Assembly: GCA_018970895.1 (NCBI GenBank)
Contig: JAGWVM010000001.1
Coordinates: 2,289 to 66,288 of the forward strand
Length of the DNA stretch: 64,000 bases
Origin: Lysobacteraceae bacterium
GTDB taxonomy: Bacteria > Pseudomonadota > Gammaproteobacteria > Xanthomonadales > Rhodanobacteraceae
Direction of reading: 5' to 3'
Part shown: positions 1-64,000 of the stretch, piece after piece
How the letters are laid out: every line of letters starts with the position of its first letter
Numbering within the stretch: position 1 is the first letter of the stretch
The notes under the pieces: generated by a model
The model's database searches: none
The model's input: only the letters and a program-made list of their open reading frames with translations
What the model was told of the DNA's origin: nothing
Program-made: the position numbers and the translations under genes

Positions 1-20751: not shown

Positions 20752-21801
20752 ATGCCTCTCGCAATGGACAAGCCACTGCTCGCCTCGGACATCATGGAGG
20801 CGCGCGAACTGAAGGATGGAAAGATATTCCTGCTCAAAGGCAGGGACGGAAGCAGCCTGGTGCTGAAGGCGGAACCGAATGTCACGGGGGACAAGATCAA
20901 GGCGACTGCGCCGGTGCTCAAGGCCATCGACCCCACCATCAAGATGAAGCCGCTCACCCAGCCGGAGGTGCTGCAGCTCAAGCAGTTCCTGAAGTCCTGG
21001 AAGATGTACGTCGACTTCGTCAAATTCGTCAGCGGGACCGATACCCATCTTCCGATTTCGGCGGATGAAAAGAAGAGCATGGAAGAGCTCGAGGCCTGCG
21101 TTAACCAGTACGGCACCGGCGGTGCAAGTGGTCGCTCGGACATTGCGAAGATGAGTTACACGCAAATGTCGACATTGAGCGTGGCGCTGAAAGTGGAGAA
21201 CAAGCCCAGCAATGACGCCTCGTGGGACGAAGCGCGCTCCGTATTTGCCCAGTTCGTGAAGGCCCTGAACAAGTCGGGCGGACTGGAGAAGCTGGGGCAG
21301 ATCGTTGCCGGCGACTTTTTCATCGGAAACGAGGATCGCTTCGTGTCCAGCGGCAATGGCGTGCGGGTCGATCTTTACGGCGAAAAGCACCGACTGAAGG
21401 TGATCCTGAACCTGGGCAACGTGATCATCGTCAAGGACGCGAAGGGCAAGTCGCGTCCCTCGATGCTCGACTACATGGATCCGAACACCGACTTCCTCAA
21501 TCTGAATCAGACGCTGTCCACGATGGGGCGTGCGCAGGAATGGCCCATGCGCGTGTTGCTGGACCGGACAACGCGCCACGCGTTCGCCGAAAAGCTCGTG
21601 GACGATCTCGAGTACCTCCTCAAGCCCGAGAAAAGCCTGTTCGGTTTCAACAAACTGGGCGGGTCCCGTGCGTCGAACCGCGTCAACGACGGCATCAAGG
21701 CGGGCATCAAGGCCATGATCAAGACCCTTGGCGCGCGTCAGGCGAAACTCTCGCCGCTGATCCAGTCCTACTATGCCGAACTGGTCAGGGCGAAGGTGTG
21801 A
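20752..21801 (+). CDS. Atypical kinase-fold protein (PI3/4K, actin-fragmin kinase, HopBF1-like), candidate T6SS effector
   Basis: LVLKAE, LGQIVAGDFFIGNEDRF, NLGNVII, MLDYMD; no signal peptide or TM; lower GC than flanks. Confidence 0.72.
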   Translation: MPLAMDKPLLASDIMEARELKDGKIFLLKGRDGSSLVLKAEPNVTGDKIKATAPVLKAIDPTIKMKPLTQPEVLQLKQFLKSWKMYVDFVKFVSGTDTHLPISADEKKSMEELEACVNQYGTGGASGRSDIAKMSYTQMSTLSVALKVENKPSNDASWDEARSVFAQFVKALNKSGGLEKLGQIVAGDFFIGNEDRFVSSGNGVRVDLYGEKHRLKVILNLGNVIIVKDAKGKSRPSMLDYMDPNTDFLNLNQTLSTMGRAQEWPMRVLLDRTTRHAFAEKLVDDLEYLLKPEKSLFGFNKLGGSRASNRVNDGIKAGIKAMIKTLGARQAKLSPLIQSYYAELVRAKV

Positions 21802-22029
21802 GTCATCGGGCTCGCCGGCGGCGAGCCGCGGCTTGACCGCATGCATGGAACGCCCGCAGCAGGCGGGCCTGGGCGCGCCTGCGGCCGGAGCTTGCGCCCG
21901 GGCCTGCCGCGGCGGGGGCGCGTACTTGATGTGGGACTCCGTCGCAGGCATGAACCGCAGGGCGCTCGGGCCGTTGCGCCTGTCCTGAGCCCGCCTGTGT
22001 GCCGCGCCGGTGATGACATGTCCGGCCGA

Positions 22030-22056
22030 TGACCAGATTCGCCGCGTTTTTTCGCA
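22030..22056 (+). promoter_or_regulatory. Candidate ECF promoter upstream of PAAR operon
   Basis: TGACCAGATT-N12-TCGCA. Confidence 0.65.
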
Positions 22057-22193
22057 CCTCCCCATGGGACGCCATGCCGACCGGTCGCACCTGTTCGCGC
22101 CGGTGCGCAGTGAAGGGGAGGGGAGCCATGTCCAAGCCAGACCAATCGTCTGCATGTACCGCGCGGCTCGTCGCGCGGGCGGGGGGCTGAGCG

Positions 22194-22484
22194 ATGCCTC
22201 AACCCGCGGCCCGAGTGAGCGACCTGCACGTCTGCCCGATGGTCACGGGGGTGGTGCCGCACGTTGGTGGTCCGGTCAGTCCGCCCGGCAAGCCGACCGT
22301 GCTTATCGGTGGCCTGCCGGCTGCGCGGATGGGTGACATGGCGATCTGCGTCGGTCCACCGGACACCATCGTGATGGGGGCCCCCACCGTGCTGATCGGT
22401 GGCCAGCCCGCGGCACGGATGGGTGACAGCTGCTCCCACGGCGGCACCATCGTGCTCGGCTGCTTCACCGTGCTTGTCGGCTGA
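22194..22484 (+). CDS. PAAR domain spike-tip protein
   Basis: Three PAAR motifs (PAARVSD, PAARMGD x2), Cys/His metal ligands, 96 aa. Confidence 0.95.
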   Translation: MPQPAARVSDLHVCPMVTGVVPHVGGPVSPPGKPTVLIGGLPAARMGDMAICVGPPDTIVMGAPTVLIGGQPAARMGDSCSHGGTIVLGCFTVLVG

Positions 22485-22494
22485 GGGGGACTGG

Positions 22495-23898
22495 ATGCGC
22501 TCTGCTACCCGTTCGATGCCATCCCGTCGCCGTCCTGAGCTGCCACCGGCCGGCGGGGCCGTTGCCGCCACGCTCGAGGACGCCATGCGCGCCCATCAGG
22601 CAGACGACCTCGATGCGGCCGAGCGGTTGTATGGCGAGGTGCTGGCCTTGCATGCCGCGCAGCCGGACGCGCTGCATTTCCTGGGCGTGCTTGCGCACCA
22701 GCGCGGCCGCAGTGACGAGGCCGTGCTGCTGATCAGCTCGGCGCTGAAGATCATTCCCCGTCATCCCGACGCCCTCAACAACCTGGGCAACGTGCACAAG
22801 GAGTGCGGCCGGATCGCCGACGCCGAGCGCTGCTACCGCAAGGCACTGGCGTGCGCACCCCAGCATTACCAGGCCCAGAGCAACCTGGCGGTGGTGTTGG
22901 AGGCGCAGGAGCGGCTGGACGAGGCGTTCGAGGCCTACTCCAGGCTGATCGCGCAGGCACCGACCTATGCCCACGGCTATTGCCGCATGGGCCTGTTCCT
23001 GCGCAACTACGCCCAGGGCGAGGAGCACCTGCGGCAGTCGGCGGAATGCTCTCGCGAGGCCTACCGCCACGATCCGGCCAATGTGCGTGCCCTGGAAGGG
23101 GTGGGCGTGGCCCTGTACATGCTCGGTCGCCACGACGAGGCGGCGGACATCTATCGGCAGTGGCTGGAGCGTGAGCCCGCCAACCCTGTACCGCGGCACA
23201 TGCTGGCCGCGTGCGGCGCGGCCGAGGCACCCCCGCGGGCCGCGGACGATTACGTGCGTGACGTGTTCGACGGCTTTGCCGAGAGTTTCGACGAGCAGCT
23301 GATCCAGAACCTCGGCTATCGGGCGCCGGAAGTGCTGGTGGGCGCGCTCGACGGGGTGGTTCCGGCCGTGGGCCGTGCCCTGGACGTGCTCGATGCCGGT
23401 TGCGGTACCGGCCTGTGCGCCCCGCTGCTGCGTGAGCGGGCTCGCCGGCTGGTGGGTGTCGACCTGTCCGGCGGCATGGTGGAAAAGGCCCGCGCACGGG
23501 GCGGTTACGACGCGCTGGAAGTCGCCGAGCTGACCGCCTGGCTGCAGGCGCGACCGCAGTCGTTCGACCTGATCGTCTCGGCCGACACGCTGGTCTATTT
23601 CGGTGAGCTGGAGCCGGTGCTCGCCGCGTCGTCGTCGTGCCTGCGGCCCGGTGGCTGGCTCGCCTTCACGCTGGAGGCGGTGCAGGATCGCGAGGAGGTG
23701 GCCGAGCTCACGTCCAGTGGCCGCTACCGGCACTCGCTGTCCTACGTGGAGCGCGTGTTGCGGGCAACCGGTTTCACCGATGTCCGCATCGCCGCGGACA
23801 GCCTGCGCAAGGAGGCGGGGCAACCGGTGGCAAGCTGGGTCGTGCTGGCGCGGCGTGCCGCGCCCGGTGGTGCGGTGATGCCCGGGGCGGAGGGCTGA
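22495..23898 (+). CDS. TPR-repeat protein with C-terminal class I SAM-dependent methyltransferase
   Basis: TPRs (ALHFLGVLAHQRG, ALNNLGNVHKECG), YVRDVFDGFAESFD, VLDAGCGTGL, GVDLS..M, DLIVSADTLVYFG. Confidence 0.88.
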   Translation: MRSATRSMPSRRRPELPPAGGAVAATLEDAMRAHQADDLDAAERLYGEVLALHAAQPDALHFLGVLAHQRGRSDEAVLLISSALKIIPRHPDALNNLGNVHKECGRIADAERCYRKALACAPQHYQAQSNLAVVLEAQERLDEAFEAYSRLIAQAPTYAHGYCRMGLFLRNYAQGEEHLRQSAECSREAYRHDPANVRALEGVGVALYMLGRHDEAADIYRQWLEREPANPVPRHMLAACGAAEAPPRAADDYVRDVFDGFAESFDEQLIQNLGYRAPEVLVGALDGVVPAVGRALDVLDAGCGTGLCAPLLRERARRLVGVDLSGGMVEKARARGGYDALEVAELTAWLQARPQSFDLIVSADTLVYFGELEPVLAASSSCLRPGGWLAFTLEAVQDREEVAELTSSGRYRHSLSYVERVLRATGFTDVRIAADSLRKEAGQPVASWVVLARRAAPGGAVMPGAEG

Positions 23899-23934
23899 GC
23901 GATGCCGATCCGGTCCTTCGCCCACGCGGCACGC

Positions 23935-24429
23935 CTATGGACAGTTGCCCCCGTTCAACGCGTTGTCCGCATCGCAGCGCAGGCTCTTGCCGAGCGGTGC
24001 CAGGCGGCCCTGGATCGGCCCGCTGCAGAGGACGTCGTGCTCGGTGCCGTCCGGGGCGGTGACGCGGACCCCGGCCGAGCGCTTGCCTTCGTCGGTGTAG
24101 TCGAACACGGCGTAGTCGTAGCCGCGACGGCTGAAGGTGACCTCGGTGCGGTCGCTCTGGAACCGGAAGTAGTGGGCGTAGCGCAGCTGCCTGACGCCAT
24201 CGCCGGGACTCGACGGGTACAGCAGTTCCACGTGCGGTGCCTTGCCGTAGCGGTACTGCAGGCTGCCGGGCAGCGAGCCGCACAGGCTGATCGTCTTGTG
24301 GCGTGCCGTGCTGCAACTGAAGTAGGTGGTTTCGGGCGGCCTGCACTGGCCTCCCGCAGCGGCGGGTGCTCCGTGCGCGAGCGGCAGCGACGACGCGAGT
24401 GCGAGCGTGATGCTGGCGGAAAGGCTCAT
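23935..24429 (-). CDS. Secreted hypothetical protein, candidate periplasmic immunity/lysozyme inhibitor
   Basis: Signal peptide MSLSASITLALASSLPLAHG, six Cys, 164 aa; 31 bp downstream of the muramidase on the same strand. Confidence 0.7.
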   Translation of the reverse strand: MSLSASITLALASSLPLAHGAPAAAGGQCRPPETTYFSCSTARHKTISLCGSLPGSLQYRYGKAPHVELLYPSSPGDGVRQLRYAHYFRFQSDRTEVTFSRRGYDYAVFDYTDEGKRSAGVRVTAPDGTEHDVLCSGPIQGRLAPLGKSLRCDADNALNGGNCP

Positions 24430-24460
24430 GGTCGGAAGTCCTTGTGCAGCGGGCATCGTG

Positions 24461-25237
24461 TCAATGCGTGGCGCTCAGTCGACGGTAGGCGCGCTCGAGC
24501 TTGCCATCGTAGTCGTTGTCCCGATAGCCGACGCCGTTATAGCGACTTGCGAACGACGACCAGCGCCTGTTCCTCAGTGCGTCGAGCATGGCCTCGTCGG
24601 ATTTCACGAAACGGGCGAATGCCTCGAGGTGATTGGCTTCGGATCGGCTGAGCGCAAGCACGAACCACTGGACCGACGGGAAACCCGCTGCATGAAAGTT
24701 CTTGCCCATGATCTGGAAACGCCCCCACGACGCCGACTGCAGGGCGGCGGTCGGGGCGAGGCGATACGCCTTTTCGAGCTTCGGGTACTGCGAGGAAAAC
24801 GTGCCGTAGCCACCGCGCAGCGCATTGGAAATGTCGGGGTGGGTGTGGTCGAAACGGCCCTGGGTCAGGCGATGGAAGTAGCGCCGCTCGAACAGGATGC
24901 GCGGCCTCCCTTCGTTGTCGAAGGCCTTGCCGGACGTTTCCACTTCGGCCACCGCCCGGATGACCGCAACGTCCACGCCGAGCGCCATGGCCGCCCGCGC
25001 GTAGCTCTGCGGGCCCAGACCCTGTTTCGGGGCGAGGCACATGCGGAACAGGAATGAGACATCCGGCTCGGCGGTGGCCGGCAGCGGCACGGCGTGCAGG
25101 CATTGGGCAGGTCCCGTCCAGGCTTGCGAGCGCATCGCGCGCGGAGCGCGGCACATCGGAGCGGACGCCGCATGGCTCGCGTCGAGCGGGAGCGCCATGC
25201 CCGTGAACACCGGAAGAGCGGAGCATACGTTGGACAT
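24461..25237 (-). CDS. N-acetylmuramidase family (DUF3380/PF11860-like) peptidoglycan hydrolase; start uncertain (25237 or 25042)
   Basis: AVAEVETSG, GRPRILFE, SASWGRFQIMG, W..FA.RYNG.GY..N.YD.KL motifs; track ORF 24461..27364 is an antisense over-extension. Confidence 0.88.
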   Translation of the reverse strand: MSNVCSALPVFTGMALPLDASHAASAPMCRAPRAMRSQAWTGPAQCLHAVPLPATAEPDVSFLFRMCLAPKQGLGPQSYARAAMALGVDVAVIRAVAEVETSGKAFDNEGRPRILFERRYFHRLTQGRFDHTHPDISNALRGGYGTFSSQYPKLEKAYRLAPTAALQSASWGRFQIMGKNFHAAGFPSVQWFVLALSRSEANHLEAFARFVKSDEAMLDALRNRRWSSFASRYNGVGYRDNDYDGKLERAYRRLSATH

Positions 25238-25453
25238 GCTGGATTCCCTGCATTGCCGGCCACGGCCGGGAACATCGCGGCGGTCACTCCGGACCGGCCG
25301 GCACCCGGCGCGCCGTCGCCTGCCCGGTCGGCGAAGTGTACGCGCCGCCGAGCAGCGGAGCATGCGGCCAGCCGGCTTGCGCGCCGGTCGTGCGCCAGCC
25401 ATTGCTGCAACGCCCCGGGTGGCGGCTGCCGCGTGGACCCGGAGACCGGCCCG

Positions 25454-27481
25454 ATGAGCGCACAGATCACGATCAGCTCCGACAAGGCCGAGGACCTGCT
25501 GTTTGTCGGCATGACCACCGAAGATCGGCTCGGGCGGATGTATGCGTACTGGGTGCAGTTCGAGAGTCGCGATGCCGGGATCGACCTGACCGCGCTGCTC
25601 GGCTCGTCGATGACCGTCACGATCGACACGCAGGACGGCTACGAGCGGCATTTCAACGGCATCGCCTGCGAGGCGGCGCAGACCGGCGTGGAGACCGTCG
25701 AAGGGCTGATCTATGCGCAGTACAGCGTGTGCCTGGTGCCCAAGCCGTGGCTGCTCGGAAGCATGGTGGACTGCCGCATCTTCACCGACATGACGGTGCC
25801 GGACATCGCCAAGGCGGTGTTGCAGGACGCCGGCTACAGCGACGTCAAGCTCAGCCTCAGCGCCAACTACGAGAAGCGCGAATACTGCGTGCAGTACCGG
25901 GAGGACGGCCTGAACTTCATCAGCCGACTGATGGAGCAGGAGGGCATCTACTACTTCTTCTCCCACGATGCGAGCACCCACACCATGGTGCTGGCCGACG
26001 GCGTGCGGTCGCACGCCGTGGCCAGCGAGTTCGGCCAGGTGGCCTACGCAGCCGGAACCGACAGCGTGCTGCGCCGGCAGGCGACCGTCAGCGCCTGGAG
26101 CTGCGCGCGCGGGGTGGACGTCACCAGGTGCCAGCTCACCGACTACAACCCGCTGACGCCGAAAGCCTCGCTGCTTGCCACCGGTTCGGACGGTGGACAC
26201 GGCTCGACCGGCAGCATCAGCGTGTTCGACTATCCCGGCGGCCACGCCACCGCGGCGCTGGGCCAGCACTACGCCCAGGTGCGGGCCGAAGCGCTTGGCG
26301 CGGCGCGCTCGCACTACAGCGGCCAGACCGGCGCCTGCGGCATCGAGATCGGCGGCCTGTTCACGCTGAGCGACTATCCGCGCAGCGCGCTCAACCAGGA
26401 GTACCTGGTCACGGCGACCTCCATGCAGCTGCACGGAGCCGCCCGCGCATCCGGCCGCGGCAACGACGAGCCGTCGTTTTCCTGCAGCTTCGAGGCGATC
26501 GAGAGTCGCCAGCCCTTTCGCAGCCTGCCCACGGCAACCCGGCCCGTGGTTCCCGGCCTGCAGACCGCGGTGGTCTGTGGCAGCGACACCGACGAGGACA
26601 TCGCGGTCGACAAGTACGGTCGCGTGCAGGTGACCTTCCCCTGGAACAAGCCGGACAAGCCCAACGCCAAGAGCTCCTGTCCGGTGCGCGTGGCCTCGCC
26701 GTGGGCCGGCAAGACCTGGGGCGCGGTGAGCATCCCGCGCGTCGGCCAGGAAGTGGTGGTGAGTTTCCTCGAGGGCGACCCGGACCGCCCGCTGATCATC
26801 GGCAGCGTCTACAACGCCGACAACATGCCGCCGTACGCGCTGCCGGACAACAAGACCCAGTCCGGGGTGAAGACGCGCAGCCTGCTCGGCGGCGCCGATG
26901 ACGCCAACGAACTTCGCTTCGAGGACAAGAAGGGTTCCGAGCAGCTCTTCATCCATGCGCAGAAGGACATGCTGGAGGAGGTCGAGAACGACCACACCGT
27001 CACCATCGACCACGACGAGAAAGTGACGGTCAAGAACGACCAGACGCTGGAGGTCGGCAACGACCAGACCGAGACGGTCAAGCACGACCGCAAGGTCACC
27101 GTGCAGAACGGCGACTCCCTCGACGTCACCGCCAACGGCACGACCAGCATCGGACAGAAGTTCAAGCTCAGTGCGGGCACCGAGATCGAGCTGGTCACCG
27201 GCGCGTCCAGCATCACCATGAAGAGCGACGGCACCATCGAGATCAAGGGCGTCAACATCAAGATCAGTGGCGACGTCGGGGTGAAGATCGAGGGCCAGGT
27301 CGAGGTCGGCATCAAGGCCGGCGCCACCATGGACATCGGCGCCGGCGCCAGCCTGAAGGCGCACTCGGACGCGATGCTGGAAGTGGCCGGCAGCGCTATG
27401 ACCACGGTCAAGGGCGCGATGACCACCATCAAGGGCGACGCGATGACCCAGGTCTCCGGCGCCATCATCATGATCGGCTGA
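25454..27481 (+). CDS. vgrG: T6SS spike protein VgrG, no toxin extension
   Basis: YCVQYREDGLNFISRLMEQEGIYYFF, DKYGRVQVTFPW, IPRVGQEVVVSFLEGDPDRP, gp5-like C-terminal repeats; 675 aa. Confidence 0.97.
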   Translation: MSAQITISSDKAEDLLFVGMTTEDRLGRMYAYWVQFESRDAGIDLTALLGSSMTVTIDTQDGYERHFNGIACEAAQTGVETVEGLIYAQYSVCLVPKPWLLGSMVDCRIFTDMTVPDIAKAVLQDAGYSDVKLSLSANYEKREYCVQYREDGLNFISRLMEQEGIYYFFSHDASTHTMVLADGVRSHAVASEFGQVAYAAGTDSVLRRQATVSAWSCARGVDVTRCQLTDYNPLTPKASLLATGSDGGHGSTGSISVFDYPGGHATAALGQHYAQVRAEALGAARSHYSGQTGACGIEIGGLFTLSDYPRSALNQEYLVTATSMQLHGAARASGRGNDEPSFSCSFEAIESRQPFRSLPTATRPVVPGLQTAVVCGSDTDEDIAVDKYGRVQVTFPWNKPDKPNAKSSCPVRVASPWAGKTWGAVSIPRVGQEVVVSFLEGDPDRPLIIGSVYNADNMPPYALPDNKTQSGVKTRSLLGGADDANELRFEDKKGSEQLFIHAQKDMLEEVENDHTVTIDHDEKVTVKNDQTLEVGNDQTETVKHDRKVTVQNGDSLDVTANGTTSIGQKFKLSAGTEIELVTGASSITMKSDGTIEIKGVNIKISGDVGVKIEGQVEVGIKAGATMDIGAGASLKAHSDAMLEVAGSAMTTVKGAMTTIKGDAMTQVSGAIIMIG

Positions 27482-27492
27482 CGGAGGCGCAC

Positions 27493-28032
27493 ATGTCCGC
27501 AGTCATTCACGCCTCGGTCCAGATGGAGCTTCCGGCGGAAGCCCATGCGGTGTTGCGCGCGGAGATGACGCCGCAGGCCGCGGTGCAGGCCCTGCTCGGG
27601 GCCGGACGCTCGCAGGACGCGCTCAAGCTGCTCGCCCGGCTGTTGCCCAAGCGTTACGCGGTGGCCTGGGTCTGCCAGTGCGCCCGCGAACAACCGCTGA
27701 CCCAGGAGGACCGCGCCGGTGCCTCGCTGGCCGAGCAGTGGGTGCGCGAACCGAGCGAGAGCAACCGCCGCGCCGCGTTCGAGTTCGCCCATGCCGGTGG
27801 CTACAAGTCGCTGGGCGCGTGGATCGCCGCCTCGGCCGGCTGGTCCGGCGGCAGCCTGGCGCCGGCCGCACAGGAGACGCCGGTGCCGCCGCCGGACCAC
27901 CTCACCGCGCGCGCCACGGTGGCGGCGATCAACCTGCTGGCAGCGCTGGAACCGGCCGAATTCGACGCCCGCCGCGCAGCCTTCATGGAGCGTGCGGCCA
28001 GCCTGCTGCAGGCCGGGGGAGGGGAGGCATGA
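27493..28032 (+). CDS. VgrG-adjacent conserved helical protein (DUF6931-like)
   Basis: LARLLPKRYAVAWVCQC, AEQWVREPSESNRRAA, AAS.GWSGGSLAP; family name from recollection. Confidence 0.7.
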   Translation: MSAVIHASVQMELPAEAHAVLRAEMTPQAAVQALLGAGRSQDALKLLARLLPKRYAVAWVCQCAREQPLTQEDRAGASLAEQWVREPSESNRRAAFEFAHAGGYKSLGAWIAASAGWSGGSLAPAAQETPVPPPDHLTARATVAAINLLAALEPAEFDARRAAFMERAASLLQAGGGEA

Positions 28033-28090
28033 GCCGCTGCCCGGCCTATCCGCATCGGTCCGACTTCCCTCATCAAGAGGAGCGCTGAGC

Positions 28091-29434
28091 GTGTCGTCGA
28101 TTCCTACCCTGCTCCTGGCGGTCACCGGCGTCCACGCGGCGCAGTTCGGTGCGCGTGGCCAGAAGGCGTTCGAAGGACGCGACGGCAGCATCGGTCGCTC
28201 GGAGGATTGCGACTGGGTGCTGAGTGCGTCGGGCGTGTCGCGCGTGCACGCGATGATCCGCTGCCTCAATGGCATCTATTTCATCGAGGACCGCAGCACC
28301 AACGGCATGCTGCTCAACGGGGTGCCGCTGGTGAAGGGCGAGCCGTCGGCGCTCAAGCATGGCGACCGCCTGCAGATCGATACCTTCGAGGTATCCGTGA
28401 GCGTGCAGCCGGCCGGTGCGGCGCCAGCTCCGGCCGCGCCGATGCCTCCGGCGCCGCAGGACGTGTTCTCCACCTCGCCGCTGCCGCCGGCCGCCCCGAT
28501 GCCGATGGGGCGCGACCTGCTGGACGACTTCCTCGATCTGGGGCCAGGCCCGGGCTCCCGGCCGCCGGCCGATGCCGGGCTGATCCCCGACCCGGTGGCG
28601 CCGGCCGGGGGCTCGCTCGATCCGCTGAGTTTCCTCGACGAGCCGTTCGCGCCGTCGCCGTCTCCCGCTGCACCGTCGCCGGACTGGAACCACACGCCGG
28701 GCGTCTCCGACCACTTCCGGCCGCCGTTGCCGGAAGGCCAGCGCGCCGCCCAGATGCTGCCGGAAAACTGGGATCTGACCGTGGGCGACTTCGGCGCGCC
28801 GGCGGCATCGACGCCGGTTCCCGACCCGGCGCCTTCTCCAGTGCCGGCCCCGCCGCCCGCCGCCTGGACACCGCCGGCACCGGCTCCCGCATCCGGGCCG
28901 ACCGGTGCTGCGATGCCGGCCGACATCCAGCAGATGCTTTCCATCGTGGTCGACGGCGTGATGGACGTGCTGCGCGCACGCGCGGAGATCAAGAACACCT
29001 TCCGCCTGCCGGTGACGATCATCCAGCGCTCGGAGAACAACCCGCTGAAGTTCGCCCCGAACGCGGACGAGGCGCTGCAGAAGATCCTCTCGCCACCGAA
29101 CGCCGCGTTCCTGTCCGGGCCTTCCGCGTTCGACGACGCCTTCGACGACATCCGCTGTCACCAGATGGCGATGCTTGCCGGCGTGCGCGCGGCGTTCGAG
29201 TCGCTGCTGGCGCATTTCAGCCCCGACCGCTTCGAGCAGGAGTCCGACGGTGGCAAGCGCCCGGCGTTCGCCGGCAAGGGGCGCTACTGGGAAAAGTACC
29301 GCGAGCATTTCGAAGGGCTGGCCAAGAATCCCGACGAATGCTTCCGCCGCCTGTTCGGCGACGAATTCGCGCGGGCCTACGAAGAACAGCTGGCGCGCCT
29401 GAAGTCGGCGCGCCGCAACGCCGCACGGCGATGA
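28091..29434 (+). CDS. tagH: T6SS FHA-domain protein (TagH/Fha)
   Basis: GSIGRSEDCDWVL, VSRVHA, DRSTNGMLLN; Pro-rich linker; ENNPLKF, HQMAMLAG, LFGDEFARAYE; GTG after GAGGAG. Confidence 0.93.
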   Translation: MSSIPTLLLAVTGVHAAQFGARGQKAFEGRDGSIGRSEDCDWVLSASGVSRVHAMIRCLNGIYFIEDRSTNGMLLNGVPLVKGEPSALKHGDRLQIDTFEVSVSVQPAGAAPAPAAPMPPAPQDVFSTSPLPPAAPMPMGRDLLDDFLDLGPGPGSRPPADAGLIPDPVAPAGGSLDPLSFLDEPFAPSPSPAAPSPDWNHTPGVSDHFRPPLPEGQRAAQMLPENWDLTVGDFGAPAASTPVPDPAPSPVPAPPPAAWTPPAPAPASGPTGAAMPADIQQMLSIVVDGVMDVLRARAEIKNTFRLPVTIIQRSENNPLKFAPNADEALQKILSPPNAAFLSGPSAFDDAFDDIRCHQMAMLAGVRAAFESLLAHFSPDRFEQESDGGKRPAFAGKGRYWEKYREHFEGLAKNPDECFRRLFGDEFARAYEEQLARLKSARRNAARR

Positions 29435-29459
29435 CATTTCAGACACGGGCATCGATCCG

Positions 29460-30797
29460 ATGACGCAAAACAACAAGGTGGTTTGGAGCGAAGGCCTGTT
29501 CCTGCGGCCGCAGCACCTGCAGCAGAACGAGCGCTACCTGGAGCGCTTCGTCGAGCTGCGCGCCGGTGCGCTGCGGCCGTACAGCTTCGGCTTCACCGAG
29601 CTGGAACTGGAAGCCGACCTGCTGGCGGTCGGCAAGCTCGGCATCAAGCGGGCGCGCGGCGTGCTGCCCGACGGCACGCCGTTCGCCATGCCGTCCGATG
29701 ATCCGCTGCCGCCGCCGCTGGAGGTCGACGCGAACTGGCGCGACCAGACCATCTACCTGACCCTGCCGCTGCGCTCGCCGACCCAGCCGGACAGTGGCCG
29801 GCCCGAGGCGCCGGCGGAGAAGCTGTTCCGCTTCCGCGTGCGCGAGGCCGAGGTGCGCGATGCCTCCGGCAGCACCGATGGCACCGCGGTGCTCGAGGTC
29901 GGCGGCATGACCAGCCGGCTGCTGCCCGAGTCGCAGCCGCTGGAAGGCCTGACCCGCCTGCCGTTGGCACGCATCGTCGAATGCCGCTCGGATCGCCGGG
30001 TGATGCTGGACGAGGGCTTCATGCCGACCGGCCTGCGCTGCGAGGCGGTGCCGCGGCTGGTGACCTTCCTCACCGAGCTGCTCGGTCTGCTGCACCAGCG
30101 TGGCGAGGCACTGGCCAGCCGCGTGGCGCTGACCGATCGCGGCGGCGCGGCCGAGATCGCCGACTTCCTGCTGCTGCAGGTGGTCAACCGCTACCAGCCG
30201 CTGGTCGCCCACCTGGCCGAGGCGCCGCTGGCGCACCCGGAGGAGCTGTACCGGCTGATGGTGGCGATGGCCGGCGAGCTGGCCACGTTCACCGCGCCGG
30301 GCAAGCGGCCGCCGGCGTTCCCGGCGTATCGCCACGAGGCGCTGCGCGAGAGCTTCGAGCCGGTGATCGCCGCGCTGCGCGCCAGCCTGAGCGCGGTGAT
30401 GGAACAGACCGCGCTGGCGATCCCCCTGCAGCAGCGCAAGTTCGGCGTGTGGGTGGCGGTGGTGCCTGATCTGTCGCTGCTGGACACCGCTGCCTTCGTG
30501 CTGGCGGCCAAGGCCGACCTGAAGTCCGAGGAGCTGCGCCGGCAGTTGCCGGCGGTTTCCAAGATCGGCCCGGTGGAGAAGATCCGCGACCTGGTGAACC
30601 TGCAGCTGCCGGGCATCGGGCTGACGCCGATGCCGGTGGCGCCGCGGCAGATTCCCTACAACGCGGGCTACCTGTACTTCGAATTCGACCGGCACTCGGC
30701 GATGTGGCGGGAGCTGAAGACCTCAGGCGGCATCGCGTTCCATTTCGGCAGCGAGTTCGCCGGACTCGATCTGCAACTGTGGGCAATCAGGGGTTGA
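29460..30797 (+). CDS. tssK: T6SS baseplate protein TssK
   Basis: KVVWSEGLFLRPQHLQQ, GVLPDGTPF, PVAPRQIPY, LQLWAIR. Confidence 0.97.
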   Translation: MTQNNKVVWSEGLFLRPQHLQQNERYLERFVELRAGALRPYSFGFTELELEADLLAVGKLGIKRARGVLPDGTPFAMPSDDPLPPPLEVDANWRDQTIYLTLPLRSPTQPDSGRPEAPAEKLFRFRVREAEVRDASGSTDGTAVLEVGGMTSRLLPESQPLEGLTRLPLARIVECRSDRRVMLDEGFMPTGLRCEAVPRLVTFLTELLGLLHQRGEALASRVALTDRGGAAEIADFLLLQVVNRYQPLVAHLAEAPLAHPEELYRLMVAMAGELATFTAPGKRPPAFPAYRHEALRESFEPVIAALRASLSAVMEQTALAIPLQQRKFGVWVAVVPDLSLLDTAAFVLAAKADLKSEELRRQLPAVSKIGPVEKIRDLVNLQLPGIGLTPMPVAPRQIPYNAGYLYFEFDRHSAMWRELKTSGGIAFHFGSEFAGLDLQLWAIRG

Positions 30798-30801
30798 GCG
30801 C

Positions 30802-32172
30802 ATGAATACGCCGAATGGTTCCGGCCAGCCGCCCGGTTATCCGCCGGTGCCCGACGACGCCACCATCGTGCGTCCGCGCGGCAGCCAGCCTCCTGCACCG
30901 GCGCCCGCGCCCTACGCACCTCCGTCGGTGGCCCCGGCGCATGCGTCTGCACCCACGCCCCCACCGTCGGCGCCGCGGGCCGACATCAGCGAGTTCCTCG
31001 GCGGCGGCATGAACCCGCTGGTGCAGGCTGCCGCGCCGCTGCTGCTGCTGGGCGTGCAGTTGCGTCACAGCGTGTCGCCGCCCGATGCCACGCGCCTGCG
31101 CGAGCAGGTGACCACCCAGGTGCGCCGCTTCGAGAGCCACGCCAATGCCGCCGGCCTGCCGGTGCAGACGGTCACCGCCGCGCGCTACGTGCTTTGCGCG
31201 ATGCTGGACGAATCGGTGCTCAATGCGCCGTGGGGCGAGCAGAGCGGCTGGGCGCAGAAGACCCTGCTGGTGACCTTCCACGGCGAGTCCTACGGCGGCG
31301 CCAAGTTCTTCCAGATCCTCGAGCGGCTGTGCGCCGACTTCAGCCGGCACATCGACCTGATCGAGCTGATGTACCTGTGCCTGGCACTGGGCTTCGGCGG
31401 GCGCTACCAGATCGAGGCGGGCGGGCGCGCCAGGCTGGCCGACATCCAGGAAGACCTCTACCGCCGGATCAAGGCGCAGCGCGCACCGGCCGCCGACGAG
31501 CTGGCGCCGCACTGGCGCGGCATCGAGGACCGGCGCAATCCGCTGATCCGCTACGTGCCGCTGTGGGTGATCGCCGCCGCGGCCGCCTGCGTGCTGCTGG
31601 TGGCGTTCCTGTTCTTCTACACTCGGCTCAACACGCTGTCCGCGCCGGCCAGCGCGCAGATCGCGCAGATCGGTCTGGAGAGTGCCACGCCGCCGGACAC
31701 CACGCGCCTGAACCAGGCCACGCCGCCGGCGCCGCACAAGACGCTGAAGGAACTTCTGGCACCGGAGGCCCAGGCCGGCCGGCTCGAGGTGATCGACCAG
31801 AGCGACCGCAGCGAGCTGGTGCGCCTGAGCGGCTCGGACATGTTCGCCTCCGGCGGCGTGGACGTGAGCGCCGCGGAGATTCCGCTGCTGCACAAGATCA
31901 CCGCCGCGCTGAACCAGGTGCCGGGGCGGGTGATCGTGGTCGGCCACACGGACGACCAGCCGATCCACTCGCTGCGTTTCAAGGACAACTTCGAGCTGTC
32001 CGCGGCGCGCGCCCGCGCGGTGGTGCAGATCCTCGCCCAGGGGCTGGACAATCCGGCGCGACTGGAATCCAGCGGCGCCGGCTCGTCGCAGCCGATCGCA
32101 CTGCCGCCGAACCTGCCGGCCAACCGCACGCGCAATCGCCGCGTCGAAATCAAGTACATCCCGGAGGGCTGA
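30802..32172 (+). CDS. tssL: T6SS membrane protein TssL (DotU) with C-terminal OmpA-like peptidoglycan-binding domain
   Basis: NPLVQAA, YVLCAMLDESV, GGAKFFQ, ELMYLCLALGF; TM; GHTDDQP, LSAARA, NRRVEI. Confidence 0.95.
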   Translation: MNTPNGSGQPPGYPPVPDDATIVRPRGSQPPAPAPAPYAPPSVAPAHASAPTPPPSAPRADISEFLGGGMNPLVQAAAPLLLLGVQLRHSVSPPDATRLREQVTTQVRRFESHANAAGLPVQTVTAARYVLCAMLDESVLNAPWGEQSGWAQKTLLVTFHGESYGGAKFFQILERLCADFSRHIDLIELMYLCLALGFGGRYQIEAGGRARLADIQEDLYRRIKAQRAPAADELAPHWRGIEDRRNPLIRYVPLWVIAAAAACVLLVAFLFFYTRLNTLSAPASAQIAQIGLESATPPDTTRLNQATPPAPHKTLKELLAPEAQAGRLEVIDQSDRSELVRLSGSDMFASGGVDVSAAEIPLLHKITAALNQVPGRVIVVGHTDDQPIHSLRFKDNFELSAARARAVVQILAQGLDNPARLESSGAGSSQPIALPPNLPANRTRNRRVEIKYIPEG

Positions 32173-32176
32173 GCTC

Positions 32177-35100
32177 GTGAAGAAGGTGCTTTCCCTGCTC
32201 AAGTCCGGCGGGTTCATCGCCCTGGTCGGCCTGCTGTTGCTGTCGCTGCTGATCTGGCTCGGCGGTCCGTATCTCGGCATCGGCGACAGTCAGCCGCTGG
32301 CCAGCCCGGTGACACGGCTGGTGGTGATCATCGTGCTGCTGGTGATCTGGGGCGTGGTGCTGCTGATCCAGCAGATGCGCCTGCGCAGCAAGACCGCGCA
32401 GATGTCCGGCGACCTGGCCCAGCAGGACGGCAGTACCGCCGCGCCGGCGCCGGCCGGCGACGATCGCAGCGCCAGCGAGCGCGCCCAGCTGGCCTCGCGC
32501 TTCCAGGAGGCGGTGGACACGCTGCGCAAGCGCCGCCAGGGCGGCGGCAACCTGTACACGCTGCCGTGGTACGTGGTGATCGGTCCGCCCGGCTCGGGCA
32601 AGAGCACGCTGCTGCAGAACTCGGGACTGAACTTCCCGTTGTCCGATCGCTTCGGCAAGGAGGCGCTGCGCGGCATCGGCGGTACCCGCAACTGCGACTG
32701 GTGGTTCACCGACGAGGCGGTGTTCCTCGACACCGCCGGCCGCTACACCACGCAGGATTCCGACCGCCAGGCCGATGCCTCGGCCTGGGGCGAGTTCCTC
32801 AAGCTGCTGCGCAGGTACCGCAAGCGTCGGCCGATCAACGGCGTGCTGATCGCAATGAGCCTGTCCGACCTGCTGGTGCTGGACGAGAACGCCCGGCAGG
32901 AACACGTGCAGGCCGTGCGCCGGCGCCTGGACGAACTGGCCGAGCACCTGCGCATCGGCGTACCGGTGTACCTGGTGCTGACCAAGTGCGACCTGGTGGC
33001 CGGCTTCAGCGAATTCTTCGACGACCTTTCGCCGGAGCTGCGCAGCCAGGTCTGGGGCATGTCGTTCCCGGTCGCCAGGACCATGGACGGCAGCGCCGCC
33101 AAGGCGTTCGCCGACGAGTTCCAGCGGCTGCTGGACCGGCTCAACACGCGGGTGCTCGAGCGCGTGCACGCCGAACCGGATCGCATGCACCGTGCGGCGA
33201 TCCTGTCGTTCCCGCAGCAGCTGGCGGCACTGCGCGACGTCGCGCGCCAGTTCGTCGAGGGCGTGTTCGCACCGAACCCGTACGGCAGCCCGACGCTGCT
33301 TCGCGGTGTCTATCTCACCTCCGGTACGCAGGAAGGCACGCCGATCGACCGCATGATGAGCGCGGTGGCGCGCACCTTTGGCGTCGACGCGACGCGCGTG
33401 CAGGCCAAGGGCGCCCAGCAGCGCACCTTCTTCGTCGAGCGGCTGCTCAAGGACGTGCTTTTCAGGGAGTCCGGTTTCGCCGGCACCAACCCGAAGCTGG
33501 AGCGGCAGAAGATCCTGCTGCAGGCAGCGGCCTACACTGGCGTGCTGCTGCTGACCGGCCTGCTGTTCGCCGGCATGGCGATCAGCTACGGCCGCAACCG
33601 CACGTATCTGGACAATGTGCAGAAGGCGCTGGCTGCCTATCCGGCGAAGACCTCGCTGGACGACGCGCCGACCCAGAAGGCCTATTTCGCGCTGGTGCTC
33701 GAACGGCTGGAGGGGCTCGGTGCGGTCAGCGGCGTGGCCGAGCAGTACCGCAGCCACGTGCCCTGGCTGATGCGTTTCGGGCTGTACCAGGGGCATGCCG
33801 TCGGCAGCGAGGTGCACGATGCCTACCTGCGCGAACTCAACGGGCTGCTGTTGCCCGGAGTGGCCTCGCAGTTCCGCGCCGGGCTCAGCGCCAGTGCCGG
33901 CGACCCGCAGGCGCTGTACTACTACCTCAAGGGTTACCTGATGCTCGGCGAGCCGAAGCATCGCGACCCCGGCCAGCTGGTCGCGCTGACCGACCTGGAG
34001 TGGCCGAAGGTGTTCCCCGGCGATACCGTGCTGCAGGACGCGATCGCCAAGCACTTCAAGGCGCTGGTGGGCGAGCCGGACCGGATGCGCGCCATCGGGC
34101 TGGACAAGGATCTGGTAGAGCAGGCGCGGGCGACCCTGCGCACCGCCGATCTGTCGTCGCTGGTCTACGGCAGCATGAAGCTGTCGGGCGCGGCCTCCGA
34201 TGCCCCGCCGCTGCGGCTGGACAAGGCGCTGGGCCTGCTCGGCAACGTGTTTCGCCGCAGGAGTGGCACGCCGCTGTCGTCGCCGCTGCCGGCGCTGTTC
34301 ACCCAGCCGGTGTTCGCCGCGGAGGTGGACAAGGGCATCGCCGAGGCGGTGGACGACTTCGCCAAGGACGACTGGGTGTTCGGTGCCAGCGGCATCGACG
34401 CGATCGGCAAGGCGCGCCTGCAGCAGCAGGTGCTCGGGCTTTACCAGAGCGATTACATCAAGGCCTGGGACGACCTGCTGAATGACCTGGAACTTCAGCC
34501 CATCGCCAGCATCCAGGACGCCAGCGCGATCGCCGCCAAGCTGGCCGGCCCCAGCTCGCCGCTGAAGGCGCTGCTCGGCGTGGTGCGCGACAACACCCAC
34601 GACATGCTGCGTGCGCCGCCCGAGGGCGGTGCGGACAAGGCACTGGCCGCGGCGAAGAAGGCGGCCGGAAAAAAGGCGGCGCAGAGCGCACTGAGTCGCG
34701 CACTGGCCGCCGCGGCGGGCTCGGCGCCGGCGGCGCCGGCGGCCAAGCCGGGCGATGCGATCAGCGCCCACTTCGACGCGCTGGACAAGCTCAGCGAGGG
34801 GGCGCCGGGTGCGGCGCCGATCGACCAGACGCTGGGGGTGCTCGATCAGCTCAGCAAGACCCTGTTGACGATGACCGACTTCAGCAATGCCGCCGGCCAG
34901 CCCAATCCGCAGCTGCTGCTGGCGCAACAGGCCGCGGCGCAGCTGCCGCCGCCGGTGTCCGGCTGGGTGGCGTCGCTCACCGGCAAGAGCCAGGCGCTGG
35001 TGGCCAGCGGTACCAAGGGGGCGCTGGGCGACCAGTTCCAGCAGGCGGTGGCGAAGGACTGCGCCGACTTCACCCGGGGACGCTATCCGTTCGATCCGAA

Positions 35101-35707
35101 CGGCCGCTCGGAGATTCCGCTGCAGAACTTCTCCGAGCTGTTCGGCTACGGCGGCGAGTTCGACGGCTTCTACAAGCAGACGCTGGAGAAGCTGGTCGAC
35201 GCCAGCGGGCGCACGTGGAAATGGAAGGACGGCCCGGGTGCGGTCAGCGGGCCGCCCGGCATGCTGGCGCAGATGCAGCGCGCCGATGCGATCAAGCAGG
35301 CGTTCTTCCGCAACGGCAGCCCGACCCCCGAGGTCGGCTTCACCTGGATGGGGCCGCAGCTCGATGCCGGCATCGGCAGGCTGGTGATCCAGGTCGACGG
35401 GCAGAAATTCGATTACGCGCCCGGTGGCGCGACCAGTGCGACGATGAAGTGGCCCGGACCGCAGCCGGGCCAGGTCTCGGTGAGCGCCTACGACACCGCC
35501 GGCAACCTGATCAGCAGCGTGGACTACCAGGGCGACTGGGCCTTCTTCCGCGCCCTGCAGGCAGCGCACCTGACCCGGCAGTCGGATCTGCGCTACACCG
35601 CCACCTTCCGCTTCGGCAGCCAGAGCGCCCGCGTGACGTTGCAGGCGGCCAACCTGAAGAACCCGTTCCTCGATTCCGACGTACAGCGCTTCCGCTGCGG
35701 AGGTTGA
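32177..35707 (+). CDS. tssM: T6SS membrane complex protein TssM (IcmF)
   Basis: LPWYVVIGPPGSGKST, RNCDWWF, DTAGRY, RGVYLTSGTQEG, GDWAFFR. Confidence 0.97.
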   Translation: MKKVLSLLKSGGFIALVGLLLLSLLIWLGGPYLGIGDSQPLASPVTRLVVIIVLLVIWGVVLLIQQMRLRSKTAQMSGDLAQQDGSTAAPAPAGDDRSASERAQLASRFQEAVDTLRKRRQGGGNLYTLPWYVVIGPPGSGKSTLLQNSGLNFPLSDRFGKEALRGIGGTRNCDWWFTDEAVFLDTAGRYTTQDSDRQADASAWGEFLKLLRRYRKRRPINGVLIAMSLSDLLVLDENARQEHVQAVRRRLDELAEHLRIGVPVYLVLTKCDLVAGFSEFFDDLSPELRSQVWGMSFPVARTMDGSAAKAFADEFQRLLDRLNTRVLERVHAEPDRMHRAAILSFPQQLAALRDVARQFVEGVFAPNPYGSPTLLRGVYLTSGTQEGTPIDRMMSAVARTFGVDATRVQAKGAQQRTFFVERLLKDVLFRESGFAGTNPKLERQKILLQAAAYTGVLLLTGLLFAGMAISYGRNRTYLDNVQKALAAYPAKTSLDDAPTQKAYFALVLERLEGLGAVSGVAEQYRSHVPWLMRFGLYQGHAVGSEVHDAYLRELNGLLLPGVASQFRAGLSASAGDPQALYYYLKGYLMLGEPKHRDPGQLVALTDLEWPKVFPGDTVLQDAIAKHFKALVGEPDRMRAIGLDKDLVEQARATLRTADLSSLVYGSMKLSGAASDAPPLRLDKALGLLGNVFRRRSGTPLSSPLPALFTQPVFAAEVDKGIAEAVDDFAKDDWVFGASGIDAIGKARLQQQVLGLYQSDYIKAWDDLLNDLELQPIASIQDASAIAAKLAGPSSPLKALLGVVRDNTHDMLRAPPEGGADKALAAAKKAAGKKAAQSALSRALAAAAGSAPAAPAAKPGDAISAHFDALDKLSEGAPGAAPIDQTLGVLDQLSKTLLTMTDFSNAAGQPNPQLLLAQQAAAQLPPPVSGWVASLTGKSQALVASGTKGALGDQFQQAVAKDCADFTRGRYPFDPNGRSEIPLQNFSELFGYGGEFDGFYKQTLEKLVDASGRTWKWKDGPGAVSGPPGMLAQMQRADAIKQAFFRNGSPTPEVGFTWMGPQLDAGIGRLVIQVDGQKFDYAPGGATSATMKWPGPQPGQVSVSAYDTAGNLISSVDYQGDWAFFRALQAAHLTRQSDLRYTATFRFGSQSARVTLQAANLKNPFLDSDVQRFRCGG

Positions 35708-35711
35708 GGCC

Positions 35712-37346
35712 ATGCCGAATCCGACAGGGGGGATGACGGCATCGGTGGGGTTCTTCGGCAAGCTGCCGGGTGCCGGGGATTTCGTGCAGCGGCGGCTGCC
35801 CGGCGATTTCGTCGAGCGCTGGGACCGGCACTTCGAGCATGCGGTGGCGGCCAGCCGGGAGCGGCTCGGTGCCAGCTGGCAGGAGCGCTGGTTCGCCAGC
35901 CCGGCCTGGCGCTTCGTGCTGGCGCCGGGCGTCTGCGGCGAGTCGGCCTGGGCCGGCGTGATGGCCCCGGCTGCGGACCGGGTCGGTCGCTGTTTTCCGA
36001 TGGTGATGGCCGCACCGCTGGGCCGGGATCCGGCAGCCTGCCCGCGCACGCTGCGCGAGGCGCAGCGCTGGTTCGACGTACTCGAGGTGGCGCATGCCGA
36101 AGCGCGTCGGCAGGCGTGGGGCGCGGATGCCTTCGACGCCCGTCTGGCCGTGCTGCCGGGACCGCAGGAGGTCACCCGCAGCGATCCGTCGGCCGCGCTC
36201 GCCGGGATCGACTGGCGTGGCGCCGCGCAGTGGCGGATGCCGCTGCGGGTGCACGGTCACGACGAGCGCTTTCTCGAGGTGCTGTGGTCGCAGCTGGCGG
36301 CCACCGGTCCTGGCTGGTGCCTGTGGTGGACGCATGGCGCCGCGATGGTGCCGGCCAGTGCGATGGCGACCCATGGTTTGCCTGCGCCGGCGGGCTTCGC
36401 CGCGTTCCTCGATGCGGGGCAGGGCGAAGAGGGCTGGCATACCCTGCGCTCGTTCGCGCCGGGGGCGAGCGCCGGCACCGCTGCGGTGCCGGTCGCAGCC
36501 GCGCCGGTCGCGGCGCCGATGGCACCACCGTCACCATCGCCGCCCGTCGCGCCGCATGTCGACAGCGAAACCACCGCATCCCGCGCACTGGCCGACAGCG
36601 CCGCGCCGGTGCCTGACGACGTGACCGTGCCGGGCTTCGGCCGCGGTGCCGCGGAGGCTGCGTCCGCACCACCCGCCGAGCCCGCTGCGTCTGCGGCCGC
36701 ACCGGCACGCGGCACAGTGTATCGGGGTGCGGAAGGTGCCCTCACCGTGCTCGCCGCCGATGACGGCGCACACGACAGCCGCTGCCGCGCCGCCGCCACG
36801 GCACAGGCGGTCGCGGCGGCGATGGCGCCGGGCGAGTTCTCCGGCGGCATGCATCTGCTGCGTGAGCGATTGCTGGCGCGGCACCCGGCGTTGCAGGCGT
36901 CGGGCGAGGACCTGATCGACCCGGTGATGGAGGACGCCGCCGTGGTGGCGTTGCACACCACCGGACGCTGGGCGGCGGTACTGCGCATGGGAACCGCCGA
37001 GGTGTGGCAGTGGCGGCGTGGGCAGATGCGCCCGGTGTTCGCCGGCGATGCCGCATCCACCGGTGCCGGCGTCGACACCCTGCTGGGTGCCCGTCGCGGT
37101 GCCGTAGCCGTGGGGCTGGGCGGATCCGGGAAGCCGGAGGCAGAGGACATCGTCTGCGCGGTGGAGCCGGGTGACCGCTTCCTGCTGCTGGCCACGCGGC
37201 GCCTGATGGGGCTGGATCAGGCGCTGCTCGCCCGCGCGCTGGCGATGCCGGACCCGGCACAGGCACGTGCCCATATTGCCCAGGCGACGGCGCTCGGTAC
37301 CGATCCCGCCCCCTGGCCACTGGCCGTCATCGAGGTGGACGCATGA
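35712..37346 (+). CDS. tagF: TagF fused via Pro/Ala linker to a degenerate PP2C-like domain
   Basis: N-terminal GFFGKLPGAGDFV, PAWRF, DRVGRCFP; C-terminal PP2C-like topology without the metal-binding Asp motifs. Confidence 0.88.
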   Translation: MPNPTGGMTASVGFFGKLPGAGDFVQRRLPGDFVERWDRHFEHAVAASRERLGASWQERWFASPAWRFVLAPGVCGESAWAGVMAPAADRVGRCFPMVMAAPLGRDPAACPRTLREAQRWFDVLEVAHAEARRQAWGADAFDARLAVLPGPQEVTRSDPSAALAGIDWRGAAQWRMPLRVHGHDERFLEVLWSQLAATGPGWCLWWTHGAAMVPASAMATHGLPAPAGFAAFLDAGQGEEGWHTLRSFAPGASAGTAAVPVAAAPVAAPMAPPSPSPPVAPHVDSETTASRALADSAAPVPDDVTVPGFGRGAAEAASAPPAEPAASAAAPARGTVYRGAEGALTVLAADDGAHDSRCRAAATAQAVAAAMAPGEFSGGMHLLRERLLARHPALQASGEDLIDPVMEDAAVVALHTTGRWAAVLRMGTAEVWQWRRGQMRPVFAGDAASTGAGVDTLLGARRGAVAVGLGGSGKPEAEDIVCAVEPGDRFLLLATRRLMGLDQALLARALAMPDPAQARAHIAQATALGTDPAPWPLAVIEVDA

Positions 37347-38062
37347 CCGATCGCTACGTTTCGGCGGGACTCACGGTGACCGGCAAGGTCCGTCGCCACA
37401 ACGAGGATGCGATCCTGGTGCGCGACGACCTGGGCCTCTGGGTGGTGGCCGACGGCATGGGTGGGCACTCTGCCGGCGACTATGCCAGCGCGCTGATCGC
37501 GCAGCGGCTCGGTGCGCTCAGCCGCAGCGGCAGCGTGTTCGATTTCATCGAGGCGATCGAGGATGCGCTGGAGCAGGCCAACGCCGACCTGGTCGCGATG
37601 GCGCGCACGCGCGGGGTCGACATCATCGGCTCCACCGTGGTCGTGCTGGTTCACCACCCCGACTACATGCTGTGCGGCTGGGTCGGCGACAGCCGCGCCT
37701 ACTGCATGGAAGCCGGCGTGCTCGAGCAGGTCAGCCGAGACCACGTGCACGGGATGAAGGACGACGTGACCCAGTTCGGCGGTGCCTCCGCGGCGCCTTC
37801 GCCCGGTGCCGGCGTGCTGACCCGGGCGATCGGTGCGGAAGATCGGCTGTTCGTCGACTGGCAGGTCGCCGGTTGCCGGCCCGGCATGCAGTTCGTGCTG
37901 TGCTCGGACGGCATCAACAAGGAAATGAGCGACGCCGAGATCGCCGCCGCCTGCCAGCGGCAGGGCGATCCCCAGGGCGTGCTCGACGATCTGCTCGGCC
38001 TGGCCCTGGGCCGGGCCGGCCGCGACAACGTGTCGGCCGTCGTCGTGCGGCTGCAGGACTGA
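37343..38062 (+). CDS. pppA: PP2C Ser/Thr phosphatase PppA
   Basis: [34 protein letters not shown]. Confidence 0.93.
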
Positions 38063-38075
38063 CGACCCCCTCTCC

Positions 38076-41000
38076 ATGAATTTTCTCAACGAACTCATCG
38101 CTGCCCTGCAAGCGGACAAGCTCCAGCTGTCCACGCTGCTGCACATCCTCGGATCGCGCGGTGCGCAGCCGGAACCCGTCCATCGCGAAGAAGTGGCCCT
38201 GCTCGAGCGGCTGGCCGTCGAGGGCGCGCTGTCCCCGGAGGTGACCCGGACGCTGCTCGGCGAACTCCAGCGCCAGCAGGCCACCACCGGCCGGGCGACG
38301 ACGGCGGCTGATGACGCCACCGTGGTCCACGCCGGCAGCGGAGCCGGCGATGCCACCGTGGTGCAGGCGCGGGCGGACGATGCCACTCTGGTGCAGCCGA
38401 CCGCCGGCGGCGCCGGTGCGCACGACGCGGATGCGACGGTGGTGCAGCCGTCGGCGACGCCGGCCGGTCATCCGCACGACGACGAGGCGACGGTGGTCAA
38501 GCCGTCTTCCTCGCCGCGCGGCAGCGACACCCAGGCCACCGGCGTCACCGGCCGCACCGGAACCACCGGGGCCACCAGCAGCACCTTCAATGCCGACAGC
38601 TGGCAGCGCATGTCCGCGGCCGAAGGGGGCGACTACGCCGCGGTAGGCAGCGTGCTCAAGGGACGGTTCCACCTGGAGAAGGAGATCGGCCGCGGCGGCA
38701 TGGGCGTGGTGTTCCTGGCGCTGGACGAGCGCAAGGTGGAGGCGCGCGACCGCGACCCGTACGTGGCGGTGAAGGTGCTGAACGACGAGTTCCGCCGCCA
38801 TCCCGATTCGCTGATCGCGCTGCAGCGCGAGGCCCGCCGCTCGCAGTCGCTGGCGCACGACAACATCGTGCGCGTCTACGACTTCGACAAGGACGGCACC
38901 ATCGTCTTCATGACGATGGAGTACGTGGACGGCTCCGACCTCAAGGCGCTGATTCGCGAGAAGGCCTACAACGGCATGCCGCTGGCCCGGGCGCGGCCGC
39001 TGATCGAGGGCATGGCCTGGGCGCTCAAGCGCGCGCACGCCGCCGGCGTCGTGCACTCGGACTTCAAGCCCGGCAACGTCATGGTGACCCGCGACGGCGT
39101 GCCCAAAGTGTTCGACTTCGGCATTGCGCGCGCCGGCAAGCACCTGGGCGAGGCCACCGGCGAGGAGACCGTGTTCGATGCCGGCACGCTGGGCGCACTC
39201 ACCCCGGCCTACGCCAGCCTGGAGATGATCCAGGGCAAGGAACCCACGCCCAGCGACGACATCTACGCGCTGGGCTGCGTGGCGTTCGAGCTGCTCACCG
39301 GCAAGCACCCGTTCGACAAGGTCAGCGCCGAGGTGGCGATGCGCGAGGGGCGCAAGCCGCCGCCGGTGCCCGGGCTGACCAAGCGGCAGTACCAGACCCT
39401 GTGTGATGCGGTCGCCTTCACCAGCGACAAGCGCCTGAAGCATGCCGCCGACCTGGTCGAGGGCCTGCGCGAGATCAGCCTGCGTGAGCGCGCCGGACCG
39501 GTCGTGGTGGTCGGCGCGATCGGCGTGGTGATCCTCGTCGCCGGAGGCTGGGGCGTGCGCCACTACCTGCAGCAGCGCGAGGTGGACGAGGTGGTCGCGC
39601 GCTTCGCGCCGACCGATCCGCAACACTTCACCACCGAAGACCAGGCGCTCGGGGCGCTGAATGCACTGGGGGCCGACCAGCGCACCCGCGTGGTGAGCGA
39701 CCAGAGCGACCTGATCCAGACCTTCCTGCTCGGTCGCGTCGATGCCTACTGGAACCCGGGCAGGCAGCGCTATGACTACGCCGGCGCGCAGCACGTGTTC
39801 AGCCTGCGCGACCGGCTCAAGCTGTTCTCGCCCAAGCTCGACCTCAAGCGCACGGCGATCGAGCAGGAGCGCAACGACCTGCTCAACCAGCTCGACACGC
39901 GCCTGAGCAAGGCGATCGAGAACGGGGCGATCTTTGCCGACCAGCCGGACAACGCGGTGCGGATCCTCGCCACGATCCGCGCCATCGACCCGACCAGCGG
40001 GCTGCTGAAGAACGCCGAGCTGGAACTCAAGTACGACATCGCGATCGGCCGGTCGATCGCCGCCAATCATGCCGCCGAGGCGCAGGCGCAGCTGAAGCAG
40101 GCGCTGGCGGTATTTCCCGATTCGACGCGGCTGCGGCAGCGCGCCGCGGAGCTGGCGCAGATGGCCCCCGCGGCGCTCGCCCGCGGCCCCGCCGGGTCCG
40201 GGCAGACCGTGCCGCAGGCGCATCGCGCGCTCGCCGACCTGATCGCCCGGCCCACCCTCGACGCATCGTGGCAGGCGGCGGTCGGCCAGGCGCTGGCAAC
40301 GCTCGCACCGGCGCACGATGCGCAGACGCCGGCGCAGGTCGATGCGCTTGCCGCAGCGATCGCCGGTGCGGTGGCCGGCCAGAACGACCCCAGCCAGTTG
40401 CCGCTGGCATCGCGTGCGGTCGACCTGGGCCTGCAGTACGCGCCGAAGTCGGCACCGCTGCTGGCCCAGCGCAGCCGTCTCGATGCCCTGCAGCAGCAGG
40501 TGCAGGCGCAGCTCGCGCAGGAGAGCGCCGCGGCCGAGGTCACCTCGCGCATCGAATCGATGAAGCGCGCCGCCGCCGCCAACGACGTGGCCAAGGCGCA
40601 GGAAGCGCTTGCGCGCATTCGCACCCTGCAGCCGGACAACGCCTTCCTGGCCGGCGAAGGTCCGCAACTGCTGGCCAGTGCCTATCTCGGCCAGGCCACC
40701 GATGCGGCAAGGCGCGGTCGCTTCCAGGTCGCCGCGGACACGCTGGCGCGCGGGCTCAAGGCGCTGGGCAACCGCGACGACCTGCGCCAGGCCCGGGCCC
40801 GCTACGACCTGGTCGCCGACCTGATGAAGGCGCGCAGCGGCGGTGCATCGGCGGATGACCTGGCGAGGATGCACCAGCAGCTGGCGCGGCTGCAGCGCGA
40901 CGACCCGGACGGGCTGAAGTCGCTGGAGTCCGACCTGAAGCTGCACGGGCAGCTCGCCCAGGGCAGCCTGTCGGCGCTGCTGGACACGCTGAAGCCGAGT

Positions 41001-41822
41001 CAGCCGCCCGCGTCCGGTTCGTCGACTCCCGGCAATGTCGCCACGGCGCCCACGGCGGCGGAGGCGCCGGCGGCGACCCCGTCCGGCAGTCCGTCGCGTC
41101 CGGGAGCCGTCGCCGCGCCGGCTGCCACGACACCGGCCAGCGGCAAGGCCGTCGCCGGCAAGCCGGGGACGACCGCCGCGGCCGGGTCCGGCGGCGATCC
41201 CTGCGGCGACCCGGCGCTGGTCGGCAAGGGGCGGATCTGCGCCGACGAGGTGGCAGGCAAGCGCGGTCCGCCGCTGGTGGTGATTCCCGCCATCGCAGGG
41301 GGGCGGCCGTACGCGATGTCCCGCACCGAGATCAGCATCAGCGAGTTCAACCGCTTCTGCAGCGCTACCGGCCAGTGCGCGCCGCGACCGGCCGGCGATC
41401 GCCTCACCGCCACCCAGCCGGTGAGCAACATCCCGCTGTCGCTTGCGAGGGCGTACACCGCCTGGTTGAGCAAGGGCAGCGGGTTCACCTACCGCCTGCC
41501 CACCGACGCCGAATGGCTGCATGCGGCGAAAGCGGGCGGCAACTGGAAGCAGTCGCCGGACAGCAACTGCGTGCCGCCCAGCGCCAACGGCGACGACGGC
41601 AGCGGTGCGCCGATCTCGTCGCTGGGCCGCAGCCCCAACCCGTGGGGCCTGGTCAACCTGACCGGCAATGTGTGGGAGTGGGTGGTCAGCGGCGGTCAGG
41701 TGGGCGTGCGTGGTGCCAGCTACACCAGCTACTGGTCCGACTGCACGGTCGACGCGCATCGCGCCGACAGCGGCAAGGCCCAGAACGACGTCGGATTCCG
41801 CGTGCTGAGGGAGCTCAGATGA
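38076..41822 (+). CDS. ppkA: T6SS Ser/Thr kinase PpkA with periplasmic helical region and C-terminal FGE-sulfatase (SUMF1)-like domain
   Basis: IGRGGMGVV, VAVK, HSDFKPGN, DFG, YASLE; TM; RLPTDAEW, PNPWGLVNLTGNVWEW, GFRV. Confidence 0.92.
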   Translation: MNFLNELIAALQADKLQLSTLLHILGSRGAQPEPVHREEVALLERLAVEGALSPEVTRTLLGELQRQQATTGRATTAADDATVVHAGSGAGDATVVQARADDATLVQPTAGGAGAHDADATVVQPSATPAGHPHDDEATVVKPSSSPRGSDTQATGVTGRTGTTGATSSTFNADSWQRMSAAEGGDYAAVGSVLKGRFHLEKEIGRGGMGVVFLALDERKVEARDRDPYVAVKVLNDEFRRHPDSLIALQREARRSQSLAHDNIVRVYDFDKDGTIVFMTMEYVDGSDLKALIREKAYNGMPLARARPLIEGMAWALKRAHAAGVVHSDFKPGNVMVTRDGVPKVFDFGIARAGKHLGEATGEETVFDAGTLGALTPAYASLEMIQGKEPTPSDDIYALGCVAFELLTGKHPFDKVSAEVAMREGRKPPPVPGLTKRQYQTLCDAVAFTSDKRLKHAADLVEGLREISLRERAGPVVVVGAIGVVILVAGGWGVRHYLQQREVDEVVARFAPTDPQHFTTEDQALGALNALGADQRTRVVSDQSDLIQTFLLGRVDAYWNPGRQRYDYAGAQHVFSLRDRLKLFSPKLDLKRTAIEQERNDLLNQLDTRLSKAIENGAIFADQPDNAVRILATIRAIDPTSGLLKNAELELKYDIAIGRSIAANHAAEAQAQLKQALAVFPDSTRLRQRAAELAQMAPAALARGPAGSGQTVPQAHRALADLIARPTLDASWQAAVGQALATLAPAHDAQTPAQVDALAAAIAGAVAGQNDPSQLPLASRAVDLGLQYAPKSAPLLAQRSRLDALQQQVQAQLAQESAAAEVTSRIESMKRAAAANDVAKAQEALARIRTLQPDNAFLAGEGPQLLASAYLGQATDAARRGRFQVAADTLARGLKALGNRDDLRQARARYDLVADLMKARSGGASADDLARMHQQLARLQRDDPDGLKSLESDLKLHGQLAQGSLSALLDTLKPSQPPASGSSTPGNVATAPTAAEAPAATPSGSPSRPGAVAAPAATTPASGKAVAGKPGTTAAAGSGGDPCGDPALVGKGRICADEVAGKRGPPLVVIPAIAGGRPYAMSRTEISISEFNRFCSATGQCAPRPAGDRLTATQPVSNIPLSLARAYTAWLSKGSGFTYRLPTDAEWLHAAKAGGNWKQSPDSNCVPPSANGDDGSGAPISSLGRSPNPWGLVNLTGNVWEWVVSGGQVGVRGASYTSYWSDCTVDAHRADSGKAQNDVGFRVLRELR

Positions 41823-42160
41823 ACGATCAGGAGCGTCGGGTCAACCAGGCACTGCAGGCCCTGGACGAGGCCCACCGGCTCGGCCGGCTCGGCCGCGAGG
41901 ATTACCGGGGCCGCCGGCGCGCCCTGCTGCAGGGACTCAACGACAGCAGCGGAGTGACCGCCCGCAACGCGATCACCCCGGCGGCCGCAGGCCGCCCGCG
42001 GACCGATGCGCGGCGGCCGGCCATGCCGGTCGGTGACATCGCCGGCGCGCTGTTTCCCGACCGTCGCCGCCGCATGCTGCAGACGTGGCTGCTGGCTGTG
42101 GCCGGGCTCGCGCTGGTCCTGCTGCTGGTGTACGGGGCGATGTCGATGGGCGGTGCCTGA
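41819..42160 (+). CDS. Small membrane protein with SHOCT-like N-terminal helices and C-terminal TM
   Basis: ATGA overlap with ppkA; LQALDEAHRLGRLGREDYRGRRRALL; TM WLLAVAGLALVLLLVYGAM; 113 aa. Confidence 0.7.
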   Translation: MNDQERRVNQALQALDEAHRLGRLGREDYRGRRRALLQGLNDSSGVTARNAITPAAAGRPRTDARRPAMPVGDIAGALFPDRRRRMLQTWLLAVAGLALVLLLVYGAMSMGGA

Positions 42161-42183
42161 ACGGGCCCGGTCCGGTCGCCCGA

Positions 42184-42210
42184 TGACCGGATTTGTGACG
42201 CAGTTGCGCA
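42184..42210 (+). promoter_or_regulatory. Candidate ECF promoter upstream of TpsB
   Basis: TGACCGGATT-N12-GCGCA. Confidence 0.65.
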
Positions 42211-42318
42211 TTACTCAGGAGGGGCGTTCGGAAGGGGCTGCACGCGCACTCCGTTCGCCGCCACGGGGCGGGTCCACCGTACCCGGTGCCGGCAGCCTCA
42301 TTGCAGGGGGACAAACAC

Positions 42319-44394
42319 GTGCGGATGGCGACACTGGCAGCAGCCCTGGCGCTGGCATTGGCTGGCGGGCGGGCATGGGCGCAGGACAACCCGCCTGGCC
42401 CGACGGCACCGGCGAGCCGGGCGAGTCCGTCTCCCCCGGTGGCCCCGGCGCAGCGGATCCTGGTCAGCGGCATGCCCGCCGGCGGCGATGCCGCCGCGGC
42501 GCAGGCGATCGTGCAGGCGGGCTACCGGCAGGCGATGGCTGCCGCCGGCCATCCGGCGACGTTGAGCCCGGCGCAGTGGCAGGCCGCCGCCGATGCCATC
42601 ACTGCAGCCTTGCGCCGGGCCGGATTCAAGGATGCCCGTGCCTACCCGGCCGAGCAGGTGATGGCCTTCACCGTGCAGGACGTGCCGGCCGGCGCGGCCG
42701 GCGCGGTCGCGCAACAACCGTCGCCGCCGCCACCGGCGCAAACGGCACCGGACCGCGCAGCGACGGCCGTGCCGGCACTCGCCACGACACCGCCGCTCCC
42801 CGCCAACGTGCTTCCACCGGTCCGCGAGCGCACGCAGGCCTCGACGCAGACCGTGGCAGTCAGCGCGTTCCGGGTTAGGGGTGTCGGCGCGCACCCGGAT
42901 GCCGGGATCACCCCGGCGTCGATGCAGGCGCTGGCGGACGAGCAGCTGCACAAGCTCGGTGCAGCCGGCCAGCCCGCGCGACTCGATTTCGCCCAGCTGC
43001 AGCAGGTGGCCGACACCCTGACCGAGACCTATCGCAAGGCCGGCTTCATCTTCGGCACAGCGTTCCTGCCGGCGCAGACGATCGGACCGGACCAGGTGGT
43101 CGATATCCAGGTGCTCGAAGGCACCCTGGGACGGGTCATAGTCAAGGGCAACAAGCGCTACCGGGCCCGTGCGATCGCGGCATCGGTGGAGCCGCTGAAG
43201 GGCAGGGTGCTGCGCAAGGGCGAGGTCGATTCGGCGCTGCTCTACGCGCGCGAGCTGCCGGGCGTGTCGGTGAGCTCGACCTTCCAGCCGGGCGAGAAGA
43301 CCGGCCAGACCGACCTGCTGATGGTGGCCAACGAGGCGAAGCGGCCTTACACGATCACCACCGGCGCGAACAACTACGGTACCGATCTCACCGGTCGCTA
43401 TCGCGCCCAGCTAGGCGTTACCTGGAACAGCCCGCTGGGCATCGGCGACAGCTTCGCGGCCAACGTCGACTATGCGATGGACCCGCGCAACAACGTCTAC
43501 GGCTCGCTGGTGTACCGCGCGCCGACGCTGGTGGTTCCGGGGCTCAGCGGCGTGATCGGCGCGACCCGCAGCGAGCTGCAGCTCAACTCCAGCCAGCTCG
43601 CCGCGCTCAACGTGAAGGGGCCAAGCTCTTCGCAATACGCTGGTGCCGACTGGAAGTTCGTCAACACCGACACGATGCAGATGCAGGCCACGCTGCACTA
43701 CATCCGCGAGAAGTCGCGCCTGACCAGCCTCGGCATCCCGCTGTCGGACGAGAGCTTCGACGTGGCCGAGCTGGCCTGGGCGATGAATCGCACCGACCAG
43801 CGCCTGCACGGCATCGATCTGCTGCAGGTGAGCCTGCGCAAGTCGATCAAGGACCGCTCGCGCGAGCCGGATCTGGTCAGCCCGAACCATGCCCGCAGCT
43901 TTACCAGCCTGCGCTTCTCCTACACGCGCCTGCAGTTCCTGACCAAGTCGCAGCGCGCCTACTTCAAGCTGGCCGGACAGTGGACCAACGCCGCGCTGGC
44001 GCCGCTGGAGCAGTTCGTGATCGGCGGCCCGGACAGCGTGCGCGCCTATCCGATCGCCGACGGCCTGACCGACCGCGGCTATTACGCCTCGCTGGAATAC
44101 CACGTGGACGCGCCGGGCTTTGGCAACAGGATCTCGCCGTTCTACGCGCGACCCTGGCGCGAGCTGCTGGAGCTGGAAGCATTCGTCGATTACGCCCGCG
44201 GCATGCCGGCCGGTGCGGACCGCGCGGGCAACAGCGTGCTGACCTTCAAGGGCGTCGGCGCCGGCTTCATCTTCCGCCTGCCGCGATTCCACCGCTTCGA
44301 GTTCCATCTCGACGGCGCGGTGCCGGTCGGCGGACCGCAGGCCTCGGACAAGAAGGGCTACCACATCTACGCGCGCTTCGGCTTCACGTTCTAG
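42319..44394 (+). CDS. Two-partner secretion transporter TpsB (ShlB/FhaC/HecB family)
   Basis: Signal peptide, POTRA domains (YRKAGF...FLPAQ...VLEG), beta-barrel, F.IGGPDSVRAY (VRGY-like loop 6), terminal FGFTF. Confidence 0.93.
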   Translation: MRMATLAAALALALAGGRAWAQDNPPGPTAPASRASPSPPVAPAQRILVSGMPAGGDAAAAQAIVQAGYRQAMAAAGHPATLSPAQWQAAADAITAALRRAGFKDARAYPAEQVMAFTVQDVPAGAAGAVAQQPSPPPPAQTAPDRAATAVPALATTPPLPANVLPPVRERTQASTQTVAVSAFRVRGVGAHPDAGITPASMQALADEQLHKLGAAGQPARLDFAQLQQVADTLTETYRKAGFIFGTAFLPAQTIGPDQVVDIQVLEGTLGRVIVKGNKRYRARAIAASVEPLKGRVLRKGEVDSALLYARELPGVSVSSTFQPGEKTGQTDLLMVANEAKRPYTITTGANNYGTDLTGRYRAQLGVTWNSPLGIGDSFAANVDYAMDPRNNVYGSLVYRAPTLVVPGLSGVIGATRSELQLNSSQLAALNVKGPSSSQYAGADWKFVNTDTMQMQATLHYIREKSRLTSLGIPLSDESFDVAELAWAMNRTDQRLHGIDLLQVSLRKSIKDRSREPDLVSPNHARSFTSLRFSYTRLQFLTKSQRAYFKLAGQWTNAALAPLEQFVIGGPDSVRAYPIADGLTDRGYYASLEYHVDAPGFGNRISPFYARPWRELLELEAFVDYARGMPAGADRAGNSVLTFKGVGAGFIFRLPRFHRFEFHLDGAVPVGGPQASDKKGYHIYARFGFTF

Positions 44395-44673
44395 AGCCCG
44401 GTCATGATCTCCAAGCTCCCCGCGTTGTCATCGAGTGGTCGCGCCGCGGCGGCGCGTGGCGCCGGGCCGACGGGTGCTCGGCTCACGCTGCGCGCCGCCG
44501 CGGCGCGGCCACCCGGTGACAACCCGCGAGGCCGGGCCTGCTTGCCCGCATGCCGGCGTCGTCCATCCGTGGCGGACGGACGTCCACTCCCTCCTTCTTC
44601 CTTGGCCTGCGCGCGAGCCGTTCCCGGCGCCGGGGACTTGCAGACCACGACCAGGCTCTAACAGGCAACGACC

Positions 44674-47600
44674 ATGCATATCCCTACCCAGACGTCGCAT
44701 CGTCCGTCCCGCCGCAGCCACTTCGAAGGAGCGCGTCCGCCGCGACGCAAGGCGTTGCCGCTGTGCCTGTCGATGGCCCTGGCGGCCGGTGCGATGATGT
44801 CCACGGGCGCCCGCGCCGGCAGCATGGTGCCCGGCGCGAACGCCGGCACGGTCTCGGTCAGCGCGCTGACCTCGCCCACCGGCGGGACCGTGGTGGGCGG
44901 TGTCGGCTCGATCAGCCAGAGCGGCGGCACCACGGTGATCAACCAGCTGTCGAACCGGCTGGCGCTGGACTGGACGACGTTCAACGTCGGCAAGGACGCC
45001 ACGGTGCTGTTCAAGCAGCCGTCGTTCACCGCGGTGGCGCTGAACCGCATCCTCGACCAGAACCCCAGCCAGATCTTCGGCCGCATCAATTCCAATGGCC
45101 AGGTGTTCCTGATCAACACCCACGGCATCATCTTCGGTACCAGCGCGCAGGTGAATGTCGGCGGCCTGGTGGCCAGCACGCTGGACCTCACGCCCAGCGA
45201 TTTCCTGGCCAACCACTTTAACCTTGACGCGCACGGCGGCAGCGCCGGCGTGGTCAACCACGGCACCATCGCCGCAGCCAGCGGCGGCTCGGTGAGCCTG
45301 CTCGGCGGCAGCGTGGCGAACGACGGCCTGATCCTGGCCAACTACGGCAACATCAACCTGGACGGCGCCGACCGCGCGGTGCTGGATTTCGACGGCAACG
45401 GACTGATCACCGTCGAGGTCACCGGTGCGCTGAAGCGTCGCCTGGACGATCGCGCCGCCGTGTCCAACAGCGGCACGCTCGAGGCCGACGGCGGCACCGT
45501 GGTGCTGCAGGCCTCGGCCGCGAAGGACCTGTTCACCGACGCGGTGAACAACTCCGGGGTGATCACGGCGGCGGGCATCCGCAACGATGGCGGCACGGTG
45601 AGGTTGGTTGCGTCCGGCGGCAACGCGATCAGCAGCGGCAGCATCAACGTGTCCGGCGTGCACGGCGGCACGGCGCAGGTATTGTCCGATGCCAACGTCG
45701 GGGTGACCGGCAGCATCGACGCCTCCGGCACGCAGGGCGGCGGCACCATCCGCGTTGGCGGCGGCTACCAGGGCGGCGAAGGCCTGACCCGGGCGAACGT
45801 GACCTACCTTGGCCCCGATGCGGTGCTCGATGCCGATGCCACGCAGCGGGGCAACGGCGGCTCGGTGGTGCTGTGGGGGGACAACGGCAACAATTTCTAC
45901 GGCAGCATCAGCGCGCGCGGTGGCGTGCTCGGCGGCAGCGGTGGTCGGGTGGAGACCTCCTCGCATTACGGCCTCAACGCGCAGGGCAATGTCGACGCCT
46001 CGGCGGCGAACGGCGCCGCCGGCCTCTGGCTGATCGATCCCTACAATGTCACCATCCAGACCGGTGGAGGTTCGCTGGCCTCGCCCTTCACCGCCACCGC
46101 CGACTCGACCATCAAGGCCAGCGACCTGGACGCTGCGCTCAACGGCACCAATGTCACGGTGTTCACTGGATCGGCCGGCAGCAGCAACGGCGATATCACG
46201 GTCAACGCCGCGGTGACGCCGAGCGCGGGCAACAATTCCCTCTATCTCGAAGCGGCCGGCGGCATCTTCCTAAACGCCAACATCACCGCCAACACGTCGC
46301 ACACGCTCAACCTGTATCTCTGGTCGAACTATGGCGGCGCGGCCGCGGGCACCACCTACACCAGCAACGCATCCTGCGCGGCCGGGGTGAGCTGTGTGGT
46401 GACGGTAGGCGGTACCTCCAATGCAGCGATCAGTACCGGTGGCGGCACGCTCGATATCCGCACCGGCACCGGCGGTGGCACATTGACTCTGGGCACCGGC
46501 AGCAAGACCGGAAACATCAACACCGCTGGCGGCGCGCTGACCGTGCACACCACCGGTATCACCGAGGTTGCCGGCTCCAACACCATCGTTGCCGGCACCT
46601 CCACACTCGACGCCGGCAGCGGCAACATCACGCTCGGCAACGCCAACGATTTCACCGTCACCGTGGGACTCACCGCGGGCAATGCGCAAATCGAGGACGC
46701 GAACTCGCTGGTGTTGGGCAACAGCACGCTCAGCGGCAGTCTCACCGCCACCGCGGTGACCGCCATCACGGTCAATGGCGCGATCACCGGCGTGGGCGAC
46801 GCGGCCTTCAGCACGGCGGCGTTGTCGGGGACCGGAAGCATCGCCGGGACCGGGGCGATCACCGGACTGGGCAGCTCGAACTTCGCGCTCACCGGGGCCA
46901 ACGCCGGCACCTACGGCGGCATCGCCTTCAGCGGCTTCGCCTCGGCCGACGCCACGCACGTCAGCGGTGCGGCGGGCTTCGACGACACCGCCCTGACCAG
47001 CGAGGGCATGACCTTTGCCTCCGCCACCCACGTCGCCGGCACCGGCACCATCGCCAACGTCAGCGGCAGCTTTGCCGACGACACCGGAACCTCTTCGACG
47101 AGTGGCATCGCCTATACCGGCTTCGGCGCGGTGACCGGCACCGGTGGAGACGTCACCGGCGTGACCGGCAATTTCAACCTGGGCACCCAGGTGTCGTCGG
47201 CTTCGGGGCTGGACTACAGCGGCTTCGCCGTCGCCACGGTCGCCGGCAGCGGCAGCGGCGCAACCCTCGTCGGCAGCGGGCAGACCTACATGCTGGACAA
47301 TGCGACTGCCGACAAGGGCAGCAACGGCGGCATCGCCTGGACCGGGTTCGGCAACATCCAGGACTCGACCGGCACGGTGGTCTTCGGTACCGGCGGCAAC
47401 CTCAGCGGCAGCGTCACGGCCAAGACGCTGGACTACAGCAGTTACGGTAGTGCAGTGAACTTCGACCTGTCCGCCGGCACCGGAACGACGACCGGTATCA
47501 GTGGCAGCTGGAGTGGCGTGACTGCGGTCACCGGCAGCGCCCAGGGCGACACGCTCGCCGGCACCGGCCAGACCTACACGCTGACCGGCGCCAACGCGGG

Positions 47601-50600
47601 CAACAACGGCACGGTCAGCTGGACGTCGTTCGAGAACATCGACGACGCCACCGGCACCATCGGCTTTTCCGCCGCCGGCAGCCTGAGCGGCAATGCAACG
47701 GTCCAGGCGCTGGACTACGGCAGCTACGGCAGTGCGGTGAACTTCGACCTGGCCGGCGGCAGCGGCACGACGACGGGCATCGGCGGCAGCTGGAGCGGAG
47801 TGACCTCGGTCGCGGGCAGTGCTGCGAGCGACACCGTCACCGGCAGCAACCAGACCTACACGCTGACCGGCGCGAACGCGGGCAACAACGGGACGGTGAG
47901 CTGGACGTCGTTCGAGAACATCGCCGACAGCGGCACCGGCACGCTCAAGGCGACCGGGGCGACCTTCAACCTCAGCGGCGGCAACTCGGGCACGGTAACC
48001 ACCCTGCTGCCCGGGGGCTTCAGCGGCATCGGCAATCTCGACGATGCCACCGGCACCGTGGCGTTCGGTGCCGGTGGCAGCCTGAGCGGCAACGTCACGG
48101 CCCAGGCGCTGGACTACGGCAGCTACGGCAGCGCGGTGAACTTCGACCTGGCCGGCGGCAGCGGCACGACGACGGGCATCGGCGGCAGCTGGAGCGGGGT
48201 GACCTCGGTCGCGGGCAGTGCTGCGAGCGACACCGTCACCGGCAGCAACCAGACCTACACGCTGACCGGCGCGAATGCGGGCAACAACGGCACGGTCAGC
48301 TGGACGTCGTTCGAGAACATCGACGACGCCACCGCCGGCACGGTGGCTTTTCACACGGGCAGCAGCCTGGGCGGCAACGTCACGGCCAAGACGCTGGACT
48401 ACGGCAGCTACGGCAGTGCGGTGAATTTCGACCTGTCCGCCGGCAGCGGCACGACGACGGGCATCAGCGGCAGCTGGAGCGGAGTGACCTCGGTCGCGGG
48501 CAGTGCTGCGAGCGACATCATCACCGGCAGCAACCAGACCTACACGCTGACCGGCGCGAATGCGGGCAACAACGGGACGGTGAGCTGGACGTCGTTCGAG
48601 AACATCGCCGACAGCGGCACCGGTACGTTGCGGGCTGCCAACCAGACCTGGAGCCTCACCGGGCACAACCAGGGCAGCGTGACCGACCTGTCCGGCACGT
48701 TCAGCGGCATCGGCAACCTCACCGACACGGGCTCCGGCGCCTTCCTGATGCACTCCGGGGCCGACGGCGACATTTCCGGCAACCTCGACGCGGGTACCGG
48801 CGGCAGCATCGACTACACCGGCTACAGCTCGGCGGTGAACGTGAACGTGTCCGGGGCCGGCACCACGGGCGTCGCAGGCACGGTCAGCGGCATCGCCTCG
48901 ATCGCGGCCAGCAGCGATCTCGGGGTCAACGGTGCCACCGCCGGCTCGCTGGATATCACCACCACCGGCGCCGGCACGACCACCACGCTCGGTACGCTCT
49001 CGACCGGCACGAAACTGACCGTCAACGCCAGCGGAACGGTGCTGCAGAGTGGTGCACTGATGGTCAACGGCGCGACCACGGTGAATGCCGGCAGCAATGC
49101 AATCGAGCTGACCAACAGCGGCAACGACTTCCAAGGCACGGTGAACCTCACCGGTGGCACGACGCAGATCACCGACAAGAACGCGCTGACCCTGGGCACG
49201 CTGTCGACGGGAGACCTCACCGCGACCAGCACCGGCACCTTGAACCTTGGCACCGGACCGGTGGGCGGCGCGCTGCTGGCGACCAGCAACGGCGGCACGA
49301 TCACCGAGGGGAGCGGCGGCGTGCAGGTGACGGGCACCAGCAACCTGCAGGCTGGTACCGGAGCGATCACCCTGACCGACGGCAACACCCATTTCGGCCT
49401 CGCGGTGACCGCGGCCGGGCAGGGCGTGTCGCTGGTGGACTCGGGCAATCTGACGATCGCCTCGCTGAGCAGCGGCACCAACGGCACGGTGAACTTGACG
49501 GCGGGCGGCTCACTGACGCTCCCGGCCCTCGGCATCGACACGGGGACCGCAGCCTTGACGCTGGCCGCAAACGGCGGTGCGCTGGTGATGCCGGGTGCGT
49601 TGAGTGGCGCCAGCATCGCCCTGAGCGGTCGCGACGGCATCACCCTGGGCAGCGACCTGAGCAGTGCGGGTACGGTGACGCTGACCAGCAGCAGCGGCGC
49701 GATCAGCCAGACCGGCGGCGTGCTTGCCGCCGGCACCCTCACCGGCAGCTCGGCCGGCGCGACCACGCTGGGTGACGCCAACCTGGTCACCGCGCTGGGT
49801 AGCTTCAGCGCAGCCGGCTTCAGCCTGACCAACGCGCAGGCATTGACCGTCAACGGGGCCGTGAGCGGCGGCAGCAGCACCACGATCGACACCGCCGGCA
49901 ACCTGGACCTGGGCGGCAACGTCAGCGGCACCACCACGACCCTGAGCGCCGGTGGCACGATCGACCAGACCGCGGGCATCGTCACGGCCACCACGCTGAA
50001 TCTCGGCTCGGTCGGCGGCGCCAGCCTCACCGGCAGCAACCTGGTCACCAACCTGGGGGAGGTGACCAATACCGGCAGCGGCGGGTTGTCCTTCACCAAC
50101 GCCAGCGGCCTGAACCTGGAGGGCGCGATCGATGTCGGCATCGCCAGCGGCAACGACCTGGCGCTGGCGGTCACCGGCAACCTGACCCAGTCCGGCGGCA
50201 GCGTGATCACCGCCAACCAGCTCAGTGGCAGCAGCACTGGCAATACCACGCTCGGCGGCAGCAACCGGCTGACCACGCTGGGCAGCTTCGCCGCAGCCAA
50301 CCTGGCGCTGACCAATGCGCAGGTGCTGGCCGTGAATGGTCCGCTGAGCGTGCCGGGCACGCTCAGCCTGACCACGACGGCCGGTGGACTCAGCCTCGCC
50401 AGCGATATTTCGGCGGCGACGGTGAACCTGAATTCAGCGGCGGCGCTGAGTCTGGCCAACCACATCGGTGCGACCACGTTGTCGCTGAGCTCCGGTGGTG
50501 CGATCAGCCAGAGCGCCGGGGCACTGACGGTCACCGGCACGACCACGGTGAACGCGGGCAGCCATGCGATCACGCTGACGGGCAGCGGCAACGACTTCGG

Positions 50601-53511
50601 TGGCACGGTGAACCTCACCGGCAGCACGACGCAGATCACCGACCAGAACGCGCTGACCCTCGGCACTCTGGCCACCGGCGCGCTGACGGCGACCAGCACT
50701 GGCGCGCTGGACCTGGGCATCGGAACGGTGGGCGGCGCGCTGCTTGCGACCAGCAACGGCGGCGCGATCACCGAGGGGAGCGGCGGCGTGCAGGTGACGG
50801 GCAGCAGCAACCTGCAGGCAGGCACGGGCGCGATCACGCTGGCGGACGGCAGCAACCATTTCACCGGAGCGGTGACGGCTGCGGGGCAGGGCGTGACGCT
50901 GGTGGACTCGGGCAACCTGACGGTTGCTTCGCTGAACAGCGGTACGAACGGTACGGTGAACCTCGTGGCAGATGGCGCGCTGGTGATCCAGGGTGCAACT
51001 AGCGGTGCGAACGCGAACCTGAGCGGTCGCGACGGAATCACCCTGGGCAGCAACCTGACCACTGCCGGCACGGTGACACTGACCAGCGGCAACGGTGCGA
51101 TCAGCCAGACCGCGGGCGTGATCACCGCCGGCGCGCTCACCGGCAGCTCGGCCGGAGACACCGTGCTCGGTGGCGCCAACCAGATCGGCACGTTGGGAAG
51201 CTTCAGTGCTGCGGACTTCACGCTTACCAACGCCGAGGCGCTGACCGTCGGCAGCAACCTGGTGGTCGGCGGAGGCACCGGATCGATCGCGCTGACCACC
51301 ACCAGCGGCGGCCTGACCGTCCAGCACGATCTCAATGGCGGGGCCATCACGCTGAACTCGGCGAGCAATCTCTCGCTGGCAGGCAACCTGGCCGGCAGCT
51401 CGCTCGATCTGGTATCCGGTGGCGACATCGCGCAGAGCGCTGGCGTCATCCAGGCCGGCACGCTGACCGGTCAGGCCGGTGGCGGCGTGACGCTGGCCAG
51501 GGCCAACAAGATCGGCACGCTGGGCAATGTCAGCGCGGCCAACGGGTTGAGCATCAGCAATGCCCAGGCACTGACCGTCGGCGGCACGGTGAACGGCGGC
51601 AGTTCGACCGGCCTCACCACCACCACCGGCAGCCTGACCACCAGCGGCAGCATCGGTGGCAGCTCGATCGCGCTGGCCGGGCAGGACGGGCTGGCGATCG
51701 ACGGCGCGGTGAACGCCGGCACCGGCGATATCACGCTCGGCTCGGCCGCCGGCGCGATCAGCGAAGGCAGCGCCGGCGTGCTCACCGCGGGCAGCCTCTC
51801 GGGCACATCCAGCGGTAGTGCCATGCTCGGCGGGGCCAACCAGGTGGTGACCCTGGGCAATTTCACCACGGGCGGCGATTTCAGCTTCCGCGACGCGCGC
51901 ACGCTGACCGTCAACAGTCCGCTCGACGTCCACGGGGGCAGCGGCAACCTCAGCCTGGCGACGAGCGGGGCCAGCTCGGACCTGATCCTCGGCACCGGCC
52001 TGGCCGGCGGTACGGTCACCCTGACCGCGGGGCACAACCTCACTACCTCGTCGGGCATCACCGCCAACACGCTGACCGGTAGTGCGGGAGGGCAGGCACA
52101 GCTGGGCGGAAGCAACCACGTCGGTACGCTGGGCGACTTCAGTGCCGGCAGCCTCACCTTCGGCAATGCCGGCGCGCTGGTGGTCGGGGGCCAGGTGAGC
52201 ACCGGCAGCGGTGCACTGGACCTGTCGACCATGGCGGGCAACCTGCGGCTGGCCGGCGCAGTCACGGGTGGCGCGGTCGGGCTGACCTCCGCCTCGGCGA
52301 TGGCCATCGACGGCACCGTGTCCGCCAGCACGCTTGCCCTGCAGGCGGCGGGCGCCATCACCCAGTCCGGCGGCGCGATCACTGCCAGCAGCCTCAGTGG
52401 TACCTCCGGCGGCAGCACCACGCTGGATGGGGCCAATCACGTCGGGTCCCTGGGCAGCTTCAGCGCTGCAGGCTTCCGCTTCACCAATGCCGGAGCACTC
52501 AGCGTGACCGGCCCGATCGACGGCAGCAGTTCGACGCGGCTGGCCACCACGTCCGGCGACCTGGCGATCAACGGGCAGGTCAGCGGCAACAGCACGACCC
52601 TGGTGTCGGCCGGAGTGATCGACGAAGGCGCCGCGGGCCGGATCGTGGCCAGCACCCTCGCGGGCCAGTCCGGCGGCGCCACCACGCTCGGCGGCAGCAA
52701 CAGCATCGATACGCTGGGCAGCTTCTCCGCCGCCGGCCTGAGCCTGACCAATGGCAAGGCCCTGAGCGTCGGCGGGCCCGTCAACGGCGGCGCCAGCGCC
52801 TCGCTCACCACGACATCCGGCGACCTCGCCGTGGACGGGCAACTGAGTGCCACCGCGGTATGGCTGCAGTCGGCCGGTGCGATCACCGAAGGCAGCGGCG
52901 GCGTGATCACTGCCAGCACGCTCAGTGGCCAGTCCGATGGACTCACCACGCTGGGCACGCAGTCGCAGGCTATCGGCAACCAGATCGACACGCTCGGCAA
53001 TTTCTCCTCGACGGCGGGATTCAGCCTGACCAACGCCGCGACCCTGACCCTGGCCTCGGTGGACAACAGCGCGTTCACCGTCGACGCGGGACACGCGGAG
53101 TTGTACCTGGGCGTGACCCAGGGCGACCTGCTGGCGCAGGGCAAGACGCCGATATACGACGGCACCGGCACGTTTGCCTCGGTCGGACACATGGGCTCGG
53201 CCTCGTCGCCGATCTACGTGATCGGCGACGGCCCGCAGCTGATCGCGCGGGTCGGCAACCCGCCGGCGTACTTCTATGCGGTGGACCGTCAGGGCAACAT
53301 CCTGCCGCTGACCGGCGAGCTGAGCTTCAACGTGCCGACCTCGCTGTTCTTCGGCAAGGCGCAGAACGGCAACGGCCGAGGCGATGCCTACATCGATCCG
53401 AGCGTGATCTCGGCCAACTACCGCTCGTTCGGCATCGTGCCCTCGGGCATCCTGCTGCCGGCCGACCAGCAGGCCTGCGATCCGCAGACGGAGGACTGCG
53501 GTGACCAGTAG
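44674..53511 (+). CDS. TpsA filamentous haemagglutinin-like beta-helix exoprotein, 2945 aa
   Basis: Long signal peptide; TPS domain (WTTFNVG, NRILDQNPSQIFG..NSNGQVFLIN.HG); Gly/Ser/Thr/Asn-rich repeats; no recognisable toxin C-terminus. Confidence 0.93.
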   Translation: MHIPTQTSHRPSRRSHFEGARPPRRKALPLCLSMALAAGAMMSTGARAGSMVPGANAGTVSVSALTSPTGGTVVGGVGSISQSGGTTVINQLSNRLALDWTTFNVGKDATVLFKQPSFTAVALNRILDQNPSQIFGRINSNGQVFLINTHGIIFGTSAQVNVGGLVASTLDLTPSDFLANHFNLDAHGGSAGVVNHGTIAAASGGSVSLLGGSVANDGLILANYGNINLDGADRAVLDFDGNGLITVEVTGALKRRLDDRAAVSNSGTLEADGGTVVLQASAAKDLFTDAVNNSGVITAAGIRNDGGTVRLVASGGNAISSGSINVSGVHGGTAQVLSDANVGVTGSIDASGTQGGGTIRVGGGYQGGEGLTRANVTYLGPDAVLDADATQRGNGGSVVLWGDNGNNFYGSISARGGVLGGSGGRVETSSHYGLNAQGNVDASAANGAAGLWLIDPYNVTIQTGGGSLASPFTATADSTIKASDLDAALNGTNVTVFTGSAGSSNGDITVNAAVTPSAGNNSLYLEAAGGIFLNANITANTSHTLNLYLWSNYGGAAAGTTYTSNASCAAGVSCVVTVGGTSNAAISTGGGTLDIRTGTGGGTLTLGTGSKTGNINTAGGALTVHTTGITEVAGSNTIVAGTSTLDAGSGNITLGNANDFTVTVGLTAGNAQIEDANSLVLGNSTLSGSLTATAVTAITVNGAITGVGDAAFSTAALSGTGSIAGTGAITGLGSSNFALTGANAGTYGGIAFSGFASADATHVSGAAGFDDTALTSEGMTFASATHVAGTGTIANVSGSFADDTGTSSTSGIAYTGFGAVTGTGGDVTGVTGNFNLGTQVSSASGLDYSGFAVATVAGSGSGATLVGSGQTYMLDNATADKGSNGGIAWTGFGNIQDSTGTVVFGTGGNLSGSVTAKTLDYSSYGSAVNFDLSAGTGTTTGISGSWSGVTAVTGSAQGDTLAGTGQTYTLTGANAGNNGTVSWTSFENIDDATGTIGFSAAGSLSGNATVQALDYGSYGSAVNFDLAGGSGTTTGIGGSWSGVTSVAGSAASDTVTGSNQTYTLTGANAGNNGTVSWTSFENIADSGTGTLKATGATFNLSGGNSGTVTTLLPGGFSGIGNLDDATGTVAFGAGGSLSGNVTAQALDYGSYGSAVNFDLAGGSGTTTGIGGSWSGVTSVAGSAASDTVTGSNQTYTLTGANAGNNGTVSWTSFENIDDATAGTVAFHTGSSLGGNVTAKTLDYGSYGSAVNFDLSAGSGTTTGISGSWSGVTSVAGSAASDIITGSNQTYTLTGANAGNNGTVSWTSFENIADSGTGTLRAANQTWSLTGHNQGSVTDLSGTFSGIGNLTDTGSGAFLMHSGADGDISGNLDAGTGGSIDYTGYSSAVNVNVSGAGTTGVAGTVSGIASIAASSDLGVNGATAGSLDITTTGAGTTTTLGTLSTGTKLTVNASGTVLQSGALMVNGATTVNAGSNAIELTNSGNDFQGTVNLTGGTTQITDKNALTLGTLSTGDLTATSTGTLNLGTGPVGGALLATSNGGTITEGSGGVQVTGTSNLQAGTGAITLTDGNTHFGLAVTAAGQGVSLVDSGNLTIASLSSGTNGTVNLTAGGSLTLPALGIDTGTAALTLAANGGALVMPGALSGASIALSGRDGITLGSDLSSAGTVTLTSSSGAISQTGGVLAAGTLTGSSAGATTLGDANLVTALGSFSAAGFSLTNAQALTVNGAVSGGSSTTIDTAGNLDLGGNVSGTTTTLSAGGTIDQTAGIVTATTLNLGSVGGASLTGSNLVTNLGEVTNTGSGGLSFTNASGLNLEGAIDVGIASGNDLALAVTGNLTQSGGSVITANQLSGSSTGNTTLGGSNRLTTLGSFAAANLALTNAQVLAVNGPLSVPGTLSLTTTAGGLSLASDISAATVNLNSAAALSLANHIGATTLSLSSGGAISQSAGALTVTGTTTVNAGSHAITLTGSGNDFGGTVNLTGSTTQITDQNALTLGTLATGALTATSTGALDLGIGTVGGALLATSNGGAITEGSGGVQVTGSSNLQAGTGAITLADGSNHFTGAVTAAGQGVTLVDSGNLTVASLNSGTNGTVNLVADGALVIQGATSGANANLSGRDGITLGSNLTTAGTVTLTSGNGAISQTAGVITAGALTGSSAGDTVLGGANQIGTLGSFSAADFTLTNAEALTVGSNLVVGGGTGSIALTTTSGGLTVQHDLNGGAITLNSASNLSLAGNLAGSSLDLVSGGDIAQSAGVIQAGTLTGQAGGGVTLARANKIGTLGNVSAANGLSISNAQALTVGGTVNGGSSTGLTTTTGSLTTSGSIGGSSIALAGQDGLAIDGAVNAGTGDITLGSAAGAISEGSAGVLTAGSLSGTSSGSAMLGGANQVVTLGNFTTGGDFSFRDARTLTVNSPLDVHGGSGNLSLATSGASSDLILGTGLAGGTVTLTAGHNLTTSSGITANTLTGSAGGQAQLGGSNHVGTLGDFSAGSLTFGNAGALVVGGQVSTGSGALDLSTMAGNLRLAGAVTGGAVGLTSASAMAIDGTVSASTLALQAAGAITQSGGAITASSLSGTSGGSTTLDGANHVGSLGSFSAAGFRFTNAGALSVTGPIDGSSSTRLATTSGDLAINGQVSGNSTTLVSAGVIDEGAAGRIVASTLAGQSGGATTLGGSNSIDTLGSFSAAGLSLTNGKALSVGGPVNGGASASLTTTSGDLAVDGQLSATAVWLQSAGAITEGSGGVITASTLSGQSDGLTTLGTQSQAIGNQIDTLGNFSSTAGFSLTNAATLTLASVDNSAFTVDAGHAELYLGVTQGDLLAQGKTPIYDGTGTFASVGHMGSASSPIYVIGDGPQLIARVGNPPAYFYAVDRQGNILPLTGELSFNVPTSLFFGKAQNGNGRGDAYIDPSVISANYRSFGIVPSGILLPADQQACDPQTEDCGDQ
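47428..48625 (+). repeat. Four tandem ~70-aa repeats (LDYGSYGSAVNFDL...SWTSFENI) in TpsA
   Basis: Copies start at 47428, 47710, 48109, 48394; copies 2 and 3 nearly identical at DNA level over ~210 nt. Confidence 0.92.
49075..50964 (+). repeat. Dispersed 141-aa internal duplication in TpsA (49075-49497 and 50542-50964)
   Basis: TTVNAGS.AI.LT.SGNDF.GTVNLTG.TTQITD.NALTLGTL...SGTNGTVNL occurs twice, 1467 nt apart. Confidence 0.88.
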
Positions 53512-54610
53512 GCACGGCCTTTCCGCCCGGTCCCGGTCGCTTGTCGTCGCGGGCCTGCTTGCCACCTCGACCGCGTCGCTGCACGCCCAGCTGGCGCCCC
53601 GGCTGAGTGCGCGGGTATCGCTGGACGAACTGGCAACGGCCACCGCGGCGCTGCCCGTCGACCCGGCGCTGGCGACGTTGCGTGCGCAGTTGCAGTCGAT
53701 GGCCGATGGCCTGCGCCAGGCCGCGGGCAGCGATGCGGACACACCGGTCGACCTGGTCGGTGACGCCTTGCGCGGCCGCATCGTGCGTGCGCATGCGGCC
53801 GCGGCGCGGGTGCAGGCCTACGAGACGGCTGCCGCCGGGTGCCAGGCGGGCGACCGCACGGCAATGCAGACGGCGCTGGCCCAGAGCGTGAAGCTGCTGG
53901 CCGCGGCCGTCGACAGTGCCAAGGTGGTGCCGGCCATCGATGACGTGCAGTCGATGCCGACGCCGGAATCGCTGTTTGCGATCCGTGCCGGCGGTGGTCC
54001 GTTGGCGTTCGCCCTGACCGGCAGCGATCTGTTCGACAGCCAGTGCCCGTCCCCGCAGGTCCGAGCCACCGCTGCCGACGGGGTGGCACTGGCCCACCAG
54101 CCCATGCTCACCGGTGCCTTGCCGGCGCGACTGGAGCTGAAGTGGCCGGATGTCGGCCAGGTGCCTGCTGGCCCGGTGGTGCTGCACGTGGTCGCGCAGC
54201 GCAAGGTGTTCCTGCTCGGATGCCAGGCACTGCCCGAGGCCACGGCCGTGGTCGAGGTGGTCCCGGCCGCGCACTACCGCGTCGATTACGTGCTGGAGGC
54301 GGTCTGTCCTGCGCCGGGTGAGCCAGCGCGCACCGTGGCGCTTGGCAGGGGCACGCTGGACCTGGCCGGAGCCGGCGCGAGCGTTTCGCGCAATGTGCCG
54401 ACCTCGGCGTGTGCGGAGCCCTCGGCCTATCGACTCAGCGCGTCGGTCAGCTCGGCGGGTGGTGCACCATCGGCGGCTGGCCCGTTCATCCAGCCGGCGC
54501 AGGCCTCGATCACCGCCGGCTTGCCCGGCGGGCTCACGTTGAGCTGGGATCCTTCCGTGCAGGCGGTGTTCGTGCGTGCCGGCGCGGGCACCTGCAAGGG
54601 GGTGCGTTAG
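53501..54610 (+). CDS. Secreted hypothetical protein coupled to TpsA
   Basis: GTG start overlaps the last 11 nt of tpsA; signal peptide ending SLHA; six Cys; helical N-half and beta-rich C-half. Confidence 0.72.
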   Translation: MTSRHGLSARSRSLVVAGLLATSTASLHAQLAPRLSARVSLDELATATAALPVDPALATLRAQLQSMADGLRQAAGSDADTPVDLVGDALRGRIVRAHAAAARVQAYETAAAGCQAGDRTAMQTALAQSVKLLAAAVDSAKVVPAIDDVQSMPTPESLFAIRAGGGPLAFALTGSDLFDSQCPSPQVRATAADGVALAHQPMLTGALPARLELKWPDVGQVPAGPVVLHVVAQRKVFLLGCQALPEATAVVEVVPAAHYRVDYVLEAVCPAPGEPARTVALGRGTLDLAGAGASVSRNVPTSACAEPSAYRLSASVSSAGGAPSAAGPFIQPAQASITAGLPGGLTLSWDPSVQAVFVRAGAGTCKGVR

Positions 54611-54641
54611 CCAGCGCTCCGTCGCCGGCGCGGAACGACGG

Positions 54642-55688
54642 TCAGAACTCGTCGGTACCGGAGATCGTGCGCAGCTCGCTGAGACCGCCCGGCGCCAGGT
54701 CCTGCATCAGCTCCGGAAAGCTCAGTCCGACCAGTCGCTGGGCGCGACGCAGCAGGATCGGCAGCGGGCTGGCCGGTTCGTACCTTGCGTAGTACTCGCA
54801 CAGTTCGTCCAGCCGGCGGCGCACGTCCTCCGGGCTCTGGATGCGTCCGGCCGCCACCGCAGCTCCCGCCGCGGCCGGTTCGGTGCCGGCTTCGTCCCCG
54901 GCCATCGTCTCCTCTCCGGAGGCGGTGGCTTCGGGGCTCCGCAGCGCGACCTGCGCCTCGAGGAATTTCTTCAGCTCGTAGGCATCGGAAAGCAGCGGCT
55001 TGAGGTCCGGGCCCAGCGTGCCGATGCGGTCGGTGAACAGCGCGTCGATGGCCTTGCCCAGGTCGAGTATCCGCGCTGCCGCCTCCAGCGAACCGGTGAG
55101 CTGGCTCTCGTCGCAGTCAAGGCAGCAGGCCTCGATGTCGGTCATCGACGGCAGGCCCTCGCCGCTCTCGCTGCCGGACACCTTCAGCGTGCCCTGGGCC
55201 ACGCGCAGGTCGCGCAACGAAAAGCGCCCGATCCGCGGCGAGGCGACGAACGGAGTGTTGCGCAGGTAGGCGAGCACGGCCAGCGGATCGCCCAGTGGCA
55301 CCACGGCATTGACGCGGGCGGTGGGATCGTTGTCGTCTTCGGCGTCGAGCTGCGGGTGCACCGCATCCCAGAAATTCTCGAGCAGGCCGTGCACCAGGCC
55401 CAGGCCGCGGGCCAGGCCGGCCAGGCCCTCGGTGCGCAGCCAGGCGGTGGACAGGCAGGTCGCCACGCGCAGGTCGCGGGTGCGTTCGAACAGGCCGTTG
55501 GACAGGACGATCACCTTGTCCCATTCCGGCTCTTCGGCGGCCTTTACCGCATCGCCCATCGCACGTTCGGCGCGGGGCGCGGCGGCGCGCTCCAGTGCCA
55601 TGAAATCGGCGTCGTATTCCAGGTCCGGGCCGCAGGGGGCGTCCTCGCCCAGCGGTGAGAGAAAGGTCGTCAGCAGGTCGTCGGACAT
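54642..55688 (-). CDS. tssA: T6SS TssA (ImpA N-terminal domain)
   Basis: GPDLEYDADF, TRDLRVA, LLENFWDAVHPQLD, YEPASPLPILLRRAQRL. Confidence 0.95.
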   Translation of the reverse strand: MSDDLLTTFLSPLGEDAPCGPDLEYDADFMALERAAAPRAERAMGDAVKAAEEPEWDKVIVLSNGLFERTRDLRVATCLSTAWLRTEGLAGLARGLGLVHGLLENFWDAVHPQLDAEDDNDPTARVNAVVPLGDPLAVLAYLRNTPFVASPRIGRFSLRDLRVAQGTLKVSGSESGEGLPSMTDIEACCLDCDESQLTGSLEAAARILDLGKAIDALFTDRIGTLGPDLKPLLSDAYELKKFLEAQVALRSPEATASGEETMAGDEAGTEPAAAGAAVAAGRIQSPEDVRRRLDELCEYYARYEPASPLPILLRRAQRLVGLSFPELMQDLAPGGLSELRTISGTDEF

Positions 55689-55754
55689 GGGCGGACTCGT
55701 CGGGAATGGACCACGGCATTGCCCGGTCGAGGGGCCGGGCGTCTCCCTCTGTAG

Positions 55755-55781
55755 TGCGCAAAAGCCGGCGGGATCCGGTCA
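55755..55781 (-). promoter_or_regulatory. Candidate ECF promoter upstream of tssA
   Basis: Minus strand TGACCGGATC-N12-GCGCA; its TGA doubles as the FUSC stop codon. Confidence 0.6.
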
Positions 55782-57902
55782 GGATGCCCAGTCCTGCGGC
55801 AGGCGGCGTTCGTCCCGTGCCGGACCGGGCAGGGGGTGGCGGCTGCGTTCGACCACGTGGGCCAGGGTGTGCACGTTGTCCACCAGCCGGTCGGACAGGC
55901 GTGCCAGCAGGGTGGCGGTGGCCGTGTCCTCGCCCAGTTCCAGCAGGGCGCCGAGACTGCGCTGCAGGTCGCGCAGCGGTGGCAGCGGCTTGACCGGGCG
56001 CTGCTCGCGCAGGCCCACGGCGATCGCGTGCAGGGCATCCGCCGCGTGGCCGACGAATCCGGACACCTCGACCGGCTCGGGCAGGTTGTCACGGTCGTCG
56101 ATCAGCGCCTCCAGCGACATCGCGGTGCGCGCCAACCGGTTGCCGTTGGCAAACAGCGATTCGGCCAGCTCCAGCAGTTCCGCCGGCGTGCCCGGTTCAC
56201 CGCGCATGCGTTCGATCGATGCCTGTGCGTTGGTGCGCGCCAGGCGCGCGGCGGTGCGGGTCTCGCGGTGCGCATCGCGCCGGTCGGGGTGGGCCAGCGC
56301 GCGCAGGTAATTGGCATAGGCACCGAGCATCTCGGCCAGCGCGGCCCGGGCGCGGGCGCGCTCCCAGGTCGGCCAGAGCACGTAGGCCAGCAGCGCCATC
56401 GCGCTGCCGAGCGCGGTATTGATCACGCGGTCGATCACGGCATCGGCGGGGCTGACCCCCTCGAACGAGAGCAGGATCACCACCGTGCCGGTGAGCGCGG
56501 CCACCGCCGCGCCGTAATGCGCGGTCGCCAGATAGCGGAATCCCATGCACAGCACCGCCATCAGCAGGAGGTGGGCCCACGGTTCGTCCGGAGCCAGCCA
56601 CAGCAGCGCGGTGGTGAGCAGCAGCCCGAGCACCGTCCCGACCACGCGCAGCAGGCCGAAGTTGACGGTGGCGGCGAAATCCGGGCGCAACACGATGGCG
56701 GCGGTCATCGGCACCCAGTAGCCGTGCGGCAGGTGCAGGTGGCGGGCGACCGCCCAGGCGATGCCCAGACAGGCGGCGCTGCGCACGGCATGCCTGAAGG
56801 CCACCGAGCGCGGGTTGAGGTTGGCGCGCAGCGTGGCCAGCGGGGAATGTCCGCGCAGCGCGGCCGGCAGCGGGGTCTCGGCCGCGGCGGCGCGCATTTC
56901 GCCGCGGCTGCCGGCCCACTGTGCATTGCGTACGGCGGCACCGAGCTGGCCGGCCAGCGCGTGGATATGCACGGCCAGGCCACCTCCGGCGCGTTCGTCG
57001 TCGAGCAGGGTGCGCTCGCTGGCGCGAAGCGCGGCGAGCGCCTGCTCGGCGTGCCGGGGCGTGTCGCCGGTCGCCAGTGCCTCGGCAATGGCCGCCAGCA
57101 CCGTCGCCGCATCCTCGCGGAAGATCGCGTGGAGCGCCGGGCCGGCGCGCAGCTCGGCCATGGCGGTGAGTTCCAGCCGGATCCGCTCGGCCAGCTCCAG
57201 CAGCACCCCGAAGGCCTCCATCGCGCGGCCGCGGGCATGGTGGCGGCCGAGCAGGGTAGTCTGCAGCGTGGTCATCGCCTCGGTGAGCGCGGGAACGTCG
57301 GCGTCGTCGTGCGCCTGCTGCCGGGCCAGCTGCGCCAGCCCGCGGAAGACCTCGGCCAGGGCCAGGCGCTCGGGCCGATAGCGCTGCAGCGGCCACGCGG
57401 CGATCGAGAACAGTCCGAGCAGCAGGCCGCCGGCGAAGATCAGCACGGCGGCACCCAGCGCCTCGCCCGGGTGCGCCGCCGGCGTCGACGCGGTGACCAC
57501 CAGCAGGATGATGCTGGTCATGCCGACACGCGCGATGTCGACGCCGAACACCACCAGCAGGCCACCGACGAAGCCGGTTGCCACCGTGGCCGCCAGCATC
57601 GGCCAGAACTGGCCGCCGACCAGCATCCCCAGCAGGGAGGCAAACGCCGCGGCCAGGGCGGCCATCAGCAGGCGCCACATGCGTTGCCGGTAGGGCCCCG
57701 GCTGGTCGGAAAACATCGTGTTGAGTGCGCCGGCGCCGACGCCCAGGCCGATCTCGGTGTGGCCGGTGGCCATGCCGGCGGCCAGCGGCAGGATCACCGC
57801 GGCGGTGTTGCGCAGCACCACCCGCAGCGGCACGTCCGGCCGCCGCGTGCGGGTCAGGCTGTCGACGAGCGAGGCGCGGAGCGAGTAGCTGCGGGCGGTC
57901 AT
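55779..57902 (-). CDS. FUSC family (YccS/YhfK-like) inner-membrane transporter
   Basis: Two hydrophobic bundles; FRHAVRSAA, HGYWVPMTAAIVLRPDF, RVVGTVLG, RVINTALG; start MTARSYS. Confidence 0.88.
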   Translation of the reverse strand: MTARSYSLRASLVDSLTRTRRPDVPLRVVLRNTAAVILPLAAGMATGHTEIGLGVGAGALNTMFSDQPGPYRQRMWRLLMAALAAAFASLLGMLVGGQFWPMLAATVATGFVGGLLVVFGVDIARVGMTSIILLVVTASTPAAHPGEALGAAVLIFAGGLLLGLFSIAAWPLQRYRPERLALAEVFRGLAQLARQQAHDDADVPALTEAMTTLQTTLLGRHHARGRAMEAFGVLLELAERIRLELTAMAELRAGPALHAIFREDAATVLAAIAEALATGDTPRHAEQALAALRASERTLLDDERAGGGLAVHIHALAGQLGAAVRNAQWAGSRGEMRAAAAETPLPAALRGHSPLATLRANLNPRSVAFRHAVRSAACLGIAWAVARHLHLPHGYWVPMTAAIVLRPDFAATVNFGLLRVVGTVLGLLLTTALLWLAPDEPWAHLLLMAVLCMGFRYLATAHYGAAVAALTGTVVILLSFEGVSPADAVIDRVINTALGSAMALLAYVLWPTWERARARAALAEMLGAYANYLRALAHPDRRDAHRETRTAARLARTNAQASIERMRGEPGTPAELLELAESLFANGNRLARTAMSLEALIDDRDNLPEPVEVSGFVGHAADALHAIAVGLREQRPVKPLPPLRDLQRSLGALLELGEDTATATLLARLSDRLVDNVHTLAHVVERSRHPLPGPARDERRLPQDWAS

Positions 57903-58004
57903 GCCGCGTCCGGGGTCATGGGGCAAGTGCCGGGGATTCTGCACCAGCCCCCGTCAATGCGGCGCGGTTGCCGCGATCCGGACCGCCTGCGCGTCAGCGG
58001 ACGC

Positions 58005-58568
58005 TCAGGCGCGGCCGGCGAATTCGCCGGTGGTGGTGTTCACCCACACCTTCTCGTCGTTGCTGATGTACTCGGGCACCTGGATCTCGATGCCGGTGCT
58101 CAGCTTGGCCGGCTTGGCGCGCTTGGTGGCGCTGGAGCCCTTCATTTCCGGCGCGGTGTCGACCACGGTCAGCACCACGCTGGTGGGCACCTGCAGGCCG
58201 ACCGGGGCGTCGTCGATCAGCTGCACGTAGTAGCCCTCCAGCTCCTCGACGACGTAACCGGCGTTGTCGCCGACCAGCTCGGGGCCGAGCAGGTACTGGG
58301 TGTAGTCCTCGGTGTCCATGAACACGAAGGCGTCGCCGTCCATGTAGGAGAAGGTGGCGGCGCGGCGCACCAGGTCCATCTCCTTCAGGTCGTCGTCGGC
58401 CCGCAGGCTGAGGTCGAACTTACGCCCGCCCGGGATCGAATACATGGTGAAACGGAAGGTGACGTTGCCGCCGCGCGCGGTCGGCGCGCTGCGCTCGATG
58501 TCGCGCACCTGGTAGACGGTGCCGTCGTGTTCGACCACGTTGCCTTTCTTGACGTCGGAAGCTTTCAT
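58005..58568 (-). CDS. yeiP: Elongation factor P-like protein EfpL/YeiP
   Basis: EF-P three-domain layout with PTARGG tip loop (Arg), [20 protein letters not shown]. Confidence 0.9.
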
Positions 58569-58603
58569 GAGTGTGTGTGCCGGCAGGTTTCGGTTTCTTC
58601 GGA

Positions 58604-58682
58604 CGTCATCCCGGCGAAAGCCGGGATCCAGCGCCTTTATGTTGTGCGAAGTCGCTGGATTCCAGCATTCGCTGGAATGACG
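58604..58682. repeat. Palindromic REP-like intergenic element
   Basis: CGTCATCCCGGCGAAAGCCGGGATCCAG-spacer-CTGGATTCCAGCATTCGCTGGAATGACG: two hairpins plus terminal CGTCAT/ATGACG inverted ends. Confidence 0.8.
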
Positions 58683-58704
58683 GGTGCGAGGCCTGAGGAG
58701 TGGA

Positions 58705-59472
58705 TTACTTCGGCTGCAACCGCACCGCGCCGTCCAGGCGGATGGTCTCGCCGTTGATGTAGCGGTTGGTCAGGATGAACGCGACCGTGGCGGCGAACTC
58801 CTCCGGCTTGCCCAGGCGCGACGGGAACGGGATCGAGGCGGACAGCGACTCCTGCACCGCCGGCGGCATGGAGTCGACCATCGGGGTCCAGAAGATGCCC
58901 GGCGCGATGGTCGCCACGCGGATGCCGAAGCGGGCCAGCTCGCGGGCCATCGGCAGGGTCATGCCGACCACGCCGCCCTTGGAGGCCGAGTACGCGGCCT
59001 GGCCGATCTGGCCCTCGTAGGCGGCCACGCTGGCGGTGTTGATGATCACCCCGCGCTCGCCGTCCTCGCCGGCCTCGTTGCCCTGCATCAGCGCCGCGGC
59101 GGCCTTGGCCACGTTGAAGCTGCCGACCAGGTTCACCATCACCGTGGTCTGGAACTGCGACAGCGCCATCGGGCCTTCCTTGCCCAGCACGCGGCCGGCG
59201 CCGAGGATGCCGGCGCAGTTCATGACCACGTTCAGCCCGCCCATCGCCTCGCGCGCGGCGGCCACGTTGGCGGCCACGCCGTCCTCGCTGGTGACGTCGG
59301 TGCGGTAGAAGCGCGCGTGGTCGCCCAGCGCCTGCGCGGCGGCCTGGCCTTTCTCCTCGTTGACGTCGAACAGCGCCACCCTGGCGCCGTGCGCGACGAG
59401 GTGCCGGGCGACGGCGTGGCCGAGTCCGGAGGCGCCGCCGGTGATGACGGCCTTGACCTGATCGAGCTGCAT
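58705..59472 (-). CDS. SDR oxidoreductase, 3-hydroxyacyl-CoA dehydrogenase type II (HSD10-like)
   Basis: [51 protein letters not shown]. Confidence 0.92.
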
Positions 59473-59551
59473 GGAGTTGTCCCGAAGCGTGGAAAACCGC
59501 GATTTTAGCGGAGCGGCCGGGGCGCCAGCCATGGGCGCCGCGCGATTCCGC

Positions 59552-60124
59552 TCAGCCCTGTGCGGCCAGCCACGTCTGCCAGTCCGGCCGGTCGCGCAGG
59601 CGGCGGAAAGGCACCACGGCCGGGGGCGGATTGGCCGGTTCGGCGAGGGTCTTCTGCCAGACCCCCACGTCCCACCACCGGCCCAGCTTGTAGCCGGCCT
59701 GCCGCCACACGCCGGCCGGGGCGAAGCCCATCGCCTCGTGCGCGGCGACGCTGCCCGTGCCGGGCAGCGTAATCACGCCGACCGCCTGGCAGATGCCCTG
59801 CTCGCGCAGGGTGTCCAGCAGGGTGCCGTACAGGCGCCGTGCGATGCCCCGGCGCTGCGCGTCGTCGCGCACGTAGATCGACGTTTCGGCGATCCAGTCG
59901 TAGGCGGCGCGTTCGCGGAAGCGGCTGGCGTAGGCGTAGGCCAGCACGTCGCCGGACGCTTCCCACACCAGCCAGGGGTAGTGTTCCAGCCGGGCAAGCA
60001 CGCGATCGCGCATGGCGTCCACGCCGGGCAGCACGGTCTCGAACGTGGCCACGCCCTCGAGCACGTGGGGGGCGTAGATGGCGTGGAATGCGGCGGCGTC
60101 GTCGCCGGTGGCGAGGCGGATCAT
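59552..60124 (-). CDS. GNAT N-acetyltransferase, phosphinothricin/methionine sulfoximine acetyltransferase family
   Basis: IYAPHV...ATFE, YAYASRFRERAAY, SIYV...RRGIA, S..AHEAMGF, GYKLGRWWDV. Confidence 0.88.
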   Translation of the reverse strand: MIRLATGDDAAAFHAIYAPHVLEGVATFETVLPGVDAMRDRVLARLEHYPWLVWEASGDVLAYAYASRFRERAAYDWIAETSIYVRDDAQRRGIARRLYGTLLDTLREQGICQAVGVITLPGTGSVAAHEAMGFAPAGVWRQAGYKLGRWWDVGVWQKTLAEPANPPPAVVPFRRLRDRPDWQTWLAAQG

Positions 60125-60597
60125 GCCAGCGCCTTTTCCATGCAGACGCAGCGCGGGTTGGCCCGGTGCTCGCCGAAGGGCGGGCAGCGCCGATAGCCGG
60201 CGCGTTCGTACAGTTCCAGTGCTTCGGTCTGCGCGGTGCCGGCCTCCAGCCGCACGAGCGTCCGGCCGCGGCGCCGGATGTGCTGCTCGATCGCCTCCAG
60301 CAGCTGCTTGCCCAGGCCCAGGCGGCGGCACGCCGGCAACACGTACATGCGCTTGACCTCCATGTAGTCGCCCTCGTCGATGCATGCGCCACAGGCCACC
60401 GGCTCACCGTCCACGCGCGCGGTGAGCAGGCTCACCCCGTCACGCTGCAGGGCGGCCAGCGACACCGGCTCGATGTTGCCGGTGGGATGCAGCTCGGCCA
60501 GGTAGCCGTCGCTGGGTTCGATCAGCGGGCGCAGCTCGGGCAGGCTCGGATCGTCGACGCGGAATTCCAGGCGGGGCGGCAGGGGCTCGTCGCTCAC
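60121..60597 (-). CDS. GNAT N-acetyltransferase
   Basis: EVKRMYV.P..R.LGLG, RLEAGT.Q.EA..LYERAGY; GTG start overlapping the upstream stop. Confidence 0.88.
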   Translation of the reverse strand: MSDEPLPPRLEFRVDDPSLPELRPLIEPSDGYLAELHPTGNIEPVSLAALQRDGVSLLTARVDGEPVACGACIDEGDYMEVKRMYVLPACRRLGLGKQLLEAIEQHIRRRGRTLVRLEAGTAQTEALELYERAGYRRCPPFGEHRANPRCVCMEKALA

Positions 60598-61193
60598 TTC
60601 ATGTATTTCCAGTTGCGGTGCTTGCCTTCGGCAAGCCACTCCAGCGTGGTGGCCAGGCGCTTGCTGCGGGTGGCGTCGGTTTTCGCGTCGGTGATCCAGT
60701 CGGTGTACTCGCGCCGGGCACTGGGGCTGAATGCGTGGAAGTGCTTCTTCGCCGCGGCATGCTTCTTCAGGGCAAGCGCGGTGGCCAGGTCATCCGGTAT
60801 CCCAGGCGGCGCCTTGGCTTTGGGCGTCTTCGCCGGTGCCGCGGGTGCGCCGCCGTCGATCCGCCGCGCGGCCGCCTTCACCGCAGCGGCCAGCTCGCGT
60901 TTCGGCGGCAGGTCGCCCATCGCGGTGAGCTTGCCGTACTGGCCCATGCCTTCGGTGTCGCCCGCGCCGGCTTCGGCCCGCGCACGCCAGAAGCCGAAAC
61001 GGCAGTGCTGCCTGAACGCCGCCATCATGCACAGCGGCCGTCCCCGGTATTCGAAGAACGGCATGCGCCACTTCAGCGTTTCGGTCGCCTCGGGACAGGC
61101 CGCATGCACCACGGCCCGCAGGTGTTCGAGTACCGGCTGCGCGAACGGCGCGGCGCTGGCGATGTAGTCGTCCACGCGGGAATCGGTGCTCAT
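60594..61193 (-). CDS. YdeI/OmpD-associated family protein (YdhG-like N-terminus)
   Basis: VDDYIASA.PFAQP.L..LR, E.LKW.MP, FSPSARREY..WI..AK...TR.KRL. Confidence 0.85.
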   Translation of the reverse strand: MSTDSRVDDYIASAAPFAQPVLEHLRAVVHAACPEATETLKWRMPFFEYRGRPLCMMAAFRQHCRFGFWRARAEAGAGDTEGMGQYGKLTAMGDLPPKRELAAAVKAAARRIDGGAPAAPAKTPKAKAPPGIPDDLATALALKKHAAAKKHFHAFSPSARREYTDWITDAKTDATRSKRLATTLEWLAEGKHRNWKYMK

Positions 61194-61206
61194 GGCTCGC
61201 CTCCGT

Positions 61207-61695
61207 CTACAGCTCCCGCAGGAAGAAGCGGTCGCAGCTGAAGTGCCCGGTGCCGCCCATCGGCGTATCCAGCGGACGGAAGCCGCTGCGCAGGTAAAGC
61301 GCCTGCGCCTGGTCCATGCCGGTAAGGGTTTCCAGGTAGCAGCGGGCGAAGCCGTGCTTGCGTGCCGCGTCGAGGCAGCACTGCATCATCGCGGTGCCGG
61401 CACCGATGCCGCGCGCCTCGGGCAGGAAGTACATCTTGCGCAGCTCGCACACGTCGGCCTCGCCGCCGTCGAGCGGGGCGATGCCGGCGCCGCCGATCAC
61501 GCGGCCGTCGCGCTCCACCACGAAATAGCTGCGACGCGGTGCCGCATAGGCCTCGCACATCGTGTCCACCTCGGCGTCGTGGATCGCGAAGCCCGGGCCG
61601 TCGGCGCCGAATTCGGGCATGACCGCGCGGATGATGGCGGCCATCGCGGCGTTGTCTTCGGGGCGGATGGGGCGGATCTGGAAGGCGGTCGACAT
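61207..61695 (-). CDS. GNAT N-acetyltransferase (YjgM-like)
   Basis: IRPIRPEDNAAMAAIIRAVMPEFG, CELRKMYFLPEARGIG, YLETL..M..A..LY..SGF. Confidence 0.88.
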   Translation of the reverse strand: MSTAFQIRPIRPEDNAAMAAIIRAVMPEFGADGPGFAIHDAEVDTMCEAYAAPRRSYFVVERDGRVIGGAGIAPLDGGEADVCELRKMYFLPEARGIGAGTAMMQCCLDAARKHGFARCYLETLTGMDQAQALYLRSGFRPLDTPMGGTGHFSCDRFFLREL

Positions 61696-61826
61696 GGTGC
61701 GGTTCGGGGGAGTGGGGCAGAGAAGCCGACAGTCTGCAGGAAGCCCGCCGGCGAGGGAAAGGCTCCTTTTGTCGGATGGACGGCCGGTGCTTGAGGCCGG
61801 ACCGCGATCGGGCGCACAGTCGCCAC

Positions 61827-62312
61827 ATGCTTCTCTCCAGCGCCCCGACCGGCCTGCCCGTCCGCTGCGGCATCGTGTCCGTCGTCGTGCTGCGCGGGGC
61901 CGGTGGAGACACCCGGATGCTGCTGGCGCGCCGTGCCGGCGGTCATCTCGCCGGCGAATGGAGCTACATCGCCGGCCACGTGCGGGCGGGCGAGGCGGGC
62001 TGGCAGGCCGCACAGAGGGAATTGCTCGAGGAAACCGGTCTGGTGCCCGCGGCGCTTTACGCGACCGGTTTCTGCGAGCAGTTCTATACGGCCCGGCCGG
62101 AGGGCGTCGAGATCGTGCCGGCCTTCGTGGCGCGCGTGGACGAGCACGCCGCGGTGCGGCTCAACCACGAGCACTCGGCCTGGCGCTGGGTCGGGCTGGA
62201 CGAGGCCGCCGCGCGGTTGCCGTTCGGCAGCCAGCGCGACCTGCTGGCCCACGTGCGTCGCGAGTTCGTCGAGCGCACGCCGGCCGAGGCGCTGCGCATC
62301 GCGCTGGAGTGA
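61827..62312 (+). CDS. Nudix hydrolase (NudB-like)
   Basis: Nudix box GHVRAGEAGWQAAQRELLEETG; LNHEHSAWRW. Confidence 0.88.
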   Translation: MLLSSAPTGLPVRCGIVSVVVLRGAGGDTRMLLARRAGGHLAGEWSYIAGHVRAGEAGWQAAQRELLEETGLVPAALYATGFCEQFYTARPEGVEIVPAFVARVDEHAAVRLNHEHSAWRWVGLDEAAARLPFGSQRDLLAHVRREFVERTPAEALRIALE

Positions 62313-62316
62313 GCGC

Positions 62317-63621
62317 TCAGGGCCGGCGGTAGACCACGCCGTCCTTCATCACGAAGACCGGGTGCCGCAAGGCCTGGATGTCGCGGCTGGGATCGCCGTC
62401 GAACGCGGCCATGTCGGCGAACGCCCCCGGGGCGATGCGGCCGAACCGGCCGTCGGCGCGCAGGATGTGCGCGGCGACGTTGGTCGCCGCGTGCAGCGCC
62501 TGCACCGGCGTCATGCCGTCGGCCACCATCATGGCCGGCTCGCGCCAGTTCTCGCCGTGCGCGAACACGCCCACGTCGCTGCCGTTGCCGATGGTCACGC
62601 CGACCTTCAGCGCGGTGCGGAAAGCGTGTTCGGCCTCCTGCATCGCGGGCGTGGGTTCGGACTTGCCCGGCACGTAGTGCTGGAAGTATTCCGAGGTGGC
62701 TTCCACCGCGGTGAGCGTGGGCTCGTAGGCGATGCCCTTCTGCTTCATCAGGCGGAAGGTGGCTTCGTCGGTGCCATATCCGTGCTCGATGGTGTCCACG
62801 CCCGCTTCCACCGCGTTGCGCACGCCGGCCTCGCTGGCGGCGTGCGCGGCGACCGGGCGGCCGATCTGGTGGGCGGCCGCGACGATGGCCTTGATCTCGG
62901 CGGGCGACAGCGTCGGCATGGTCTCGCCGTGGTCGCCCACGCGGTAGTCGGCGTAGAGCTTGATCCAGTCCGCGCCCCGCGCGGCCTGCTCGCGCACGGC
63001 GGCGACGGCCGCGTCCACGCCGGTGACCGGCTGCGCGCCCTGCGGCAGGTCGAGGTCCGGGCGGAAGCCGCGCGGGCCCGGGCCGTAGCTGGCGGTGGCC
63101 ACGATGGCGCGGGTGGCGACGAACATGCGCGGACCGGGGATCAGGCCGCTGTCGATGGCGCGCTTGATCGACACGTCGGCGAAGCCGGCGCCCTCGGTGC
63201 CGAGGTCGCGCAGCGCGGTGAAGCCGGCCAGCAGGGTCGCCTTGGCGTGCGCAGCGGCTTCCAGCGTGCGGTAGTCCTGCGGCTCGGTGAGCACCTGGTC
63301 GTTCCACAGCGTCTCGTTGTACGGATGCAGGAACAGGTGCGAGTGCAGGTCGATCAGGCCGGGCGTGAGCGTGGTGCCGGCCAGGGTGATGCGCTGCGCA
63401 TCGGCGGGGGCCTTGATCGTGGCGGCCGGGCCGACGGCGGCGACCTTGCCGTCGTGCACCAGCACGGCCCAGCCGGCGTGGGCGGCGTCGCCGTCCGCGG
63501 TCCACACGCGATCGGGCAGCAGCAGGGTGTCCTTCGTCGGCGTGCCGGTGGCGTGCGCCAGCGGTGCCGCCAGCAGCAGCGTGGCGCAGAGCGCCGAGCA
63601 GATTCGGTGACGTACGCGCAT
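62317..63621 (-). CDS. Secreted metal-dependent amidohydrolase (Xaa-Pro dipeptidase-like)
   Basis: Signal peptide; PGLIDLHSHL, GFTALRDLG, GADWIK, VAAHA, TIEHG, GSDVG, ADMAAFDGDP. Confidence 0.9.
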   Translation of the reverse strand: MRVRHRICSALCATLLLAAPLAHATGTPTKDTLLLPDRVWTADGDAAHAGWAVLVHDGKVAAVGPAATIKAPADAQRITLAGTTLTPGLIDLHSHLFLHPYNETLWNDQVLTEPQDYRTLEAAAHAKATLLAGFTALRDLGTEGAGFADVSIKRAIDSGLIPGPRMFVATRAIVATASYGPGPRGFRPDLDLPQGAQPVTGVDAAVAAVREQAARGADWIKLYADYRVGDHGETMPTLSPAEIKAIVAAAHQIGRPVAAHAASEAGVRNAVEAGVDTIEHGYGTDEATFRLMKQKGIAYEPTLTAVEATSEYFQHYVPGKSEPTPAMQEAEHAFRTALKVGVTIGNGSDVGVFAHGENWREPAMMVADGMTPVQALHAATNVAAHILRADGRFGRIAPGAFADMAAFDGDPSRDIQALRHPVFVMKDGVVYRRP

Positions 63622-63719
63622 CGGTGTTCCCCCTGGAGTCGTCGAAGCGTCGCTGTCGTCGGCGCGATGACGCCGCGGCGGCGCGAGTACCCGATTCTAG
63701 CGAGGGGATCGCGCGCCGG

Positions 63720-64000
63720 TCAGGCCGCGGTACGCGCCCGGGTCACCCGGCTGGCGGTTTCCTTGTGCAGCTGTGCGGCGAGCCAGGCGCCGGTGGCGAC
63801 CAGCAGGTCGAGATCCACACCGGTATGCATGCCCATGCCGTGCAGCATGTAGACCACGTCCTCGCTGGCGACGTTGCCGGTCGCCCCCTTGGCGTACGGG
63901 CAGCCACCGGTGCCGGACACCGCGCTGTCGACCACGCGCACGCCTTCTTCCAGGCAAGCCAGGATGTTCGCCAGCGCCTGGCCGTAGGTGTCGTGGAAAT
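63720..64000 (-). CDS. hmgL: Hydroxymethylglutaryl-CoA lyase, C-terminal part (5' end outside window)
   Basis: FHDTYGQALAN, GGCPYAKGATGNVASED motifs. Confidence 0.93.
   Translation of the reverse strand, partial: FHDTYGQALANILACLEEGVRVVDSAVSGTGGCPYAKGATGNVASEDVVYMLHGMGMHTGVDLDLLVATGAWLAAQLHKETASRVTRARTAA

Follow-up and report, generated by a model that had tools for sequence, protein, structure and literature searches.

Background

Kinases of the actin-fragmin kinase (AFK) type form a small, eukaryote-centred family, described from slime moulds, ciliates and non-animal holozoans (PMC1261164, among others), whose characterised members phosphorylate actin and tubulin. An arginine directly after the catalytic aspartate is common to AFK and PI3K only, and an insertion between that aspartate and the Mg-binding asparagine has been described as unique to AFK, typical kinases having 4 residues in this gap (D166 to N171 in PKA numbering) (PMC1261164). 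PHS1 has an atypical kinase domain of AFK-like type with tubulin as its substrate, and this related tubulin-kinase domain occurs in plants and green algae (PMC8783414).

The reviewed cargo of type VI secretion systems (T6SSs) consists mostly of toxins (lipases, nucleases, pore-formers and peptidoglycan hydrolases). The statement in PMC13577199 that cites Ledvina et al. 2018 presents Francisella OpiA as a PI3K-like T6SS effector acting in a eukaryotic target cell, and as one without an immunity protein. The first-pass annotation of the locus described here knew of no characterised anti-eukaryotic kinase delivered by a T6SS; OpiA is a precedent for one, and was the only case found in literature searches for AFK-like or other kinase T6SS effectors. 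The group-3 T6SS of Xanthomonas citri, which has relatives in Dyella, acts against Dictyostelium and is regulated by PknS and EcfK. HopBF1 is reportedly an atypical kinase that bacteria inject (a T3SS effector targeting HSP90), and is said to be a minimal kinase of ~200 aa without the AFK insertion.

Here we describe a gene in a T6SS cluster of a Lysobacteraceae bacterium whose product is predicted to resemble AFK. The window, that is the whole stretch of DNA analysed, comprises 64,000 nucleotides.

The kinase gene

The reading frame is open from 20743 to 21801 on the forward strand. Its likely start is the ATG at 20752, since all homologues begin M-P/T/S-L at this point; an alternative in-frame GTG lies at 20743.

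20752–21801, + strand: AFK-like kinase gene (349 aa, 38.6 kDa, pI 9.4), from its open reading frame, translation, codon periodicity, homologues and model
20741–20746, + strand: Shine-Dalgarno-like AGGTGA, 5 nt before the ATG, read from the sequence

GC content by codon position (0.57/0.37/0.82) is coding-like, and both the gene and the motifs that the first-pass annotation had located in it were recovered from the open reading frame and its translation. At 58.7%, the GC content of the gene lies below that of both the window (69.6%) and the T6SS core (68%), a contrast close to the earlier hand count of ~55% against ~70%. Much of this dip arises because the protein is rich in lysine (10.3% K). 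In every one of the six clusters compared, the kinase gene nevertheless has a lower GC3 than the clpV beside it. As had been noted from the sequence, the protein has no signal peptide, its polar N-terminus leading directly into strand 1 of the model.

Predicted fold and structural relatives

Homologue searches yielded 31 close and 259 wider relatives; conservation was scored on an alignment of 150 sequences and Pfam matches on 64 family members. The evidence for the fold is a predicted model, built by AlphaFold from the 150 sequences (pLDDT 95.3, pTM 0.92), which replaced a model built from 22 sequences (pLDDT 74.5). Aligned with VIA-align, it matches AFK (1cja_B) at Z 16.1, with 255/327 residues aligned at an rmsd of 3.3 Å. 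The runner-up is CtkA (Z 8.2), and all of the best 50 rows are kinase folds; HipA, HipT and CtkA are among the next-best matches at Z 7-8 (7.7 for the Hip kinases), and the phosphoinositide kinases Vps34, PI4KIIIbeta and PI4KIIalpha reach Z 7.0-7.7 against the 16.1 of AFK. Foldseek gave 1cja_A as the sole PDB match at E <= 0.001 (7.8e-5). Against Swiss-Prot models its top matches were the Dictyostelium and Physarum AFKs, with PHS1 also appearing but more weakly than AFK (E 0.08, TM 0.39), and in the ESM Atlas a PF09192 cluster came second (0.94). The model thus places the protein in the AFK / PI3-4K-like branch of the atypical kinase folds, with AFK well ahead of every other solved structure in likeness. 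The kinase fold that the first-pass annotation had expected is borne out by the matches to 1cja in both structure searches. Its wider proposal, a clade joining AFK, the PI3/4 kinases and HopBF1, stands as regards AFK, the nearest structure, and not as regards HopBF1, which is not in the best 50 matches.

Sequence comparison alone points less sharply in the same direction. The protein matches PF09192, the Pfam family of AFK, with 11.4 bits (E 0.21), short of the cut-off of 24, and over residues 180-202 only. Such sub-threshold matches recur in 40/64 family members (best E 1.3e-4), and no other Pfam family is matched by more than two of the 64. When PDB sequences were searched with a profile of the family, AFK was the sole kinase found, the match lying on the catalytic loop; single-sequence and 22-sequence profile searches of the same sequences gave nothing useful. 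A search of a word-indexed protein database with the 150-sequence profile returned the known family only, with no sequence bridge to eukaryotic AFKs. PF09192 found no match in a six-frame search of 401 genomes of the phylum, the window's own among them, but as the control genomes were likewise unmatched this result carries no information.

Three other assignments were considered and rejected. Membership of the PI3K/PI4K family is contradicted by the lack of a Pfam match to PF00454 and by the structural scores given above. A regulatory kinase of the Hanks type (PpkA/TagE or PknS) would be expected to match PF00069 (Pkinase), which the protein does not in Pfam, and the two Hanks-type kinases of the cluster are separate genes. 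HopBF1 appears neither in the best 50 rows of either PDB structure search nor when PDB sequences are searched with the family profile, within which bounds a weaker likeness is possible. The earlier 22-sequence model had given only weak kinase rows with Foldseek against the PDB, and only generic kinase folds (TM ~0.3) when compared by shape with the ESM Atlas.

Motifs and putative active site

The residues expected of an AFK-like kinase are found in order along the protein:

20866–20868, + strand: K42, the strand-3 lysine (L-V-L-K-A-E) by conservation and position in model strand 38-43; putative contact of the ATP phosphates
20965–20967, + strand: E75, conserved, at the start of the long model helix 73-97; candidate partner of K42
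21313–21339, + strand: end of helix E and catalytic loop, D191-F-F-I-G-N196-E-D198-R199 (D-x4-N-x-D-R), from conservation and alignment to AFK
21340–21408, + strand: hairpin insertion, residues 200-222, with strands 208-211 and 214-217 in the secondary structure of the model
21409–21420, + strand: N223-L-G-N226, conserved; N226 ends a short 3-10 helix (224-226) and is the putative Mg-binding Asn
21466–21483, + strand: L242-D243-Y-M-D-P after strand 8 (L242-D243 at 21466-21471), from conservation and model; D243 is the putative metal-binding Asp (DFG equivalent)

The tripeptide VLK, which the first-pass annotation had taken to carry the strand-3 lysine, is present twice, ending in K42 (20866) and in K60 (20920). 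It is K42 that fits this role, being at least 90% conserved family-wide, while K60 is conserved in the close clade only. Across the 150 family members D191, D198, R199, N226 and D243 are invariant in an alignment whose mean column identity is 17%, so the motif set is more than a chance resemblance; K42, E75, N196 and N223 are each at least 90% conserved in the same sequences. The catalytic loop aligns to the stretch L-D-V-I-V-N-N-S-D-R of 1cja and to PF09192 positions 149-171. Between D198 and N226 lie 27 residues, including the hairpin (208-217 in the model), and D243 is preceded by model strands 228-231 and 237-240, the L-D-Y-M-D-P that contains it being invariant in the close clade.

From these alignments we take D198 to be the catalytic aspartate and R199 the arginine typical of AFK and PI3K. 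K42 on strand 3 would hold the ATP phosphates, D198 would act as catalytic base, R199 would brace the crossing loops as it does in AFK and PI3K, and, beyond the AFK-type hairpin inserted after R199, N226 and D243 would bind Mg. The catalytic set is intact and the enzyme apparently active.

Genomic context and related loci

The tree resolves the close clade as monophyletic (support 1.0). Its loci with informative context number 11 distinct ones at 46-93% identity (L001/L008, L002-L004, L005/L006, L007 and L009-L015), to which we add L034 at 32%; these 12 come from metagenome-assembled genomes labelled alpha-, beta- and gammaproteobacterial. The surroundings of the kinase gene in the window, and their counterparts in related loci, are as follows:

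9579–9605, + strand: bipartite promoter-like motif ahead of tssB; no other copy lies closer upstream of the kinase gene on this strand
16892–19630, + strand: clpV (tssH), upstream boundary of the cargo slot, from its translation and as the conserved upstream neighbour in related loci
19635–20714, + strand: cargo-slot open reading frame without a Pfam family, whose coding signal leaves the frame near 20400-20490 (codon analysis)
22030–22056, + strand: second copy of the bipartite motif, before PAAR, starting the next unit; partly conserved in L007
22194–22484, + strand: stand-alone PAAR spike-tip protein, from its translation; homologues follow the kinase in L007, L010, L012, L013 and L034
22495–23898, + strand: TPR and SAM-methyltransferase protein between PAAR and vgrG (Pfam), conserved in relatives (G249, G326, L005, L010, L011, L012, L013 and L034)
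25454–27481, + strand: vgrG, downstream boundary of the cargo region (Pfam Phage_GPD, Phage_base_V, Gp5_trimer_C)

The cluster includes genes for TagJ, Fha, PppA, PpkA and TagF. At its head a membrane Ser/Thr kinase gene is directly followed by a gene for an ECF sigma factor, and its phospho-signalling genes comprise two Hanks-type kinases, a PP2C phosphatase and an FHA protein. Antibacterial cargo is present too, in the form of a muramidase and its secreted partner. Every gene between 9838 and 21801 lies on the + strand, and the bipartite motif has 4 matches in the window against 0.03 expected. The kinase gene probably closes the tssB-clpV transcription unit, as the nearest motif upstream of it on its own strand is the one before tssB.

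This is a genuine T6SS cargo slot, bounded by clpV and PAAR/vgrG and variable in content. All near relatives with informative context occupy the same interval in a T6SS of the same type. Two genomes of the same genus (ClpV 97% and 91% identical) keep PAAR, the TPR-methyltransferase and VgrG and are without the kinase. In G326 the slot holds Endonuclea_NS_2 and OTT_1508 deaminase proteins in place of the kinase, and in other loci the kinase is accompanied by Tse2/Tsi2-like, lipase and M35 protease genes. The open reading frame at 19635-20714 was not found beside the kinase in other loci.

The claim of the first-pass annotation that no immunity-like gene adjoins the kinase has survived closer inspection. 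A small-ORF search of the 393-nt gap between the kinase and PAAR, extended to other loci, found no coding-like or conserved reading frame, and elsewhere a mere 30-150 nt separate the kinase from clpV, or 80-90 nt from PAAR, with no gene in between; no conserved immunity or adaptor gene stands beside it across the loci compared. Neither the kinase nor any of the 64 members has a delivery marker (MIX, DUF4123, DUF1795 or DUF2169) or a fusion to PAAR, VgrG or Rhs in Pfam, and Pfam found no delivery or other domains in the longer family members, which reach 721 aa.

The kinase family is rare and patchy. It is present in 4/401 genomes of the order and in 1/401 of the phylum, the window's own genome being counted in the first sample and the only positive in the second. 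Since the other 400 genomes of the order sample hold just three distant orphan copies, the AFK-like kinase is not a general component of the X. citri-type T6SS group. Members at 25-30% identity are mostly outside secretion loci, in ordinary chromosomal or housekeeping contexts: one is between radC and coaBC-dut, and another overlaps a Hanks-type kinase gene by 60 nt. Judged by these contexts, the family taken together resembles one of cytoplasmic bacterial kinases. The link of homologues to secretion loci, on which the first-pass annotation had made its reading depend, therefore holds for the near relatives (12/12 distinct informative loci) and fails for most members at 25-30% identity.

A candidate effector and its alternatives

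We lean towards the view that the protein is a kinase effector delivered by the T6SS, with eukaryotic grazers as its probable target, a reading we hold to be slightly more likely than not. What the analysis shows directly is the gene with its conserved catalytic set, its synteny and a predicted fold; activity, co-transcription, loading, secretion and target we infer from these, and everything beyond fold and synteny is to be read as such in a family whose wider membership includes proteins unlinked to secretion. The gene would be accessory cargo of a group-3-like T6SS. Its product would probably be loaded on the VgrG-PAAR spike, as we judge 38.6 kDa too large for the Hcp tube, and would be fired into a neighbouring cell, there to phosphorylate a target that the producer lacks. 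That target is most likely eukaryotic, given that the kinase has no immunity gene with it in any locus, just as one would expect of an effector acting on eukaryotes. The precedents of AFK (actin) and PHS1 (tubulin) make a cytoskeletal protein of a grazing amoeba a possible target, the alternative being a phosphoinositide, as for OpiA. The idea of an action against amoebae draws on the missing immunity gene, on the AFK and PHS1 precedents and on the likeness of the cluster to the anti-Dictyostelium T6SS of X. citri. The type of cluster by itself leaves the target kingdom open, since the same slot or cluster holds antibacterial cargo (the muramidase here, nuclease and deaminase toxins in relatives). 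In its most specific form, the reading would have a bacterial AFK mimic, fired by the T6SS, phosphorylate actin, tubulin or some other cytoskeletal protein in amoebae and so block phagocytosis; we put this forward tentatively, as a possible but doubtful scenario.

Some of the same observations would also fit a kinase that is never secreted and acts inside the producing cell on components or regulators of the T6SS, an optional Tag-like accessory that would operate beside the PpkA/PppA/Fha or PknS/EcfK phosphorylation pathways. The position directly after clpV is fixed across clusters, the cluster already has its Hanks-type kinases, phosphatase and FHA protein, translational coupling ties one distant family member to a Hanks-type kinase, the housekeeping contexts of distant members suggest cytoplasmic roles, and neither the protein nor its longer relatives bear a delivery marker. 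An accessory factor would, however, be a strange thing to find missing from the closest clusters, which keep all other parts, and to find in a slot that elsewhere holds toxins; its GC3 is consistently below that of the machine genes, and a 2026 review of T6SS accessory factors includes no such factor. We consider this explanation unlikely.

Were the protein instead an antibacterial kinase toxin, HipA-like and directed at an essential bacterial target, with self-protection that does not depend on an adjacent immunity gene, the cargo-slot evidence would apply equally well, antibacterial cargo being present in slot and cluster and HipA, HipT and CtkA being among the structural matches. Yet neither side of the kinase has a conserved neighbour, the gaps to clpV and PAAR are in several loci too tight for an immunity gene, and the Hip kinases (Z 7.7) fall far short of AFK (Z 16.1) as structural matches, which makes such a toxin quite unlikely. 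Another way to account for the distant members in metabolic neighbourhoods is a cytoplasmic small-molecule, lipid or housekeeping kinase with no role in secretion that was simply caught up in the variable region. This possibility takes in non-kinase chemistry such as AMPylation, other reactions being known for kinase folds; the fold does not reveal the substrate, and SelO and SidJ were among the weak matches. Chance capture is nevertheless hard to credit when 12/12 informative near loci, under alpha-, beta- and gammaproteobacterial labels, have the gene in the same T6SS slot, and the canonical phosphotransfer residues are all retained; we regard this last explanation as very unlikely.

Implications

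If the effector reading is right, the AFK fold would be extended to bacteria, and the kinase would be a concrete, testable candidate for how T6SSs of the type that protects Xanthomonas from Dictyostelium disarm protist predators. Should the most specific form of that reading hold, no AFK-type kinase would have been shown in bacteria before this one, nor any protein kinase as an effector of a canonical T6SS, and an effector class could be named for an anti-predation T6SS group whose cargo is undescribed in the literature we found.

Comparison with known systems

Among bacterial kinases delivered into other cells, HopBF1 differs in size and architecture from the protein described here, which has 349 aa and an AFK-type insertion. 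OpiA, as presented in the source cited above, shows the PI3/4K-like wing of the superfamily serving as T6SS cargo and is in this sense a functional precedent for the proposed mechanism; by the same account it belongs to the PI3K family, acts as a lipid kinase and comes from the Francisella T6SS, whereas the present kinase belongs to a canonical proteobacterial T6SS cluster. With the X. citri group-3 T6SS the cluster shares its gene set (TagJ, Fha, PppA, PpkA and TagF), the Ser/Thr kinase-ECF pair at the head and a variable region; the X. citri effectors are undescribed in the literature found.

Arabidopsis PHS1 is a second case of an AFK fold acting on a cytoskeletal protein, but there the kinase domain belongs to a eukaryotic regulator and is joined to a MAPK-phosphatase-like domain. 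The closest likeness is to AFK of Physarum polycephalum (1cja, PF09192), the best structural match, with 255 residues at 3.3 Å and Z 16.1. Common to both are the D-x4-N-x-D-R loop with its arginine after the catalytic aspartate, the insertion between aspartate and asparagine, the strand-3 lysine and the metal-binding aspartate. The two are only 13-14% identical, with the kinase here under the Pfam threshold, and they differ in build: a single domain of 349 aa here, against 737 aa in Physarum AFK, where the model matched residues 69-341. AFK, a eukaryotic enzyme, phosphorylates actin in the actin-fragmin complex; the kinase here is bacterial and encoded within a T6SS cluster.

The kinase gene and its family

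The kinase gene, whose frame is open over 20743-21801 (plus strand), shows a clear coding signature (codon-position GC of 0.57/0.37/0.82 in a window of 70% GC). The methionine matching ATG 20752 is the first residue in all homologues, and an AGGTGA stands 5 nt upstream of it. The product has 349 aa (38.6 kDa, pI 9.4, 10.3% Lys), and no hydrophobic segment was seen at its N-terminus on inspection of the translation, bearing out the first-pass annotation, which had seen no signal peptide. The kinase motifs described there all lie at the correct positions on translation, but "VLK", named as the beta3 lysine motif, occurs twice; the strand-3 lysine is K42, and K60 of the second copy is conserved in the close clade only. 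The reported dip in GC (~55% against ~70%) is real, if smaller when measured (58.7% for the gene, 69.6% for the window).

No Pfam or NCBIfam family matched the kinase above threshold, the sole suggestive Pfam match being PF09192 (actin-fragmin kinase, catalytic; E 0.21, residues 180-202). A word-indexed protein search returned 31 relatives at 39-93% identity, all unnamed and mostly metagenomic, and an HMM run over all of 1.84 billion cluster representatives yielded 259 family proteins (E <= 0.001), almost all 320-360 aa long. The family is rare (4/401 genomes sampled from the order and 1/401 from the phylum, the window's own genome counted in each), and the close clade is monophyletic (support 1.0). 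In an alignment of 150 members (mean column identity 17%), D191, D198, R199, N226, D243 and G317 are invariant, and conservation reaches at least 90% at K42, E75, K136, N196 and N223; judged from sequence, such a pattern is expected of an active phosphotransferase rather than of a pseudokinase. One 721-aa member (P0114; L038 8001-10166) has its kinase domain at the C-terminus, its N-terminal ~500 residues matching no Pfam family, and neighbours a DUF6603 protein and very large ORFs.

Predicted structural kinship to actin-fragmin kinase

The first model, built from 22 sequences, was of middling quality (pLDDT 74.5) and already ranked actin-fragmin kinase of Physarum (AFK, 1cja) top (Z 12.0; next row 5.3). 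The model from 150 sequences reached pLDDT 95.3 and pTM 0.92. Searched with VIA-align against 48,161 PDB representatives, it placed 1cja_B first (Z 16.1, rmsd 3.3 A, 255/327 residues, span residues 5-351), followed by CtkA (8.2), Vps34 (7.7), HipA (7.7), MavQ (7.6), PI4KIIIbeta (7.4) and PI4KIIalpha (7.1); all of the best 50 rows were kinase folds. With Foldseek over the whole PDB, 1cja_A was its sole match at E <= 0.001 (E 7.8e-5, probability 1.0, TM 0.48/0.51). The AlphaFold-Foldseek check proposed earlier thus returned a kinase fold with AFK nearest. With the first model, the best Foldseek match among Swiss-Prot models was a putative AFK of Dictyostelium, followed by Physarum AFK; Arabidopsis PHS1 was listed as well.

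Other searches point the same way. An ESM Atlas feature search ranked a PF09192 cluster second; sub-threshold PF09192 matches occur in 40 of 64 family members, other families being matched by at most 2 each. When the family profile was run against PDB sequences, AFK was the only kinase found, and the match falls on the catalytic loop (AFK L-D-V-I-V-N-N-S-D-R against D191-x4-N196-x-D198-R199). Only AFK and PI3K have Arg as the residue following the catalytic Asp, and only AFK carries an insertion between that Asp and the Mg-binding Asn (Scheeff and Bourne, PMC1261164). The kinase resembles AFK in having D198-R199 and, after it, a predicted hairpin (strands 208-211 and 214-217); in the model, N226 ends a short helix (224-226) 27 residues beyond D198-R199. 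Because of the fold matches, the loop alignment and these two features, we read the kinase as belonging to the AFK structural family, as a remote bacterial member that falls below the Pfam sequence threshold. The kinship to HopBF1 first suggested is not supported, HopBF1 being absent from the best 50 rows of both PDB structure searches. Nor is membership of PI3K/PI4K, given Z scores of 7.1-7.7 for Vps34, PI4KIIIbeta and PI4KIIalpha against 16.1 for AFK.

The T6SS cluster and its variable slot

The window carries a complete T6SS.

Gene order of the T6SS cluster
Head: membrane Hanks-type kinase, then ECF sigma factor
Next block: tssB, tssC, hcp, tagJ, tssE, tssF, tssG, clpV
Non-core stretch (5.8 kb, between clpV and vgrG): ORF 19635-20714, kinase, PAAR 22194-22484, TPR-methyltransferase; on the other strand, muramidase-like gene and signal-peptide partner
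Last block: vgrG, DUF6931, fha, tssK, tssL, tssM, tagF, pppA, ppkA

The window holds four copies of a 27-nt bipartite motif (TGACC...N12...CGCA), where 0.03 would be expected, every one of them preceding an operon of the T6SS/TPS locus:
9579, plus strand
22030, plus strand
42184, plus strand
55781, minus strand

Copies precede tssB and PAAR. No copy belongs to the kinase itself, which is the final plus-strand gene of the stretch starting at tssB; this makes its co-transcription with the machine genes likely. ORF 19635-20714 (plus strand), which separates clpV from the kinase, shows a good coding signal as far as ~20400; beyond this point the GC3 signal shifts frame while the ORF continues, which may mean a frameshifted cargo gene. 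Its position is taken in L007 and L010 by a different 237-aa ORF with faint similarity only. On the minus strand, a muramidase-like gene (23935-24456; PF11860-type, judged by eye) is followed by a Cys-rich signal-peptide protein (24461-about 25060) just before vgrG. From sequence the two look like an antibacterial effector-immunity pair, and they are missing from the same-genus clusters compared.

In all near relatives with informative context, the kinase lies in the same cluster type, between clpV and PAAR, TPR-methyltransferase or vgrG; the L034 kinase (32% identity) occupies the same clpV-PAAR/vgrG slot.

Kinase identity in related loci
L001/L008: 88%
L002-L004: 59%
L005/L006: 46%
L007: 93%
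L009: 81%
L010: 85%
L011: 58%
L012 and L013: 52%
L014: 57%
L015: 60%

MAG labels of the kinase-bearing loci span Gamma-, Beta- and Alphaproteobacteria. Several of these loci place the kinase 30-150 nt from clpV or 80-90 nt from PAAR, with varying co-resident genes (DUF6795, M35 protease, lipase, Tse2-like ADP-ribosyltransferase with Tsi2-like gene). Orthologous clusters occur in two same-genus genomes (ClpV identity 97% and 91%); they include PAAR, TPR-methyltransferase and VgrG and lack the kinase. In one (G326; L029 1432-3975) the clpV-PAAR slot holds Endonuclea_NS_2 and OTT_1508-like deaminase proteins with small ORFs between, by sequence classic polymorphic-toxin cargo. Kinase GC3 is below that of adjacent clpV in 6/6 clusters compared (0.82 vs 0.94 in the window, 0.45 vs 0.81 in L005). 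Slot variability, rarity and low GC3 give the gene the look of mobile cargo, not of a fixed machine part. No conserved neighbour of the kinase was found across related loci, nor a conserved ORF in the 393-nt gap downstream of it, in agreement with the earlier remark that no immunity-like gene is adjacent.

The PAAR, TPR plus SAM-methyltransferase and VgrG module (window 22194-28032) is kept with or without the kinase, also in L005, L010, L012, L013, L034, G249 (L028) and G326, and DUF6931 follows wherever the locus reaches that far. To our knowledge, what a methyltransferase does at this position has not been described. In L002-L004 (11080-12558, minus strand) a gene of 463-492 aa between kinase and vgrG matches both VipA and VipB Pfam models, as a TssB-TssC-like fusion.

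Delivered effector or producer-side kinase

The earlier proposal of a T6SS-delivered kinase looked to linkage of homologues with secretion loci, which holds for near relatives but not for most members at 25-30% identity. These lie mostly elsewhere, beside glycosyltransferase and protease genes or TonB receptor, NamZ or urate-catabolism genes. P0181 (25% identity; L044 1054-2079; 22 contigs) sits in a housekeeping neighbourhood between radC and coaBC-dut; P0038 (29%; L041 663-3244, L040 3685-5315) overlaps a Hanks-type Ser/Thr kinase gene by 60 nt at its start, a hint that the two kinases form a module in that lineage. No known delivery domain was found in 64 members and the longer ones, and no adaptor gene beside the kinase in related loci. 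The whole family may therefore consist of cytoplasmic bacterial kinases, one clade of which was recruited to T6SS, or the T6SS-linked clade itself may work inside the producer cell.

On the reading that we hold more likely, the kinase is delivered, and its gene position and size suggest that it would ride on the VgrG-PAAR spike. Conservation and fold suggest that K42, N226 and D243 would bind ATP-Mg between the lobes, with D198 as the base in phosphotransfer. Since there is no immunity gene, the target would be missing from the producer. The analogy of AFK acting on actin and PHS1 on tubulin points, speculatively, to a cytoskeletal protein of eukaryotes as the likeliest candidate; a phosphoinositide, as for OpiA, is a speculative alternative.

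A literature search joining AFK with type VI secretion found no paper, and a 2026 review of T6SS accessory factors names only Hanks-type and histidine kinases. The pairing had been described as not known to be characterised; the search bears this out for AFK, but with Francisella OpiA the kinase fold has a precedent among T6SS effectors. The window's cluster itself fits the published gene content of the X. citri group-3 T6SS, which shields X. citri from Dictyostelium and plays no part in competition with bacteria or fungi.

Follow-up and report, generated by a model that had tools for sequence, protein, structure and literature searches.

PpkA and TssL, two proteins of the T6SS encoded in the window (the whole stretch of 64,000 nucleotides, from a Dyella bacterium, that was analysed), have in common a non-random threonine box, which is conserved against drifting spacers, has only Thr as its central residue and is repeated five times in the linker preceding the kinase domain of PpkA. 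In both proteins the boxes are probably phosphorylation sites that dock the FHA-domain protein Fha/TagH. On balance, we favour the view that the boxes are phospho-threonine marks of the threonine phosphorylation pathway (TPP) of this T6SS.

Results

PpkA (38076..41822; this and all other features are on the forward strand) consists of a helical N-terminal domain, the box array, a Hanks kinase domain, a single transmembrane segment C-terminal to it (a hydrophobic window at aa ~471-495), a periplasmic TPR-like region and an FGE-sulfatase domain (Pfam Pkinase, 6.7e-37; FGE-sulfatase, 6.6e-20), and its orthologues are annotated as 'bifunctional serine/threonine-protein kinase/formylglycine-generating enzyme'. 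The kinase domain (38667..39485) possesses the G-loop GRGGMGVV, the β3 Lys in VAVKVL, the catalytic loop HSDFKPGN (non-RD) and DFG, and these catalytic residues (G-loop, VAVK, HSDFKPGN, DFG) are invariant in the homologue alignment. The activation loop reads GEET365VFD, a box-like and near-invariant context. The N-terminal domain (aa 1-72, 38076..38291) was modelled by AF2 as four helices (residues 3-12, 18-28, 33-48 and 54-72; pLDDT 80-89); it matched no Pfam family at E ≤ 1, and, as judged by eye, PpkA-like kinases of other lineages have a similar N-terminal sequence stretch. Between this domain and the kinase domain lies a linker predicted to be disordered (aa 72-201, pLDDT <40), which carries the array (38310..38504) with Thr82, Thr94, Thr104, Thr121 and Thr139. 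The boxes are DDATVVH (box 1, aa 79-85, 38310-38330), GDATVVQ (box 2, aa 91-97, 38346-38366), DDATLVQP (box 3, aa 101-108, 38376-38399), DADATVVQP (box 4, aa 117-125, 38424-38450) and DDEATVVKP (box 5, aa 135-143, 38478-38504), with the consensus D-(D/E)-A-T-(V/L)-V.

TssL, which is of the long form (30802..32172), comprises a DotU domain, a transmembrane segment and an OmpA-like domain (Pfam DotU, 2e-71; OmpA, 1.8e-9; assigned also by NCBIfam). Its box PVPDDAT21IVRPRG (aa 15-27, 30844..30882) is located in a Pro/Ala-rich cytoplasmic tail, T21 being ~50 residues ahead of the DotU domain (aa 72-273). According to the predicted topology, the box-bearing segments of PpkA, TssL and TagF are all cytoplasmic.

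In the genome, DAT[VIL]V is found more than once in a single one of 17,659 six-frame ORFs, namely PpkA. A position matrix was derived from a set of 50 non-redundant PpkA boxes, all taken from genomes other than this one (the window being left out), and applied to the 47,685 Thr of the genome. Ranks 1-6 were taken by the five PpkA boxes and the TssL box (T21 at rank 5 overall, the first outside PpkA); the matches ranked next belong to folded proteins or membrane proteins, or precede the true start of a gene. Four Hanks kinases and three FHA matches are encoded in this genome, and high-scoring boxes are present in the T6SS cluster only.

All PpkA homologues with the N-terminal module (31/31) have one to five boxes, the final one being almost always [DE]EAT[VIM]VKP. 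Within these 31 sequences, D119, T121 and V141 are invariant, and D80, A81, T82, V122, V123, D136, T139 and P143 are conserved in at least 90%. Conservation of the box cores amounts to 74-100% (mean of 0.66 for the folded N-terminal domain, 0.93 for the kinase domain), and the boxes are kept while the spacers vary in length and sequence. Box 2 is present in only ~10% of the homologue rows and is a recent gain for this reason. In Rhodanobacteraceae, ~118 of 121 TssL clusters have D-A-T-[VI]-V-R-P-[RH]-G, and the central residue is Thr in 92/92 PpkA and 118/118 TssL boxes of this family (Ser in 0/210). Class-wide, it is Thr in 39 of 40 TssL boxes, with one doubtful Ser, in tails in which Ser is commoner than Thr (225 vs 176). 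The residue at +3 from the Thr, the position by which FHA domains usually select their ligands, differs between the sites (Q or K in PpkA, with H in box 1; R in TssL; G in TagF), which speaks against the favoured view; PpkA and TssL have in common long polar or basic residues here, followed by Pro at +4, and TagF has not. The exclusive use of Thr is in line with FHA domains being specific for pThr, as noted in PMC3953482.

In the lineage bearing Fha, TagF and PppA, TssL tails contain D-x-[RK]-T-[VI]-[IVF]-[RK]-P-x-P-G-G, often in two copies. The PpkA-like kinases of this lineage either have 2-7 D-[DE]-[KR]-T-R-[IVL] boxes ahead of the kinase domain or carry their boxes C-terminally, in the tail. 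The -1 residue is Ala in both PpkA and TssL of Rhodanobacteraceae and mostly Lys/Arg in both proteins elsewhere. By this comparison, related boxes are present on TssL and PpkA-like kinases across Gammaproteobacteria bearing Fha, TagF and PppA, and the array is a feature of a widespread PpkA subfamily and not peculiar to the present genome. Among loci with TPP genes, 29 possess and 9 lack the TssL box, which is found in 0/41 loci without such genes; almost all of this comes from one TssL clade, with only 4-5 independent contrasts (sign test p = 0.5), so that the co-occurrence of the TssL box and Fha, representing essentially one T6SS lineage, is not independent statistical evidence. Fha is present in 32/38 sampled loci carrying any TPP gene. 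Some TssL boxes have no kinase within 10 kb; PppA is present in those clusters, and in the three genomes without a nearby kinase that were checked and in which a close homologue (52-54% identity) was found (G378, G243, G384), a boxed PpkA-like kinase is encoded elsewhere in the genome.

The cluster combines an intact Hanks kinase, a PP2C phosphatase and TagH/Fha, i.e., the gene set of a T6SS threonine phosphorylation pathway, and the order Fha-TssK-TssL-TssM-TagF-PppA-PpkA is kept in 13 of 15 related loci (of the other two, one lacks an Fha match and the second is a short contig fragment). Fha/TagH (28091..29434), the presumed phospho-Thr reader, consists of an FHA domain, a Pro-rich linker and a T6SS_FHA_C domain (Pfam FHA, 1.5e-18; T6SS_FHA_C, 2.3e-51; NCBIfam TIGR03354 TagH, 343 bits vs a cut-off of 120). 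Its start is the GTG at 28091 behind the RBS AAGAGGAG; an ORF at 28207-29463 was rejected as the Fha gene, being in the wrong frame. The signature residues of the FHA domain (28184..28306), as read from the sequence, are G-R in GSIGRS (aa 32-37), S-R-V-H (aa 50-53) and S-T-N-G (aa 69-72), and the pThr-binding residues are kept (GR, SRVH and TNG motifs); R30 and S46 of Agrobacterium Fha, which match the signature Arg and Ser, are required for Fha function (PMC3953482). The Fha linker has its own widely conserved motif, IP[ED][DN]WD. The presumed eraser PppA (37343..38062; Pfam PP2C_2, 3.7e-14; PP2C, 7.9e-9) contains the motifs NEDA, ADGMGGH, GDSR, CSDG and DN; its gene overlaps the tagF stop codon, and 13 bases separate its end from ppkA.

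TagF (35712..37346; Pfam TagF_N, 1e-38) is fused to a PP2C-fold domain. AF2 gave two confident domains with a disordered linker (aa 246-333) between them, and Foldseek matched the model to P. aeruginosa TagF 6iz8 (1e-16), PP2C phosphatase 2j86 (3.5e-10) and PppA 6jkv (5.6e-9); from the alignment lengths and the Pfam result, the TagF match was assigned to the N-terminal domain and the PP2C matches to the C-terminal domain. For the latter, no Pfam PP2C match was obtained even at E ≤ 1, a BLASTP comparison with PppA was empty, and ADDGAH is found at the position of ADGMGGH in PppA. As modelled, the protein is a fusion of the TagF-PppA type with respect to its fold only; the PP2C-fold domain looks dead, and its catalytic competence is doubtful.

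The TagF linker contains PVPDDVT305VPGFGR (aa 299-311, 36606..36644; pLDDT ~30). The initial annotation had assigned one motif, D-D-A-T-(V/I/L)-V, to PpkA, TssL and TagF, and had proposed these three as candidate competitors for the FHA domain. All seven strings on which it was based (five in PpkA and one each in TssL and TagF) are present at their positions, and PpkA and TssL share the motif fully, as their matrix ranks illustrate; the TagF box, with Val at -1 and Pro at +2, is off this consensus and has only its N-terminal half (PVPDD-x-T-V) in common with them. It ranks 81 on the whole matrix and 7 of 47,685 if the N-terminal side alone is used. Likewise, the conservation in orthologues that had been proposed as a check was found for PpkA and TssL, but not for TagF, in which DDxT[VL]PGF is kept in only the ~26 closest clusters (at least 58% identity), a Dyella subclade with invariant Thr305, and is missing from most other long TagFs.

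Discussion

The Agrobacterium precedent invoked in the initial annotation is correct: binding of the TssL pT14 peptide DLPpTVVEI to Fha requires its phosphorylation (Lin et al. 2014, PMC3953482) and is weak (Kd ~1.6 mM; PMC3953482). As in Agrobacterium tumefaciens, the Thr considered here is located in a disordered N-terminal cytoplasmic TssL tail and is followed by two β-branched/hydrophobic residues (DLPpTVVEI vs DDAT21IVRP), and the cluster encodes PpkA, an FHA protein and TagF fused to a PP2C-fold domain, in the domain order of the Agrobacterium TagF-PppA fusion (Lin et al. 2018, PMC5995506). Unlike in Agrobacterium, the kinase itself repeats the same box five times, the fused PP2C-fold domain looks inactive and is preceded by a linker with DDxTVPGF, and an intact, separate PppA follows. 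Furthermore, the T14 region was reported not to be conserved outside Rhizobiaceae (PMC3953482), whereas the related box described here spans the Fha-bearing gammaproteobacterial lineage. The padded Agrobacterium TssL 8-mer ranks only 125th on the Dyella matrix.

In the mycobacterial Hanks kinases PknB and PknA, autophosphorylated Thr residues in flexible segments are the FHA docking sites for GarA and FhaA. The PpkA array resembles these sites in having its Thr in flexible kinase segments and in its acidic N-terminal flank, acidic residues N-terminal to the acceptor Thr being typical of Hanks-kinase substrates (PMC7164672). However, the mycobacterial kinases belong to a different phylum and process, and their sites are in the juxtamembrane or activation segments rather than in a repeated N-terminal array of fixed box sequence. 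The pathway of the P. aeruginosa H1-T6SS involves PpkA autophosphorylation, binding by the FHA domain of Fha1, Thr362 of Fha1, PppA and TagF; like the present cluster, it has a membrane Hanks kinase, a PP2C phosphatase, an FHA scaffold and a TagF repressor. In contrast to the protein studied here, the PpkA of P. aeruginosa reportedly carries its kinase domain N-terminally and differs in its periplasmic domain, and neither an N-terminal box array nor a TssL site has been described for this species. TagH binds pThr on PpkA there, according to a review (PMC13584744), and only peptides of PpkA and Fha1 were PpkA-dependent in the phosphoproteome (PMC13713981). In Acidovorax citrulli, where the kinase likewise is upstream of Fha, a kinase-dead PpkA shows weaker binding to Fha, and both Fha and the cytoplasmic domain of TssL are recruited by PpkA condensates (Pei et al. 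2025, PMC12607579); unlike here, its kinase domain is N-terminal (catalytic D161/D179), the mapped target is Fha T640, and no motif array is reported (PMC12607579).

In S. marcescens, Fha Thr438 was described as the sole PpkA target (PMC6082577), and TssL was reported as a target of PpkA2 in V. alginolyticus (PMC10482370). As the PpkA substrates reported for P. aeruginosa and S. marcescens do not include TssL, TssL phosphorylation is not universal. Nor is the single kinase consensus that had been proposed for this locus evident, because the conserved Thr of the Fha linker (ENWDLTVGDF) is unlike the box (rank 9050 on the PpkA-derived matrix); the preference of the kinase and that of the FHA reader are not separable from the present data.

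The boxes could instead be short linear motifs acting independently of phosphorylation, T-V-V adding as a β-strand onto a common T6SS partner (another part of Fha, TssK/TssM or the PpkA N-terminal domain) and the Thr being kept for structural reasons. A β-branched T-V-V core with a Pro behind it is what strand-addition motifs typically have, and the conserved IP[ED][DN]WD of the Fha linker implies that non-phospho linear motifs are used in the present system; nevertheless, this explanation appears improbable to us, as none of >200 instances has Ser, Val or Ile in place of the Thr, the acidic N-terminal flank matches the substrate preference of Hanks kinases (PMC7164672), and the homologous Agrobacterium peptide requires phosphorylation to bind Fha (PMC3953482). 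The TssL boxes without a kinase within 10 kb would also fit this explanation, but PppA in those clusters and the boxed kinases elsewhere in the three genomes checked speak against it. It is similarly unlikely that the boxes are PpkA substrates with a role other than FHA docking, the array being an autoinhibitory pseudo-substrate or timer and pThr21 altering the TssL-TssM conformation directly. A reader domain accounts better for multivalency and Thr exclusivity than an active-site pseudo-substrate does, Fha accompanies most TPP loci (see above), and AF2 docked no box on the kinase domain, which is weak evidence with a segment pLDDT <40; on the other hand, the activation loop around T365 is box-like, a non-RD kinase (HSD) may be regulated outside its activation loop, and in Agrobacterium TssL phosphorylation leads to a conformational change of TssM before Fha is recruited (PMC3953482). 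A neutral, functionless low-complexity expansion of the PpkA repeats, which the copy number of 1 to 5 and the recent insertion of box 2 might suggest, is very hard to reconcile with the conservation pattern: the box cores are as conserved as the kinase domain whereas the spacers change in length and sequence, and arrays of this kind, with another residue at -1, are found again in distant lineages.

The TagF box has to be considered on its own. According to work on two species, repression by TagF and its binding to Fha do not depend on the phosphorylation pathway (PMC5995506). Only the N-terminal side of the TagF box is common to TssL, and the claim that TagF is marked by the same code is not borne out. 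A plausible and, in our opinion, rather likely explanation is an unrelated clade-specific linear motif, e.g., one that binds the adjacent dead PP2C-fold domain of the same protein or that docks PppA, its likeness to TssL arising by coincidence in a linker that is acidic and rich in Pro. What is conserved as its core is T-[VL]-P-G-F instead of T-V-V-x-P; most long TagFs of Rhodanobacter, Frateuria and other Dyella lack the box, and in 38 of 119 long TagFs the linker is devoid of any acidic-x-T. GC3 codon bias accounts for the PVPDD codons being nearly identical in TagF and TssL (32/63 bases match overall). Against a coincidence stand the rank of the shared PVPDD-x-T-[VI] side, the invariance of Thr305 within the subclade and the fact that Pro at +2 is itself enriched among PknA/B substrates of M. 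tuberculosis (PMC7164672). There is a modest chance that Thr305 is a clade-specific third mark or a decoy.

For the PpkA and TssL boxes, we infer phosphorylation, FHA binding, multivalent recruitment and hand-over as follows. PpkA, activated via its periplasmic part, would phosphorylate Thr21 in the TssL tail and also, probably in trans between dimer partners, the Thr residues of its own N-terminal array. These pThr boxes would be read by the FHA domain of Fha/TagH: the multivalent kinase array would concentrate Fha at the membrane, and the single TssL box would dock it on the TssL-TssM membrane complex, whereupon assembly would start. PppA would erase the marks.

To our knowledge, TssL phosphorylation is currently viewed as peculiar to Agrobacterium and V. 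alginolyticus, and we know of no existing sequence rule for the sites written by PpkA or read by Fha; no published description of the threonine-box motif was found. Tentatively, Fha-dependent T6SSs may in general use the box as an address code not described so far, in which the multivalent pThr array of the kinase would seed clusters or condensates of Fha at the activation site, the single or double TssL box would capture them for the membrane complex, and the half-box next to the dead phosphatase domain of Dyella-subclade TagF would be a tuning decoy. Multivalent pThr-FHA contacts would provide a simple physical basis for the recently reported clustering of PpkA and Fha at the membrane, including that of the A. 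citrulli type. A box common to TssL and the kinase repeat array is a concrete rule that can be tested by mutants, and it predicts sites in many unstudied T6SSs. If the boxes were not phosphorylated, two core regulatory proteins would still have a strongly conserved linear motif in common.

Threonine phosphorylation genes in the T6SS cluster

The window holds a complete type VI secretion system (T6SS) cluster in a genome of 70% G+C, which the names of near-identical proteins in the databases assign to Dyella (Rhodanobacteraceae). On the + strand follow VgrG (25094-27481), Fha/TagH (28091-29434), TssK (29460-30797), TssL with its DotU and OmpA domains (30802-32172), TssM (32177-35707), TagF (35712-37346), PppA (37343-38062) and PpkA (38076-41822). 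Fha is encoded in the frame of the 27719 ORF and starts with GTG at 28091, behind a AAGAGGAG ribosome-binding site; the ORF at 28207-29463 was rejected as Fha, as it lies in the wrong frame and encodes Arg-rich nonsense. The order Fha-TssK-TssL-TssM-TagF-PppA-PpkA is retained in 13 of the 15 homologous loci fetched from the genus and its sister genera, the exceptions being L043, which has no Fha match, and L044, a contig fragment of 5.8 kb. Judged by sequence signatures, the cluster encodes a candidate writer (PpkA, catalytic residues intact and invariant), a candidate eraser (PppA, PP2C motifs intact) and a candidate reader (Fha/TagH, with GR, SRVH and TNG signatures). The whole genome has four Hanks kinases and three FHA matches.

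Another Hanks kinase is present in the window at ~6075-8882 (+ strand, within the ORF 5328-8882). It is of the RD type (HRDIKPAN) and has a single transmembrane segment followed by a long, TPR-like C-terminal region. No threonine-box array was seen in this kinase, which may be a regulator of the PknS kind, cf. the Xanthomonas citri T6SS cluster. Directly 3' of ppkA lies a ShlB/FhaC-type two-partner secretion transporter (42286-44394; POTRA_2 and ShlB domains), followed by a 2945-aa ORF (44674-53511).

A threonine box common to PpkA and TssL

The initial annotation had described a D-D-A-T-V-V-like threonine motif (here, box) in PpkA, TssL and TagF, and every string quoted there is present where it had been placed. 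PpkA carries an array of five boxes (38310-38504, + strand) centred on Thr82, Thr94, Thr104, Thr121 and Thr139; the TssL box reads PVPDDAT21IVRPRG (30844-30882, + strand) and the TagF box PVPDDVT305VPGFGR (36606-36644, + strand). Of the genome's 17,659 six-frame ORFs, 19 contain the pattern DAT[VIL]V, and PpkA alone has it in more than one copy. Furthermore, a scoring matrix of 12 columns, derived from PpkA orthologues of other genomes (50 non-redundant boxes, window excluded), was applied to all 47,685 threonines in a GC3-filtered proteome proxy of the window's genome. Ranks 1-6 fell to the five boxes of PpkA and to that of TssL, which came fifth. The ORF count and the matrix ranks together imply a motif common to PpkA and TssL, well beyond chance. 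TagF, the third protein of the original proposal, shares only half of it: its box ranks 81 overall and seventh by the N-terminal half alone. The next-best sites in the matrix ranking, among them C116, C253, C21 (KdpA-like) and C70 (PutA-like), were discarded as boxes, being located upstream of likely starts or in folded/membrane proteins.

All 92 PpkA boxes and all 118 TssL boxes have Thr at the centre, as do 39 of 40 boxes of a class-wide TssL set, although Ser is commoner than Thr in the TssL tails of this last set. FHA domains likewise accept threonine-only ligands. The box has an acidic N-flank and sits in disordered cytoplasmic segments.

Architecture and conservation of the PpkA array

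PpkA is unusual in having ~195 residues ahead of its kinase domain; that domain is followed by a single transmembrane segment (aa 471-495), an extended periplasmic region and, lastly, an FGE-sulfatase domain. In an AlphaFold2 model based on a 31-sequence alignment, aa 1-72 (38076-38291) form a confident four-helix N-domain (pLDDT 80-89) with no match to a Pfam family, and aa 72-201, which hold the array, have no structure (pLDDT <40). Every PpkA orthologue of the fetched loci has 2-5 [DE][DE]ATVV[QK]P boxes, separated by spacers that vary in length and sequence. The conservation expected of the motif in orthologues was borne out: all 31 database homologues with the N-terminal module have 1-5 boxes per protein with drifting spacers, the last box being almost always [DE]EAT[VIM]VKP. 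D119, T121 and V141 do not vary across their alignment, and conservation reaches 90% or more at D80, A81, T82, V122, V123, D136, T139 and P143. Conservation of the box cores equals that of the kinase domain (mean 0.93) and exceeds that of the folded N-domain (0.66). Only about one-tenth of the homologues have box 2 (GDATVV), which shows that copies come and go within arrays.

PpkA belongs to the non-RD kinases, its HSDFKPGN (aa 327-334, 39054-39077) being invariant in the 31 homologues. Its activation loop, GEET365VFDAGT (aa 360-371, ~39150-39185), presents a box-like acidic-acidic-T-V-F context with a near-invariant T365. A second, shorter kinase (~700-750 aa, without the FGE domain) lies between pppA and ppkA in L032-L034 and L040 (genomes G001-G003 and G015). 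This paralogue, which does not occur in the window's genome, has the same helical N-domain, 2-3 boxes of the form seen in the orthologues and ~60% identity to PpkA over aa 1-600.

The TssL box in Rhodanobacteraceae and beyond

D-A-T-[VI]-V-R-P-[RH]-G is present in ~118 of 121 Rhodanobacteraceae TssL clusters, usually at Thr16-21. For a wider view, 400 genomes of the class were sampled and 80 TssL loci fetched. In this sample the TssL tail is nearly always boxed if the locus also has Fha, TagF, PppA or a kinase (T6SS threonine phosphorylation pathway, TPP, genes), typically as DDPF...D-x-D-[RK]-T-[VI]-[IVF]-[RK]-P-x-P-G-G and often twice. With a strict pattern, the box was found in 29 loci with TPP genes and missed in nine, five of which have looser forms (e.g., DDKTVIL), and it was found in 0/41 loci without TPP genes. 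Note that in the DotU tree the boxed TssLs form what is essentially a single clade, leaving only 4-5 independent contrasts (sign test, p=0.5). The box is therefore a lineage trait, and its co-occurrence with TPP genes was dropped as independent statistical support. Its retention in otherwise unalignable tails across DotU identities of 35-55% nevertheless points to selection.

Two boxes are present in the TssL tails of L057, L061, L063, L067, L069, L071, L073, L074 and L085, and the tail in L122 (genome G136) has three (DDKTRL, EEPTLIRP, DDATVFRP); multivalency is thus not restricted to the kinase.

The PpkA-like kinases of the same lineage nearest to that of Dyella carry 2-7 boxes in an N-terminal extension (D-[DE]-[KR]-T-R-[IVL] or D-A-T-R-[FI]), and several of them start with a segment similar to the Dyella N-domain. 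In some kinases lacking the extension, a box is instead located behind the kinase domain, in the tail (e.g., SDRTVIMP, LEATLVRP). Given these boxed kinases across the lineage, the array is a trait of a widespread subfamily of kinases; its Dyella variant (T-V-V-Q/K-P) is nearer to the TssL form. Some clusters have a TssL box and no kinase within 10 kb; in three of five such genomes searched (G378, G243 and G384), a close, boxed PpkA homologue (52-54% identity) is encoded elsewhere. Position -1 holds Ala in TssL as well as PpkA of Rhodanobacteraceae and mostly Lys/Arg in both elsewhere, a parallel that is suggestive of a shared partner, though based on few events. N-terminal stretches similar-looking to the PpkA N-domain were also seen in distant gammaproteobacterial PpkA-like kinases (L047, L049, L054, L065, L074, L126, L127).

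TagF and Fha

The AlphaFold2 model of TagF consists of a TagF domain (aa 9-245), a disordered linker with the box (aa 246-333, pLDDT ~30) and a confident C-domain (aa 334-544). Foldseek matched the model to P. aeruginosa TagF (6iz8, 1e-16), a PP2C phosphatase (2j86, 3.5e-10) and P. aeruginosa PppA (6jkv, 5.6e-9); going by alignment lengths and the Pfam result, we assign the TagF matches to the N-domain and the PP2C matches to the C-domain. The PP2C relation is visible at fold level only: the C-domain has no Pfam PP2C match even at E<=1, and BLASTP against PppA found nothing. At the position of ADGMGGH in PppA it reads ADDGAH. Because of this replacement and the absent Pfam PP2C match, the C-domain (36711-37346) of the TagF fusion is probably an inactive phosphatase; the gene for the intact PppA follows directly.

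The TagF box proved conserved only close by: DDxT[VL]PGF is invariant in the ~26 closest TagF clusters (at least 58% identity). Most other long TagFs in the family lack it, and in 38 of 119 the linker is devoid of any acidic-x-T. Its conserved core, T-V-P-G-F, differs from T-V-V-x-P, and its N-side is that of TssL, PVPDD-x-T. Gene conversion between the two boxes was rejected, since the agreement is limited to the PVPDD codons, and GC3 codon bias explains this likeness in DNA. Pro at +2 does occur in mycobacterial kinase substrates (PMC7164672). This precedent and the shared N-side make a clade-specific third mark or a decoy conceivable, and we regard it as rather unlikely. TagF is reported from two species to repress the T6SS and to bind Fha independently of the phosphorylation pathway (PMC5995506).

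The conserved Thr of the Fha linker (ENWDLTVGDF, aa 225-234, 28763-28792) was considered as a fourth box and discarded: it ranks 9050 in the matrix, and the element conserved class-wide is IP[ED][DN]WD, with the Thr in a subset only. Within the family, LPENWDLT[VM]GDF is almost invariant, and the element is a linear motif separate from the threonine box. As the context of Fha's own Thr differs, the single kinase consensus proposed in the initial annotation is not evident; the shared part of the box may be set by the reader, not by the writer.

A possible role of the boxes

The pathway itself and FHA docking on phosphothreonine of TssL or of the kinase are already known. Our literature search for the motif strings returned no relevant paper, and we found none on a defined box common to TssL and the kinase, on its repetition as an N-terminal PpkA array or on its spread through the Fha-bearing lineage. 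The box resembles DLPpT14VVEI of Agrobacterium TssL, the one mapped T6SS FHA ligand, which binds Fha only if phosphorylated and is required for secretion (PMC3953482). The T14 region was reported as not conserved beyond Rhizobiaceae (Lin et al., PMC3953482), whereas the related box described here extends across the Fha-bearing lineage.

Several reports speak for a phosphothreonine mark. An acidic N-flank is typical of Hanks-kinase substrates (PMC7164672). TssL is reported to be a PpkA2 target in V. alginolyticus (PMC10482370), and the FHA protein of P. aeruginosa is said to bind phosphothreonine on the kinase (PMC13584744). In A. citrulli, kinase-dead PpkA has weaker Fha binding, and droplets of PpkA take up both Fha and the cytoplasmic domain of TssL (PMC12607579). 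On the other side, the PpkA-dependent phosphopeptides of P. aeruginosa are those of PpkA and Fha1 only (PMC13713981), T438 of Fha is called the sole target in Serratia (PMC6082577), the Agrobacterium peptide binds weakly (Kd ~1.6 mM; PMC3953482), and the pT+3 residue varies between our sites.

On balance, we favour, with some reserve, a joint role of these components. Activated PpkA would phosphorylate its own array and Thr21 of TssL; the array would concentrate Fha through multivalent phosphothreonine-FHA contacts, and the TssL box would dock it on the membrane complex; PppA would reset the system. Motif statistics, conservation, disorder, gene context and breadth lead us to this reading, and phosphorylation, binding and a hand-over of Fha are what it would predict.

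Follow-up and report, generated by a model that had tools for sequence, protein, structure and literature searches.

A two-partner secretion operon embedded in, and apparently co-regulated with, the T6SS gene cluster of a Dyella genome

Why should a T6SS gene cluster house a two-partner secretion (TPS) system for a giant surface filament, and do the two systems work together? The question is raised by a stretch of 64,000 nucleotides (the window, 70% GC) of a Dyella genome, which comes from a 3.6-Mb, 96%-complete assembly and for which Dyella ginsengisoli LA-4 and D. lutea are the nearest named relatives. The gene map of the window, derived from GC3 frame analysis together with Pfam and NCBIfam scans, is as follows.

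5328-8882, + strand: Hanks kinase (Pkinase match)
8898-9467, + strand: ECF sigma factor (Sigma70_ECF, 2.9e-48)
9838-19630, + strand: tssB, tssC, hcp, tagJ, tssE, tssF, tssG and clpV
Variable region: PAAR gene, TPR-methyltransferase gene and a minus-strand muramidase gene
25094-35707, + strand: vgrG, a DUF6931 gene, fha, tssK, tssL and tssM
35712-41822, + strand: tagF, pppA and ppkA
38076-41822, + strand: ppkA itself (Pkinase and FGE-sulfatase), the upstream neighbour of the TPS module
41819-42160, + strand: small tail-anchored membrane ORF of 113 aa; its start and the ppkA stop overlap (ATGA)
42319-44394, + strand: tpsB (PF08479 POTRA_2, 1.6e-13; PF03865 ShlB, 5.7e-20)
44674-53511, + strand: tpsA, 2945 aa (PF05860 TPS domain, 6.5e-33, aa 72-326; TIGR01901, 3.3e-23)
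53501-54610, + strand: orfX, 369 aa, with a clear signal peptide; overlaps the tpsA stop
54642-55688, minus strand: tssA (ImpA_N, 4.6e-33), convergent with the TPS operon
Minus strand, along with tssA: genes for a FUSC-family transporter, efp and SDR

The cluster is a complete one and belongs to group 3 by its gene set (tssA-M, hcp, vgrG, clpV, tagF, pppA, ppkA, fha and tagJ), and its genes are 50-85% identical to those of the X. phaseoli cluster. Group-3 systems with threonine-phosphorylation control include the H1 system of P. aeruginosa and the anti-amoeba system of X. citri; in the latter species, the subtype considered here provides resistance to amoebae. The products of tssA/B/C/F/G/K/L, hcp, vgrG, clpV, tagJ, tagF, pppA, ppkA and fha were assigned by Pfam, tssM was named by tblastn similarity (49-50% identity in sister loci), and tssE and the PAAR gene are named from position only, the latter without a Pfam scan. 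PpkA combines a Hanks-type kinase, one TM segment and a long periplasmic region with the FGE-sulfatase domain at its end. Two + strand ORFs, at 54576-55658 and 55836-58757, were discarded, as they have no Pfam match and GC3 assigns their positions to the minus-strand tssA and FUSC-family genes.

Between ppkA and the convergent tssA lie four + strand genes: the 113-aa ORF, tpsB, tpsA and orfX. The original prediction had placed tpsB, tpsA and a gene for a secreted protein between ppkA and tssA, and the gene content at 42184-54610 agrees with this; the position of tssA downstream of the TPS genes also stands, while its strand has to be amended to minus, convergent with the operon. The 113-aa ORF, which gave no match in a Pfam scan, is kept downstream of ppkA in most Rhodanobacteraceae loci; it did not figure in the earlier description of the locus. 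TpsB is an Omp85-type outer-membrane transporter with a signal peptide, an Ala/Pro-rich N-terminal extension, two POTRA domains and a barrel of the ShlB/FhaC type, carrying a VRAY loop-6-like motif at residue 574; its orthologs are 45-90% identical over 80 loci. TpsA, a predicted secreted beta-helical filament, has an extended Sec signal peptide, an N-terminal TPS domain, repeats of about 95 aa and DUF5649 repeats; the TPS domain surfaced when the first 500 residues were scanned alone, the whole-protein Pfam scan having given only the DUF5649 repeats. The two genes are adjacent and co-oriented, here and in all 80 related loci. The set of tpsB, tpsA and the secreted accessory gene is thus a genuine two-partner (type Vb) secretion operon.

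The third product is less readily placed. OrfX is predicted to be secreted or periplasmic and has conserved Cys; its structural model (pLDDT 84) consists of a 4-helix bundle followed by two Ig-like beta-sandwich domains, for which a fold search returned generic Ig-like matches only. The gene is present in Dyella, Rhodanobacter and Frateuria loci and was not detected in those of Xanthomonas, Stenotrophomonas, Luteimonas, Lysobacter and Luteibacter. PDB sequence searches with profiles of OrfX and of the TpsA C-terminal part found nothing. Set against TPS cytolysins of the ShlA/HpmA/ExlA type, in which TpsA carries the pore-forming or haemolytic activity, the window TpsA matches nothing in Pfam or among PDB sequences apart from the TPS domain and DUF5649. 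Beyond generic beta-helix repeats, it shows no recognisable binding domain of the adhesin type, and an RGD at residue 2902 is not conserved.

The first tie between the operon and the T6SS is its promoter, which had been described as having the same motif as the promoters of tssB and tssA. The sites in question are the following.

42184..42213, + strand: tpsB promoter, TGACCGGATTTGTGACGCAGTTGCGCATTA, with TGACC as -35, a 17-nt spacer and GCGCATTA as -10
9579..9608, + strand: tssB promoter, same motif
55752..55781, minus strand: tssA promoter, same motif
22031..22060, + strand: weak variant, TGACC-N17-TCGCACCT, upstream of the PAAR and TPR-methyltransferase genes

The pattern TGACC-N17-GCGCAYTA has exactly three matches in the 3.6-Mb assembly, upstream of tssB, tpsB and tssA, which is far beyond chance and bears the earlier description out; the tpsB site lies about 105 nt upstream of the start of that gene. 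With a weight matrix built from 25 sites, 22 from other genomes and three from the window itself, the tpsB (35.0 bits), tssA (33.7 bits) and tssB (26.5 bits) promoters are the top three matches of the genome, separated by a gap of 7 bits from the next (19.5 bits). The shared promoter motif is therefore real and specific. The variant upstream of the PAAR gene is uncertain because it scores 15.7 bits and ranks 12th genome-wide. The TGACC of the tssA promoter takes in the stop codon of the FUSC-family gene upstream of it.

Eight other Dyella genomes carry TGAYC-N17-RCGCAYTA at the same three orthologous sites, with the position and boxes kept and the spacing invariant, and with divergent spacers at tssB and tssA; invariant spacing across diverging spacers is the footprint of a promoter of the sigma-factor type. 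The motif in Dyella appears to mark a clean three-promoter regulon. Rhodanobacter, D. agri and Frateuria sp. Soil773 have two to four copies within their clusters; we discounted Frateuria matches 530-600 nt upstream of tpsB, which lie beyond the intergenic region in apparently coding sequence. The motif is absent from the T6SS cluster of the Xanthomonas tested (X. phaseoli and X. euvesicatoria), where the sole match is apparently intra-coding and was judged to be due to chance; in X. phaseoli, it is about 4 Mb away from the cluster.

The factor that reads this motif is most likely the ECF sigma encoded with the Ser/Thr kinase beside tssB, a pair (5328..9467, + strand) that lies directly upstream of the tssB promoter; this assignment is based on the adjacency and on a correlation over five genomes, in which a 70%-identical ortholog of the sigma factor occurs in both motif-bearing genomes and in none of the three motif-lacking ones tested. 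The Dyella motif would thus probably mark direct sigma-dependent promoters. Xanthomonas is wired differently: according to the literature, the route there runs from EcfK to TagK and on to the T6SS genes, and a TagK candidate of the AraC type adjoins tssB. The sigma factor and kinase of Dyella are only 32-33% identical to the X. phaseoli EcfK/PknS region and no TagK ortholog was found in the Dyella genome (the best AraC match is 29% identical, E 2.7e-5), so that the regulatory wiring differs between the two genera, and a PknS-EcfK-TagK cascade of the X. citri type is not what the window encodes. For X. citri, a 2026 review (PMC13584744, citing Lima et al. 2022) states that TagK activates 25 genes, made up of the T6SS locus together with two genes that are uncharacterised and predicted to encode a T5SS. 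If these two genes are the in-cluster TPS pair, then co-regulation outlasts a change of regulator. For Dyella, co-induction of tpsBA with the T6SS is inferred from the promoters.

The second tie is linkage across genomes. The order ppkA-(small ORF)-tpsB-tpsA-(orfX)-tssA is found in 13 of 13 orthologous loci of relatives, and a scan of one genome per species yielded 80 named loci in about 10 genera (from Dyella, Rhodanobacter, Frateuria, Luteibacter, Luteimonas, Lysobacter, Xanthomonas, Stenotrophomonas and Nevskia; nine named Xanthomonas species are among them), about 70 of which have tagF-pppA-ppkA directly upstream of tpsB. Downstream of tpsA, tssA follows on the same strand in Xanthomonas, Stenotrophomonas, Luteimonas, Lysobacter and Luteibacter. 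When 300 genomes of the order were sampled evenly and the T6SS subtype was defined by a TssA at least 54% identical together with a full-length PpkA match, tpsB stood at the ppkA/tssA junction in all 10 genomes with the subtype; related genomes in these counts are not independent samples. The co-occurrence across genomes that had been put forward as a check is thus seen in 10 of 10 clusters of the subtype and in all 13 relatives. An empty site is provided by a sister subtype (TssA 44-46% identical) in five genomes of one genus, where ppkA and tssA are convergent, about 350 bp apart, and the TPS is absent.

The linkage has exceptions in one direction. Three of the 13 sampled genomes with a TpsB ortholog have no ppkA or tssA of this type that we could find, and at six of the 80 named loci no T6SS gene lies closer than 10 kb to an apparently intact TPS. 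A tree of TpsB places these stand-alone copies as short terminal branches inside T6SS-linked clades, which implies at least five independent and recent decouplings from the T6SS; they keep the same TpsA C-terminal tail with no T6SS nearby. Since intact stand-alone copies occur, the TPS can persist without the T6SS, and may even be useful without it. Judged from the genomes compared, the linkage is nevertheless old and strict, and the best explanation is that the TPS operon is an ancestral accessory module of one T6SS subtype in the Xanthomonadales/Lysobacterales. The view that the TPS is embedded in, and apparently co-regulated with, the T6SS thus gains strong support from a genome-unique promoter, genus-wide conservation and strict retention.

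Because the filament of the TpsB/TpsA pair is very long and the pair is set in a cluster devoted to antagonism, it invites the reading that this is contact-dependent growth inhibition of the CdiBAI type, which delivers a toxin into neighbouring bacteria. The original prediction held that TpsA lacks a CDI-type toxin/immunity end, and we concur. None of the pre-toxin motifs VENN, VDNN, ELYN, LYVN and NEALV occurs in TpsA, no toxin Pfam domain was found in it, and its last 300 residues, far from being polymorphic, are 44-92% identical among 26 species of at least seven genera. Directly downstream, where a small cytoplasmic immunity protein would be expected, stands the gene for OrfX, a conserved secreted protein of 369 aa with a signal peptide, which moreover is undetected in several genera. 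The sequence effectively refutes a CDI identity, to which we assign a probability close to nil. In the AlphaFold model of the C-terminal part of TpsA (pLDDT 84), the beta-helix runs to about residue 2886, and the last ~55 residues, which are highly conserved and contain two Cys, are disordered. The only proteins found to share this 55-aa tail are FhaB-like ones from the Rhodanobacteraceae and Lysobacteraceae, each with a generic annotation.

We lean, with a little more confidence than doubt, towards the reading that the TPS supplies a co-regulated, non-toxic surface filament of the T6SS regulon, which probably aids contact with the target. TpsB, as an outer-membrane Omp85 channel, would export TpsA, a beta-helical filament of roughly 3000 residues that has no toxin domain. 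As the operon's own promoter carries TGAYC-N17-RCGCAYTA in the same way as those of tssB and tssA, and the ECF sigma beside tssB would read this element, the filament would be on the cell surface while the T6SS is being built. There it would most likely serve as a contact or adhesion factor, holding or sensing the target surface for a contact-dependent weapon. That the TPS and the T6SS probably cooperate is suggested by the shared genome-unique promoter and by the presence of the TPS in each of the related clusters that were compared. The stronger hypothesis that the filament tethers the cell to its target, such as an amoeba, or positions firing as part of a coupled device is somewhat weakened by the intact stand-alone TPS copies in genomes that yielded no ppkA or tssA of this type.

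The main rival is that the filament belongs to the same regulon and has a separate job, acting alone as an adhesin or a cytolysin-like filament with no physical or mechanistic coupling to the T6SS; this would cover surface attachment, aggregation, and anti-phagocytic or membrane-damaging activity. We consider it possible, if rather unlikely. The apparently intact stand-alone operons with their five or more decouplings speak for it, as do the three sampled genomes whose TpsB ortholog has no matching ppkA or tssA, and the Sec signal peptide and TPS domain of TpsA imply that the T6SS is not needed for its export. However, each of the 10 sampled genomes with this T6SS subtype has the TPS as well, and the module sits inside the cluster, where in Xanthomonas it is flanked by ppkA and tssA in the same orientation; this place persists despite the different regulatory wiring (PMC13584744). 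Tighter integration has also to be weighed, in which the TpsA tail would remain in the periplasm and touch OrfX, TssM-TssL or the periplasmic part of PpkA, so that surface contact triggers or positions T6SS assembly, or in which TpsB/OrfX would replace an outer-membrane anchor such as TssJ. For FhaB and CdiA, the C-terminal parts reportedly remain periplasmic. The final ~55 residues of TpsA rank with the best-conserved stretches of the protein and yet are predicted to be disordered, as docking peptides typically are. The tpsBA genes come directly after ppkA with its periplasmic FGE-sulfatase end, and about 340 periplasmic residues are common to the TPS-linked PpkA proteins but poorly matched in the TPS-less sister subtype. 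Against this stand the stand-alone TPS systems, which keep the C-terminal tail with the T6SS absent nearby, and the loci of Xanthomonas and Stenotrophomonas, in which OrfX was not detected. The absence of a PF12790 (TssJ) match from the window genome would fit an anchor replacement, but no such match was found in the five TPS-less sister genomes either, and one, on another contig, was found in the five TPS-bearing relatives tested; with a profile that is insensitive here (matched in one of 14 control genomes), the distributions of TssJ and TPS are not complementary and lend the replacement no support. Taken as a whole, such an integrated part in envelope or signalling appears improbable.

A specific form of this integration, to which we attach a slim chance, is that the TPS filament is a contact sensor of the T6SS. 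The distal part of TpsA would touch the prey, for example an amoeba, and the invariant tail, retained in the periplasm, would relay this touch to the periplasmic region of PpkA, so that Fha is phosphorylated and the T6SS is assembled where contact occurs; OrfX would act as an adaptor in Rhodanobacteraceae, and the whole would be a coupled T5b-T6 device. Returning to the preferred reading of a co-regulated filament that aids target contact, its interest lies in what is missing from the picture of these systems. According to a 2020 review, in silico prediction has turned up no anti-eukaryotic effectors in the xanthomonad anti-amoeba T6SS cluster, and target recognition is not understood (PMC7777525). 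Among the unexplored components of the system, the most obvious is a giant filament that none of the examined genomes with the subtype lacks. If it is true that the filament helps or triggers firing, this would be a rare case in which two secretion systems act as a single unit; otherwise, the filament is simply a co-regulated adhesin and the association ordinary comparative genomics.

The closest known systems are those of Xanthomonas. The statement in the original prediction that a similar pair without a defined role lies in the X. citri cluster was right: XAC4114 is a ShlB-like transporter (PMC2632755) with a hemagglutinin-like gene adjacent to it, XAC4112-4125 contain hemagglutinin/hemolysin genes with T6SS genes on their flanks (PMC6797930), and the predicted effectors of the cluster include an 'adhesin' (PMC6653060). 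In our literature search, we found no paper that gives the TPS pair a function. Co-regulation of TPS and T6SS has already been published for X. citri (PMC13584744, citing Lima et al. 2022); the Dyella module is a well-supported further case of a known but uncharacterised association. Our own comparison covers nine named Xanthomonas species other than X. citri itself (for example X. euvesicatoria, X. phaseoli and X. cissicola), in which the order tagF-pppA-ppkA-tpsB-tpsA-tssA is orthologous to that of the window, with TpsB 54-57% and the TpsA C-terminal module 43-47% identical. The two arrangements differ in several respects: tssA follows immediately after tpsA and is co-directional in Xanthomonas, whereas it is convergent in Dyella; orfX was not detected in Xanthomonas, which usually lacks the small TM ORF too, and Dyella has both; and Xanthomonas has a TagK candidate beside tssB and no promoter motif, whereas Dyella has the motif and no TagK ortholog.

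Among TPS systems at large, the filamentous hemagglutinin adhesins FhaB/FhaC of Bordetella and XacFhaB/FhaC (XAC1815/1814) resemble the window pair in their architecture, with POTRA domains and a barrel in TpsB, and with an N-terminal TPS domain and a long beta-helix in a toxin-free TpsA; as in FhaB, the C-terminal segment of the window TpsA could be periplasmic. Unlike these pairs, the window proteins show no detectable sequence relationship to them outside the TPS domain, the repeats being of the DUF5649 type, the tail is specific to the order, and the operon is embedded in, and apparently co-regulated with, a T6SS. CdiB/CdiA/CdiI likewise export a very long filament by the type Vb route, and the CDI filament acts at cell contact; in contrast to them, the window has no pre-toxin motif, polymorphic toxin or immunity gene. 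Surface factors that accompany a T6SS are known from elsewhere: the Vibrio lipoprotein TasL is a T6SS accessory target-recognition factor, and the cts1 cluster of Citrobacter rodentium has genes for an autotransporter and a chaperone-usher pilus within the T6SS locus (PMC13584744; PMC13475847). These are unrelated proteins with other export routes, none of them a TPS system, but like the TPS of the window they are surface proteins encoded with a T6SS, and for TasL and the cts1 adhesins help with target contact has been reported or proposed.

The TGACC box in the tssA promoter incorporates the FUSC-family gene's stop codon (window 55779-55781); tssA therefore possesses its own promoter, which lies immediately against an unrelated upstream gene. 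In the tpsB promoter, the 17-nt spacer (window 42189-42205), ATTTGTGACGCAGTT, is conserved across Dyella, unlike the spacers in the tssB and tssA promoters, and this conservation hints at an additional regulator-binding site peculiar to the TPS operon.

Two genes immediately precede this promoter:
38076-41822, ppkA, encoding one transmembrane segment followed by a periplasmic part of ~745 aa
41819-42160, a tail-anchored ORF of 113 aa, whose start overlaps ppkA (ATGA)

At its end, the periplasmic part of PpkA carries an FGE-sulfatase domain (aa 1077-1244), a type of domain that also occurs in TagR from the H1 system of P. aeruginosa; none of the scanned ORFs resembled tagQRST. Approximately 340 periplasmic residues are common to the TPS-linked PpkAs and align poorly with the sister subtype, the related T6SS that lacks TPS genes. 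The 113-aa ORF, which is translationally coupled to ppkA through the ATGA overlap and has no Pfam match, is kept in most Rhodanobacteraceae loci and is mostly undetected in Xanthomonas.

TpsA carries an RGD triplet at residue 2902 (window 53377-53385), within the conserved C-terminal tail. RGD occupies this position in the closest Dyella relatives only, and RSD, HGD, HLD or RAD is found elsewhere; given this limited distribution, the triplet is probably non-functional. Among the loci behind the TpsB tree, L110 lies on a contig (JAHREJ010000002.1) submitted under the name Bacillus subtilis subsp. subtilis SK7B5, yet it is a Stenotrophomonas-like tagF-pppA-ppkA-tpsB-tpsA-tssA locus and clusters with Stenotrophomonas in that tree; the underlying assembly is probably contaminated or mislabelled.

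Within the T6SS cluster, fha is followed directly by tssK (window 27719-30797). The TssJ model PF12790, the sensitivity of which is doubtful because just one of the 14 genomes used as controls was positive, gave zero matches across the whole assembly, in four of five TPS-bearing relatives and in five sister-subtype genomes.

Just upstream of vgrG, and divergent from it, lies a candidate effector gene:
24461-25057, minus strand, N-acetylmuramidase, PF11860 (2e-57)

The next ORF encodes 173 aa and has no Pfam match, and the two genes possibly represent a peptidoglycan-targeting effector/immunity pair. This putative pair sits in an otherwise anti-eukaryote-type cluster.

Adjoining tssB are the regulator genes:
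5328-9467, ECF sigma factor and Hanks kinase pair

A genome-wide search returned no ortholog of TagK, a regulator of the Xanthomonas T6SS. According to a published review, the clusters of D. japonica and D. thiooxydans lack EcfK/PknS, and regulator content thus differs within the genus. Compared with the EcfK/PknS region of X. phaseoli, the sigma factor and kinase of the window are just 32-33% identical.
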